A stretch of DNA of 63,727 nucleotides, counting the filler, from Rhabdomonas costata (Eukaryota), in NCBI GenBank assembly GCA_019059605.1. It is 31 parts of 31 records of this genome, joined end to end, with 100 filler letters (N's around TTAATTAATTAA, not from the genome) between each part and the next. Parts side by side here need not be neighbours in the genome. Positions count along the whole stretch, not along the records: positions 47,364 to 49,320 come from JAHMHO010006985.1; positions 49,421 to 51,382 come from JAHMHO010006986.1; 29 more parts are not named here. One strand, 5' to 3'. The notes below the pieces were generated by a model. The model worked only from the letters and a program-made list of their open reading frames with translations, searched no databases and had not been told where the DNA came from. A program made the position numbers and the translations under genes. Below, one piece after another: positions 1-63,727 of the stretch (positions within the stretch are counted from its first letter, which is position 1; each line of letters opens with the position of its first letter).

Positions 1-132
1 CAAAAACGTTCTGGGCTCGTCCCCGTCACGTGATATCGAGCCAAAAGACATAAAAAGGCTCACTCAGTGTGATGACATGTGGGGAGGTCAAACCCAATAT
101 GGCAACAGCGTTGGCAGAGCAGGAAATATGAC

Positions 133-1674
133 CTTTCCGCAGTTGTAAAGGTTCGGGTTCATCCGAGAGTATGAAGCTGTGGTCTGCAGGTTAACCATTG
201 GGGGGACCGAAGGATACCCCGAGGGCAGGCAGATATCGAACACAAACGCCCCGTTGGCGTACGGGGTCTCTTCTGGACCCAAGATGAGCGCCTTCAAAGC
301 GTGTATGGCGTTCTCCTGCACCCTTACAAAGACCCCACTCTGTGGGGTCAGGGGAAGACCTCGGCTCAGGGCGCCCAGCTCCTTCATCACGCGAGTTGGG
401 GACACCAGCCGCATCTCCTCCACCTGCTTCGCGAAGTGATGAGGTAGCCCCGCAGGATAGTTTCCGAATTGAAGAGGGAGCAGTGCCTCGACGTACGCGC
501 GCCCAAAGTCCAACTGAGCCGCAGGCGGCAAAGCTGCCTGCTCGGCAGAGGACTGAGCCTTGACGATTGCTGGGCCGGAGCTGCTGCTGGCTGTGGCAGT
601 GGCAGTGGGGTTTTGTTAACGAGCTCATCCCACCCCACCCACCTCCATATGTTGGGCATTCCTTTTAGCAATTACGGTTCAAAAAAATCCTGGGGTTTGG
701 GTTGCACCGGCATTATTTCACAATCTGCGGAAATGCAACCTGCGATTCCTTTCAGACGCTCAGGGAGCAAACTAGGCCACCCAGTACCACACTGCAAACC
801 ATGCTCCTAATCAACAAGTATATATAGTTGTGTTATTCGGTATTTTCCATACTGGGATGCAGGGGATTGAGAAGAATAAATGTCCACATCTAACTGGTTG
901 CTCTGCGCGAAGCTAACCGTCCTCGGGCGTGATAAGCCAACCAAATGTGGGCTCAGCCAGCAAACGTGCCATGTCCTTTACTACGGCGCTAGGGACGTTT
1001 GCGGCCCCACCCCATCGTCCCCATCGCAGCACCCTGCAACCGCCAGCGGCACCTACAAACCCTCAAAATTTTCGCCCCCCGCGTTAAAAAAAGAAGTCGA
1101 ACAGCGGAATCCCGTCTGCTCGGGGTGTTGAAGCGGCGCATTTGTTTGTTGGGGATGGGTGGCATGGGTGGCGTGCTCGTAAAAAACCGAAAAGGCGGGC
1201 TCGACCGCGGGCCCCCGAAGGGAGAGCAAATAAGAGCTGTACTCAGTGAGCTTGCTGGAGACCGTTGCCCCCGTGTGCTGAACTTGAATCATCACAGGGA
1301 GGATGGCCTCCAGCTCCTCGTCCTGGTCCCGGCCCTCGATAATTTCCCGGTGGGTGAGAAACGCGGATGCCTGCTCGGCCATCCGTGCCAGCTCCCCACT
1401 TAAGGTGGACACACTGCCTGGTGGTGACGGTGAGGGTGGCGCGGAGGTTGCCGGCATTGGGGGGTCCTCCAGGTCCTGCAGCTCAATGGTAGGGCTGGGC
1501 AGGAGCAGCAGAAGAGCGGGACCTCCTCTGCAGAGCTGCAAAAGTATCTCGCACACCATTGTGGTTAGATTGGGATTTCCTTCAATGGGAGACCAGCTTC
1601 GCATCAACAGCAGCAGCACATCAACAAAGCATGAGGCCAGAAGCAATGCGTAGTCCGCGAACACAACACCGAGG
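133..1674 (-). CDS. BIRC6/UBE2O/UBE2Z-type ubiquitin-conjugating (E2) domain protein, partial; exons approx. 1674-1263 (may extend further) and 591-133
   Basis: Translation ..RVMKELGALSRGLP..VFVRVQENAIHALKALILGPEETPYANGAFVFDICLPSGYPSVPPMVNLQTT..RMNPNLYNCGK. GT donor at 132 lies just before the catalytic VCLS motif. The upstream exon is flanked by an AG. Confidence 0.9.
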
Positions 1675-1961
1675 CTAGAATCTGTGCAGACACGAGAAGG
1701 AAGAACCGGGAGCTTCCAGGATTATCCATATCTGGGACAAGTATGCAATTACATATACTGACTTCCCGAAAATATGGATGCCCGAACGTTTGCGAACTTT
1801 ACCCGAGAACAGAGCAGAGATTTCGACTCCATCAGATCGAAATCTAATTGAAGGCAAACCCCTTCTCAGCTAATGACGTGGAATCGGAAGTGAAAACGTC
1901 TTGTCAACAAGGTCAAAAAAGGGAGAACGAGAGCGTAAGACGAAGGACCTCCAAAACAACC

Positions 1962-2061
1962 NNNNNNNNNNNNNNNNNNNNNNNNNNNNNNNNNNNNNNN
2001 NNNNNTTAATTAATTAANNNNNNNNNNNNNNNNNNNNNNNNNNNNNNNNNNNNNNNNNNNN
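1962..2061. other. Artificial contig spacer (44 N + TTAATTAATTAA + 44 N); first of 30, recurring about every 2060 bp
   Basis: Identical 100-bp block carrying stop codons in all six frames. Flanking sequences are unrelated and all contigs are about 1950-1962 bp (size-sorted assembly). Confidence 0.99.
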
Positions 2062-2432
2062 GGGTCGAAGAGGAGGGCGAGTGATGTTGGTTTGAATAGG
2101 CCCTCCGGGCCACGCTCTCACTTCATTCCTCGCTACGCTAGGACGCTAGGACAGCGCAGACGCACAGGGTGGTCGGGAATATGTGCATGGTCAACGCCGT
2201 GTGCCAGCAGTGTGATTGAACCAACAGTTACTTTTTGATTGCAGTGCTCTCTCTCTCTCTCTCTCTCTTGTACTGGCGTTATGTGCAATGGGAGAGTACT
2301 CATCCGTAATTGAGTGCTGTTGTCCCTTTTTCCAGCATGAGCTCGCAATAGCTTCTCGTCTTTCTCCAACTTCATGCTCCTGTTGTCCTGACCTCAGGCC
2401 ATCAGTTACGAGTCTTGCGAACTTGTGGGCAG

Positions 2433-3244
2433 GTTGGGCTGAACCGGGACTGGGGGTGGTTCTTCTTCTGGCTGCTGGTGTTCTTCCTGTATGTGGTGTT
2501 CAACACCTACATGGGGATCATGCTGGCGGCGTGGCTGCCCAACCAGGGCATCGCGGAGTTTTTCGGGCTGGCCATCGTCCTGGTCCTGTCGCTGACCTGT
2601 GGGCTGACCATCCCTTTCCCAAAGATCCCGATCTGGTGGAAGTGGGCCCACTGGTGCGTCAACACGATTGCAATCTGATGCAATCTGATGCCCGTATTAT
2701 GATAACGCTGGTGGTAGCATAGTTCAGGATGGCTACAAACGGGGAGGGTAATATTCCGACATTTTATTGATGAGAGTAGTTCGCATCACGTGCGCGTGCC
2801 CTGGACGACACCTGGGCAGTATTTGAGTTGCCATTTGTTCTGGAGGGCAAAATATTGGCGCAGCGAACCGCAGCTACAGAGTGTGACTTGTAGCTCTTGT
2901 TGTTTGAATGTTAGCTGTTTGGGAAAAACAAGGGAATGGGATTTGTGTGACCTCCGACAATGGTGTCAAAGTACCGCAGTTTCCTTGGCCTTAGTTGGTT
3001 CCATGGAATCAGCAAGGGTCAGGTTAAACGTGCCGGTTCGTGTTTTGATATGTTCTGTTATCTTTCGGGATAAATGCTTTTGCCTTTTTTGCCTTAAGCA
3101 GTAGTTTCGGATATGCCCCCCCCCTCTCTTCATCACCGGTCACACTCCCGCCTTCCCTTTAGGGCTAACCCTCTGGCGTATGCCATCAATGCGATGGAGG
3201 CGTCTCAGAACTACTGCGAGGGATCGGACTGCAATTACGTGGTG
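2433..3244 (+). CDS. ABCG/PDR-type ABC transporter, C-terminal ABC-2 membrane domain; exons 2433-2653 and 3163-~3244
   Basis: Spliced translation VGLNRDWGWFFFWLLVFFLYVVFNTYMGIMLAAWLPN..GLTIPFPKIPIWWKWAHW|ANPLAYAINAMEASQ. The GT-AG intron preserves frame. Confidence 0.9.
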
Positions 3245-4168
3245 GTTTGTACCACATCCTATCACAGACACGCGCACACGCACAGACAGGCCCTTCGTGA
3301 GGAAGGATGAGACATCCAATCTCAACCCCAGGTGAACCCGGAGTGAAGGGCCAAAATCCTAAAATAGGGATAACACGTACGAAAAACAAAGGCGCCCAAA
3401 GCAAGGTCTTCCGGAAAGTGCGCGACACCACGGGGAGCGAAGGAGAGAGGCAGTGAACCCGAGCGCGGACAAAAGGCCGAGGGACAAGGAGTAAGGGACA
3501 GGAAGTACAGGCAGATATCGCTGCGAGGATCAATAACTCGGCATCCAGGGAGGACAGAGGCCGAGACATAGATCGGATGAGTCCAGCGGCCGGAAGAGAG
3601 AATTCCCAATGACCAAGCCGCCAGAAGGTGGAACCCGAAGATGGATGCCCCAAGAGTGGGGTGCTGACGCGGTGGCACCTGCAAATACTGTTGCTGCCAG
3701 TTTACATACCCAAAGATTTGAAGAAGAGAAGGCCCCACCCGCATAAATGGAGCAGCGCGGGTAGCCGCTAGAAAACGATAGTCACGCGACAAAGGGCCGG
3801 CTCCGTGAAGCAAATAGGAGATTACGGCATGTGGTACGCACCGCGGTGAGTCGGCACCACGGGCTCCAAAGTTACCTCTTTGCTTCGCGAGTACCCGTGG
3901 CCAACAGCGCGTGTCAACAATGCTGTAAGTTAAACGTGGTTACCAACAGCTTGTCAGGCAACAGCCGCCCAGCTCGCCAGCGTCCAACACACACATACTA
4001 TGCAGGTGCGAGAAAACACAAANNNNNNNNNNNNNNNNNNNNNNNNNNNNNNNNNNNNNNNNNNNNTTAATTAATTAANNNNNNNNNNNNNNNNNNNNNN
4101 NNNNNNNNNNNNNNNNNNNNNNTGTTTGTTTTGACATGTATGCAGCTCCCCGCTGGTTTTTTTGCTAG

Positions 4169-5288
4169 GTTACGCGGAGGAAGCCATTCAGCATTTTCGG
4201 CAGTCCATCAACCTGGACAACAAAATCCCGGACGCTGTATCCAACTTGGGCAGTGCATATAAGGAAAGTGCACCTCGATTGCTTCTCACACTCAAGGAGC
4301 TGCTGGCGTTTGGCAGTCGTTGTTTCTCTGTGCGTCTGTGGTGGTTTCACATATGTCCGGGAGTGGTTTAACCGTCTCAAGATGACCAAGGGAGAAGCAG
4401 CTTTTATCCCGTAATTATACACCGCAGGCGCTTGTTCCACAATGAAGAGAGTCTCACTCAGGTCCAAGCATCTTTGCCGCGTCCAGCAGAAGGCGTTTGC
4501 TACATTGTGCTGGTTTCGTCTCGATGCAGCCCTCGTTAACAAAAAGCCGTCCGTTCGGTTCGGTGCCCAAAAAACGAAAACCTTGCTACTGGATTTTCTT
4601 TTATGGGGTCCCCTGTTTCTTCAGAAACAGGGAAAGCTGGCGGAGGCTGCGGCGCAGTACCGCAAGGCGCTTTCCATCAACCCGCAGTTCACGATGGCAC
4701 GAGAGCTGCTGGGATTCACGTGTCAGGTGCTTCTTGTGAATCTCAGCTTGGTACCTTCCTCATTTTTCTCCTGAATTTTCACTGGTGTGTATCCTGCGCT
4801 GTCATAGTGTGACTCAGCGAGGTGTCGAACTGGAGCCAGTTAAGATGATTAAATGATGTGGGTCTCTATTGCTGCAGGACCTGGGGGACTCACAACAAGC
4901 CTTTGAGGTCTTCACTCAGTTGTGCTACAGCCGCCCAGACAACGCTGTGTACTGGGCAAACCTCGGGACTGCCGCGCAGGTACGCAGTCCACTGTTTTTG
5001 TCCCCTTCTTATCCCCTCCACTCATTCTCAACCTGTGAAGGGTAAAGGGTCTCCTTTTCGAAGATTGACTGGCTGACCAAACAATAGTGGATACAGTGCT
5101 GTCTTTCCCCATTTTTTCTGGATAGATTGCCTATTTGGGTGGACTGCTCTTTGCTTTCGCCCCAGGGGCTTGGAAGACTTCAAGACGCCATTCATTTCTA
5201 TTCCGTGGCGACCCACATCTCGCCGTTCTATGCTGTTGCCCATGGAAACCTTGCGAACTGCCTGAAGGAGAAGGGCAGAATCGCCGAG
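4169..5288 (+). CDS. TPR-repeat protein, O-GlcNAc transferase (OGT/SEC)-like, partial; exons 4169-4263, 4625-4726, 4878-4979, 5166-5288
   Basis: Consecutive TPRs: DAVSNLGSAYK|KQGKLAEAAAQYRKALSINPQF..CQ|DLGDSQQAF..PDNAVYWANLGTAAQ|GLGRLQDAIHFY..AVAHGNLANCLKEKGRIAE. NLANxLKEKG resembles OGT TPRs. The catalytic domain is not in the contig. Confidence 0.8.
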
Positions 5289-5624
5289 GTATGTGCTTGG
5301 GTTTGTGAGCAACTATTTGACATTGAGCATCCCTCGTGCGATCGACATGGATTCTTTCATTAGACGAACCTTAGGACACTTTAGGACTTAGAGATAGAGA
5401 TTTTTTTGGGGAGAAAATCTACACCGCTGCAAATGACGGAGAAATCACTTTGTATATCACCACCATAAACATCTTCAACCGAACTAGCTGGTAATCCAAA
5501 GCATCTCAACTGTGCCCGCATGTAAACCTCTTTTAGAAGCTTACGGAAGTTCTCCCGCAGTACAGCTCGATACGCACCGTTGCATTCACAACCAGCGGGT
5601 AAGAGAACAGGAGCAACGGAACAC

Positions 5625-5888
5625 CTTCGTCGACGACATCGCCAGGTCCTGCACACCGCTCAGCGCGTCCTGGCCCGTCTGCCACGACCCCATCCATAGA
5701 CCCACCGCGGGGCCAATGGCAAACACGCACAGCACCGCCACAAGAAGCGCCCGTAGAGGCAGCTTAAATCCCGTATGCTGGACATTAGAGCCGCCCAGCA
5801 TGTCGGCACTTCGGTAGGTGAGCCCACCGCCACGTGGGGTGTCTTCCACGTACCGCTGCAAAGAAGGGCGGCCCGGGGAGAGGGCCAT
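5625..5888 (-). CDS. First coding exon of a membrane protein with an N-terminal TM helix (resembles the N-terminus of receptor-type cyclase/sensor proteins)
   Basis: ATG at 5888, MALSPG..FKLPLRALLVAVLCVFAIGPAVGLWMGSWQTGQDALSGVQDLAMSSTK, GC3-rich codons, AAG|GT donor at 5624, and a pyrimidine tract plus AG just upstream of the ATG. Confidence 0.6.
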
Positions 5889-6899
5889 CGTGGAAAACCG
5901 AAATGGCTCTACGGCAGAGTTGCAAAAGGTCAAGAGAGCATCGGGAACAGGTATCGAGACATACACAAAAGACAAAGAGCACAGTAGATAACAGTTGTGA
6001 GGACGAGGGCGAAAGGGAACACCCGACAGAAGAGCAAGATGAACCTCAAGTCTTGACAAAGCTGAGGAAGCAAACAAAAAACCNNNNNNNNNNNNNNNNN
6101 NNNNNNNNNNNNNNNNNNNNNNNNNNNTTAATTAATTAANNNNNNNNNNNNNNNNNNNNNNNNNNNNNNNNNNNNNNNNNNNNTTGTTTTTGTATGCTGG
6201 AGCATTTGTTTGGGCGGAGTCAAGCGTCGGTCACAGCGGGCGGCTGAGACAGGATATTGGCTTGGGGGACCTTTATAAAAGTTTGAGGCTGAAGCAGAAG
6301 CGAATTCTGCTGGCGTAAGTTCGCCTAGACTGCTTAGAATTAGGCGAGATTGTGCAGTTGTTTGCCCCTAGTGCCTAGTTGTGTGCCACCACATTCCCGT
6401 TTGTCCCCACCTGAAGCTCCACATGACAACCCAAATTGGATCAGTGGATTAAACCTCAGGGAGGGCTGGGCAGGGCAAACGCGCAGGCATTTTCAAGGTC
6501 CTCCCAGGCTGCATCGCATGCGGCATTCGCGGACCACCATCCGATTAATAGAGGGCAAAGCAAAAGAGCATACGGGGTTGGTCGTGGAACGCCACCGATT
6601 GCCCGGTGTTAAAGAAGGTGTTTCTGCAGTCCATGTCGAGAAGACTGTCGGGATTAGCCGTCAGCCGAGCATTGCAAGTTGGAACAGGTCGAGGGAAGGC
6701 AGACGCAGAATCTGCTTAAAGTTGATTTCATCCGCGCTGTTTAGAGGTTTCCGGGCTACTCTCATTTTATACTTCAGCCTAATATTAGGTCTCCACACCA
6801 ACACAGGTCCCGAATCCGCGAAAAGAGAAAACAAATCAAAAATTTCACCGCCCTTTCTTCGGTCACTTTTAAATATGGCGTCACTCCGGCATCATTAAC

Positions 6900-7810
6900 G
6901 CTTAACAATGTGTCTGAACCCCCTCCAGCTTGGGCGCAACATCTTCGGACCCTCATGACATCTGTCCAACACCTGCAAGAGTGGCAACAGCATCTGCAGG
7001 AGCGCTTTTGGGACTCTTGGGGTTCCCATACCCCCCGTTTCCGAGGTTCTCACTGCCGGACTACAGAACTTCCTGATACGGTTTGCCTACGCCCGCCCGC
7101 TTTCGTCTTTTGTGTAATTCTTCGCGTCTCCGACGCTGCCGTTCTTTCCCATCATCCTTCCCCAGCTTCTCATCAATCCTGCCAAGCGAACGAGCCCGCC
7201 AGCCGGCGCACTTTCACACCTTTTATCACTGCATGGCTCCTCCACCTCCTTGAGCATCTCCGCTGCCACGGCTCTACCTCCTCCAGCCCCCTTCATCAGT
7301 TGCGCAACCTCCTGTCCGGCCATCATCCCGCCAACCCTCACCTGGCACTCTCTGCGCCGAGGTGGGCCATGGGCCTCATCTCCCAGACGGTATAACCCAA
7401 TCAGCTTTGCACTTGGGCACTGGCGGTTGGCCCAAGCCGCTGCCAAGCACCATGGCATGGTAGGAAAAGACGACCGCACACAAAATCCAGACTCTCACGT
7501 GAGGGTCTCTGGGGGGCGGGGGAGCACAATGGGCGAAACCCGCACAACCAAGAACGCTCACTCACCACCGGATGTTAGGTGCTGCGCTCTTGGGGGGCTA
7601 CTCAGCATTAAATCTTCCCCAATTCTCCCTATCAATCTGCCATTTCCTCGGAACCCTGCATCGCCCTTCCGAGTCGAGTTCGTCTCGTTCTCAAAACTCC
7701 ACGAGAACTCCCACCCTGATTGGAATTCGAGACCGCAGGCTGCTTGCAACCATGACAAACTGCGTGGCATCTTTGCTGACGTCGGCGACCAGAAGGAGGT
7801 TCGCTGAATA
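6900..7810 (+). mobile_element. Possible decayed non-LTR retrotransposon fragment
   Basis: Frameshifted, intron-free coding-like stretch containing ..LRRGGP..PRRYNPISF (compare the LINE RT xxYRPISL motif). No intact domain. Confidence 0.3.
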
Positions 7811-8637
7811 TCTCTGTATATGACCAATAATAGTTACTGGCCAGTATCCAAAGGGATAGTGGGAGCATCCGGGGCCTGGATATAGGGGAATGGCTTCAAA
7901 AAGACACAACCATACGTGCCGCCCAAAGAAGAAATAGTAACACGTCTGTTGTGTTTTGGTGTAGCACTATGTCTCGTGGATGGGGGTGAGGTGAAGGCGC
8001 GGCACACATACTCCACTTCGCCGTTTGACTCTACCCAACCAATCGGTTGTCCCGCGTCCCGCAGCATTGGAACCGGAAGTCCACGGCACTTGCTCACATA
8101 ACGGGTTTCCCAAGCCGAGCATGGCCTGTCCCCATGGAGAGCACNNNNNNNNNNNNNNNNNNNNNNNNNNNNNNNNNNNNNNNNNNNNTTAATTAATTAA
8201 NNNNNNNNNNNNNNNNNNNNNNNNNNNNNNNNNNNNNNNNNNNNTTTTGGTGGGCGGAGGCTATATTCTCGTGTGAAACAAAGCAGAAGCTGAAGCATAG
8301 CTAGCAAACGTGTCCACCACTGTGTACTGCCTTCATTCCATGGTCGGAAATAATTGGGGACTTCCATACAGAAGCCTTCTTCTTCTATTGGACCGTTCAC
8401 TTTTCACAATGGGGATATAATCTCGCTGTACGCGAGCTGGGTCTGCGTTGGGGATCGTGGGCCTGTCAGGGGACAGTTGTTGGCCGTAATGTGAATATCT
8501 GGAGAGAGGACCGGGGGGGGGGGTCAGCCCTCGATGGTGCCCTGTTAACGTCTGAGTGACCGATTGCAAATGTCGATTGTTTGTGGTCCATTTCGCAGTA
8601 TGAAGAGGCTTGTGTCGCTTTTCATTGTTCTTCAACA

Positions 8638-10204
8638 ATGAACTTCTCTCGGAAATGTTTTGTGGAGAGTGGCAATCCTGATGATCCGATTGAGTTGGAT
8701 GCGCCCGTTAGGCCCATTGATGTGGACGGGGAAAGTCATGGCAGGAGTTCTTCTCACGAACTGAGAGCTGGATATTCAAACCGAGGTCGGAGCTTGCGAG
8801 ACACTTCTGTGGAATATAATTCCCCAAGGTATTTCTTTTGCAGGCGCACTTAGAAAATGATCCTCTTGATGTGTGGGGTCCTTTGGGGCGCGGTACTTTT
8901 CAGTTGGTAACCTTTGAAACGCTAAAGGGTCAATGCTTTTCGTTCCTAGGTTTTCTAAGTTACCTCTTGGTTAAAGAGGCACCTGGGTGTCGTGAAAGTG
9001 TGTGTGTGTATGTGTGTAGGGTTTTGACCACACGAAATGTCGACAAGACAGCTTACAACTTGCTTACATGCTTTTTTATGTTCTGCAGATCTCGAGACAC
9101 ATACCGTGACCTTCCAGAGCGAGACCCTAAAAGGCGTGCGGTGGAGCGAGACCCTAAAAGGCGTGCGGTGGAGTACTCTGCAGTCTCCCGCCAGAACACA
9201 GGAGGGCCAATCCCTGCCGAACCTTCCCCTCGCGTTTCTCCGGCCAAAAAACCTCACCATGGGGCACATAGCCGCCCGTCCTTTTCTAACCGAACGGAGT
9301 GGAGGGCGCCGCCTCCCTGGGCCTATGCCAGGGGTCAGTTACAACCTGGGGAACCCCGGCAGCCACGTTTCCCCAGCCCTGAGTTTCAGCGTTGGGGTCG
9401 CGGGGTTCCGTTTTTGCCTCCCCCGCCAGTGTTTCAACGGGAGGGTGTTCGTCCAGAATTTCCTAATGGTCACTCCCGTGAGTTCTGGGAAATGCCTCGA
9501 AGCATGGAACCAAAAGGCTCTGACAGGGCGCCACTGCGACGGACTCCGTCGCGAGATAGGTATGAGAGAAGGGAGCACGGTGAAAACAGAAGGTCCAGGT
9601 CTCCTGCGAAGCCTTCCAATGCAACCTCCCGGACTAGTTCAAAGCCCCTTGCCACGGAAACTGCATTTTCTGGGGAAGACAAGGCTGAATCTTTGCGGAA
9701 AGTTCTGGAGGCCAAGTTTGAAGCACTTCGGCAGCGCAAGCGCAAAGCATCATCAGAGGAGTGTCTTGGTGAGTGTCCTGAGAATGATCTTGCTGCGAAG
9801 CCTTCTTGCGTGTCTGCTAATCCTGCGGAGGGCGAACGCAAAGGAGAGAGTGCTGGGCCACGTGCCCGTGAGAGTTCTTTGTCGCCAGTTATTGACGAGA
9901 AGGGCGGAAATTCTTCCGGGAGTGAAAGCATGGCATCTACTGTCAGCAGAGGCATTGGAAACAGCAAAAAGATCAAAAGAGGCAGCAGCGGTTCACGGTC
10001 ACCTCCGGAGAGTAGCAGGATCGGAGGCAGAGACGGGACAAATCTGCAACATGGCCAGGAGGTTGTCGAAAATCTCAAATCTGAGATACGAATGCGCCCA
10101 ACAGAACTTGCTCTGACACCCCCGGCTGTACCACAATGGGTGCACGACCCCGCAGTGGAGAACGCAAGTTGCAGTGCGAGTGTTCCTGTGCGAACCAACC
10201 CCAC
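8638..10204 (+). CDS. Hypothetical low-complexity Arg/Ser/Pro-rich protein, 5' part; exons 8638-8828 and 9089->10204
   Basis: ATG exon plus an in-frame GT-AG join (..YNSPR|SRDTY..) to a >1.1-kb open exon with SRDRYERR and RRSRSP motifs. Confidence 0.65.
9117..9170 (+). repeat. Perfect 27-bp tandem duplication in coding sequence (ERDPKRRAV x2)
   Basis: GAGCGAGACCCTAAAAGGCGTGCGGTG x2. Confidence 0.95.
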
Positions 10205-10547
10205 NNNNNNNNNNNNNNNNNNNNNNNNNNNNNNNNNNNNNNNNNNNNTTAATTAATTAANNNNNNNNNNNNNNNNNNNNNNNNNNNNNNNNNNNNNNNN
10301 NNNNGGGTTTTTGTACTTACAGCAGGCTTCCCTAAGACCTGCCCTCTGTCTGTCTTCGGGAAGCCTGCTGTAAGTACAAAAAAGACCTCCGCCCTGTTTC
10401 CGCTTCGCCCTCAGCAGGTGAACAAACCTTCTGTTTGCAGAAGCCCACCTCTTTCCTTTTTCTTCACATTGTGGTGCGAAGACACTGGTGGCGGAGTTTG
10501 AACTGGGGTGTGGGGGAGCCCAAGATCTAAAAGCGAGCAGAGCATAC

Positions 10548-12135
10548 CTGGATATCATCCAGCACGGCGACGTCGCGGGTATTGTGAGGGTCCACAATGC
10601 TTTGCCGGAAGTCCCCGGCCAGGGTATTGTTGAACAGCACCCGAGGGCAAGTGCCCGGCACCATCTGGGTAAGCATGGCGAAGGGGTGCACCGTCAGCGA
10701 GGTGCCCATCACTGGAAAGGAGAGGAAAGAGAATACCAACCCGTCTGAGGTGGGGCGTGTTGGTAGTTAGGGTAAGGGTGCCAACCACCGAACACCGATG
10801 CACACGTTTTTCGTTGACATTTATTTAAGTTCGGATCATTCTTCCCGAACTGGTAGCATGGGCAGCAGGGAGTAAACGCACATGCAGAAAAGCCCCCCCC
10901 AAAAAAAGGGGGCAGATTCTTTCATTGTGGGTGCGATTAGCTTTGCGCCAGAGGGAGAAAAAACCGTAAAGGTGCACCAAAACAGCAAACAGCCGTTCCC
11001 CCTACCTAGCAGAAGGTCACAGTCGTCGAAGTCGCGCTGCACCAGTCGGATGAACCGCTCGGGCATGCTGTGTCCACAAAAGTGGAATCAGACCTCTGCG
11101 GCCGACCAGCAAAGATGCAAATCCAGCACAGGGTGTCCATTCAGTTGCACCCCACATGTCGGGTCACTGGATTCCAACAGTGGATTGCTGCGATGAGTGA
11201 GCCGGTATGCCGGAGTGTGGGTTTCAGAATTTGCTTTCGAAGTGAAGTTAACGGTTGAATTTTAGGGTACTGGAAAGTAGAGGGCTATCGAAGCTGAATC
11301 GAAGCTGAAAGCTTAAATATCTTGCACCGATGCGCTGCGTCAAGGAAGAATCGGATGCACCTCCGTCATCCACCCAAAAGGCGCTCTTCATCCTCCCAAC
11401 CCTGAGCTGTGGGTGAAATACCTCTCCCCAAAGAACACGATGTCGGGCTTGATCAGCGAGCCGGTCTCCTTGTCCCGGATGTCCGTCTCTCCGGCGTCAA
11501 GCCGCGCCTTGATCTCCTCAATCGGCACGGCCTTGTGCGGAGGGTCAATGGTATGGGTGGTGGCGAACGTCCCTGTGTGGGTGTATCGGGAACATCCGAT
11601 CAAAGATGCACTGGATCTCTCAGGTTCGAATTAAGAAAAAAAATGCACACACACCTACCTGCATTCAGACTGTCCTGAAGCAGAGCGGGTTGCCAGCAGG
11701 TTGATCGCACCACCAGAGAGGAGAAGATAGTTGACGAGAATAGTCGAGAGAGACCTTCACCTTTCCAAAACCTTACCTGACAACCTCGCCCCCTTGAGCA
11801 TAGGCATCACACGGAGGACAGAATTATAGCGCACTGGTTCAGTATCAGCAACAGTATGCCAGAACCAATCCAGCCATCCAGAATATTAATGAAGCCAGCT
11901 CCCAACGAGGCAGAGACACTTCCTACAACCACAAAGACAAAAGTAATGGGACAGGAAGCCTCGGCTCGACAAACGCCGAAGGCCAGGGACCAGAGGACTT
12001 TGATCAGCCAGCCCCGTTACGCACTGACCCACAAGCAGACAGTATACCATGGCACTCCATCAGCAGCTCTGGGTTGATCTTCGCCGCACGCTCCAGGCAG
12101 TCAATGTTCTGCGTGTAGTTCCGGCGCAGGACGCC
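10548..12135 (-). CDS. SIR2: Sir2-family NAD-dependent deacylase (class I, SIRT2/3-like), partial; exons 12135-12048, 11572-11422, 11067-11006, 10711-10548
   Basis: Spliced motifs RNYTQNIDCLER..ECHG|TFAT..KPDIVFFGE|SMPERF..DCDLLL|VMGTSLTVHPFA..PRVLFN. All joins are GT-AG and in frame. Confidence 0.95.
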
Positions 12136-13058
12136 CTGGGAGTGGAAAAGCAACAGCTTTATCGTTCTCGTCAGGATTCCACCTGAGGGGAAACGACGCC
12201 ATTCGGGTCATCGATCTCCCGGACCCTGCATCATCACAATGGGGCAACACGTCTAAAACCCCCCNNNNNNNNNNNNNNNNNNNNNNNNNNNNNNNNNNNN
12301 NNNNNNNNTTAATTAATTAANNNNNNNNNNNNNNNNNNNNNNNNNNNNNNNNNNNNNNNNNNNNTGTGTGTGTGGTGTTTTTGCTCTTCGCGTGTCGTTC
12401 AACTCTTGTTGGGAAACTTCAGTTGAGACAGGAATTATCGTTCTCAGCAAACATCAGACACAGAGCAAAGAAATAGAAGGGGATTCCCCGATGAAAGAGT
12501 GGCTTTGTTAACTTTGTTGCCTTCGGAGGAGATATATACATTGAGAGGGGGAGATTTGGCTCGAATGGGAGCGTTCGGTTGTGGGAAAGAGTGACGAGAG
12601 TGTGTGAGGTATAATCGATCAGAGAAGGGTGCGAGAGAACCATGCTATCAATTCTTCTTTTTGGGCTCCTACGCCCTGCACTCTGGATCTCACTGGGAAT
12701 GAAAAGGCAACTCACCACCGATCTCACTTCCACCAATTCGAAATTTTGCCCGAATTGTAGCAGCGAGGAAACGCCGCCGCCCAGAAAAAAGCCGCTATCG
12801 CGAGTTTGAGAGAACAAGAAACTGAGCACGCCTCAACTCATGATTGACTCCCTCTTCTTGCTCATGAGGTTGAGCCTCAGGTATTGGAATTGAAGGGTGA
12901 CCACAAACTCCTGCGACAGTCTCGAACAGCCCTCATTCACGCCCAAAAGCGATGAAAAAATTTGTTGCAAAGAAGAGCATAGGCTCTGGTCTTTCTTTTC
13001 ACTTTCATTCCTTTGCAAGAATTTGCGTGCAATTGTGCAATCTGATTTTGCTCTTCAG

Positions 13059-13399
13059 GACTTTGTGCGGGATGAAAGGATGCGTCTGAGCCGGATGCAG
13101 GCATGTTATGGGTACTGGTTTCCCACCAAGTACAACATTGAAAAGAAGATCCTTCATGGAGTGCAGCGGTTCTTGTGTCGTACTTTACCCTCACATTTTG
13201 TCACATTTTGGTTTGGTTTGGTGAATTTTTTTGCTTTTGATTCTTCGTGTGTTGCAGCCTGGGTGGTCTTGAGTCCTCCCACGTTGGATTGGACTTCTAC
13301 ACTGGAGAACTTCACAATCTCCGTGCTGAAGACTACCTGAACATTCCAGCAAATGACGCGCGAATTTCTACTCCGTTTCACTCAGTCATGGAACAAAAG
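13059..13399 (+). CDS. Hypothetical protein, internal exons 13059-13168 and 13258-13399
   Basis: AG/GT-bounded exons join in frame: DFVRDERMRLSRMQACYGYWFPTKYNIEKKILHGVQR|LGGLESSHVGLDFYTGELHNLRAEDYLNIP..MEQK|GTAA. Confidence 0.55.
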
Positions 13400-13619
13400 G
13401 TAACTTTGTTACGTTTTATCTTGTTTCTCGCTAAATCTTGTAAAGGTGAGCCTCCGCACTCCTAATTTGTCCCAGATTCTCGGTGAATCCATCCAAGCGG
13501 ATTTTCGCGCGTGAACCTGGCGGCTTTTTGGAGGCTCAGGACTGACGATTTTTTGGCGGACTTCTTGCTCTTTGCCTTGGGCTTTGTTCTTGGGAGCTTG
13601 AACTTGGTGCAATTGGATC

Positions 13620-14314
13620 AACTGTGTACTGTTCGGTGTGTGTGTTCTTCTTGTTGCATATGTGCAGGGTGTTGGGTTTTGGGGTTCGTTGTAGTGGTAT
13701 CGCGTATGATAGGGTATGGTATGTTGCGTGTGCTGTAGCGGTTGATGTTGGAGTAGGTTGGTGTGGGTGTGGGTGGGTTGGATCATGTTGTAGGGTTTGC
13801 TTTGCTAGGCATTGTGCGTTTCTGGTGACTTCTTGGGTTGGGGTGTGGGTGTTTTGCTTGTTGGTTCGGCAGATCGATTGCGTAGGTGAGCTCTTGGTAT
13901 TCTTGGCCTTCCGGTGGGTGTTTGGGTGTGTGGTTTAGTATGGCTTTGATGGCGTTGGGTCTTAATATGTGTGTGCGTGCGTTATTCGTGTATTCTATGG
14001 GTTAGGTTTAGGGTTCTGTGTCGGAGTTTAATGATAAGGGTAAGCAGTCGGAGTATGTGTCTGTAGCTGTTTTTGTGGTGCTAGGGTTGGTGTCGGTGTT
14101 GGTGTTGCTGTCTATGATGTGCGTTGCGTTGGTTCGTTGGGTTGGTGCGTTGGACCAATTGGGTTCTGTGTCATTGTGTCTGAGGGTGTGGTGGTGTGCG
14201 TTGCCTTGGTTGTTGGTGTTGGGTGCTGGTGCTGTGCTTGGTGGGTGTTGATGCTGTGTCTGTCTATGTGGTTGTGGTGTTGGTTTAGTGGGTCTGTGTG
14301 TCTGTGTGTCTGTG
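13620..14314. repeat. G/T-skewed low-complexity tract
   Basis: Strongly depleted in A and C on the + strand, with no clean period. Confidence 0.85.
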
Positions 14315-14556
14315 NNNNNNNNNNNNNNNNNNNNNNNNNNNNNNNNNNNNNNNNNNNNTTAATTAATTAANNNNNNNNNNNNNNNNNNNNNNNNNNNNNN
14401 NNNNNNNNNNNNNNAAGGCAATCAGCGACAGTCCATTCAGGAATTGGGATAGGGTACTTCTCCCTTCCTCCGATTCTTTGATTTCAAACTTAATGTAATA
14501 ACTGCAAACAATTCACACCCATTCCCAGCATGAGAGATGACTCGCAAAGAAAAGAC

Positions 14557-15399
14557 CTTGAGACCCTTCAGCTCACGAGCGTACTCCAGGATGTGCAGAG
14601 TACTCAGTACATTGTTGGTAACGAAGGGCGCGGGCTCCGCGATGGAGTTGTCCACGTGAGTCTCCGCAGCCATGTGCACAATAAACTCCACGTCGGGGCC
14701 TATCTCATACTTGATTCCAGCCTAAGAGGGAAGGGAGACAGGCACCCCCACCCTCCCCAGGCTGCTGCAGCGGATGGCATAGATGGCAGTGGGGTGGGAT
14801 GACGTTCTCAGTCAAATGAACGTACGAACGGTGGGCTCAAAAGGGTCAAAAGCGGACGATTCCTGGGGGTCCCAAACGATGCTGATAAACAAAGACTTGG
14901 AATGGGGTGGAACTGAGACTCTTCAACGCTCCGTTTCAATAATCCCCACAGAAAAATCTACCCTCGTTTTGTGCCATCCGCATATTCTTCTTCGTTTTCC
15001 TTGGCAACAGCACCAGGATATTGAGTGCACATGAACACACTGCATTAAAGCGTAGCGCACGATGATGGAACACGGTTATGCCAAAAGTCGCGCAATAAAT
15101 GCAACAAAAAAAACGAACAAACGTCAATCACGTACCGACAAGGGGCGGCATAAATTGACACAGAAACACATCACTCGATCCATAATTCCCGTGTCTCTCA
15201 GCCTGTCCATGCCCTGGCTGGCGTAGGTGAGCTTATCCAGCACCACAATTTCGTTCTGCGGGCGGTTCAGTACGAAATGTTCAACCATGTGGTGCCCAAT
15301 GAACCCGCAGCCCCCAGTGAGGAGGATCTTCGGCCGTGAGGCCACCTCCACAACTGCGGGGGCAGAGCCTTCGCTGCCAGAAATTTCCTCCCCCTGCAT
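14557..15399 (-). CDS. rmlB: dTDP-glucose 4,6-dehydratase (RmlB/TGDS-type extended SDR), 5' part; exons 15399-15136 and 14721-14557
   Basis: KILLTGGCGFIG..VVLDKLTYA..PLS|AGIKYEIGPDVEFIVHMAAETHVDNSIAEP..NNVLSTLHILEYAR, containing GxxGxxG, DKLTYA and HxAAETHVDxS motifs. GT-AG intron. Confidence 0.93.
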
Positions 15400-16035
15400 A
15401 ACCGCTCTGTGCCTTCGGGTTTTCGTAACAATAAGTCCAAAGACTATTCCAAATAGAACAGATGACCCGGTACTGTAATAAAAATCCGCATCACACAATC
15501 GCCCACCAAATCCAGAGAAAGTCGAAAAGAAGCAAAGAGCACAGCAGCATTAGGGATTTATCACAGTCCGAGGAAGTCCCATAGGGTCCTTCAGTCCTCT
15601 CTGCCCCCCAAATTCATAATCTCTCAAAAACTCTCTCTGTCTCTTAAATTCAAATTCAAAGTCAGTCAGCGGTGCCCAGCCAATTCTACGACGTTACTGC
15701 GTTATAACGGGTTTTTTTCATGGAAATCGGAACATGGGCATGCCCGTACAAACGGGGTGCCAATAGAACAGCGGGACGGCGCACCCTGCAAATCTTAGTC
15801 ACGAAAAAGATATAACGGATACAGATAATCCATGCACGTCCTCGTTTCAGATCAGGAGCTCCCACTGACATCAGTATACTAAAATGTCCAGATGGAAGAG
15901 CAAGCTAATCTGTAAAAAAAGGAAGTACAGTCTGCATCCACAGTCCCGTGCGATGTGGGCGACAAAAACAACAAAAACAACAAAAACAACAAAAACCGCG
16001 AGCTTGCCAGTTAAGGGGATTGAGCAAGCTGCTCT

Positions 16036-16374
16036 TCAGGGAGGGTGGTTCTCCAAGCAAACTTCAACCACTTCACCCGGCAAGTCGTCGGGTCGTAGCA
16101 CAACCCCCAGGGGCGACAGAGCTGGTGGCTGTTGTCCCTTCACCACATCAAACACAATATCCTCAAGAGCAGGGCAATCCAAAGCCGATGGTGGAGCGCA
16201 ACGCTCAGAAGATAAAACCAGGACGGGGTCAATGCCCGCCACATGGGGGACTGTTAGCTTCTCGCGCTCGAGTTCAAGGGATTCAGCAGGAAAAACCACA
16301 AGCGTAACCAGTTCCAAAGTCTCAGCATCCGGTACGCCATCGTCGCAGGGAAGCAAGCTTCTAGAAACGACACA
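16036..16374 (-). CDS. Probable 3' end of a hypothetical protein gene upstream of the dehydratase
   Basis: Frame is open from the contig edge to a stop at 16036, with protein-like composition (..DAETLELVTLVVFPAESLELEREKL..VCLENHPP*). Confidence 0.45.
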   Translation of the reverse strand, partial: CVVSRSLLPCDDGVPDAETLELVTLVVFPAESLELEREKLTVPHVAGIDPVLVLSSERCAPPSALDCPALEDIVFDVVKGQQPPALSPLGVVLRPDDLPGEVVEVCLENHPP

Positions 16375-16639
16375 NNNNNNNNNNNNNNNNNNNNNNNNNN
16401 NNNNNNNNNNNNNNNNNNTTAATTAATTAANNNNNNNNNNNNNNNNNNNNNNNNNNNNNNNNNNNNNNNNNNNNGGTGGTGGTTTTATCAAGAACATACC
16501 ATATTTGCAAAGAGTGCTGCTCCTGAAAAAACCGACTCGGTCCTGACTCAGTCGACGTAATTACCCATGTGCACCCTTTAAATACGATTCTCTGCAACGC
16601 AGACTCGCCCCATCACACACTCACAACATTGGGTACAAA

Positions 16640-18078
16640 CTGGAGGACGAGTGGTCCCGGCGTCGGCGGTACGGAGACAGCCGTAAAGCTCGAAGCAGGA
16701 CAGCACGAGAGCGTGGGTGCCACGGCTGTTTCCAGGGCTATCAATTCGGACGGCAAAGTGTTGATAGAACGGCTTCGATTCGGGGCCCTTGCTCACATGG
16801 AAGGCAGCAAAGGGCACCGACGTGCACAGGGTTTGGTCGTCGCGGTGGACTTGTATGTCCTGCCACGTCTGCAGACATACATTAAAAGGAGCAATTCGCC
16901 CATCCGTTGCAGCAAGAATTTGCAATTTGCTTTTCCAGCGTCAGATACACATGATACGTAGGCATTGCAGCCCTTTACACACAATTCAATGCAAAACTAA
17001 GGTTGCTAGCACGGGAGACCTGCCGCCTTGCAAAACTGTTCTTCAAAATATATTACATATCCACGGACCATGCTACTCAGGTGAAGGACCCCATTTGTCG
17101 CGTGGCAGCCCACCCTGCTTTCCAGGAAACCCAAACCTTTCCATCCACGGACCCCCTCAAGGTCCAGTTTCTCATAAAGAACTCGAGGAAGACCCCTGGC
17201 CGGAGCCGGTTGGCTCGGTGGGCCATGGTGTACGCCGTCACCTGCACTGCATGGGATGGACCCAGGTCGACCACTACAGAGGTGCTCCAGTCCGGGCGCC
17301 GGGTGCCGTCCCCTGCCCAGCAGATCTGGCTGTCAAACTCAGGCTCCACAATGTTTCTGGCAGAGCCCTCGACAAAGCTGCCCTCTGGGAAGGTGCTGAC
17401 CTGCGCATTTGCAGTTTATCCCCAGAACCACCAAGAACGGGAAAACTACGGCCTCCCCTGGCCACTAACCAAAGAAACCGCAAAGAAGACCCGCCACACA
17501 AAACACCGCTAACCGCTGACGCTTGGTGGTGGAGACTCGAAAAAACTTACACCTCAGAATGTTTGGTTCTACGAAAAGTTTTCAACTTTCCAGCACAAGG
17601 CATTGTTATTGGAGGATTGTTATCTTCTAGTGGGCTTTCCAATACTCTCCCGCTGCCTAGCCGCTTCTCGGGTGCGGATCACCGCTCTGCTGCTGGGGTT
17701 CTTGGTTTTCTTGGTCTCGTCAGGCTTGACTGTTTCTTGGACTCGAGCTGCACCTCCAGGCTGGCCTTCACAGCCAGCTCCTCGTTCTGCTTCCTGTCCG
17801 CTCTTCTCCTCAACCTCTACGCGCAAACTGTGCAGGGGTGATTTTTCCACGGGAGGACTAAAATTCCCCTTTCCACCTCTGTTGCCCTCCCATTTCTGTC
17901 GTAAGAAGCCCACATTCAACCAGTGAGGACGGCGTTCAGCTTAGAGTGGACACAAGCTCACCCACGTAGGATAGCAAAGCGCAGCTTTCCACCTTCACGA
18001 CTCCCTCGTCAACCGGGTTCCTCCACGGTTTTCGGCCGTTTCCACAGGCGAGGAAAAAGATGATCCCCCGGCAGTCCC
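16640..18078 (-). CDS. Discoidin/SUN-like beta-sandwich domain of the type found in HECTD1 and BTB-BACK proteins; exons 18078-17993, 17400-17137, 16868-~16640
   Basis: DCRGIIFFLAC..PWRNPVDEGVVK|VST..VVVDLG..VTAYTM..MRNWTLRGSVDGK|TWQDIQVHRDD..YQHFAVR..LVLSCFELYG, with in-frame GT-AG joins. Confidence 0.85.
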
Positions 18079-18534
18079 CTGCACGAACAGCAGAGATACA
18101 TCCATATTAGTTCAGATCAGTTCACAGTAATGGTTATTCGAATTTTCGCGCATCCAGACAACCCGGCTACCATTATTCGTGACGGTGCACATCCACTAAA
18201 TAATAGCACATCGACAGCAAAGAAGGGAGAACGACGTCTGGGGAAAACCTGCGCTCACTGACCAGGCAGTAACCATGTCCCATCGATAACCCCTCCAACC
18301 ATTTCAAAATATGCACCCAAGGGTCCAAGAATCACGAGGGTACCGAGTGAGGCTTGGGGTATACAGAGGGCCACCGGCAGGTAGGTGAGTATGCGTAGGC
18401 GGCTTATGCCGGGGGAGCATACGAACCACCACAANNNNNNNNNNNNNNNNNNNNNNNNNNNNNNNNNNNNNNNNNNNNTTAATTAATTAANNNNNNNNNN
18501 NNNNNNNNNNNNNNNNNNNNNNNNNNNNNNNNNN

Positions 18535-19935
18535 GGTGGGTTGTCCCGGCCCGAGAAGGGGGTGAGGGCGTTAACCTTGGTCCAGGTCGCCCCTTCAGGG
18601 CTGCTCCAGACCTGAGAACCACACAACCGGTATCTTTTCCGGAAAGGGGGCGGGGGTTTGGTTAGCTATCAATTATTGGCTATCAAAGAAAGCCTCAAAT
18701 GGTTTCCAGCGATTACGGAATAATGGGCTACATGTGCCAGCTCCCTCCTGCTTTTTTCAGACCAGGTGATCGCAGGTGGTTCAGACCAGGTGATTTCCAA
18801 ATAGCATAAGTAGCCAGGACTTTCCGCCCCTGTAGTCTGCGTACGTCAGTGCTACAACCTTATATCTGTTGCATAGCTTCGGCCATGCAACCTTCCTTCC
18901 TTCCAGTCTTTTCAAACGATTGGTGCTGAGGTGCTGGTAATGAGCGCCTGTTGCTCGACAAAGGAAACTCAGGAATTATGTGAATACCGCAAAAGTGATA
19001 AATTGCGTCTCGAGTTCACTTTGGATTTTGCAGGATACCACACTTTCTGGATATGCGAAGCGCAACTGAAGTCACTCTGTCCCACTCTCTCTCTCTCTTC
19101 TTGCGCAGAAAAGCTCCCGGGTGGGGAGAAAAAACTCAGACATTGCGGAAAATAGGAGTTCAAAGAGAGGAAAAAAACCTAAATATACCAGTATCCGACC
19201 TAAATGTAGCAGTAATCCTTTTCTAGCATAAATGTTCACAATTGGAAAAAAAACCTACGTGTGGATGCGCACAGCCCATTACACTGGTTGAGGAAAAAGC
19301 AAGAGGGGAGGTGCATATGCTCACGTCGGACTGCCATCCACCGTTCACCACCCACATCTTCTGATTGAACACGGCGAAGCCAAAGAACATCCGCGCCGAG
19401 AAGATCGGAGCTTGAACCGCCACTTGATTCCAGCTGCTGGTCGCTCCCGTTGGGCTGCTCCAGACGTCGCTGAGAAGGCCGGAGTTGGAGGCGGTAGTGG
19501 CACCTGCGACCACCCAGACTTTGTCAGCAAACACCACGGAGCCGTGGCCGTACCGGGCAGAGAAGCTTCCCGTCCCTGTGTTCAGCTGCGACCAGCTGGA
19601 GCCTGTGGTGCTGCTCCAGACGTCGTTATAAATCGCTGAATATCCAGAGGTCGTTCCGCCCAGCACAAGCACGAGGGAGTCCCAGACCACACAAGAGTGG
19701 GCCCAACGGGCTGAGAAGCCAGCACCGCTGGTGAGCTGGCTCCAGTGAATTCCGTCTGAGCTGCCCCAGACGTCGTTCAGCGCCACGCTGCTGCCGTAGT
19801 AGGTGGGCGAAGGAAGCTGGCCACCTCCGATCACCAGTAGCTGGCCCTTGAGCACCACGGAGCAGTGCCCAGAGCGGGCGGACCAGGAGGCCGCAGAGGT
19901 GAGAGTACTCCAGGAAAACGAGGAAGTCACGGGGC
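18535..19935 (-). CDS. Kelch-like beta-propeller repeat protein, partial; exons 19935-19325 and 18611->18535
   Basis: Repeats of (W/F)SARxGHxxVV..(L/W)VxGG..NDVWSSxDG..W, with in-frame join WQSD|VWSSPEGATW. Confidence 0.88.
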
Positions 19936-20929
19936 CTATGGATAAAAATGGGTATATTCGATAAACAACGCTGAACCTTTTGATGTGAAGTCAACGAGGG
20001 AACAGGAAATCGAAGAAGTCAAAGAGTCTACGGACGGCCCTTTGACGCATCTGATAGAAACCACACAACTATTCATTTCGGGCGTTTACGTGAGTCCCAC
20101 TCACCCCTGCCAGCCGCGCGCGTGGTCCATCTGTAAAAAACTGTTCGGGCCATTGTTCTCAGACAGATGCCTTCATACACCTGGTCAAAAACTCGGTAAG
20201 TCTCGTTCCTCTGCACACGATCTCCACCAAAAAACCAACGCTCCGGGGGAGAGAAATAAGCACTTCGCAAACCCTGGAAAGTTGACTTGAATTGACTTGA
20301 ACCAAAACATCTGGCGATGATAATCAGTCACCAAGATAATAACTGAAGCCTTGGTAATGGGTCATGGGATAGGTGCTCGATAACGAAGAGGGGAGCTGGA
20401 ATGCCCTCAGAGAATGAAGAACAGTATCTCGGAGGAGTTAGAAGTTTCGCGTTTGCCCCTAGTGATGATAATTATCAGGCATACCCACCAAAACNNNNNN
20501 NNNNNNNNNNNNNNNNNNNNNNNNNNNNNNNNNNNNNNTTAATTAATTAANNNNNNNNNNNNNNNNNNNNNNNNNNNNNNNNNNNNNNNNNNNNTGTGTG
20601 TGGGAAATTAACTGCTGTGTTGCGGTTGTGAGCACAATGCAGGGCATTGATGTGTTCGCTCCCTCTGGCTTCTCATGTTTCCACATGCCTCTCGTATACC
20701 CGGTCGTTTTCGCCCTTGCCTACAACGTCGCCGAAGAAAAGAGTTGGGCTCCGAGACCTAGGGAGGCATCCCCGAACGCATTCTCCCCTTCAAATGCGTT
20801 TGCCCCAAGGCGTGCCACTTACCTGTTCGCTTTGGTCACCTCCAGACCACTTATTAGTACAGGTCAGGTTTGTTTGTTTTTTCGGTGGATGAAGCAATCG
20901 GAACTGGTAAGCTTTTCTGCGTGTTATAG

Positions 20930-21852
20930 AGATCGCCCTCATCGCTGCATGGACAGTTGCTCTCTGAGCAACAACTCCGAGGCAGATTTGAGCAGGTATG
21001 TCTCGTCCACCTTTGGTCGCAACACGCTTATGATTCTGTGATGCTGTTTTTAGACCGCTGTTTTGCTAGGTCGCGTTAGGGTTTTTAATTGTTTTTTTTT
21101 TTACGGTTTTTACGTGGCAAGTGCCCTGCACAACTATGTGAGCAAGGGATACAGATGGAATAGAAATGCAGACAGGGCCGCTACCTCTGCAGGGGGTTAT
21201 TTATGGGTACGTTGAGGTCAAGGGTTCTGGCGGGCGTGTTCTGTTTGGTGCCTGGTAGTTATCTTTGTTCTTTTGACCCTCAACGCAGGAACTTTCCCTG
21301 GCCAATCGCCGGATTCTGGAGCTGGAGTCTCTTTTGACCTCCGCCCAGGTACACGCTCATTGCCACGTCTGCTTCAGCTGCACCCTTTGTGAAAGTGCGT
21401 GGGTGTTCGCACCGCAGGAACAGAAATCCAAAGTGGTGGTTTTGGTTTTTCTTTTCTATGCAATGGCCAATTCGTTGCAGATGTATGCCCCCATGTGGTC
21501 CTAAGGGAACGTTTCAACGTTGGTTGAGCCTTTTTTAAGCCTCTTTAGCATTTCCGCCATCCTGATGTCACCCCCGCCTTTATGTCACATAGGTACAAGA
21601 TATACAGATGGCACGGGTGATAATCCTGGTTGGCTGTCCCCATTCTCGGGATCCACGGATCCCGGTGGATCCCTGATCCGTGGACCCCGGTGGTTCCTGT
21701 GCGCTCCTTCTGTTCTCGCTCCAAAGGTTGACCCGCGGCTCCTGCATGAGCAAGTCCACCCCACTGTCAGTGAGGTCATGCCTCCGCCTGGTGGTGGTGG
21801 TGTCCCCGCTCCTCCTCCTTCTCTGCCTCCTCCGTCTTCTGTCGGAGACAAG
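20930..21852 (+). CDS. Coiled-coil/Pro-rich hypothetical protein; exons 20930-20995, 21289-21348, 21727-~21852
   Basis: Phase-0 exons: SLHGQLLSEQQLRGRFEQ|ELSLANRRILELESLLTSAQ|VDPRLLHEQ..PPPGGGGVPAPPP. Confidence 0.55.
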
Positions 21853-22059
21853 GCCTTAGTGGTTTGCCTGTGTGACCCCGCCCTTTTTTTTTTGGTTGAT
21901 GGTTTTGATCGAACCCCGGTCTACGTTCACTGTTCAGGACCCCGAGGAGGAGAGCGGTGAACTTGGGATGAAGACAATCAACCAGTGTCAACCACAGCGA
22001 TGCCCCTAAAAAAAACACCAGCCCCCTCCCTTCCTACACAGAAGTTAAAGGGTTTCATT

Positions 22060-22390
22060 CTTCCGGGTCGGCCTACGGCGGCCTCCACTTCAGCATAGTA
22101 CGTAGCGTACGCTCAGATGGCCAATGCGGAGTAGGTATCGAGGTAGAGTAGGGGCTCTGGGCAGAGGAGCGCAGTGACGAATGCGCAGGGGATGTTCATA
22201 CATTTAGGGAGCATACGAGCATCAGCGAGTATGCGACCAGCAAAGACTAAAAGGGGCGTTCCCCGTCATAGGGATTCAGACATTTAGCGAGCATACGAGC
22301 GTAGCTGGTATGCGAGCCTAGTAAACTGAGCAAGGAGCGGAGCGACGCAGCAATAAAAAGGGCCCCATGAACGCAGTGAATGGGGTAGTA
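22060..22390 (+). repeat. Hairpin-array repeat family, copy 1 (GAGCGNAGCGA-capped stems)
   Basis: GCATAC-gagcatcagcga-GTATGC (22211-22234), GCATAC-gagcgtagctg-GTATGC (22291-22313), CCCCAT-gaacgcagtga-ATGGGG (22363-22385). Shares CGACCAGCAAAGAC with the ~55760 region. Confidence 0.7.
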
Positions 22391-23728
22391 GATCTTCAAG
22401 TTGGTTATATGAGGTCTTTTTACGCCTTCGGCACCCATTCTTGCATTTGGGTGGTATCATGTGGGTTCTACATTGGGGATTTCTACTAGCATTTCTAGCA
22501 TCTCGGTCTCTTGTGAGTTGAGTACCATTTTAGCTGGTTCTGAATTTCAACACNNNNNNNNNNNNNNNNNNNNNNNNNNNNNNNNNNNNNNNNNNNNTTA
22601 ATTAATTAANNNNNNNNNNNNNNNNNNNNNNNNNNNNNNNNNNNNNNNNNNNNTTTGGTGTGGGTTGGAAAAAGGTGGCGATAGTCTGTGGAAGGAATCT
22701 GTGGAGATCATGGTGATAATTTGAGGAGAGGGTGTGGAGAGTATTTTTATCAATAGTTCTGAGGTTCCAACAGGTTCTCGCACAAGCTGGCACAGGTGCT
22801 GGCACAAGCCGTCCGGCTTATTCTTTCCTGGTTTGGGGAAGGGGGCAAAAAGTCCCCACCCACACGCACTCACAGGAAACGCGGGGGAGTCAGTCAGAGT
22901 GGTTGGTGGATCTTTCTCACTCTCCAGCACCCCACTTGCCCCCCCCCCCCCAAAAAAAAGGCTGCTGGGCTGCCCGCGACAGCGCAGCGTTGTCGCTGTG
23001 GTGGGGGTGCTTTTGGCCGTTGTGGTACCGCTGTTGGTAGCTGCTGTACTTCTGTGGCTGGCGAGTGGGCACCTGCTGCGGCGATAGTCCTCGGCCCGGA
23101 CAAGGGAGGAGGATGCCGAATGAAAACGCTTTCTCTTTGTGGACTCCTTGTGAAAAGAGATTGCAGACCTGCTTCCGTCACAACCGTTGACCGATCCGCA
23201 TTTTTTTGCTCGAATTGCGGTTGCGAAAGCGTTTTTTTGGGTTGCTGATCGGTGGTAGGGGTGGTAATGACCGAATGAAGGCGGTGTACCTGCTTCAGGG
23301 ATAAAACTGCGTGGGTAGGCTCAGCCCAAAAACCCCTTCCCTGGCAAAGTCACCCACGGTCTCCCGTTAACAAACCAGAATGTATCTTTCCGCAATTCAA
23401 AAAGATTCGCGTTGTAGCACATTGTTTATGATCGAGTTGCCCGCCCTGTTTTGGCATTCAGCTAGCAGCTTTTTCTCGGCCTTTTTTCGGGAACCGGGTC
23501 GAATGGCTGAATGAAGGTCTTTAAATCAGCGTCAGCTACTACACCAAGACAAAACAAAGTTTGAGTTGGAAAAAACGTTCACATCAACAACGGAAAGCGT
23601 GTTTCCTTCCCGGATTTAGCCGATGTTCTCCTCTGCTTTTGCTTACCACTAAATATCCTTCTTGACCTTTGTGTCTGCTCTTCTTGGGTACCTGATTTGT
23701 CTCTTCGCTTCTTGCTTGTTGTTCCGAA

Positions 23729-24193
23729 ATGGACCTCTCGTCGCGGAGGCTGATCATCCTGGGCCTTGGGTTTCGGGTCACCGAGGCGGAGTTCCGCGCC
23801 TTCTTCGCCACTTACGGGCCCATTGAGGACGCCACGATAATGGTGCCGATACAGAACTCACACCCATACACTCATCCGCGCATTCGCGCATGCTCGACCT
23901 TTTGTCCATCAAAACGGCTGCACCTGTAGGCTACAGAGAGTTGCCGACCAGCCCGAGCGGCGCGGTTTTCATTGTGAACAGTAGTTGGTAGATGCGGGAA
24001 TCTCAGTCTATGGTGGTTTTTATTAGCCTGCGAGCTCTCCAATTATTTCAGGGCTTTCATACCTTTTGCCACGCTCTGGGTGGTTCACTTTGGTTTTGTG
24101 AGTGTACTGGAGGGTATGGGCACTCGCAGCTGGACAATGCGACGGGCCTGTCCAGGGGGTTCGGCTTTGTGACGTTCCAGAACCCAGAGTCTG
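23729..24193 (+). CDS. RRM RNA-binding protein (hnRNP A/Musashi/DAZAP1-like), 5' part; exons 23729-23842 and 24130-24193
   Basis: MDLSSRRLIILGLGFRVTEAEFRAFFATYGPIEDATIM|LDNATGLSRGFGFVTF, with RNP2-like and RNP1 motifs. Confidence 0.92.
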
Positions 24194-25089
24194 GTGTCGC
24201 GCTCACCCATCCTCCTATTCTATCCATTCATTGCTGCAGAGGAAGCCACCTGCAAAGAGGTTTGGGCACACGGCATATGGCGTTCATTGCGCAAGTCTCG
24301 TTGCTGGAGGGACATGCATCATGCTTTGGCTGAGAACCATATGTATGGACTCGTTATGCTGCCCCTTGCTTCACATGATATTCAATTTTGTTAATTAAAC
24401 TAAATGTCGGCAAAAGAATCTTTGAAGCGCAAAACCACGGTACAGCGCAAAACCACGGGGCAAGTGTTCTTGAAGCGTCTGGGGTGCAGTACCACAAGAG
24501 CAGTGTACAAGGAGCGCGATAGAGATCTGAGGGGAATGCAAAGTACAAGGTCTGAAAAGGAAACTAAACAACAAACAGACAACAGGGAACGTCAGAAAGG
24601 TGCAAAAACCAACNNNNNNNNNNNNNNNNNNNNNNNNNNNNNNNNNNNNNNNNNNNNTTAATTAATTAANNNNNNNNNNNNNNNNNNNNNNNNNNNNNNN
24701 NNNNNNNNNNNNNGGTTGCTTTCCAACCACCTTTGCTACGCAACCTGTATGAATACGTCAAACTCACAGACTTTCCCTCTTCGCTTGTTGCGCCTCGGCT
24801 CATGTTGAAGTGGATATTGCAGCCTTATATTTGACCCAAAACACTCGGAAGGGGACTAAGAAGCCTCCATTGTACAACATCTTTTGCACGCACACCTTGA
24901 TGTTTCACTTCTACTGCGCTAGCTGATGCTAATTTGTCAATGGGGGTATTCTGCATCACTGCAATGCTTAGATAAACTAGGCCGCTTGCTGGCCGGTGGC
25001 AGTTTCAATGCTTACACCTTCCTCTTTTGCTTTCAAAGGAGCACAGAAAACAAATATAAACCAGAGAACGTCCACAGATTGTCTCAGAA

Positions 25090-25525
25090 TCCTCACAACA
25101 CACCAAACCAAACCAAAACTTTTCTGAAATGAGAAAAGGGGAACCTCTTGGCTTCCTGGCGTTCACTCCTCTTTCGTCGGTCCTGTTTTCCTTCCTCGCT
25201 CTCATCTCCATTCTTCTGCTTGATCCTGCTTGATGTACGTGATTTCATTGCTCGTTCCGCGGCCTTTTTCTTATTGGGCTTTGTCTTCTCGCTGGAATGC
25301 CGTCGATCTCCTCTGACATTCTGAAACAAACTTAGACAAAAATCTCCTCTTGAACCCTGCTCGATGCAACACCCCCCTTCTCCACCACCTCTTGTCTCAT
25401 CTGCTGCCGTCCCTTGGCATCATCCGCTCTTGAATCCCGGCCTTCCATCGCTGCATCTCTTTGCTTGCAACCTGTGCTTCTATTCTTTATCGCATTTTGG
25501 ACTTCTGGACTAACCCACTTCACTC
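25090..25525 (-). mobile_element. Possible decayed LINE ORF2 linker fragment
   Basis: Stop-interrupted basic translation KWVSPEVQNAIKNR.. resembles the LINE 'PW(I/V)xxE(I/V)xxAIKxR' segment. Confidence 0.25.
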
Positions 25526-25705
25526 ATTGACTCTATTTCGGGCCACCTGCTATGACATGTTTGTTTGTTTTGGGGTTCCCATCCTTAAATCTATCCGTCG
25601 CGAAAACCAATGTTTTAAGCGGACAAGTGGCTCAGAAAAAAGCCCCCGCAAACAGAGAGCTGGGGAGAAAAGCCTGGTTGGGGCGCCCCGTAATATCCTC
25701 CATCC

Positions 25706-26672
25706 TCATCCTGCTTCGGGGTGGGGGGTCCGTTGCGCAACAGGTGGTTTCAGGGATTTGCGGCTGCTCGGCGACGGGTCTCGGGCGCTTTGGCGGTCGT
25801 GGGTTGTGCTGTCCACCCCGGCGGCCGCCGGCGAAGAGGCCGATTCGTAGTAGGACCGGTCGCTTATTCTTGCCCGTGCGGCAAAAGCGGCTTCAAAGGG
25901 GTGAAGGATGGGCGCAACAAGACCTACAAGGCCAGAGCCGGGATTGCAGGTGGACGTACCCCGCGACCGGCCTTAATGAGTGGAGAACGCATTAGCCATG
26001 TGGATACTAGTGCCCCCACGGTATCTGCCCCCTTCTGGTTGCAACCAACGCTGCTTTTTGTGGCCTTTACGGCTCGGGCGAGCCATTTGGCGACACGCAT
26101 GGTAAAGCTTCCAAATCCCAAGCATGGCAAGACCATTGTTCATAGGCATTTGCACTTTTACTTTTGCGAAGTAGTCATTTGGGAGACGAGGATCAGGATT
26201 AACATTAAAAGAAATGACGCCTTTCCAGAGTATGAATAACTACACGGTCCAATCCGGAAAAGGGGCCAGAACGATCCTGGACAGCCACTTCGATAGAGAG
26301 CGGCAGTAACAACAGGAACGGCAGGACCACCCCTGTTTCCCATCCTGTGCTATACAATCGCTCAACATGCGAAACTCCACAATTATATGACCGAAAAACA
26401 ACGACTTCTGAGCATACATCGCGTATACCCTTTCATCATCGACCTTGTATTACTCAAGACTTTCTCTCCAAAAGACAAACACAGCGCGTTACAAACGAGA
26501 CGTCCCTGTGTCTCCGTGTACGTGTGCAGAGGTCCTCAACGCATTAGCAGAACAGTCTCGTGACCACACTTTTCTGCGCTGAATCCTTCGAAGGCGACGT
26601 GTGAAGTCAACAGCGGCAGTTCTCGTGCCAGCTCGTCAACTCGAAGTGCGGCCGCCAGAAGCGGACCGCATC
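25706..26672 (-). CDS. Hypothetical protein 3' end (exons approx. >26672-26565, 26345-26245, 25923-25706)
   Basis: GC-rich AG/GT-bounded segments: ..LRVDELARELPLLTSHVAFEGF..; WETGVVLPFLLLLP..; LVAPILHPFEAAFAARARI..EAG*. Joins are only partly verified. Confidence 0.35.
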
Positions 26673-26772
26673 NNNNNNNNNNNNNNNNNNNNNNNNNNNN
26701 NNNNNNNNNNNNNNNNTTAATTAATTAANNNNNNNNNNNNNNNNNNNNNNNNNNNNNNNNNNNNNNNNNNNN

Positions 26773-27077
26773 TGTGGGGGTGTCAAAAGCCCAGCGAGCA
26801 ACCTGGTTAGTCCAGCGCCCCGACCGCCAGCGGCTGTTCGGCCTCCTGCGGTCCCGAGGCAAAAGCTGACCCTTTCTGAGTACGTCAGCCGAGAAACCGT
26901 GCAACGGCTTCAGCGGTGAGCGATTTGGAAATGGATGGCCAGCCCGCTGCTATTTCTGCTTGTTCCTTTCTTGTCCGTGTGGTCTTTTTCTGTTCAGTTT
27001 ATTTTTGCTTCTTCCTAGATGTTTGAATAGTATCGCACAATGTCTGGGTGCCGGAGGGTTTGGAAGTACCGTTTAGC
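26773..27077 (+). CDS. 3' end of a hypothetical protein (exon ending at the GTGAG donor ~26916; terminal exon from ~27019)
   Basis: ..PRQKLTLSEYVSRETVQRLQR|CLNSIAQCLGAGGFGSTV*, in frame across GT-AG with a long pyrimidine tract. Confidence 0.45.
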
Positions 27078-27650
27078 TGTACGCTGTCGTGGTAGCGCTT
27101 CTGTCCTTCGGAATTGAGGGATGGGTTTCTTCCTGGAACGTGGTGTGCGTGTACGAAAATGATGACGAGCCAGAAGTGAACCCTCTACACCAGTCAAATG
27201 ATCCCGCTTTTGGGTTTCTCAACGCAGATACACAGAAATAATCGCCGTCTTGCAAAAGCTGGTTTCTTGGGGCTCAGCACAGATTGGCTGGTTAGACCTT
27301 CTATGTTGTGTTTCCCGTCTCTTCGGTTAACCTGGATGGCAAAAACGGTGCCCTGCACGTGAAACAGAGAGCAACCGAAAGCACAACCGACAAAAGCGGA
27401 TGACTGTATACAGTTCCCTTCAGGCCTCATAAATAGTTGCTCAGGCAGGACAACCGCCCGCACAACGCTTTGCTGTCATGTGCAAGTGTAATTCACTGAC
27501 ATCGTCCCATTTTCTTGCGTGAGCGCTTGCGTTCTCGAAAGACGAAAGATCAAAACCGTTGCATTTGCCTAATCTCTGTTTGATTGGGGGGAAGGAAGGT
27601 GCCTCTTCTGTTGGAGCAAGCCTCCTTCATTTCTGAAAATCTGAGGCCGG

Positions 27651-28445
27651 ATGGCCGCTGAGGTTGGGGCTGTGGTGGAGGTGCTTGTGGGGCGGATTGT
27701 GGAGCTGCAGCAGCTCATCGCCCATCACGAGGAGGCCTACCCCGACCTCGCGGAGATGAGGGCCCCCCACGCCACGGAGACCTCCTACCTTAACGCTCTT
27801 CTGGGTGGCCCGCAGCCCAGGCTGCTGGAGAGCGCCCGCCATGAGGGGGGCAAGCCCCCCACTGGCGAAGCACTAGGCTTGCGCCGGGAGGTGCTGTGTG
27901 CGTTTGTTATTGAGGTGGGTTGTGGGCCATCGCCCATACCTGCTTTGCTTAAGACTATGCCAGACATATGTTTGCCAGGTGGGTACCGAAGCCGAGTTCA
28001 GCCCATTTTTAGAGATTTTTAATACTTTTGGAAAACTCATGGGGCTTTCGTTGCATTTTGATTTAGCCACGCGTTTCATCAGTTAAGAATACAGGCAAAT
28101 TTTTTCCTGTTGTTCAAGTAGTATTTTTGCCGATAGTGTTCCCCCCTTCCTGGAGGCCAATACCGCCCGAAAAGTCCGTTTCCTCGGAGTTCGACTTCAG
28201 ACGCAAATGCGCAAGGGCTGCATTCGAGCCCAGCCTGGGCTCAATTTTCTCCTGGTGCCCCCTAGTGAGTCCGGGGGGAGGTGGGATGGTGTGGGGGGTC
28301 GTTTTTAGGCCTTCGAGTCAGTGTCGCTGACAGTCGAGCAGGCTGTGCGACTGCGCTCGGACAACTGCCGCCTGACGGCAGAGAATCTCAGGCTGAGTGC
28401 GGAGAACGCCTCTCTAGTGACGGAGAACGCTCTGCTGTGCAAGAG
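27651..28445 (+). CDS. Coiled-coil hypothetical protein, 5' part; exons 27651-27890 and 28309-~28445
   Basis: MAAEVGAVVEVLVGRIVELQQL..LRRE|AFESVSLTVEQAVRLRSDNCRLTAENLRLSAENASLVTENALL (heptad LxxEN repeats), GC3-rich. Confidence 0.7.
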
Positions 28446-29765
28446 GCACCCGCCCGCACCTGCAAACTTACGACACATACGCATACATACACCCATACAT
28501 ACAGACCCACACACACCGAACGATACAGGTGAATTGTGTTACCGTAGACGTAAGAGGACAGTTTCGGAACTTTTTATTGTATTTAATATGGTTGGGAGGG
28601 AGAGAAGAGCTGATGAGGATTCTGTGTTATGGAGATGCGCCCAAGGCCTCTTGGAAGACCCCTTTTCTGTCTCCCACCACCCTGTCCCCTTCCTTCTTTT
28701 GGTGCTCATAAAGTTAACCGTTACCACCAACNNNNNNNNNNNNNNNNNNNNNNNNNNNNNNNNNNNNNNNNNNNNTTAATTAATTAANNNNNNNNNNNNN
28801 NNNNNNNNNNNNNNNNNNNNNNNNNNNNNNNTAGGTTACCTCTTTCCGGCGCCGCCCGACGTCAATTTCATGAAAAAGTGCACAAAAACATGAGTTTATG
28901 AGTTTGCGGTGTTTTTGAGAGGGAAACAAACAAGAGCAGTCACATTTCCAAACACAAAGACAGATCCACACCAATCTGATGGGAAGCGACAAAACACCAA
29001 CCTCTGAATACTTCGGGCATGGCGGAATGAGTCGCTGTTGACATTTATTTAGCACACCAGCAGACAGGCAGAAACGCTACCATTTCCGCATGGCATCATG
29101 CCTTATTTGCATTATGAGTGTTGTTTCTCACTTCGTTTAATTTAGGGTCCTGCTATAGGCGAAATCAAGCCACGTTTCGTTACCGTACGACAATGGAGAA
29201 ATTAAGGTTGACACGTGAAGGAAAGCACTGGAAAGTGCATTTCAGTCCAGCACGCCTCACTAATTTCTCAAAGAAGAGCAGGATTGGAAAACTAACACAG
29301 TAGAGTCACGCCCTGGCTTGTTCTCTGTTCTTTGTGAAGTAGAGAAACAACTCAGCAGCCTGCACATGGGACCCCAAAAGAGCGAAACTCCCATGGCAAG
29401 ACTGGGCACCTCCCCCATCTCCGAAGGAGAAGCAGGGGATGGCGACGAAACCCACCCACTCACACTAACACGCGAGAGCTGATCGCTCACCAGTCAAGCG
29501 TCAGTAAAAACAGGGAAGAGGGACATGGAAAATGTCAAGCGCACGCACGGACGCCAGTGATCTCCCCTGAACTCATGGAGCATGGCGTGAGGGCAGAGCA
29601 AGGAGCGTGGGGTGCTATCCTCTCTCTCTCACCCTTTTCCGGTCGGAAAGAAAAACTCACACTTCCTTTAGAGTTTACTCAGACACAAACCTGTGAGAGC
29701 TGATCACTCCCAGGTCAAGCAAAGAACTTATTAAAATGAGCGAAGAGAGCCAAAAAGATGTCAGG

Positions 29766-29797
<32 letters not shown>

Positions 29798-32700
29798 CGT
29801 ACACCAGCTCAGTATCACGGCATTGCTCAGCTAAAAAGCGAGGGGTGCTATCCCCTCTCTCGTTGCATCGTCGCACAAAACCACAGAGTCACACAACCCA
29901 ACTTCGGTCGGACACGAAGGCCAAATCTCTGATGGAGCTGACAAATTACGCACCCGCGAAAAAAATCAGCAAAAAGAAAAAACACCAAGCTGACGCCAAA
30001 GTGCAGGCAAGGGGTTCAAACCCTTCTTACCAGCGACATACAAAAACACAAACAATGAGCTGGGCGCTCAGACTGAGGTGATGAGAAGACAGTGCGAAGG
30101 ACCACCCGCAAGTGGCTCTGTCTTTCCCTTTACATCCCTCCTTCGTGCTTCGGAAGAAGGGAGGGTTGTCAAGGAATGCAGCAGGCACAGTGGGGTGCAG
30201 GAGAGGGAAGGGGTGACCGTACTGGTAGCCTTGCCGGGGCAGCTGCTGGAGCTACACGCCGGGTTGCCTGCACAAAGGACCAAAAAGCAAACAGGAAATC
30301 CAAGGCGGAAGATACGCGTTGGGAACGCATTTAACAGAGGAAATCAAAGAGCGCAACGGCGGGAGCCGTGCCGCCATGTAACAGCTCGAAGCCGGGGGCG
30401 TCCGTACCGGGCTCCTGGGGAAATCGAGCTTCGACCCCGAATCGCACACGTCTGCTCTCCGGGAGATTTTGGCCCAGTCCCGCATTATATACCGCTTAAC
30501 TCTAATACGGTTTGCCCAGAGACGCCTGAAGGCCATAGGCTCATAGACACCCTACATAAACTTTATAAAGGGGGTCCCCAAGGTGGCCCCACCTACTCGA
30601 GCTTGCACAGCCAGCCCCAGAACCGGCAAATTTGTACACCTAGCCCCCACTTGCTGGGGGTGCACTCCATAGTCCGCCCACGGAGGTACTGTTATTCAGA
30701 CGGCCTATCGGCTGGTCTTCAGGGCATATAGGAAGGTGAGAGACTCCCGGTAGGGGGATTATGGGGATTATGGCACACAGCGACCCAAAACANNNNNNNN
30801 NNNNNNNNNNNNNNNNNNNNNNNNNNNNNNNNNNNNTTAATTAATTAANNNNNNNNNNNNNNNNNNNNNNNNNNNNNNNNNNNNNNNNNNNNGGTTTGTG
30901 GGGGAAAAGCGGTACCAAAGGAAACCAAATGCAGGAAGAAAAGCACGAAAGAGGCAACGGGTGTTGTGCAGGGAGAAGACAGTCGCAATGGTCAAGGGGA
31001 ATGGCCAGAAAGGTCATTTGGCCAAAAGGGAATTTCGTAAGGGGGGATATGTGGGTGAAAGTGTGTGTTGTGGGAATACGTGTTTCCGGGCAAGAAGTGA
31101 TCCTTGGCCGGGGGGAGAAGAATCGGTTTCGGACATTGGGAGGGTTCGCTTTTTTCACGGGGGAGTAGCACCGGAAAAAAAGGTAAGGGGCGACTAATGT
31201 CAGAAACTGGTTTTTGGTGGTGTGGCCATAGGAATCCGTTAGTCAGGGAAAGGGATGCCAAGGGCGCAACAAGTGCCGCAAAAGGGGAGCAGTGGTCAAG
31301 TGCCGTGAATATGTGTGTGTATATGTGTGTTCTGGTTCCCGCTAGCCCTCAAGCCCCATGGCCCGTCTAGTGTGCGGCGGGGTGGGTCTAAATAGAGCCA
31401 CTTGTTGGACCCGGCAGGCGGCACATTTGATCCTTAGGAAAGCCACAGCGGCCGGTTGTACGATCCAAAAAATGGCAGGTTTATACCGGGAACATATGGG
31501 GTCCGATTGCCCAGCTATGGGTGTGTTCCACCCCGATGGCCTGGAGAACGGGGGTAGTGACTCCAAGGCTCCATTTTCGTTACGGACCCGGAGCCCCTAG
31601 ACGTCCCAAGTGTGGGCGGCCGCGACCGGCCACAGATAAAAATGCTGTGTGTCGGCAATGCCCTTCCAACCAACCAAAGAGGATTGAGAGTGACTCTTTG
31701 AATGCCGCCATGGGTGTGATGATGACGCGCGGGAAGTGTTAACCCATACGACGTGTGGATACGCGGTGTCACGGTCGGAGACGCCAAGATCTCAACCTAA
31801 ACCATCACCTTGGGTATTTGCTGGAAATGGAAGGGATCGGAGGGACACGCTATGCGGAAGGGGGGGGGAAAGAAGGGACCCACAGATGAGTTACCCTTGA
31901 TCTTCCTTTTAACCATGCCCATTCCCTCCATAGCTTCGGCGCTCCGGGCCCTGTTAACTAGGTGTTCAATGCTGTGCTTCTCCTCCTAAATGTACCGCTT
32001 ACTCCGAGATTGATTATATCCACGGCGTTACGGTTACCAAATCCTTCGTATGTCGAAGGTGGCTGATGGTGCTGATGAAAAGAGAATCGACCATTCAGAT
32101 ACCAAAGCCAGTGTATGATTTAAGTAATGCTGTAACGCTGCTTGCGCGCCTTGATGTCTGGAGCTTTTGGAGATCAGGATTGACTGATTGACAGCCTTCT
32201 TGCCTGCAGAGCAAGGGGACCAACTCTCACATGGCTTGCAATTGCGGCCCACCAAATGGGCTCTCAGTGGTCCACCATCGTTCAACAAGCCATCAACCAA
32301 CCCGCACCCACAACCACTCACATCCGCACGATCCACTTGGAGCGAGATCTATGAAACGCACGAGAGATAGAGAAAGAAGAGGAAAGAAGAGGGAGAAGAA
32401 GAAGAAGAAGACACTGGGACCCAGCCACCACCACTGCTTGGGAAGGAGAGGTGGAAGTCAGACCTCAACAAGGCCTCTTGAGGAAGCGCCCCTCCCATAA
32501 CATTCCCCAGCCAACGTCATCCCTTCTTGTCGCCAAACCGAAGAGCATGGCAGTAGGCAGGCCACAGAAAGTAGCCCAGCCCACCCAAATATGCGCACGG
32601 CAAGGCACAGGATAGAGGAGGTGGACCCACCAGTGATGGAGTGGGGGATGATATTAGCGGTGTCGAATGGCAAGTGGCTGCCGAGGGAGACCGCTGCCAC

Positions 32701-33337
32701 AACCACAACCGCACCGCCCAAACCCTGTCAGAAAGCCCCCACCTCAACTTAGAACACCTTTTCTCCTAAGATAGCCAAACTCACACACACACACACACAC
32801 ACGCACGCACACACACATACCAGCCACACGCACACCAACCACACCCACCACANNNNNNNNNNNNNNNNNNNNNNNNNNNNNNNNNNNNNNNNNNNNTTAA
32901 TTAATTAANNNNNNNNNNNNNNNNNNNNNNNNNNNNNNNNNNNNNNNNNNNNTGGGTGTGGGAGTATGAGCGGGCGTGCTCGGGTGAGCAGCGGTAGTTT
33001 TGGTAAACAAGAGATAGAGACTCCAGCTCACGGCAGAAAAAACCTTCTCAAGAGCAGGGGGCGCTAGCAGTCCTCCCTAATGCAAGCAGCCTTAACTGCT
33101 CTCCGACTCTGCTTTCAATCCATCGTGTTTGCGGAAAAGACTGGTGATGTATGACTTGTACTCCGCGGATTCTCAGCTTCGATCTCAGGAGCACCAGTGG
33201 GTGCGCGTTTTCAACCCACCAGGCAATTGGCGCGGACAACCCAAAACGAAGGGGTCCTTCGTTCGCGGAAGAGAGCGAGGGCGAATGTGGGGCACGTCCC
33301 CAAGAAGATCAGTGCTTGCTGGGGGGCCAAGCGATGC

Positions 33338-34134
33338 CCATCAGCTGGCTGCAGGTCGCCTTGAGCTTCTCTTGGCCGTGCTCCCACTGCCACAGAGAGG
33401 ACCGCTGCAGAGACTTCATGTGCTGCCGCTGGTTGTACACCCGGCAGCTGTTGACCCCCACCCCTTCTGCCTCAGTGCACGCGCGAATAAAGGATGCGGA
33501 ACGAGACCATGCCTCATTTGGAAATTGACTGCATGCAAGCGCACGAGGCAGTATTAAATATGCGACGCAGAAAACGTTGCAAGAAAATGATCCAAGCGCA
33601 CAATGCAGGCACCACAGCTTCTTAAGCTTCGCTAGCACACAAGAGTGTCGGAAGAACCATGCTTACAAAGTCAGTTTATGGGTGGGGGTAGGGGTGGGGT
33701 TATAAACGTTAACACCAAAGATCCAAGACGAATACGTCCCCCCTAAACTACGACTGTTCTGATCCGACAGTATAATGGCCATTTAGTGCATTGATAGTGC
33801 TGCATGGTGATGTCAACATATCGAGCTTAGTTCAATGGAGCGTCACACAGTGCATCCCCACAAAGTGCATCGCTTGGGGTGCCTACGCACATGCAGACCC
33901 GGTTCTGTCTGGAGGGATGGAGCAGTCTGGGAAGTACCGCTCCTCATGGCCGAGATCTGCCTCCACGGTGGGAGCCCACCGGTGCCCCAGCGCAGAGACA
34001 TTGGCGTAGTGCCAGGCCTGCAGGTACCGCGGGTGGGCAGAGTCCCCCAGCTGGCGCTCAATCCACAGGTGCCCGGTGTGTTCCCAGTTGAAGAGAATGT
34101 AGTGCTTCAGCGCGTGCATGGTGGAGATCGTTGC
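33338..34134 (-). CDS. Hypothetical protein, internal exons 34134-33899 and 33447-~33338
   Basis: In-frame GT-AG join ..YFPDCSIPPDRTG|CRVYNQRQHMKSLQRSSLWQWEHGQEKLKATCSQL, with strong GC3 bias. Confidence 0.7.
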
Positions 34135-34589
34135 CTGAGAGAAATGGTGAGGGGGCAAAGATCCGCACAGAAGGGTTAGGAAACTGCCAGGTTGTTAAAA
34201 CCTCACCGGTTTTTGTTTGGGTTGCGAGTGTTTGCTGGAGGTTGTGGTATTTGATGAGGATCAGAAACGTTACTGGACTTTCGGTCGCTCAAGTGGGAGA
34301 GAATGGAGGGACCGTATCTAAAATGGCAGGGCCCCAGGGAGCTATGTGCCCATCAACATACTGTATAAGGGTTATGTTGCTGGGGGTTATTGTTGGGGAG
34401 TTCGGAAACCCTCTCATGACATTTTTACTTTATGGGAGCACCTTTTCGATAAATCACACTTCTTCAGGTGTGCATCGGGTCTCTCACTGTCCCAGACGAT
34501 GGTATTGACGGAACTGGGATAAGCAAAAAAAGCGGCCAAGCTAACAACACTACACATCAGGAAGAAATGCAATGAGCGCTACAAAGGAA

Positions 34590-34911
34590 GTGTAAAAGGA
34601 ATAAAAGGAGCACAGCCCTCTGCCACATATCAACCAAAGAAATAAAAAACGGAGTGCCCGCACACCGGAGTGGATTTCTGAAGGCAATTTCCCAGAGCTA
34701 CGCACGAAAAGCAGTACCCTGATAAAAACAAACAGGAAAAACTGGCGCACGGAAAAAAAACCCGGGAAAATGTCCCATTATTATGTGTAAAAGGAATAAA
34801 AGGAGCACAGCCCTCTGCCACATATCAACCAAAGAAATAAAAAACGGAGTGCCCGCACACCGGAGTGGATTTCTGAAGGCAATTTCCCAGAGCTACGCAC
34901 GAAAAGCAGTA
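34590..34911. repeat. Direct tandem repeat, period 195 bp, truncated by the contig end
   Basis: GTGTAAAAGGAATAAAAGGAGCACAGCC...GAAAAGCAGTA at 34590 and again at 34785, identical over about 127 bp. Confidence 0.92.
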
Positions 34912-35011
34912 NNNNNNNNNNNNNNNNNNNNNNNNNNNNNNNNNNNNNNNNNNNNTTAATTAATTAANNNNNNNNNNNNNNNNNNNNNNNNNNNNNNNNN
35001 NNNNNNNNNNN

Positions 35012-35228
35012 TTTTTGGGTGTGCACTTCCCTGCCAAACCTTAAATCCCAGATCGTAGCCATTGTGCGGATACCTTGGGTAGAGAAAAAACGAACGGTAA
35101 CTCTCTCTCTCTCTCTGGAAAACCACGATGGGAACAAAACGGAGTGCAGAGCTACGTGGCACGGGGATAACAGCACAATGGCTACGATCTGGGATGTAAG
35201 GTTTGGCAGGGAAGTGCATACCCAAAAA
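35012..35228. mobile_element. Fold-back/MITE-like element with ~56-bp inverted repeats
   Basis: 35012-35067 is the reverse complement of 35173-35228 with 2 mismatches. The left flank is cut by the contig edge, so no TSD is visible. Confidence 0.7.
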
Positions 35229-35509
35229 AGTCCGGCCCACTCACGCCTGGAATCAGATACAGGACCAGAACGCATTCATGGCAGCTGACAGGCCAGCAGC
35301 CAGCGACAATGGAGACGAAGACAGGTTATGTACTAATAATTAATATTAATTTCTGCTGAAAATATATATTTAAATATTTGTAAATCGGTTTGATTCTTTT
35401 GCTATGACCCTGACAAAAACCGATCACAGGGCATTTGATTTTTCAAATGTATGTATAACGCCTGCCACTTTACCATGTGCCGACGTCCACCAAAAAATAA
35501 AGCGCATAT

Positions 35510-36668
35510 CCAACCGCAAGCAAATCGCGGAGCAAGGGGAGGTCTTCTTCACCTTCGCTCTCTTCGAGGGAAGACTCCCAAGGGCCTTCCAGGGTCTTCC
35601 GCTCCGAAGCCGCGCGCTGCAGAGCCTGGCCCAGGCGCCGCCGCACGTTCAAGCGAACGGGCTGCGTGGTGGGATGGTCTGGCTCTACCAAGCCAGAGAG
35701 GCGAGCAAGGTACTCCGCGGCAGAAGCCGCATTCCCACAGTCAAATCCCGTGGAATCCTCCACGGAGTCCAACCGGACGAAGTCCGCCAAGGCAGCCCCA
35801 CCAGCCTGCCCCGCAGGGGCTGCAGTGCTGGCCACCTCACCCGTGCAGGGCGGAGTCAGTGGCGGTGGCGGCGGCTTTGTGCAAATAGCAAGCCTCTTTC
35901 GGGGCAACCCCTCTGCAGCACCATTTTCTGCTTCCGCACAGGTCAGGACACGCTTGTGCTGCTGATGCAAAAAGTTATGGGAACAACAAACAACCAAAAT
36001 TGAGTCCTCTAAGTCTCGATTCACAATTGCTTCAATTGGTCCAATTGCTTGGCAGACGTGAAGCACTCTCACAAACTCATGATATATACTGGAACTCCAC
36101 AACACAACCGTTATCACAGGCAGCCCAGTTTTCGTCCTCAGCCACGCATACGCAAAGGTTTGGTTATGCTCACTACAATTAAGAAGAACCCCGACTGCAC
36201 TAACCCGATCCCCCGGTGTGCACTGACCTTGTCCTTATTCGTCTGACTGGAGCAGGATGAGACAGCAGAGCTTGTGACACACGTCAGGGCCTGCTTCTCT
36301 TCTGGTAACGAGTCTTTCAACCCAGACTGCACGGTCTGGACTTCCATAACACCCTGAGCTCAAACTGGAAGGTCTGTCGAGGCCTTCCCTTCCCTTTGCT
36401 ACACAGGGGCTATTCTCAAAAGCCGCAGAAAGAAAAAGGCAGCAGAAAAAACACCTGGAGAACGGAGAACAATTCTTCAGTTTTCTCAGGTCGATGCAGC
36501 CTTTCAAGACAGAAAGTCCCCACATACAAAATCGAAGGTTGCCGGGTTTCTGACCTTCTGACATATCATTGCACATTCCACAGGCGGACCCAAGTATAAC
36601 CGAATTCGTCCTGCAATTCAGTTCCATCGCCCAGCATGTAACAAGGTAGGCTGCCACCAGAGATGAGA
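35510..36668 (-). CDS. Hypothetical multi-exon protein (approx. 36668-36565, 36350-36228, 35890-35510)
   Basis: GC3-rich segments: TPLLLISGGS..YTWVRLWN; VMEVQTVQSG..ALTCVTSS; ..ALADFVRLDSVED..AEYLARL..EEDLPLLRDLL. Boundaries are uncertain. Confidence 0.45.
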
Positions 36669-37169
36669 AGCAAAGGCGTCCTGCAGCTCCAGTCGTCAGT
36701 CAACACATGGGCTTAATGGTGGGTTGACAGGGCATAAAATACACTGTAGTGTCCATGTCCAGCATCGTTCACAGAGCCACAGAGTATCTTTGCCAAAGAG
36801 TCTTGGACCTTGCGCACCCCCCCCCTCCAAAAAAAACATTGTTGCGGATCCACCAGCGTTTGGACCCACAACATTGGTTAGGGGGTAGGGGGCGTCCAAA
36901 ATGTTGGCAAAGATTGCAGCAAACACACGTGCTCAGACCTTCTGAAACTTTTCAGAACACACCCCACACANNNNNNNNNNNNNNNNNNNNNNNNNNNNNN
37001 NNNNNNNNNNNNNNTTAATTAATTAANNNNNNNNNNNNNNNNNNNNNNNNNNNNNNNNNNNNNNNNNNNNTGTGGTTGGTTTAAATTTTCGTGTGTACGA
37101 GCATGAGGGTTGCGGTTTCTTTCTTTCGCGTATTCTTCTTCTTCTACTTCGTGTGTATGTGGGTCACAG

Positions 37170-37723
37170 GAACTGATGAAGAGTGCTTCTGAGCTGACCT
37201 TAGCCGAGCGGCAGGCCACTGTCAGCCGGCTGCACGCTGCGCTGGCTCGCACACTGGACACGTTCTGCCATTGGATTGCCATGCGCCAGGAAAGGCTGGA
37301 GTGCGGCAACGAGTTTGGGTCGGAAGTGCAGGTGTGCAGTGTGTTTCTTCGCGGCCTCACTCGAGAATTGAAAAAGAAAAGGAGACTTGGGAAAGTTTCA
37401 TTCTGCCCTTTCTGCTCAAAATTTTTTTTCGGAAGTTTGTTTCATGCTGGGTTAGTTATGAAATTAGACACGGCAATGATTAGCTGTGCCATCAGCTGTC
37501 CCTGTGCCTTTGCACGTAACTCTCGCTCAGCTTGCCCCTGGGGTTAGAGTTATTTCGCAGTGTTTTTGATGTTCAGGTGACAGTGGCATCGTGCATCTCG
37601 CGGTCAACCTCGAGCTCAGGGGACCGGAGGGACAGCCTGAGCGCGATTATCATGGACTCTCTCAACATTGATGTTCCCAAGTACGAGCCCGTCAAAGGCT
37701 CTGAGCTCCACAAAACTCTGAAG
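37170..37723 (+). CDS. Hypothetical protein, internal exons 37170-37331 and 37577-37723
   Basis: Phase-0 GT-AG join: ELMKSASELTLAERQ..FGSEVQ|VTVASCIS..IIMDSLNIDVPKYEPVKGSELHKTLK|GT. Confidence 0.7.
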
Positions 37724-38510
37724 GTTGTTCGTGTGGAAAATGCAAAAAAAAAGCATACACAAACTCGAACAACACACACAACTAAGATAAAGATGGTCAA
37801 CCCCCCCCCCCCCCCCCGTGAACCACCCCTGTGGTTCACGTCCGTGAACCAATATCTGGGTATCAGAATCCAGGCCGCAACGCAACCCAGGGGAACTTCC
37901 CCGCCCACGCACCCCCCCGCTTCGGCCGCGCCGCGGACTGGCCTCCGCACCCAAAATAATTCAGTCCCTTTTGTACGGCAATCTCCTGGGAACCGTTCAT
38001 CGCATTCACTGGCAATGAAGCCCAGAGATACTTCCTTGTATTAGAATCCCAGGGGACACGTGCGTCGCCTCCTAACTGAGCTCTGTTTGTGGTTCACGGG
38101 GGGTGGGGTCGAGTTTCAGCCTCGCACCGACAATGGACTCTCTCGCAGACGGTAATCGGATTTCGAGACGGTGTGAAGGATGTGTGTCTGACAGAGGGAG
38201 GCAGGGAAATGGAGGGCTACCAGAAGCGGAAGCAGGGTGGGAGAGCGGTCCAAGGATGGAAGTGGCGCAGGAACAGTGGAGAGCCAGTGGGCGTGTCTAT
38301 GTGATTTAAGGAAGACTCAGGGACAGCACACCAGCGTGTGTTTGCAAGCTTGCGCAGCTTGCACTCTGACTTGTGTCTCCACACCTCCAAGAGGCAAATG
38401 AATCCGCCAAGAGCGAGAGCGAGCGAGCGAGCGAGCGAGAGAGAAGCAAAAGGAAACACCTCTTCGGAATGCGTCCTGACACGCAACCGCGGACAAGCAT
38501 GCACATGCAC

Positions 38511-38666
38511 CTTTGCTCTCAAGCTGGCCACCTCGGCGTGGGCGCATAAGTCGTTCACGGCGGTGGCGGTGGCGGGTGCGGCCCCGGTGTTCGCACTGCC
38601 CTCTCCGTACCCTCCAGGCGGCACAAGTGGTGGCCGAGGGGGGGAACGCTCGCACTCACTGCCACC
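38511..38666 (-). CDS. Putative internal exon (156 nt) of a second, antisense gene
   Basis: AG..AAG|GT bounded, open and GC-rich: GGSECERSPPRPPLVPPGG..NDLCAHAEVASLRAK. Confidence 0.45.
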
Positions 38667-39129
38667 CTATGGTCAACCAGGACACACACACACACACACA
38701 CAACGTAAACCCCGATATACCCCCTAAACCGACGCAGCAACTAATGTGCGCTCAGCCCAACATCAGCCAGAACCCAAAGACGAAGTTATTTTTGGATAAA
38801 TTAGTTTCAAAATTTTGTATTTTTGGATCGTGTAACAACGACTAACCCCTTTCCCCCCCCCCAAAAAAAAACATTTTCCGTGCCGTGGACCTTTTTGAGC
38901 TCACACAAAGAAACCGAGAGGCGAAAAAGAAATCCCAAGTACCATCAGTCTCTCGAAACGAAGCGAACTTCAAGGATGAATCAAAGAGGTGCACATTGAT
39001 GAAATTAGATTCTTTCACGCACAACCACANNNNNNNNNNNNNNNNNNNNNNNNNNNNNNNNNNNNNNNNNNNNTTAATTAATTAANNNNNNNNNNNNNNN
39101 NNNNNNNNNNNNNNNNNNNNNNNNNNNNN

Positions 39130-41089
39130 GTTGTTGGGTAGCAGCAGCGCGGCGGGGATGAAGGCAAACCCAAACTGCAGCCCATGCGAGGCCAGCTCCG
39201 CGGGGCTCAGCAAGCGAAGTCGGAAGGCCGATGCGGCGGCAATTACGTTGGCCTTCACAAGCACGATCGTCTGCCCGGTGCTGCTCACGGTGAGGTTGGC
39301 ATCCCCAGAGGCCGCAGAAAGCCCGGCGGGAAGAGGAAGCCCCACAATCATCCAGTCCCCAACCCCAAGCGCGGGAACATTCAGCTGGGCGTCCTCAAGG
39401 CTTCCCGTGGGGCTGCCCCATTCCAGAGCAGTCAATGCAAACGACGTCGCCGTGATGTACGCAGGGTTGGTGACGTTCCCGCTGAGCTGAAGGGTAGCCC
39501 GGAAGGTCCCCAGAGAAGGCTGGCCCCGCACACTCACCCAAATCTCCAGCACTGTGCTGAAAGCGTACCGCAGAAGAGGGCTGCCCGTGCTGCTGAGCTG
39601 CACCGAGGGCTGCAGGATGGACGTGGGGCTCAGCACTTGCATGGAGAAGGCCTGGGTGGTGCTAAGAATGGCAGGGGCATTGGGGCTTGCGCTGAGCACA
39701 TAGGTGGGGCTGTCCGCAGCCCCGGTGCCGGGCACAAGCGTCAGGCTGACGATGAGGTGCCCCGCCGTGTCAAACGTCAGGTCGGCAAACGCTCGCACTG
39801 GCCCGGGCGCCGTGGGCCCATACACGCTCACCGAGGTGCTCATGTCCAGCGAAACCGACACGCTGAGGTCGAAGCGGTTGCAGGCACTCGCAAAGAAGGT
39901 CTCCGAAAGCACCTGCTCCTCGCTCGGCGGGAACACGGCCTGCAGGAAGCAGCTGTACAGGCTCCCGCTGATCATCACCACGTTGTCATGCATCTCCCGG
40001 TGCAGCCAAGCGGAGCCATCGCGGTGCGGGAGGAGGCCGCTGAGGTCGCCAAAGGGGTCCACAGGAAGGGTAAGGCTGTAGCCACAGCCCGTGGGCTGCA
40101 CGGCCTGCGCCCATGGCGGGGAGCCCACCACGGTAAACGCGTTGAGGTTGGTGCAGATCGTCTGCGGGGTGGTGGTGTTGAAGGGCGTCGCTGCGGCAGG
40201 AAGGGGCATCTTCACCGCGGCGGAGGGAAGCACTGAGGGCAGTGTACCCAGAGCCATGGTCGTCTGCTCGCTGCCTGTGATGTACATCCCGCCCGCGATG
40301 TAGGGGTAGCTCACCTCAACATAGAACCCGCTGCCATTACTGCGCAGGCTCATGGTGGGCTGCGGTGGGGTGGGCCGCAGCAACACGTCCAGGCTGTAGT
40401 CCACCGTGAAGACGGAGGGGCAGGCGCAGTGGCCGGAGCCCGCGATGCCTTCCCACTGGCAGAGCCTGCTGCATCCATCACCATCCTCAACGTTGCCGTC
40501 GTCGCACTGCTCCCCGGCCTCCAGAAGGAAATTCCCGCAGATGCCGTTCCCGGGGGTCTCTGCCCCTGATTTTTGCATGAAATAGTCAAAGTTGTGTGAC
40601 ATTTCTACAAAACATAGTCCCGTGCGTGTCGAGGTGACAACTGCGCACCCGTATAAACAGTCAAGGCGCATTGCGCACTGGCTGTTGCTTGGTTGACTGG
40701 TTGCTTGGTTGTTGGTGACCACTGTGCACTGACGGGCGCACGCGCTCTTGGCCACGGGTGCTCGCGGGAGGTGCCGTTGGAGCGAACGGTGCCGTGGGGA
40801 ACCGGATCCGGCTCACCGCCGAACGTTCCACATATGGTAACCTCCCTGTGTGTGTATGTGTGTGTGTGTGTGCACGCGGAGCGGAATAAGACCATTTTCG
40901 CATTCCAGGGACAAGACACAAGGACACCGAGGAGAAAGCCGTACCTCCACAGCTCTGAACCTCGCAGGTGCGCGTCGCCACGTCGCCCTGTAGGTGAGGG
41001 CAGGTGCCATTTCCCGAAGCAGGAGAGGTAACCTGGAAGATGCCCGTCTGGATCCCTACCCCGCAGCTCGCAGTGCAACCCCCCACACA
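39130..41089 (-). CDS. Large extracellular protein: TSP1 (spondin-type) repeat, DUF4215/Myxococcus Cys-rich repeat and a long unknown region; exons >41089-40945 and 40565->39130 (possible small exon between)
   Basis: CTASCGVGIQT..F.VTSPASGNGTCP..TRTCEVQSC; CGNFLLEAGEQCDDGNVEDGDGCSRLCQWE; >1.4-kb open GC3-rich exon. Confidence 0.88.
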
Positions 41090-41249
41090 NNNNNNNNNNN
41101 NNNNNNNNNNNNNNNNNNNNNNNNNNNNNNNNNTTAATTAATTAANNNNNNNNNNNNNNNNNNNNNNNNNNNNNNNNNNNNNNNNNNNNGGTGGTTGGGC
41201 ATGAGGGAGAGTCCATCTAAATCCTTTTGTACTGTCACCAGGAACAGCC

Positions 41250-41700
41250 TTCCTCCAGGGGGACCTTACGGAAGGGTTCAGGAACTGGGACATCGCAGAT
41301 GCAGTGAGCTTTTGCCTGGTCGCTTTGTGGAGGGAGACGGATTGCCGACTGGTGCTGAAACTGTCCCAAGAAGCGTTCCTACTGCTCGCGACCAAATCTT
41401 TTCGCGAACGACCAAAGAGCTGCGCGAGAAAGGTACTCTTGCCTAAGGGGAGGAAAACCAAACCCACTGAATTGCAGAGAGAAAGGGGTTTGTGGTTCTT
41501 TTCGGCCTCTGCCTCGACGAGCTGACAAGTGTGTGGGGCCCACTGGCCAGAGAGTGCCAAAGGCTGACGAACGGCTATGCTGCGCCCGAGCCCTATTCGT
41601 ACACCAAGATAGCAGCTGGCCGTTGTTTTCCTTGCAGCCTGACCTCAGTCTGACACCGGATTCCAGCAGCATGATGTCAGAGAGCGCGTCACACGGCAGG
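41250..41700 (+). mobile_element. Decayed non-LTR (LINE-like) reverse transcriptase fragment
   Basis: Frameshifted motifs in LINE order: PG..GDGLP / LVLKL..; ARKVLLPKGRK; GFQ. Internal stops are present. Confidence 0.4.
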
Positions 41701-42431
41701 TCAGGAGATGGTCGCCGGTTGCCCACATTTGTCGCAGGGGTGACCAACCGCTGACTCCGGAATTAAAGGATGCCCCAGGTGAAATTCAAGAAGAGCTGGT
41801 ATTCCCCTTCAGCAAAGCGAGGAGAGCGAGGAACCACGCTGACTGCCTCCCTCTTCAACGTCTCCAGTTGGCAAGCTGCGAGTCTGGGGTGTCATTTGCT
41901 CTTCACACGCTCATCCAGTAACGCGTGCTTCTTGCTGCCGCCCCGCTGTTTTTATGTATGCTGTGAGTTTTTCGAGTGGGGATTAATCTGCGTGTGTTCA
42001 TTTCTCTGTGCGCCCCCATCTCTTTGAGCCGAGTTTATTTTGGCAGCGGAAATTGAGACCGCCATTGCGGGTTCCCCACCTTGCTCGTTTTTATTCCGGA
42101 CGCCAGCTTTGGTTGCTTGTTGTTTGCAGAAGTGACGTGCATTTCTTCTAAAAAATTTAAAAATTGAAAGACAAAAATTAACATTGAAGTAAAAATTTGG
42201 AATGTGTGTGGGGGGGGGCATATATTGGCCTGCACGCAAGCAAAGTGTTGAAGTCTTTGGCTGATTCACTGAGAATCCTGAATTGACCCGTGTGTGCCCC
42301 CCCCCCCGAAGTTCTGAACACCGCTGCAAGAACTCCTGCGCCTGCGCGGGATTTTTTTTTCACATCGTTCATGTTTTTTTTTGAAGAATTTCAAGTGTTG
42401 GAATCTACCCCCACCCCCGCCCCAACTGTAC

Positions 42432-42690
42432 CAGCGGCGGGTGCCATCAGCCAGACGTTCTTTGTGGCCATCTCCCCTGTGGTGATCAGCGGGCAGTACT
42501 CGGCGGGGCCCATATCGCGGTTGGGCCCCAGGATGTAAAACGCATAGACATTCCCCAGGAAGATCGTCAAAGGGATGCATGGCCCCCCGATGGCCTGGAA
42601 AGTACCCACTCGCTCCTTGGGAGCATTCTCTTGGATGTACACGGGAACGGAGGATGTGATCGCGCTGTTGCAGAAACCCACAATTCGGAG
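42432..42690 (-). CDS. MFS sugar-porter family transporter, internal exon
   Basis: IVGFCNSAITSSVPVYIQENAPKERVGTF matches the PxYxxExxPxxxRG sugar-transport signature. The 5' boundary is uncertain. Confidence 0.85.
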
Positions 42691-43367
42691 GAACAAACAC
42701 GTGCTACGTGAACAAACTCACTTCGCCAGACCAAACATAACCTAAAAACTTCCTCCAATAACCCTCATTACAAATAGTGCAGTCTTGAGACTCCGCAGCC
42801 CCTATTTTACCGCTGCGTGGCTGATTGCTGTGACGTTTCATAAACCTCAATTACCTCTAACACTAGAATTTGAGCTTTGAGCTAACATCTCAGCAGCATC
42901 GGATGCCGCAGATATGGCAGGGCCGACCTTTTTCTGGATTTTGTTCTCTGCAACACGTGACAAAACGTTTTGTGCCGGTGTTTTGAATTTTATAGCTTCG
43001 CCATAAGATTTTATGTAGCGTTACTGTTAAAATGGGGCACATTTAACAAACTTAAGCAAACCCAAGTAAGGAGTTCAGGAGTTCGGCAACAAACAAACAG
43101 TACAAGGGGGACCGAAAAGTTGGGAAGGGGAAACAAAACGGTTTGTNNNNNNNNNNNNNNNNNNNNNNNNNNNNNNNNNNNNNNNNNNNNTTAATTAATT
43201 AANNNNNNNNNNNNNNNNNNNNNNNNNNNNNNNNNNNNNNNNNNNNGTGTTGGGTGTGGTTGGTGTTGTGGGGCGTCCCGAAGCCTGGGCAAGGGGTCCG
43301 CTGATCGATAATTTATAGCCGCCATAAATGGTTATGTGTTGGGTTGAAAATATGGAAGGCAACACAC

Positions 43368-43685
43368 CGATTCCTAAGAAAGCACTGCTTAGTGCTTCTT
43401 CGTATCGGCCATCAGCGAAAGCTGCAAACGGTAAGATGTAAAACATCCAGTGAAAAGAACGCAAACCAAATAGAAGTTGAAAAAAAGAGGGGGAGGGATT
43501 GTCCAACCTGGATCACTTGTCAGTCGTTTATGGAGGTTCTCACCACAAAACCGCGCAGTGTTCTGTCCGCAGTGACCGTCGTAAACCCCAAAGAAAGCAC
43601 ATCGCTTTGACCCTCCGAGATTCAGCACACACGTGTGCGCGTCTTCCATTCCTCTTCTCCAACCTTGCATTCCCGAAGCACCGAC
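43368..43685 (-). CDS. Protein phosphatase 2C (PPM family); exons 43685-43508 and 43421-43368
   Basis: VGASGMQGWRRGMEDAH..FFGVYDGHCG..ENLHKRL..P|AFADGRYEEALSSAFLGI. Confidence 0.95.
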
Positions 43686-45662
43686 CTGGGATGACAATAA
43701 GAATAGGAAATTCCGACGCCGAACACACCTTGTCGCAGTCCACTTCGTACTTTTCTCTGAAGGGGGTTGGGTGGTGCCTTTTGCAATAATCAGCGGATTC
43801 AGAAAAATTTTGGTTCAGACGGAACAAAGCACAACAGTTAAAAAAAACTACTGATGCACTAGACACTAGACCTTGACACCAACTTTCGATTTTTTCTGGT
43901 CGGATAAAAACACGTTCTTACACTTGCGATGCACACGCAACGGACTGCCGAAAACCGAACGCGGACAACTGCGTTCGGATTTTCTCAGCTCGTTCAACGA
44001 GAGAGAAAAAAGATGATTCTTCATTCGCTCAAAACCCTTCTGGGTGGGACCGATTGAACATTGAACATTAGGAAATCCAACTCTGGAGGGGTATTTTGCT
44101 CCAAAATTCTCGTTCGAAATTTATTCGTGAAGATCTCTCCACAATTTTCGCAACATGCCAGGGCTGGAAAAAATGCAAATTGTCGAGACCAAAAATGCGA
44201 TGCTAAAAAATGCGATGCTAAAAAATGCAAAAAAAATGCAAAAGAGTGCATTTTCAAGCCTAAATTCCCCACTCCAATTAACTGAAGCATTATTGCAATG
44301 CATAGAGAGAAGAGAATACGGGACTATATGGACTATTTTCGAATCATTAATTTCGATATTGTCGTGATCTTTTTAATTGGACCGATTGACCGATTGGAAG
44401 ATGGCGAAACCGAAGCAGGCCTCCCGAAAACCGGTTCTTTTAGTCGAGATTTCTTGCAGAAACGCCACCTTTCCCGACTCCCCGGGCTCGCGGAATGGAG
44501 CCCGCCCATCTCCAGTTCCCGCCCGTGACCTCATCGGTGGGGCGCCCCAATCCGAGGGTTAATTTAGAAGCAGGGGGTTAGGTAAACTGTCATTTCCCAG
44601 AATTACATTCTTACGACCAAACAAACAAGAACTAAATTCAAGCAAAATGCGCCACTTTAAAGCGCCAAGCAAACGAGTCAACCATCGCAAGTTTCAACAA
44701 CAACATATTTCCCCAAAAATCAAAATTACTTCCCCCCCTACTTGAAAACTGCACTTTTTTTTTGCAATAACCTTCCCATTATTGCATTATTGGGGAGGCG
44801 CGTTAAAATCCCGCGTCAACGGGTTGCGAGCTGCCAGGGGACACGGAGGGAGCTGGGACATAAGAGTGGAGAAGCTCCACAAGGGGTGAAGTGGGTTCCC
44901 CCAGAAGGGCGAATTTCAGCTTGCTCTGATACCTGTGCGAGGTGGCGGATACTGGCTGTCACCACTCCGTTTATAGCTCGCCGGGGAAGCGCTCCATTCC
45001 TTGGGTTGTGTTTCAGTGTATTCGGGCGGGTGGTAGGGTGCATCAGGGTGTAACTTCCAATCGCTCAACCCGAACCTCCCTGAGACTCGCCCCTCAGAGA
45101 CTTCGAGCTAGTCACCTCTTGGAAGTGTTCGATTTTGCCGCGCTCCGACCCGAAGACCACCCTGGAGGACCTTTTGTTGAGATGGTTGACACTTCCGATA
45201 CTCGANNNNNNNNNNNNNNNNNNNNNNNNNNNNNNNNNNNNNNNNNNNNTTAATTAATTAANNNNNNNNNNNNNNNNNNNNNNNNNNNNNNNNNNNNNNN
45301 NNNNNCTAAAAACAAAGAGGTCTGCGGCCTGAGGTCTTCGGACAAAAAAGCAGGCCTTGTCGAGAAACGCTGGGAGGCAGGGGTTTACATCTTAGCGGGT
45401 GGCACCCATACTGATTCTTACATTTAAGTCGAGCCTCCGATCCAGGCATGGCCTTACCGCGTGACATGGATACGCTGAGATGGTGGAATCATAAGGATAA
45501 GATAATCCCTGTTTCCTCCGTTTCCGCCAAAAGATTGGCAGCACAAAGAGGAATGACTAGAAATTGGCAGAAAATTCACCAACAATCATTGTACGCCTCG
45601 AGACAGCGAAGGAACCCCATAGGTTAACGTCGACTGAGTCCGCAAAGTGAGCGGAGGGAAAG

Positions 45663-47061
45663 CTAGGACCCTGAGCGGGACCGTGAGACGCGGCGCTGCC
45701 GCTTCGCACCACCCCTGCGGGAGTCCCGAGAGCTGGACCGGGGCCTGGGGCTGCGTGAGCGAGACCTCCCTCGACCCCGCGGGGAACGGCGGCGGGGACT
45801 GCGGCTGGAGCCACGCGCATCACGGAAGTCCGCGCCGGACTTTGGACTACACGGACACAAAGGCAACAAGATGCGTGCGAAGTAGCAGATGGTGAGTGAT
45901 GCATTTGTGTAATAAGTGGAAGCAACGGACTTTGGGTGAATCCGAGGAGTCACAGACGCTTCAAAATGCAATCAAGATTTCAAGGAAGTAGAGAGGCTTC
46001 CACAAACTCATCAAAAGGTACAGCGCCTCGCGCCAGAAGGGTTTATTATGATATAAAAACTCTTTGAAACAAAGACGGAACAACGGCTGAACTGAGCGGT
46101 CAAAGTTTCACCAAGCTGGGAGCGACGCACGATGGGAAGGTGGAAGGGGGGGGCTACCGGCACGGCTGCACAACGATGCGCATTCCATCCATTGACTTGT
46201 TATCCATCTCATCCACTGCTCGGTCGACATCCCTCGGAGATTCAAACTCTGTGGTGTGGAACAGGAAGTCAACTCACTGCAAAGAGCTAGAACAAGAGAA
46301 GACAAACCATGCAGTGAGAGCTGATCTTGTTCATCCACAAATCCAAAAAATACAACCCCACACTGAGAGCTGAATTGATTCCGATAGGCATGCATTCAGC
46401 ATGCATTCATCCAACGACTAAATGGACGCAGATGTGTGAGCCAAGCATGAAAGTAAAAAAGGCGACACCCCCCCCCCAAAGCATTAAAAGCATACGTACT
46501 GAAAACTACAGCGCATCAGTTGCGAGTATAGAGCACAAGCGAGAAGATACTCTATTCTAGGAACGCTGTAAGCCACGGAGGGAAGGCTGTGTCTTTGTTC
46601 GGGAGATGGGCATTTCCAGGGAATTGCCGTAAACACTAGGGTTCCTAATGAGCTTCCCCCATCTGATCGCCCTCTTACCTTCAGCGATTAATTTTAGAAT
46701 CCCTGGGAATCTCTGGGACGTGGGCCTTCACAGAAACCCACCTGCATGAACTACTGAGGCGGGGATTATCCATATACAAAGGTGAGGCAAGCGATGATGG
46801 TCACCGTTTAGCGCTGTTGGAACAACACGTCAACATGTCAATGCATGAGAAAAAGAAGCGGTTGGTTCGGACTTATGTGGGGCGTGAGGAAGAACGGAAA
46901 GGGAGACAGTGTACCGACGAAGCCAAAGGTTGTGCCCAGCTGGGAGTTGGACCGCACGGCGGTGGAGACCACAGGGCCGACTTTCTCAAACATCCTCCGC
47001 AGCTCCTTGTCCGTGGTGTCCTGGTGGAGATTCCCCACGTAGATGCGGTTGCCTGCGTCAC
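45663..47061 (-). CDS. SR-family splicing factor (RRM + RS domain); exons 47061-46915, 46248-46158, 45846-45663
   Basis: RIYVGNL..TFGFV|EFESPRDVDRAVDEMDNKSMDGMRIVVQPCR|PKS..SRSPRRRSPRGRGRSRSRSP..SRSRSGS*. All joins are in-frame GT-AG. Confidence 0.95.
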
Positions 47062-47363
47062 CTGAGAGAAGGGTCACCCCGCCGGAAATGAGCTGGCCCA
47101 GCTGCCGAAGCTGTATGCATCCAGCATGAGGGCCTCTGCTATTTCTCCCTCTTTCCCTTTGATCCACACAAGAGTAAAAGAGAGAGGTCTGGGCTTGTCA
47201 ATTCCGCCAGGAGGCGACTCGCATGCCCCCCCCCCCAAAAAAAAAGAGGAAGGTATTTGCAAANNNNNNNNNNNNNNNNNNNNNNNNNNNNNNNNNNNNN
47301 NNNNNNNTTAATTAATTAANNNNNNNNNNNNNNNNNNNNNNNNNNNNNNNNNNNNNNNNNNNN

Positions 47364-48026
47364 TGTGGGTGTTAGCTCGTTGAGCTCGCTGAGGCACGAC
47401 CCAGGGAACTTCATCGGCTGAGTGATCCGCATTTGGCTCAGCAGGCGCATGTCACGGACGAGCTGCCTCAGAGGATGGGTCAGAAGCCTCAGCAGGATCA
47501 GGGTGAGGATACACGTTCTGTCCGACAGACGAGAGGGGGAAAGTCAAACGCCAAACTTGTAGCCCTCTCCAGGGGTGTCTTTCAGGAAAAATGGACTGAT
47601 GAGATGATCTGCCGCTGAGTTTACCAGGGAGTTCCGGTTTCTTCGAAATTCGCACAGTACGGACATCAATTGGTGCCTGGCATTTCCGCCGAAAAAACAT
47701 TTCTAAATCCCAGCCAATCACGACCCGAAAGTGGAGATCAAGGGAGGGTTGACTTGGGTTTGTTTTGGGTTTGGGATTCGGGTTGAATTCGAACAGAAAG
47801 CAGGGATCGCAGGTGAATTGCGACGGAACAGGTGCGGCAGTGAACGAGCAGAACAGGCTGGGTTGTACAACTGCTCTACGGGACCATCAGCATTGCAAGT
47901 GATGGCACCATACCCAGCAATGCAGCCAATGATGATCATCATGTTAATCTTGGCCCCCGCGTACACCTTGTCCGTCCAGTACTCCGATGCCGAGGCCACT
48001 ACCAATATCCAGGGTAGGCGCAAGTC
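47364..48026 (-). CDS. Membrane sensor protein (end of Cache-like region, TM helix, HAMP), receptor cyclase/PDE-like; internal exons 48026-47914 and 47517->47364
   Basis: DLRLPWILVVAS..YWTDKV..INMMIIIGCIAG|TCILTLILLRLLTHPLRQLVRDMRLLSQM..SCLSELNEL. HAMP signature PLxxL..M..S..E..EL follows a TM helix split by a GT-AG intron. Confidence 0.8.
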
Positions 48027-48344
48027 CTGAAAACCCATGTACCGACAAAAGAAGGCCAGAGGTACAATTCAAAACACAGATTAAACAACCCTGGTAAGTT
48101 TTCTTATAACCATCGATGGACACAGGTTAACGGGGATCCCCAAATCCCCCCCCCCTCCTCCTCTCCCCTGTGATCGTCCAGTCAGTACTTTTGTTCCACA
48201 CATCAGGCACAGTGATCGTGTCTGATCATCCCTTTGCTGTCCTTTTCGGCGAACCGATACAGTCTTGCTGTTTGCTGTTGGTTTTTCGTTGTCGTTTTGG
48301 GTATCTACATCATCGTCACTTCTTTGCATTTTTTGGGTCCGCAG

Positions 48345-48941
48345 AAGGTTGTGGTGACGGTGGGCAACATCGACATCTTTGATCTTCACTTCCGCGTCCT
48401 CAGGCATGTTGGCACGAAGTTTTTTTTTTGGAGAGCTTTACCTCTGCCTCTTTTTTTTGACAGGATCCGGAAAGGGGTGTGTGTGCGAAACAAAACGTTA
48501 AAGAACGGAAAAAGGTCCATTGCTCAAAATGGATAGTTTTATTATGAAATCGTCTAAACTGCGCTGAAAATCCTTTCTCACTTGCTTCATAAAAAACAGG
48601 CACACCACAAACATGCACTTGGTGCCAATAAGTGGAGGGTCTATCGTGCACCGCCCGCTGGAGGAGCTCGGTCTTGGCCTTTGTTGTGTGCTCCGAGATA
48701 CGACCCGTTGAAGAGAAATCTTACGACTTTGGAAATTTTTGGACTTTATGCTTGCACACAGAGCCCAGCAACGGTTCCCTGACTGCTGTTGTTGTTGTTG
48801 GGGGGGTCACAGGCACCCCGACACGTTCACTGTTGTTGGGGTTGTGGAGAGCGAGCCGCAGTGGCTGGACCAACTGGAGGTGCAGCTCGTGAACCTCAGC
48901 AGTGGAGCCGTGGTGAAGGCCGTTAGCGTGCTGCCCAACAA
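48345..48941 (+). CDS. NOMO: Nodal modulator (NOMO)-like protein, C-terminal region; internal exons 48345-48403 and 48813-48941
   Basis: KVVVTVGNIDIFDLHFRVLR|HPDTFTVVGVVESEPQWLDQLEVQLVNLSSGAVVKAVSV aligns by eye to the recalled NOMO segment VxVGxxDIxxxxxxVFRxxxxFxLSGxVxxxxEYLxxLxVxL. Requires a GC-AG intron. Confidence 0.7.
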
Positions 48942-49753
48942 GTGCGCGGTGAGGGTGGAGGGACACGCAAACATTGCCTTTGCCGGCATAGGACTTCCTC
49001 GCTCGTAGTATTTTTGGTTGTGAATGAGGGTTTACTTGTGTGCACATGTGCTCGCTTCACATGACCGTCATGCCTACCCTTTGTAACGACATACCGCTCG
49101 ACCACTTCTAGTTTTGACCCGATCCAACTTTACTCGACCCCTTCTTGGTAAATTATGCGGTTGAGGTGAGCCGCCGGGTGGTCGATGTCCAAATATCTCT
49201 CCGTGTGGTGGATTAGGGGTGACCACTTCACCCCTTTATTCACGCCTTTAGGTACTTTGAGATCCCCAAGCTGAAGCTCCCCGCGACTTCCATGCCCTTC
49301 CTGGTGCGTGTCTCCCACACNNNNNNNNNNNNNNNNNNNNNNNNNNNNNNNNNNNNNNNNNNNNTTAATTAATTAANNNNNNNNNNNNNNNNNNNNNNNN
49401 NNNNNNNNNNNNNNNNNNNNTGTGTTGGGTGTCGTTTTAGGTCAAATTTGACTCTTTTTAGGGGGTTTCCTAAATTCTTCACGAGCAAGCAAGGGAAGGT
49501 CATGGTGCAAGAAGGAATTTCAGGGGGAGGACTATGCCTTAGGGTCCCAAAAGCGCCCTCGCGCACAGAGAGCCAAAAGGTTCGGAATTATTTGCCATTT
49601 TTTTACTATGGAGAGGATCCTACTAATTATTGTTTGTTTTGTCCTGTAAAAGAGTTCACATCCAAAGCTCACCCAAAGAGGGCGGCCGCCGCACGACTCA
49701 CCTACACCTCACCTGCACCAATACTTCCCCTTTCCGCAAAACAGAGCCACACC

Positions 49754-51159
49754 AGCTTGAGCTGCTCCTGCAGTGAAGCGGTTTCTTCACGCTGGGCGGC
49801 GACCACTGTGTCCATCTCCACCTTCAGCTCCACGATACTCTTCCTTTGGAGGGCAGGTGTGCGAGTGACGAGATCATTCCCCCCGGTGCCTCGTATGTCC
49901 GTATGGTACAATTACAATTGGTGGAGTGCCTGAACAGATTTTGCATCGTGCTGTGCCGTTCCCGTTGCTCGGCCACGCTCATCCCGGTCCGCTCCACGCA
50001 TGGCCGCTTTGGCACCCCGGGACACCCATTCCGACACCCAATAGTGTAGTTCCCGATGTTCAACCGGCCCCCCAACCGTTTCTCGGTCCAGTGCCTTTGA
50101 GAGGAGAAAGAGGGCTTTCCAGACCTGATTCTCCAAAACAACCTGCGGCCCCAGTGCCTAAACCCTCGCGTCAGCTCACCCCCACGCCTGAAGCATACTG
50201 GTCATGGTCCGCGTCCACCGTTCTGGCTCCCAATAAGGCAGAGCTTAAGCAACTGTTGGCCCGATTACAAACAATAGTTGGCTTTGATCATGACATCTAG
50301 CAGCACGTGGGCTTGGTTGGTTTATGCCGATGGTATGTCTTCTCCGCGGATTATTGGGCACACTTGCAGCAGCATTGGACCAGTGGCATGGTGTATATAT
50401 GAGTCGTTGAGTTCTCACCGTCACGCTCCGTGGAGTGTCCGCCACTTGAGACTCTTGAGCTCCGCACTCATACGGGCCATAAGTGAGTATTGACTTTGAC
50501 TGATGGCCACCAAAACAAAACCGTCGTTCCCAACTTGCCCAGTGAACCGCGTGCCGCGGGACACCCAAGAAAGCAGGTGGGCGATTTGGCGTTCTACAGG
50601 TGGAGGAGTGTCCGGACTCTCTTACTGATGACATCGAGGTGCCACAGAAGCGAGTACACCTGCTCAATGGAGTCCTGCTTCCAAGAAGCCAGCCCAACAT
50701 GTGCAAAGAGACCAAACGGATGTATGAGGCCAGATCGAAGAGAAGGTTAGTGATTTGCGGTGCCAACAGTCCGTTGCGTGAGGCGCGTGAGAAACGGGAA
50801 TCGGCGGCGGAGATGACTGTGCGCACTGAGGGATGGCTAATGCCTCGCAGGTCCAGTATGACGTAATTGCCAGATACCAAACTCTGAATGATCGAGTGGC
50901 CCCAGACATCCAGACATCCAGAGATCACGCATGAGCAAATGTACGCCAGGGAAGAGGACAATTTTGTGCGGACCGTCTTGTTTCTTTAGCCTGGGAAAAG
51001 AGGCGAAGTGGGTGGTGGCGCAAAAGTGTGTGTGGGCGCTGAGAGTGTGTGTGCAACGGTGCAGCGAGGGCGGGTCTGAGCATCATACTGAAGCACAGCG
51101 TTGGTTTCCGTGAGCTCAGCGACTTTCTCAGCAAACTCCTGCTGCTGTTGGTGATTAAC
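49754..51159 (-). CDS. Coiled-coil hypothetical protein; exons 51159-~51089, ~50005-49930, 49843-49754
   Basis: VNHQQQQEFAEKVAELTETNAVLQ; VAEQRERHSTMQNLFR|KSIVELKVEMDTVVAAQREETASLQEQLKL|GT. Confidence 0.6.
50600..50866 (+). CDS. Putative exon(s) of an antisense gene inside the coiled-coil gene's intron
   Basis: TTCTACAG acceptor at ~50599, open VEECPDSLTDDIEVPQKRVHLLNGVLLP..MYEARSKR, AAG|GTTAGT donor. An upstream GTGAGT donor lies at ~50483. Confidence 0.4.
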   Translation: MEECPDSLTDDIEVPQKRVHLLNGVLLPRSQPNMCKETKRMYEARSKRRLVICGANSPLREAREKRESAAEMTVRTEGWLMPRRSSMT

Positions 51160-51188
51160 CTGCGGTACAGGACGAGAAAAAAATAGGT

Positions 51189-51226
<38 letters not shown>

Positions 51227-51683
51227 GTAGGAGCAATCAAAATGAGCGTGCAGAAACGGGGGGACGGTGGCAAGGGCCGCACTTTGAAAGAAACTGAAAA
51301 GCAAGCACACAAACAAGCCACTAAGCAAACCAACTGCCCAGAAAACATGCCCCCCTCCCCTTCCTCTCCAGCGCACCATCTCNNNNNNNNNNNNNNNNNN
51401 NNNNNNNNNNNNNNNNNNNNNNNNNNTTAATTAATTAANNNNNNNNNNNNNNNNNNNNNNNNNNNNNNNNNNNNNNNNNNNNCGACCGGCTGGTGACGGT
51501 ATGCGTTGCCGCTCTGCTTTTTGATCAGAAGTTTGGATTGTTAATTGCTTCCTCCGTTCACTCATGTCACTTCGCTGTTTAACATTGGACGTAGTTCTGA
51601 GGATTCTAGTGGATAGCGTGTGCTTCAATTCTTTTTTGGGCTTTTTTTTTTGGCGGCGTAGTCTCGTAATGCTGATGTCTTAG

Positions 51684-52878
51684 GGCGCAGCGTTGGATGA
51701 CGAGGTTGAGGAGCTCGCCGAGGCCTACCGGCTGAGGCTGATGCAGGTGGACGCAAAGTGGCTTGCTGACGTGGCGCATAAGTCCGTCCGGCTGTGCACC
51801 CTTTCCCCGACTGACCTGCGGGGTTCCGACTTTGTCGGGATGAACACGGTCACGAAGCGCTGCGGGAAGTTACGGATGGGCCCCGGGCCGTTGGTGAGTT
51901 GGTTCCGCGAGTTGGTGTGCATTTGCTTTTCTGTTGCCCACAAGACTTGGACAGTCATTGTTTGTATTGTTGCAGTATTTGCCGTCCACTCACGAACTTA
52001 CGATTTCACGAACTCACGTAACTCTAACATACGTAACGAACTAACGTAAATCTATGTCTCCTGGTATTGAGTTGTGGTCCGAAGTTGGAGAAGCGGAAGT
52101 ACGGAAAGAAATGCGAAATTCGCAGATATTACCATTAAAAAGGGTGAATTGCGAAGCATTGAAAATGTTGGTGAAAAAGGGGGCCACTGGGGATGCTCGC
52201 GAAATTTTCAGCACTGCTTCACCGCTGTTTGTTCATGTCTCTCTCTGTCACTCTCACTTACACTCTCTTGTTTTGGTTTTGTGACGGTACCAATTTCATT
52301 TGATTGTGATATGGCCCACCATTCACATCAAAAGTGAGAGATTTAGAATCCAAAGATAAGGGGAAACGTCAATTCAACACAGCGGGAAGGGTAAAAAGGA
52401 GTCATCTCAGTTTGTTTTTCATTTTTTGACCCACCCCCTCCTTTTTTTCTTCGCTATTGAGTCCGAAACGCTCTCCTGTAGTGGACAGTTCTCAGTGAAC
52501 AGCCGAATATCTTCTGCGGTGTGATGTTCTACCGTCATCCCATTGCGCAAAGGTTCCTGAGAGCGTGGACGAGTGCATCTCGACCTGTTGCTCATATCTG
52601 GGCAGTGATTCCCCGCGGAGTGCCCTGAGAGGGGATCCACCTCTCCCTCCTCCGCTTACCTCGGGCGCACGGCACGTCTCCTTTTCCCTGAACACCCCGG
52701 CCAACCTGCCCTCGCAGAACAAAGCTGGGGCTACTCCGGCCGCTGCCGAGTGGGTGCGGAGTGAGGCCTATGAGCCTGTGCTGCTACAAGAGTTCCGAAA
52801 GAGCTTAGCGGTCCGGAAGGAAGTTGCGGAGCGCTTTTCGTGCCCAAGGCCGTGTTTGCCCTCTGCTCCAGAGATGAG
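51684..52878 (+). CDS. Hypothetical protein, internal exons ~51684-51893 and 52553-52878
   Basis: LDDEVEELAEAYRLRLMQVDAKW..GPGPL|VPESVDECISTCCSYLG..LLQEFRKSLAVRKEVAERF, with a GTGAGT donor and phase-0 join. Confidence 0.65.
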
Positions 52879-55619
52879 GTTCGCTCTCCTTCACATGAAT
52901 GGTGTCTGGCGTGCAGTGCCGAATTGACGATGTCTCACTATACCCACACCTGTGGGGAGAACAGTCGGGTCGGAGTGGCGAGTCTCAAAGCAGCAGATTT
53001 CAAATAATCACTACTCTGCAGAAATCGGAGCTGAGGCTTTTCGTTGGTGTTGCCATGACCAGGTTGGTCTGGTTCGCTGTGATTCCGCTTCATTTTTTCT
53101 GGTCGCCGCTTACTGGAAGTGGAAACTGGAGGGCCACTCCAGAAGGATAATAATTCATACTGACCAGGGGTTGCAGTCCATATTACGGTATATTGGGTTA
53201 GTTGGGGTGTTTTTTGTTTCCGATGGTGGGGGGCTGCTTCTTGCACGCAGCTGTTCTTCGGCGCGAAGGGTTCTTAAACGAGTTGAAGTGGATTGCTTTC
53301 CGGGCATGCGTTTTGGTCGGTTGAGGCGCTTTGCACATTAATTGTAGCTTTTGTAGCTTTTTTCACACCTGTACCCTTTGCCAGCTCAGCGGCCCCCTTC
53401 TACCCCGGGGCCCTCTCCTCTTATGAACCCACACCCCCNNNNNNNNNNNNNNNNNNNNNNNNNNNNNNNNNNNNNNNNNNNNTTAATTAATTAANNNNNN
53501 NNNNNNNNNNNNNNNNNNNNNNNNNNNNNNNNNNNNNNGGGGGTGGTGGGCATGCCAAGGCAGTAGGGAAAAACAAAGCTTTTTTGTTTGCTTGTTTATT
53601 CGTGCTAACATGCTTTCATTTTGACAAACCTAGCTTGACTTTTCTTTTCCGCAAAACCTCTTTTGAATTTACAAATTCAAAGAAAAGAAAAGAAAAATCA
53701 AAATCCCAATCCACGTAAACGACAACCGAGCTTCTGGTCGTATGAGTCTTCCCCTTGCTTTTTACAAAGTTGTATTTGAAACCTTCAATTTCCAATTTTT
53801 TCATCTCCTGCGGAACCTTGCGGCTCACCCAAAAGGCAGAAAGGCCGCCCACAGCCCTTCATGACAATATGTGTGTGAGGTTGAGAATAAAATGGAGTCC
53901 CTTAAAATGGCAAAAAAAATATTTCCGCATCCCGGTGATACCAGTCTCACTTACCTTCGGTGTTACATCAGAGACAAAACCCACCGCAATACGACAGGGA
54001 ATTTTTGCATTCGTGCGCGTGGAACAACCCTAGTCCAGGCATCTGAGCTCCAGCTGGGGGAGGCTCCGTAGCCGCGCCGTAGGCACACACAGACACACTG
54101 TAGGCGCACACGGAGACCACCCCCGATGAGCGCCGAACGGATTTGTGCAAATCATTCTCGGGATGACCCACAAAGCTGGGGCTGTGGGGCACATACGCAC
54201 AGACGGAGGCGAGAAAGCCAAGCTCAGTGGTCTATCTTCCCATTGTTGCTATGAAAGATGGCAATGCTCACCGATTTCGCATGGAAAAAAGAGATGAAAA
54301 GACTTAGTAGAGAAGGGCACATCCTATCCTGGTAGGGATTGCCCTATTTCCCACGAACACCCCGTCCCTCTTGAACAACGAACCGTTCGGAAGTCTTTAT
54401 GGCGACCAGGGAGAGGAGCTAACGTCTGCTAACCCCGTAAACCCAGAACTTCAATGCATTGTGTAAGGGACACACAGCCTGCCTATGGATTCCCATTGCG
54501 TAAGACTACATACACTTACTTTATGGTTCCCAAGCAGAAGAGTGGGCGAGAAAAATGCCCCTTAGGTGCAGCCAGCGAACAGTTCTGAGATCCAGCAACC
54601 TAAAAACATTTTGGCGCATCAAACCGGCATTCCAAATAACAGCATATGACCATCGTCTGCAAATACATCGCCTGCATCATTTCGAAACAACACAATTGCG
54701 ACCAAGTGAGTCGTCGTGTCAGGAAAAGAGATGGGGAAGATATGCCTGCCGAAGCTGTCCTGCTGCGGATGCTTTGGTGGCAGCGGCAGCGGCGGGTGTG
54801 GTAGGCTAGTCACGTCCCCGGGCTGTGCCGCTGTCGCGGAGCTTTCACAGAAAGACAGTGGAACCGAAAGCGAGTATGAAAGCAACTCAACACCAGCCGC
54901 CACCATGCAAGCGCGCACGCGTGCGTTCATACCCACCGTTTTTTTGCCATGCCAACAAGAACGGTGGGGATACAGCAGTTTAACAGTGTACGGCGCAACG
55001 TCCTGCGCTTTGGCTTGTCCTTCTCAGCAACAATGCATCCAGAACGGCACCCTCACGACATGACAAGGCGGCATAAAGAAAGAGCCATACCCCACGGAGG
55101 CCCCACCGAGCATTCTCAGGGAGGAAGTAAACGAGGGCAGAGAGGGCCGGGCAGAGGGGGCAGCGGGCGGCTGGGCGCCAGTGAGAGCCACGGCAGGGGC
55201 GCTGCTGCTGCTGCTACTGCTGCTGCTTGAGGTAGCGGTGGCAAGGCGAGAAAGCATGGGTAAGGGGCTGCCCAACCCACTGTTGTTCCCCTGTTAAGAA
55301 TGACGCGGGGTTTGTAAAAAGTGCGAGGAAATGCACCCAAACTTGGCCCTACCGGGCTCGTTGGTGTCCAAATGCTTTGAACCATCATAAGAGTTATGCC
55401 CAAATGGCTCCGTATGAGGCTGAAACTTGGGGGCTATTATATTCGCAAGCAAGGAGCACGTGGTGGATGCGGCAGAAATGCACGGTAACAAACAAANNNN
55501 NNNNNNNNNNNNNNNNNNNNNNNNNNNNNNNNNNNNNNNNTTAATTAATTAANNNNNNNNNNNNNNNNNNNNNNNNNNNNNNNNNNNNNNNNNNNNGTGG
55601 TGTGGTCTCGGATATGCCC

Positions 55620-56075
55620 TCATGCTCACATTCATCGACGACCAGCATCTTGTCTTCTGCATTCTCACGAGCGCAGCGAGTATGTGAGCTAGCGACCCGT
55701 ACAGCGGGGAGCGCAGCGAACCATCACATCTAGGGAGTGAGGGAGCGTAGCGACCTCACGACCAGCAAAGACATCTTGGGGGCCCCATGGCATCGGCGCA
55801 AGGAGATGACATGGGGATAGAAGGCATGCTTAGCGAATAGCATACAAGTAACACGTAGGCATGTCGAGCGCAGCGAGGCATGCCGTAGGAGCCTCAGGTA
55901 TACGTGTCACTCCGCTCTCATGATGGTCCCTTCGTTCCTCTGGGCCCATCATGTTCTCTCCGTCCGGGCGTAGCCACACGAAGAATACACCCTTACCATT
56001 AGACACGAAGCATGCAGTCACGGAGTGGCGCATGCGTAGCAGAGGATGGAGGGACGAAGCGTAGCGGAGTAGTAG
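55620..56075 (+). repeat. Hairpin-array repeat family, copy 2 (GAGCGNAGCGA-capped stems)
   Basis: GTGAGG-gagcgtagcga-CCTCAC (55737-55759) and GCATGTC-gagcgcagcga-GGCATGC (55859-55883), further GAGCGCAGCGA copies at ~55669 and ~55709, and CGACCAGCAAAGAC at ~55759. Confidence 0.7.
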
Positions 56076-56099
56076 AGGATACAAAGCTGGTAGGAATGT

Positions 56100-57554
56100 T
56101 GACACTCAACCCTTAACTCACCCTACGCCTTCACTCACCCTTCGACTCCAACACGTAACCCCTCCACCATCCCTACGTCCTCAGAAATACAGCCCTCAGC
56201 ATCAACACACACAAGCACTCATGAAGCAGTGGTAACAACAACAGCAGCAAGGACAACAGGAGCGTCAGAATTCCACACGTCAAGAAACACAACAGGCATT
56301 AAGGTCGCAGGAACACACACCGTTACACAAGCACTGGTAGAGAGCATGGTTGAAGCAGAAGGCCTGGAGACAGAAACGCTGGAGACAGAAACGCAGGAAG
56401 GCAGAAAGGCATCGGAGTCAACGTACGCATCACCAACACAGGAACCACCACCACAGGAACCATCAACGCAAGCACCACGCATCGTCACACCCTCCAGTTC
56501 AGCATCCACACACACCCTACGACTCAGCTTGCCATCAGCAACACCCACACCCTTACCCTTACCCTGACACTCCACCAACTCCCTCACACCAGCAGCAGGA
56601 ACCCTAACACACAACCCCTCTACAGCAAGAGCATGGTAGAGACAGAGACCGAAGGCGTAGAGACAGAAGGACACACAGAGCCACCAATACCGCTAGAGTC
56701 GGAGACAGGAACACCACCAGGAACCTCACGACCAACAGGAATGCCAACACCCCGCGAAACGCCTCGACCACCACAGCATGACCCACCAACAGCACAGCAC
56801 GACACCAGCACCAACAACGTAACGACTACGACCACACCAACGCCTTGACCACCACCACCAACAACAACAGGAACAACAACACACCCTACGCAAAGCACCA
56901 ACGTGAAACCAACAACAAGCACGAAGCACAGCCACATCCTACGACACAAGCACAGCACAGGCACCTAAGACACAGACTCGGCATGGTTGACGGAACCTGA
57001 GACACACACAGCACCACGAACGCTACGACTACCACACCCTACGCATCGACCAACACACCCTAACCCTACAGCATCAGCACCAACAACACCTACGCTACAG
57101 ACTACGCTACAACCCATACCCATACCCATACCATTACCCTTACCCTAACACTACGCAGAAGAAGAAGAAGAAGAAGAAGAAGAACATACGCGCGAGGAAC
57201 CCATAGCACCACAATGCACACCCACTACAGCAACGACAAGGATAGCCAGACCCAATGCACACACAAGCAAGGCGCTAGAAGATGCCACAAGAGAACCCAC
57301 CTCGCCGACCCACTCGCTACAAACGACACCATCCAACCCTGCATGCAACCCACACTCGAAGCAAACCGAAGGACAAGTACAACACACCATGGGTAAGCCA
57401 AGACTCGACAAAGCACCACCGCAACACAACTCCACCCCTGCACCCTACGCACCCTACGTCACAGCAACACCAGCATCCAACGCATCCAAAGTACACCCAG
57501 CACCACCCATGGACCCACTCAACAACGACACCATCGCAGCACCCACAAACCACC
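56100..57554. repeat. C/A-skewed degenerate repetitive tract (mucin-like Ser/Thr/Pro remnants)
   Basis: Recurrent GCATGGT..GAGACAGA blocks (~56340, 56630, 56980) and TTACCCTTACCCT motifs. All frames are interrupted. Confidence 0.75.
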
Positions 57555-59405
57555 NNNNNNNNNNNNNNNNNNNNNNNNNNNNNNNNNNNNNNNNNNNNTT
57601 AATTAATTAANNNNNNNNNNNNNNNNNNNNNNNNNNNNNNNNNNNNNNNNNNNNCTGACGGAGCCTTGTTAAAAATGAACAATGCCCAAGAGGATTTGCA
57701 CCACTTTTGTCCAGGTGTACACTCACGAACAAGTAGGCACAACGGTCCCGAAGAAGAAAAGCTTGAGGAAGATGCACATTATAATGGCGACATGGGAGTT
57801 TGCCAAGGTCAAGCATCCATTTTTCTTATTAAAAAGTCTGGAGTTGCCGAGGCTCTCTTCGGGAAACGGCCCTTCTTTTTGCTTTCTACGGGTGCGGCAG
57901 TGGGAGGTCATTCTGGGATCCCTTTAATTGGCGGACACACGATGGCGAGGAAGGGCGGTGATCCCGGAGACCGCTCTGCATCACATTGTGGAAATACCGG
58001 TAAAAACCGTAAACCGCCATTGTATTGGGAAGGAGCACAGCCGGGAGAATCCGGGGTTCCCTGGGATTTGGTGCATCGTCTCGTATCACATGTCCGTTCT
58101 AGGAAACTTTCCGGATTTCGCCAGTGGATGTTTCCGACCCTTGCGCAATACAAGTATGGCCACCACTAAAAAGTAGGAAAAGACGACGGCTGGCAAAAGC
58201 GGGGGTCGGGTGGACTGGGAAGGAAGGGGCTCCAACTTATTACGACAACAACCACTGAGAACCCCCTGTCTTTCAACGTTACCGCACTTGCGTGGATGCA
58301 AAAATGCTCTTGGCTAAATTTCTTCTCGCCCATAAAGTCAATTGCTTCACAGTTTCACGCGGGCCTTTTTCATGTGACGGCATGCCCGTCCCGCGCTAAT
58401 CAGGTCAAGGCTTTCCTGACGGCACGTGTGTGTCTGTGTGTGTGCTTTGGTTTTAGCCCATTGAACTTTGTACATGGAACCGTCGCGATCCGCGGGGAAG
58501 GCCATGACGGAACTTGCCACTGAAGATCGAAAAATAAATCGGTTTTATCAATTTAAATTTAGTATTCCTCGGAGGTTGCCTTTAAAACAGCACTTTTCCC
58601 CACCGGCCAGCAGCCACCCGACCAAAAAGCTTTACCTTGGTCCGCCAAAAAGTCTTTTCTACAATTGAGCTTTGGAAAGATGGAAAATGCCTGTAGTATC
58701 CGACAGTGGCGGGATGCAAACAATGTATTACTGCAGTCTGCGCGAACTTTCATTCCCGCCTGACTCGCAGTTACCAGGTGACCACCCGATGGCCTCATTT
58801 GCTGTACCTTGTTTCGTAAACGAAAGCTGTGCCTTTCGTCAAAAACGTTTCGACGGTCCCTCTTTCCGCGCAGGAGCAAAGGAGGACACGGGAGCTATAC
58901 AGACACCGTGGGGCAAGAGCGTGTGAGTGGCAAAGTGGTAGTCCAGAAACTCATCCAAAGGAGGGTCGGGGATGACACTCGATTGACAGTTTACATGTTG
59001 AAACCCATGCAAACTGGACACTTCCCGTTCCCCACCACCAACCACCCCCTCCTGTATACACGCAGACCACGATGTCACGATGTGAAAAACAGATGCGCAC
59101 GGAAATTACAGGGCAGAGGAGCAAAAGCTCATCGCTGCCCCCCGCAAACGCCCACAGCCCGAATGCAAAGCACACACCGACAGCAGACGCACACCCACAA
59201 CTCTTACGCTGCTTCTCTTCTTCGCTGTTCCATTTCTCCAAATTCCCGTTCACACGTGCACTCGCGCTCAGGCAGAGGCTCCCACAGCGTCCACCTGGCA
59301 CCCTCACCATTGAAAACCCTCATAAGGTGTGTGGGGACACTGAGCACGTAAAAAAGGTGCCTCGCATTGCGGGTTGCGTGGACAACCCTCTCCCCAATTA
59401 CTCAC

Positions 59406-59601
59406 TGAGGCTTTCCGCGCGTTGAGGAGCCACCGCTCCCGAGCCGCAGCTGCAGACCCGGACCGAGGAGGTCCTCCTCGGCAGCACTACCATCACCGCT
59501 GCCGCTGCGGCGTGGAGGCTGCGGCGGAGGGACGCGGGGCTGGACCTGGGGTTTCGCCTGGGAAGCTGACTGGGGCAGGGCTATCGTGGCAGAGGATTCG
59601 C
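59406..59601 (-). CDS. Putative internal exon, Pro/Gly/Ser-rich
   Basis: CGCAG acceptor, GTGAGT donor, open frame ESSATIALPQSASQAKPQVQPRVPPPQPPRRSGSGDG.. Confidence 0.4.
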
Positions 59602-60850
59602 CTGCGAAACCCNNNNNNNNNNNNNNNNNNNNNNNNNNNNNNNNNNNNNNNNNNNNTTAATTAATTAANNNNNNNNNNNNNNNNNNNNNNNNNNNNNNNN
59701 NNNNNNNNNNNNTTTGTGGGGGGTTGTGCTCACACACTTCGCTTCATTAGAGCTGGAAACAAGCAACCGGTCATTGAAATGATCACCATCACAATACACG
59801 GTGTCAGAGGAAACACCAAGAAGGAATGACTGAGACCTTAGTCAGACCGAACGCAGAGGAAAGTGCAACCTGCTCCCATATAACGGGAAAATGAACACAT
59901 TCTGCTGAGCTCAACGGTCCATGGTAATATATAGGGTGGTAATGAAGGTGGTATTTTAGGGTGGTGATGAATATACCGTTAGTAGAGGGCTAAGCCGAAG
60001 CAGGCCTGGGTTCTTTTGTATATACAGCAGGCCTCCCGAAACGCTGTGTGGCCGGTCCTTGGGGTCAGGAGATTCCCGACCATTCACCCTCGGCCGGTGG
60101 TGGTGCCCCTTGCGCCGCTTCTTGCCCCACGCAGCGGAGGGTTTACGACAGCGCCCACAACGTACTTTACAAGGAACCACCCACGCCGAAAAGGGGCCAG
60201 GCAAATGGCTCTTGGCAGCCTGCAGCCCACAAAAATCACCGCATAACTGCATCACTGTCACGGGCGAGTCCACGAGTGGTGTGAAACTTGTAGGCATTCC
60301 CTCGTTCGACCTCAGGCGAGAAATAATAGTTGCAGAAGCTCTCAAGTGTGCGGCGTATTGTGAGACAAATAGGTAAACACTCAAGACTCCTTGAAGGATA
60401 CTTTTGCCCAACGGAGCGAAGCAGAATGGCGCCCGAGGGAAGGCCAAAATCACCGCCGTGTACACCAAAACGTAAACAGAACGCGTCCAAACTTCCGGAA
60501 TTGTTCTGGTTTAGGCTCAATAACACCGGAAATCGCAGCAAAAATGGTCAGCAACAACGGCGAAAAGAACCACGGCATCGCTTGTGAGTCGCGACAGAGG
60601 TCATCTGAAACCAAACAACACCAGTCTTCATTTTGAAAAGCACAATGACGCACACCCATTTGCAAGGTCGCTCAAAGGACACCCTCCCCCCCCAAAAGGC
60701 CAACAACGCACGTGCCGAGAGGGAGCAGCCGGGCATCAGCGTCATGTGGTGGAGCGACAATGCAAACAGGGCAACATAAAAGCAATTGGTTGGGTGGGGA
60801 ACAGGGCGGTGGATTGGGCCCCAGGTACCACCGAAAGAAACCAAAAGCTG

Positions 60851-60892
60851 TCCCAGTACAGTATAGCATGTTCCCAGTACAGTATAGCATGT
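60851..60892. repeat. 21-bp tandem duplication
   Basis: TCCCAGTACAGTATAGCATGT x2. Confidence 0.9.
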
Positions 60893-62949
60893 AACCACTG
60901 CGCCAATGCGCCACGTCAACCTCCGCACTCGTTGAGCCATTCTGATTTCGCATCGGGATTCGCTCGGTCTCACAGCTGCATTTGGGCATGCTGGAAAGAA
61001 TAGGTTCCCGATCAGCTGCACAAGAGACACACGCACAAAAGGGAAGAAGAGGACCCATGGAAGTCAAAAGCGCAAGGGAGATATGCACACCAGAAAAAAA
61101 GCACGACAGACGCAAGAAACAATACTACACAGCGTGATTGCGGTTTAATTGCACCGTATGAACCAAACTGGTCGTGCAGAACCACTCTGCAACAACCACC
61201 TTGGTTCATGGCGATCGTTGAGAGCAGTCTGCCTTTCTCAACGGTACCTGGCTGCCTACAATTGTACCCCAACCCCAACCCGATCTAACCCCCTCCAACC
61301 TCGCAACAAAAAAGAGAACCAGCGACAAAAAGGAAAAGAGCGCCACAGAGAGTTACAATAAATAACTGCACATCGCCGGATCAGACCCCATTACAGCTGA
61401 CCCATTCGACGGAGATCGAACTGCAGCTCATCCACAACGACGTTCACATAGCTGTGCGAGGTGGGCAGGTCCCGCAATAGGCACACGTGAACACGAGAGT
61501 TTTGAGAGTCTTGAGTGGCTTCAGAAAGAGGCTAAACCTTGGGTAACTGAGTTACCCACCACTTAGGTTGCAAAGAAAAACCAAAGTCGCGGCGACAAGC
61601 GGCATTGCTCATACTTTTCGGGAGCGTTCGCAACTTCGTGGATATGTTCTACGTCGGAGTCACCGAACANNNNNNNNNNNNNNNNNNNNNNNNNNNNNNN
61701 NNNNNNNNNNNNNTTAATTAATTAANNNNNNNNNNNNNNNNNNNNNNNNNNNNNNNNNNNNNNNNNNNNGGTTTGTGGGAGATTGTATACTGCGGAAAGC
61801 TGCATAACGTCATATATCTAGTACATTGTCCCGAACGTCATTTACAGATGAGTCTTGGTGGTCACCGAAAACTGCAGTCCAAGGGAGATTTTGCGTGCTA
61901 AAAAGACTGTCATCAATTTAAACAGATTAATCATCAACTGAAAAGCTACACTTTTCTAAAATTGAAGGTATTTTGGATAACCAAGTGTAGTTGAACAAGC
62001 ATTGAAACATTTGTATACGAGTTTACACATAGTACTAACAGAGGAAGTTTGCATTTGTATCTCGAAAGACCGTTAATCCATTGATCGTGTTCACGAATTT
62101 GCGGTAATGCAAAGCAGAGGAAATACTCGTGCACTAAGCAAGTCAAAGTGCCAGCGCATCGTCTGTGGCTCCATGTCACTTGCCATAACTAGTTTCATTG
62201 CGTTTGTCGTGCTTTTTGATGAGGTATTTTTGACACAAACTACCGTTCATTCGTTGAAGCTTGTTTTGATGCATGTTTCTATGTCCGGCAATAATTACAA
62301 ATAAAACACAACTTTGAAAATGTTCCACGGTGCTGCGTGATTGACAACTTCCCCACCTGGTTTTGATTGTGTGGTTTACACCAGTTCAATTAGACGAGGT
62401 AAAACTTTATGCAATTACAGTATCTCACTCCTGCGCCATATTTTAATTCAAAAACGTTACCTGTATACATTCAGTTACTGTAAATGCAGGGTATTGCGCC
62501 ACAGTCAGAATATATGAATCCACTTACGCTTATATAAGTTGAATGCTTCTACTACTATTTACCGCCGGCTCAACAGATCCAGAAGGCTGTCCAGTGCGGT
62601 GGTGGCATTCGTACAGCCATTCGTTTTGAATGTCAGTGGCTATTGCTGGATGATTAGATGGATTGAATGATTACAGTGAGTGTCTATGGGGGATCCGGTT
62701 GATTGACACCATGGGGACACAAACTAATGTGGTGCAGATGGTGGGGAGGTGGTAACCGGAGAACGGAAGTGGTTGGTGGTGGTAGTGGTGTTGAGATCAT
62801 TGTGGTTTGGAAAATTGGCATTAAATAGGTAGCGGATAAAGCATGCTGGAACAAAACACCTGGGACCTGAAAGAGTGGATGCCTGAGGTGGCGGGGGGGC
62901 GGAGATCTTCTTTGAGATATCAAGTGGATGTAGGGAGGGCTCCGCCGGA

Positions 62950-63720
62950 CCTTGGCACATGAACCTTGGTGGTGTTAGCGCCTGTGGGAAGTGTGGCTAA
63001 TTGCTGTCGAGAATGTTGTACGGAGAAGGTGTAGGGCGATACAAGCTGTGAGGCACACAATATTTGGAATGGGGTGTTGAAGCGATGAGGGAAATTGAGA
63101 AAGTGCGTGCTAATGGAAAGGTACAGCGAGAAAGTCTCTCCAAATTAACGCAGGTGTATGCATGCATATGGGAATCGAGCTGGTGGGGGTACTTACGAAA
63201 CTCCTGGGATTTGGCGGGCACGGGCAGAGCTTGCGCCGTGGAGGCAAATAACTGGAAAGTCACAGCCACAATCACCAGAATGTGGAACAGATGGACGTTG
63301 GTAATCTTGTGGGGTCTATCGATTTGAGGGATGAGGGCGGGTGTGTGGTGTGTGTGTGTGCGCAAGGATGTTGGATCTGCTACCTGTTACCGAACCTTCT
63401 TACAATTGCTGGATTGCACAATTGGGTGGTGGTTGGAGTGAGTGGGTAGAAGAAAGTGATGTTCTTGACACCAGGTGACCAGATGCTGACCAGATACTCC
63501 ATACAAGTATCAATGAGTGCAGGTGGAGGAGCTGACATCCTGCCTGCGCTCATTTGGGGTGGTGGTGGTGGGGGGCATGGATAAAAGTAGCGTGTATATC
63601 TGGGGTACTCCTGGCCTGCGGATATCCGCTTGTTTCGTACCTCGGAGCAGTGGACGAGAAAAGGAATGCTGTAAAAGGCAGAAGGCAAAATCACTCATCT
63701 TTCGATTCTGAATCTGAGAC
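62950..63720 (-). mobile_element. Possible decayed LINE ORF2 C-terminal region
   Basis: IDTCMEYLVSIWSP resembles the post-RT 'IRPxLEYxxxVWSP' motif. Surrounding frames are broken. Confidence 0.3.
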
Positions 63721-63727
63721 AAAACCC

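Follow-up and report, generated by a model that had tools for sequence, protein, structure and literature searches.

Pairs of genes that lie on opposite strands and are nested (intronic) or interleaved have been described in Drosophila and mammals (PMC3814207; PMC5174743; PMC8467205). As portrayed in the cited passages, the exons of one gene of a nested pair lie within an intron of a gene on the other strand, and one contig of the Rhabdomonas costata assembly would, if authentic, display the same arrangement. In the pairs that those passages describe, however, the flanking host exons and the transcripts are known, whereas the contig holds no flanking exon; its host introns would also have two to three times the length of even the longest intron measured in the window, by which we mean the whole stretch of DNA that was analysed (63,727 nucleotides). 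The second system that the contig resembles is an artefact of DNA amplification. According to the cited passages of Lasken and Stockwell (2007; PMC1855051), more than 85% of the chimeras that arise in displacement amplification have their parts in inverted orientation with the sequence between them deleted, and most form intramolecularly. The contig shares with these chimeras the opposite orientation of its segments and the missing intervening sequence, and it comes from an amplified library with fold-backs in the same assembly; on the other hand, the work reported in those passages concerns phi29 displacement amplification, whereas the assembly considered here has PCR-type degenerate primer tails. 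A preliminary description of this locus held that two large genes, a HAMP receptor on the minus strand and a NOMO-like gene on the plus strand, are mutually interleaved. Here we conclude that an interleaving of two genes cannot be shown and that an amplification artefact is no less likely an explanation.

The window strings together 31 unrelated contigs, each about 1.96 kb long and separated from the next by an artificial linker of 100 bases, and its DNA is from a whole-genome-amplification (WGA) library. A G/T-only run of at least 8 bases stands at the start of 23 of the 31 contigs, mostly with a length of 10–12 bases, and an A/C-only run of at least 7 bases at the end of 19; the internal rate of G/T-only 8-mers is 1.5%. 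All three near-matches to the universal primer fall exactly at contig ends (0.10 expected), and the relevant parts of PMC10781638 and PMC6961581 show the primer, which has ten G/T positions plus two free bases. The window, and presumably the whole assembly, consists of amplicon-bounded contigs of about 2 kb, across whose linkers inference is invalid, and some 10 bases at either end of each contig derive from the primer rather than from the genome. The region under study, 47364–49320, is exactly one contig of 1,957 bases; it is itself among those with WGA primer tails, on both sides, with 10 bases at its start and 7 at its end coming from the primer. Searches of the whole window for Rfam families and tRNAs returned none, and the other 30 contigs hold no paralogues of the examined exons. 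The features of the contig and its borders are as follows.

47264..47363, no strand: artificial linker (44 N, TTAATTAATTAA, 44 N), with an unrelated contig on its left
47364..47373, plus strand: degenerate tail of the WGA primer, the G/T-only 10-mer TGTGGGTGTT (primer design as given in parts of PMC10781638 and PMC6961581)
47364..47517, minus strand: exon B, acceptor GGACAG|A, running off the contig end
47518..47913, minus strand: intron between A and B (GTATGG...GGACAG), 396 nt, with no coding signal on either strand
47914..48026, minus strand: exon A, acceptor TTTTCAG|GAC, donor GG|GTATGG
48027..48344, no strand: 318-nt gap devoid of coding signal, the site where a chimeric join would lie
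48036..48038, minus strand: ATG in frame with exon A and four codons ahead of it (MGFQ...), where the minus gene may start
48345..48403, plus strand: exon C (KVVVTVGNIDIFDLHFRVL), acceptor CCGCAG|AAG
48619..48690, minus strand: second candidate minus exon, inside the C–D intron and in phase with A
48813..48941, plus strand: exon D, acceptor TCACAG|G, donor AA|GTGCGC, 42 full codons
49139..49204, minus strand: candidate upstream receptor exon of the preliminary description, an open frame with donor GG|GTCGAG
49252..49320, plus strand: exon E (YFEIPKLKLPATSMPFLVRVSH), acceptor CTTTAG|G, in a phase that fits D, running off the contig end
49314..49320, plus strand: A/C-only run CCCACAC, the complement of a primer tail
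49321..49420, no strand: artificial linker, with an unrelated contig on its right

Five real coding exons are present on the contig, A and B on the minus strand and C, D and E on the plus strand. Their GC3 is 0.78–0.86, against 0.68–0.86 for the verified exons of the window and ~0.49 overall, and their codon scores (0.16–0.32 per codon) place them in the top 0.1–1.8% of the stop-free control stretches that served as controls; the reference for this score is formed by the 11 verified exons of the window, each left out in turn, which range from 0.10 to 0.28 per codon. The preliminary description is borne out to the extent that its four exons are real coding segments on the strands assigned to them, and the distance of about 320 bp that it gave between the two sets agrees with the 318 bp separating A from C. 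Exon E is additional to those four.

On the minus strand the spliced product of A and B is in phase, comprises 89 codons without a stop and contains one membrane helix (residues 29–47, mean hydropathy 2.66) that spans the exon junction. Exon A encodes a short strand-like hydrophobic stretch, a linker and then the first half of this helix; exon B encodes its second half followed by a basic helical stretch that opens with Pro. The strand of exon B is indicated by a strand score of +9.3 (the opposite frame has a stop), with 0.16 per codon (top 1.3%), whereas for exon A the strand score is +0.5, too little for codon usage alone to settle the strand. The GC periodicity of exon A (16/20 and 13/17 inside its splice sites, 10/18 and 7/14 outside) ends at the two splice sites proposed in the preliminary description. 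On the plus strand exons C and D join in phase, and C, D and E spliced together give 85 codons with no stop. Their strand scores are +10.9 for C (where the opposite frame has a stop), +6.7 for D and a weak +2.5 for E, at 0.32, 0.30 and 0.29 per codon (top 0.6%, 0.1% and 0.5%), respectively. The donor of exon C at 48404 is GC rather than GT, and an in-phase GT is found at 48419. Exon D encodes many strand-forming residues and has no ATG, and neither exon C nor the open frame preceding it has one in frame.

The family labels fared less well than the exons: in searches made with single exons rather than spliced products, neither the HAMP label of the minus exons nor the NOMO-like label of the plus exons drew support in any search, and no homology of the two peptides was detected. 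Among the 7 + 3 frames of the contig that were compared with Pfam, the only match was by chance (13.7 bits vs a 40-bit cut-off). The HAMP domain of Pfam (PF00672) matched neither exon B (51 aa, to E 10) nor its 56-aa frame (to E 1), which is weak counter-evidence, the domain being one that the contig end would cut. Against PDB sequences, exons B, C, D and E returned one chance row, a 10.6-bit repeat match at E = 5. Word-index searches for longer proteins yielded nothing for exon B and, for exon D, 31 candidates with none at E <= 10; a full HMMER search of exon D against 1,835,955,588 proteins gave 0 hits at E <= 0.001. In the Atlas, exon B found nothing, and the best score of exon D (0.80) belonged to an unrelated bacterial family. 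A metagenome scan with exon B produced 592 pattern matches that led to one locus, L001, where the 13-residue match runs antisense in bacterial genes and is due to chance.

Like HAMP-linked membrane sensors, the minus gene encodes a strong membrane helix and then, immediately, an amphipathic stretch started by Pro. Unlike in those sensors, at most the first two thirds of such a domain would lie on the contig, where no output domain can be seen; its final four residues, LTPT, which are also the last four of exon B, are primer-derived, encoded by TGTGGGTGTT and the next 2 bases. Exons C, D and E may be collinear with the C-terminal part of human NOMO. NOMO (nodal modulator) is characterised in parts of PMC8327139 as an ER membrane protein of type I whose N-terminal signal peptide and long luminal chain of Ig-like folds are followed by a single membrane helix near the C terminus and a short cytosolic tail. 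The plus exons resemble its Ig-like folds in being rich in strand-forming residues, but the plus gene amounts to 85 residues only, and the sole membrane helix of the contig is not on its strand: the plus strand encodes none, and helix and basic tail are encoded on the minus strand, where they would fit NOMO only if the contig is an inverted chimera.

The two exon sets meet across the gap between A and C. Pyrimidines are enriched on the minus strand in its left 67 nt and on the plus strand in its right 251 nt, with an abrupt switch near 48090–48110, so that coding strand and base skew both change between 48027 and 48344, as befits two parts in inverted orientation. The gap lacks the universal primer sequence, and the contig has no inverted repeat and no shared repeats linking its two halves. 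A/C-only runs occur in the gap at 48070, 48083 and 48146; we considered the run at 48083–48091 as a mark of chimerism, given its resemblance to an amplicon end, but rejected it: the contig has five such runs of at least 9 bases, and the one at 48083–48091 is not followed by the universal primer.

We tentatively favour an inverted WGA chimera as the origin of this head-to-head arrangement, an explanation to which we give a substantial chance that falls somewhat short of even. A growing strand would have left its template somewhere within 48027–48344 during amplification, and copying would then have continued on the opposite strand of another template, probably a nearby one at the same locus, yielding an inverted join. 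In the organism the two halves would then be on the same strand, and they may even belong to one gene: strand-rich segments encoded by C–E, followed by one final strand, the membrane helix and its basic tail from A–B, would make up the end of a type I membrane protein, an idea drawn from general protein architecture rather than from any match. That inverted chimeras exist in the assembly follows from the fold-backs, primer tail included, with which two of the 30 other contigs open: 10305–12264 (arm 31 nt, loop 13 nt) and 35012–36970 (arm 61 nt, loop 95 nt). The three introns on the contig measure 310–409 nt, and the gaps between consecutive coding blocks of the same family elsewhere in the window are about 240–460 nt; were the join authentic, the plus gene would have to contain an intron of more than 981 nt, and the minus gene one of more than 1,294 nt unless it begins at 48038. 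Some observations speak against a chimera. The contig bears no positive chimera signature; the pyrimidine tracts of the acceptors of A and C are well-formed and would abut likewise in a real overlap; and weakly periodic, open and phase-compatible minus frames in the plus introns are what a real interleaving would predict.

If the DNA is authentic, some form of two-gene overlap follows from the plus gene, for which the contig offers no credible start exon: all 13 ATG-started, phase-fitting upstream plus exons overlap the minus exons or the gap edge, and the three of them that were scored are clearly non-coding (−0.47, −0.42 and −0.17 per codon). Real nesting or interleaving, taken jointly, is possible but doubtful. 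One form, which we regard as unlikely, is a one-sided nesting in which the minus gene begins at the ATG at 48038 and lies within a long intron of the plus gene on the opposite strand, the plus gene having its earlier exons off the left end of the contig. The preliminary description had both exon sets opening with splice acceptors rather than start codons; the acceptors are there, but exon A need not be internal, since this in-frame ATG stands 12 bases before it with no stop between. To the eye, the MGFQ... product has the basic start, hydrophobic core and small residues of a signal peptide. As neither C nor D has an ATG and there is no credible candidate for a coding start upstream, the plus gene would begin further left, and intronic genes on the opposite strand are, in the cited parts of PMC5174743 and PMC3814207, the commonest kind of gene overlap. 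Against this, the coding periodicity begins at the acceptor at 48026 and not at the ATG, although four codons are too few to tell, and the TTTTCAG acceptor with its pyrimidine tract resembles a splice site in use. The nesting would moreover call for the plus-gene intron of more than 981 nt.

The mutual interleaving of the preliminary description, with both sets internal and their upstream exons beyond the other gene or within its introns, is quite unlikely, and we think just as little of its fuller version, in which an authentic contig of an intron-rich microbial eukaryote would hold receptor exons in the introns of the gene for a large membrane protein with Ig folds, and vice versa. The argument stands only on condition that the 1,957 bases faithfully copy one stretch of genome and that both exon sets are internal. 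Two of the outcomes that the preliminary description itself named as refuting apply within the reach of the single-exon searches: homology was detected for neither peptide, and the join is carried by a contig one amplicon long. In favour of the interleaving, both sets open at good acceptors, no start exon of the plus gene is present on the contig, and two minus frames with weak GC periodicity, 49204–49139 and 48690–48619, are open and in phase 0 within plus introns; if linked to each other, they would lead in phase into exon A. The first had been put forward as the upstream receptor exon, and its open frame and GT donor at 49138 are indeed present, but its coding signal is at background: it scores −0.03 per codon, below 11/11 verified exons and a value that 17% of control frames equal or exceed, with a strand score of +0.6. 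The second fails in the same manner (−0.08 per codon, below 11/11 verified exons, 23% of controls as high, strand score −0.8). Both candidates thus fall below the verified coding range with strand scores near zero; the family labels that make the exons 'internal' lack support in the searches, long introns are needed and the join is in doubt. On the contig there is no credible upstream exon of either gene, and no supported exon of either lies beyond the other or in its introns. Were the interleaving true, both pre-mRNAs would be spliced across each other's exons, and the locus would be one more nested or interleaved pair on opposite strands, an arrangement with a long record in animals that would be modestly interesting in a short-intron protist.

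Either a join of two unrelated loci, a sub-case of the chimera, or a decayed gene fragment beside a live gene is very unlikely: run-off products are able to prime on whatever template they meet and no shared repeats tie the two halves, but intramolecular joins are favoured according to the cited part of PMC1855051, and both exon sets keep open frames, splice sites and full coding statistics, which speaks against decay.

For this assembly, independent DNA is needed before head-to-head or fold-back structures within contigs are read biologically. A minor observation concerns exon A, which can also be read as a plus-strand first exon encoding a signal peptide (47902–47973); we reject this reading, which scores 0.01 per codon vs 0.39 for the minus frame, and the periodicity continues to 48026.

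The window is split by 30 identical 100-base linkers (44 N, TTAATTAATTAA, 44 N) into 31 pieces of 1,950-1,962 bases each; these 31 contigs are ordered roughly by length, and neighbouring pieces are unrelated. The span 47364-49320 is exactly one piece, flanked by unrelated contigs, and upstream exons of its genes are therefore not searchable in the window beyond its limits. Of the 31 pieces, 23 open with eight or more consecutive bases that are all G or T, in most cases 10-12 (only 1.5% of internal positions start a G/T-only 8-mer), and 19 close with seven or more that are all A or C. A universal primer of whole-genome amplification (WGA) was searched for across the window with up to 3 mismatches; its three matches, against 0.10 expected, all sit at the very ends of pieces and face inward. 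The methods of PMC10781638 give this primer with ten G/T positions and two free bases after it, and those of PMC6961581 give a longer variant. The 31 pieces are amplicon-bounded, and at both ends of each contig the outermost ~10 bases derive from the primer and not from the genome. Contig 47364-49320 starts with TGTGGGTGTT and ends with CCCACAC; primer sequence thus encodes the final four residues of exon B and the final two of exon E.

Linkers, and examples of primer tails at piece starts and ends
1962-2061, 4023-4122, ... 61670-61769: linkers, whole window
49421-49432: primer tail
43247-43273: primer tail
32831-32852: primer tail

The preliminary description had placed four spliced exons on this contig, A and B of a minus-strand gene and C and D of a plus-strand gene, and all four are confirmed at the claimed splice sites. 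To these we add exon E, whose acceptor side (CTTTAG/G) completes the codon split at the end of exon D; spliced, C, D and E give 85 stop-free codons. Pfam-verified exons have a GC content at third codon positions (GC3) of 68-86% against an overall GC of ~49% in the window, which makes exons of this organism readily recognisable. Codon scores were referenced to a leave-one-out test on 11 verified exons (0.10-0.28 per codon) and ranked among stop-free control stretches; strand was scored by setting each frame against the antisense frame with common third positions, a test that came out positive for 19 of the 21 verified-gene chunks.

Exons on contig 47364-49320 (coordinates and strand; GC3; codon score per codon and rank among stop-free controls; strand score)
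Exon A, 48026-47914 (-): 0.78; 0.18, top 1.8%; +0.5, strand not decided by this score
Exon B, 47517-47364 (-): 0.78; 0.16, top 1.3%; +9.3, antisense frame interrupted by stop
Exon C, 48345-48403 (+): 0.79; 0.32, top 0.6%; +10.9, antisense frame interrupted by stop
Exon D, 48813-48941 (+): 0.81; 0.30, top 0.1%; +6.7
Exon E, 49252-49320 (+): 0.86; 0.29, top 0.5%; +2.5, weak

Exon A is assigned to the minus strand because its GC periodicity is bounded by the two minus-strand splice sites, its plus-strand reading scores 0.01 per codon where the minus frame scores 0.39, its donor provides the two bases needed by exon B, and a strong membrane helix with a mean hydropathy of 2.66 (residues 29-47 of 89) forms only across the A-B junction.

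The labels attached to the two products, HAMP for A-B and NOMO-like for C-D-E, could not be confirmed; searches of single exons found no match, a weak negative given that the exons were queried singly and that both families are poorly conserved. Against Pfam, seven frames of the contig gave a single chance row of 13.7 bits (cut-off 40 bits) and three further frames no match; of 17 control blocks, short coding stretches from elsewhere in the window (33-95 residues), 9 matched a family in the same run as the latter, namely ABC-2, TPR, SIR2 (two blocks), NAD-dependent epimerase (two), RRM (two) and, only weakly, DUF1842 (E = 0.21). Among PDB sequences exons B, C and D had no match and exon E a single chance row (E = 5). 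A word-index search among longer proteins returned 31 candidates for exon D and 4 for exon B, none at E up to 10, and HMMER found nothing for exon D at E up to 0.001 among 1,835,955,588 proteins. In the Atlas the best match to exon D (0.80) was an unrelated bacterial family under the meaningful level and exon B had no usable match; a metagenome scan with exon B gave a single chance match, antisense in bacterial genes. Judged from sequence alone, A-B runs from a short strand through a linker and a membrane helix to a basic, Pro-started helical stretch, and C-D-E has many alternating strand-forming residues; the plus exons may be collinear with the last Ig-like region of human NOMO1.

The contig may well be an inverted amplification chimera with a putative join in the gap 48027-48344 between exons A and C, a reading to which we give somewhat less than an even chance. 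The library was amplified, and two of the 30 other contigs (10305-12264 and 35012-36970) start with fold-backs, both of which take in primer tail and are inverted joins from amplification.

Fold-back inverted repeats
10308-10382: arms 31 nt, loop 13 nt
35012-35228: arms 61 nt, loop 95 nt

We also count in favour the statistics for displacement amplification in an excerpt of PMC1855051, where >85% of chimeras are inverted with deletion and the majority are intramolecular. The two halves of the contig are opposite in sense, and the skew changes over abruptly near 48090-48110. True overlap would require introns of >981 nt, possibly >1,294 nt, against 310, 396 and 409 nt for the three on the contig and ~240-460 nt for gaps between consecutive same-family blocks elsewhere in the window. 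Against such a join, the contig carries no inverted repeat, the universal primer is absent from the gap and the pyrimidine tracts are normal at both acceptors. The A/C-only run at 48083-48091, to which attention had been drawn, is one among five such runs in the contig. If the contig is an inverted chimera, its halves would probably be neighbours on one strand, and A-B (last strand, helix and tail) could end the same type I membrane protein of which C-E would form the luminal part. NOMO, as portrayed in PMC8327139, has a type I membrane architecture like that predicted for joined C-E and A-B. The practical yield is a warning: in this assembly, linkers, contig ends made of primer sequence and fold-back joins call for caution.

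One-sided nesting, with the minus gene within an intron of the plus gene, appears unlikely. ATG is absent from exons C and D and from the open frame before C, and all 13 upstream plus exons with an ATG start and fitting phase overlap minus exons or the gap edge; those scored are non-coding (-0.47, -0.42 and -0.17 per codon). The gap has a perfect donor consensus for the plus strand (G/GTAAGT) at 48094-48099, where the skew switches; a start-codon exon ending there and feeding exon C was rejected, with TAA three codons upstream in the required frame. Since the plus gene has no credible start exon on the contig, its earlier exons would, in authentic DNA, fall to the left of 47364, and A and B inside a plus-gene intron. 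Such an arrangement, if real, belongs to a known kind, nested genes making up nearly 10% of Drosophila genes according to PMC3814207.

Mutual interleaving as originally proposed, each gene's upstream exons lying beyond the other's, is less probable again and is not visible on the contig. An in-frame ATG stands at 48038, four codons ahead of exon A, where the minus gene may begin, and it therefore does not follow that the plus exons lie inside a minus-gene intron. The proposed upstream receptor exon, 49204-49139 (-), scores -0.03 per codon, 17% of control frames being equal or better; a second candidate, 48690-48619 (-), was rejected at -0.08 (23% of controls equal or better). Both fall under all 11 verified exons in codon score, with strand scores of +0.6 and -0.8, respectively; a looser periodicity scan marks both as open minus-strand blocks, together with many doubtful blocks elsewhere. 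A narrow literature search found no paper on interleaved genes in protists, and we make no claim on the published record. Least probable is that the contig joins two unrelated loci in a chimera or carries a decayed fragment.

Elsewhere in the window, short exons with a GC3 of ~0.7-0.86, against an overall GC of ~0.49, belong to ordinary eukaryotic genes: a ubiquitin-conjugating enzyme, an ABC-2 transporter, TPR, SIR2 (two exons), NAD-dependent epimerase/dehydratase (two exons), a Kelch propeller and RRM proteins.

Exons of ordinary genes
91-615 (-)
2397-2669 (+)
4604-4738 (+)
11391-12195 (-)
14566-15351 (-)
19226-19990 (-)
23714-24210 (+)
46841-47197 (-)

The longest exon in the window, 39130-40812 (-), is an intronless open frame of 561 codons that fills most of one contig; its coding signal is strong (GC3 0.78), and its only match, to the Cys-rich repeat DUF4215, is weak and below cut-off (E 1.7e-4). 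A 127-nt stretch is duplicated exactly and in direct orientation (34590-34716 and 34785-34911, 195 nt apart), up to the end of its contig; this is either a tandem repeat or an artefact of assembly or amplification. Long open frames in 2-3 overlapping frames at 8820-10205, 16768-17838 and 55597-57554 are devoid of coding periodicity and look like low-complexity or repeat DNA, not genes; the last of these pieces is strongly skewed (GC skew -0.26 and AT skew +0.46, measured over 56001-58000).
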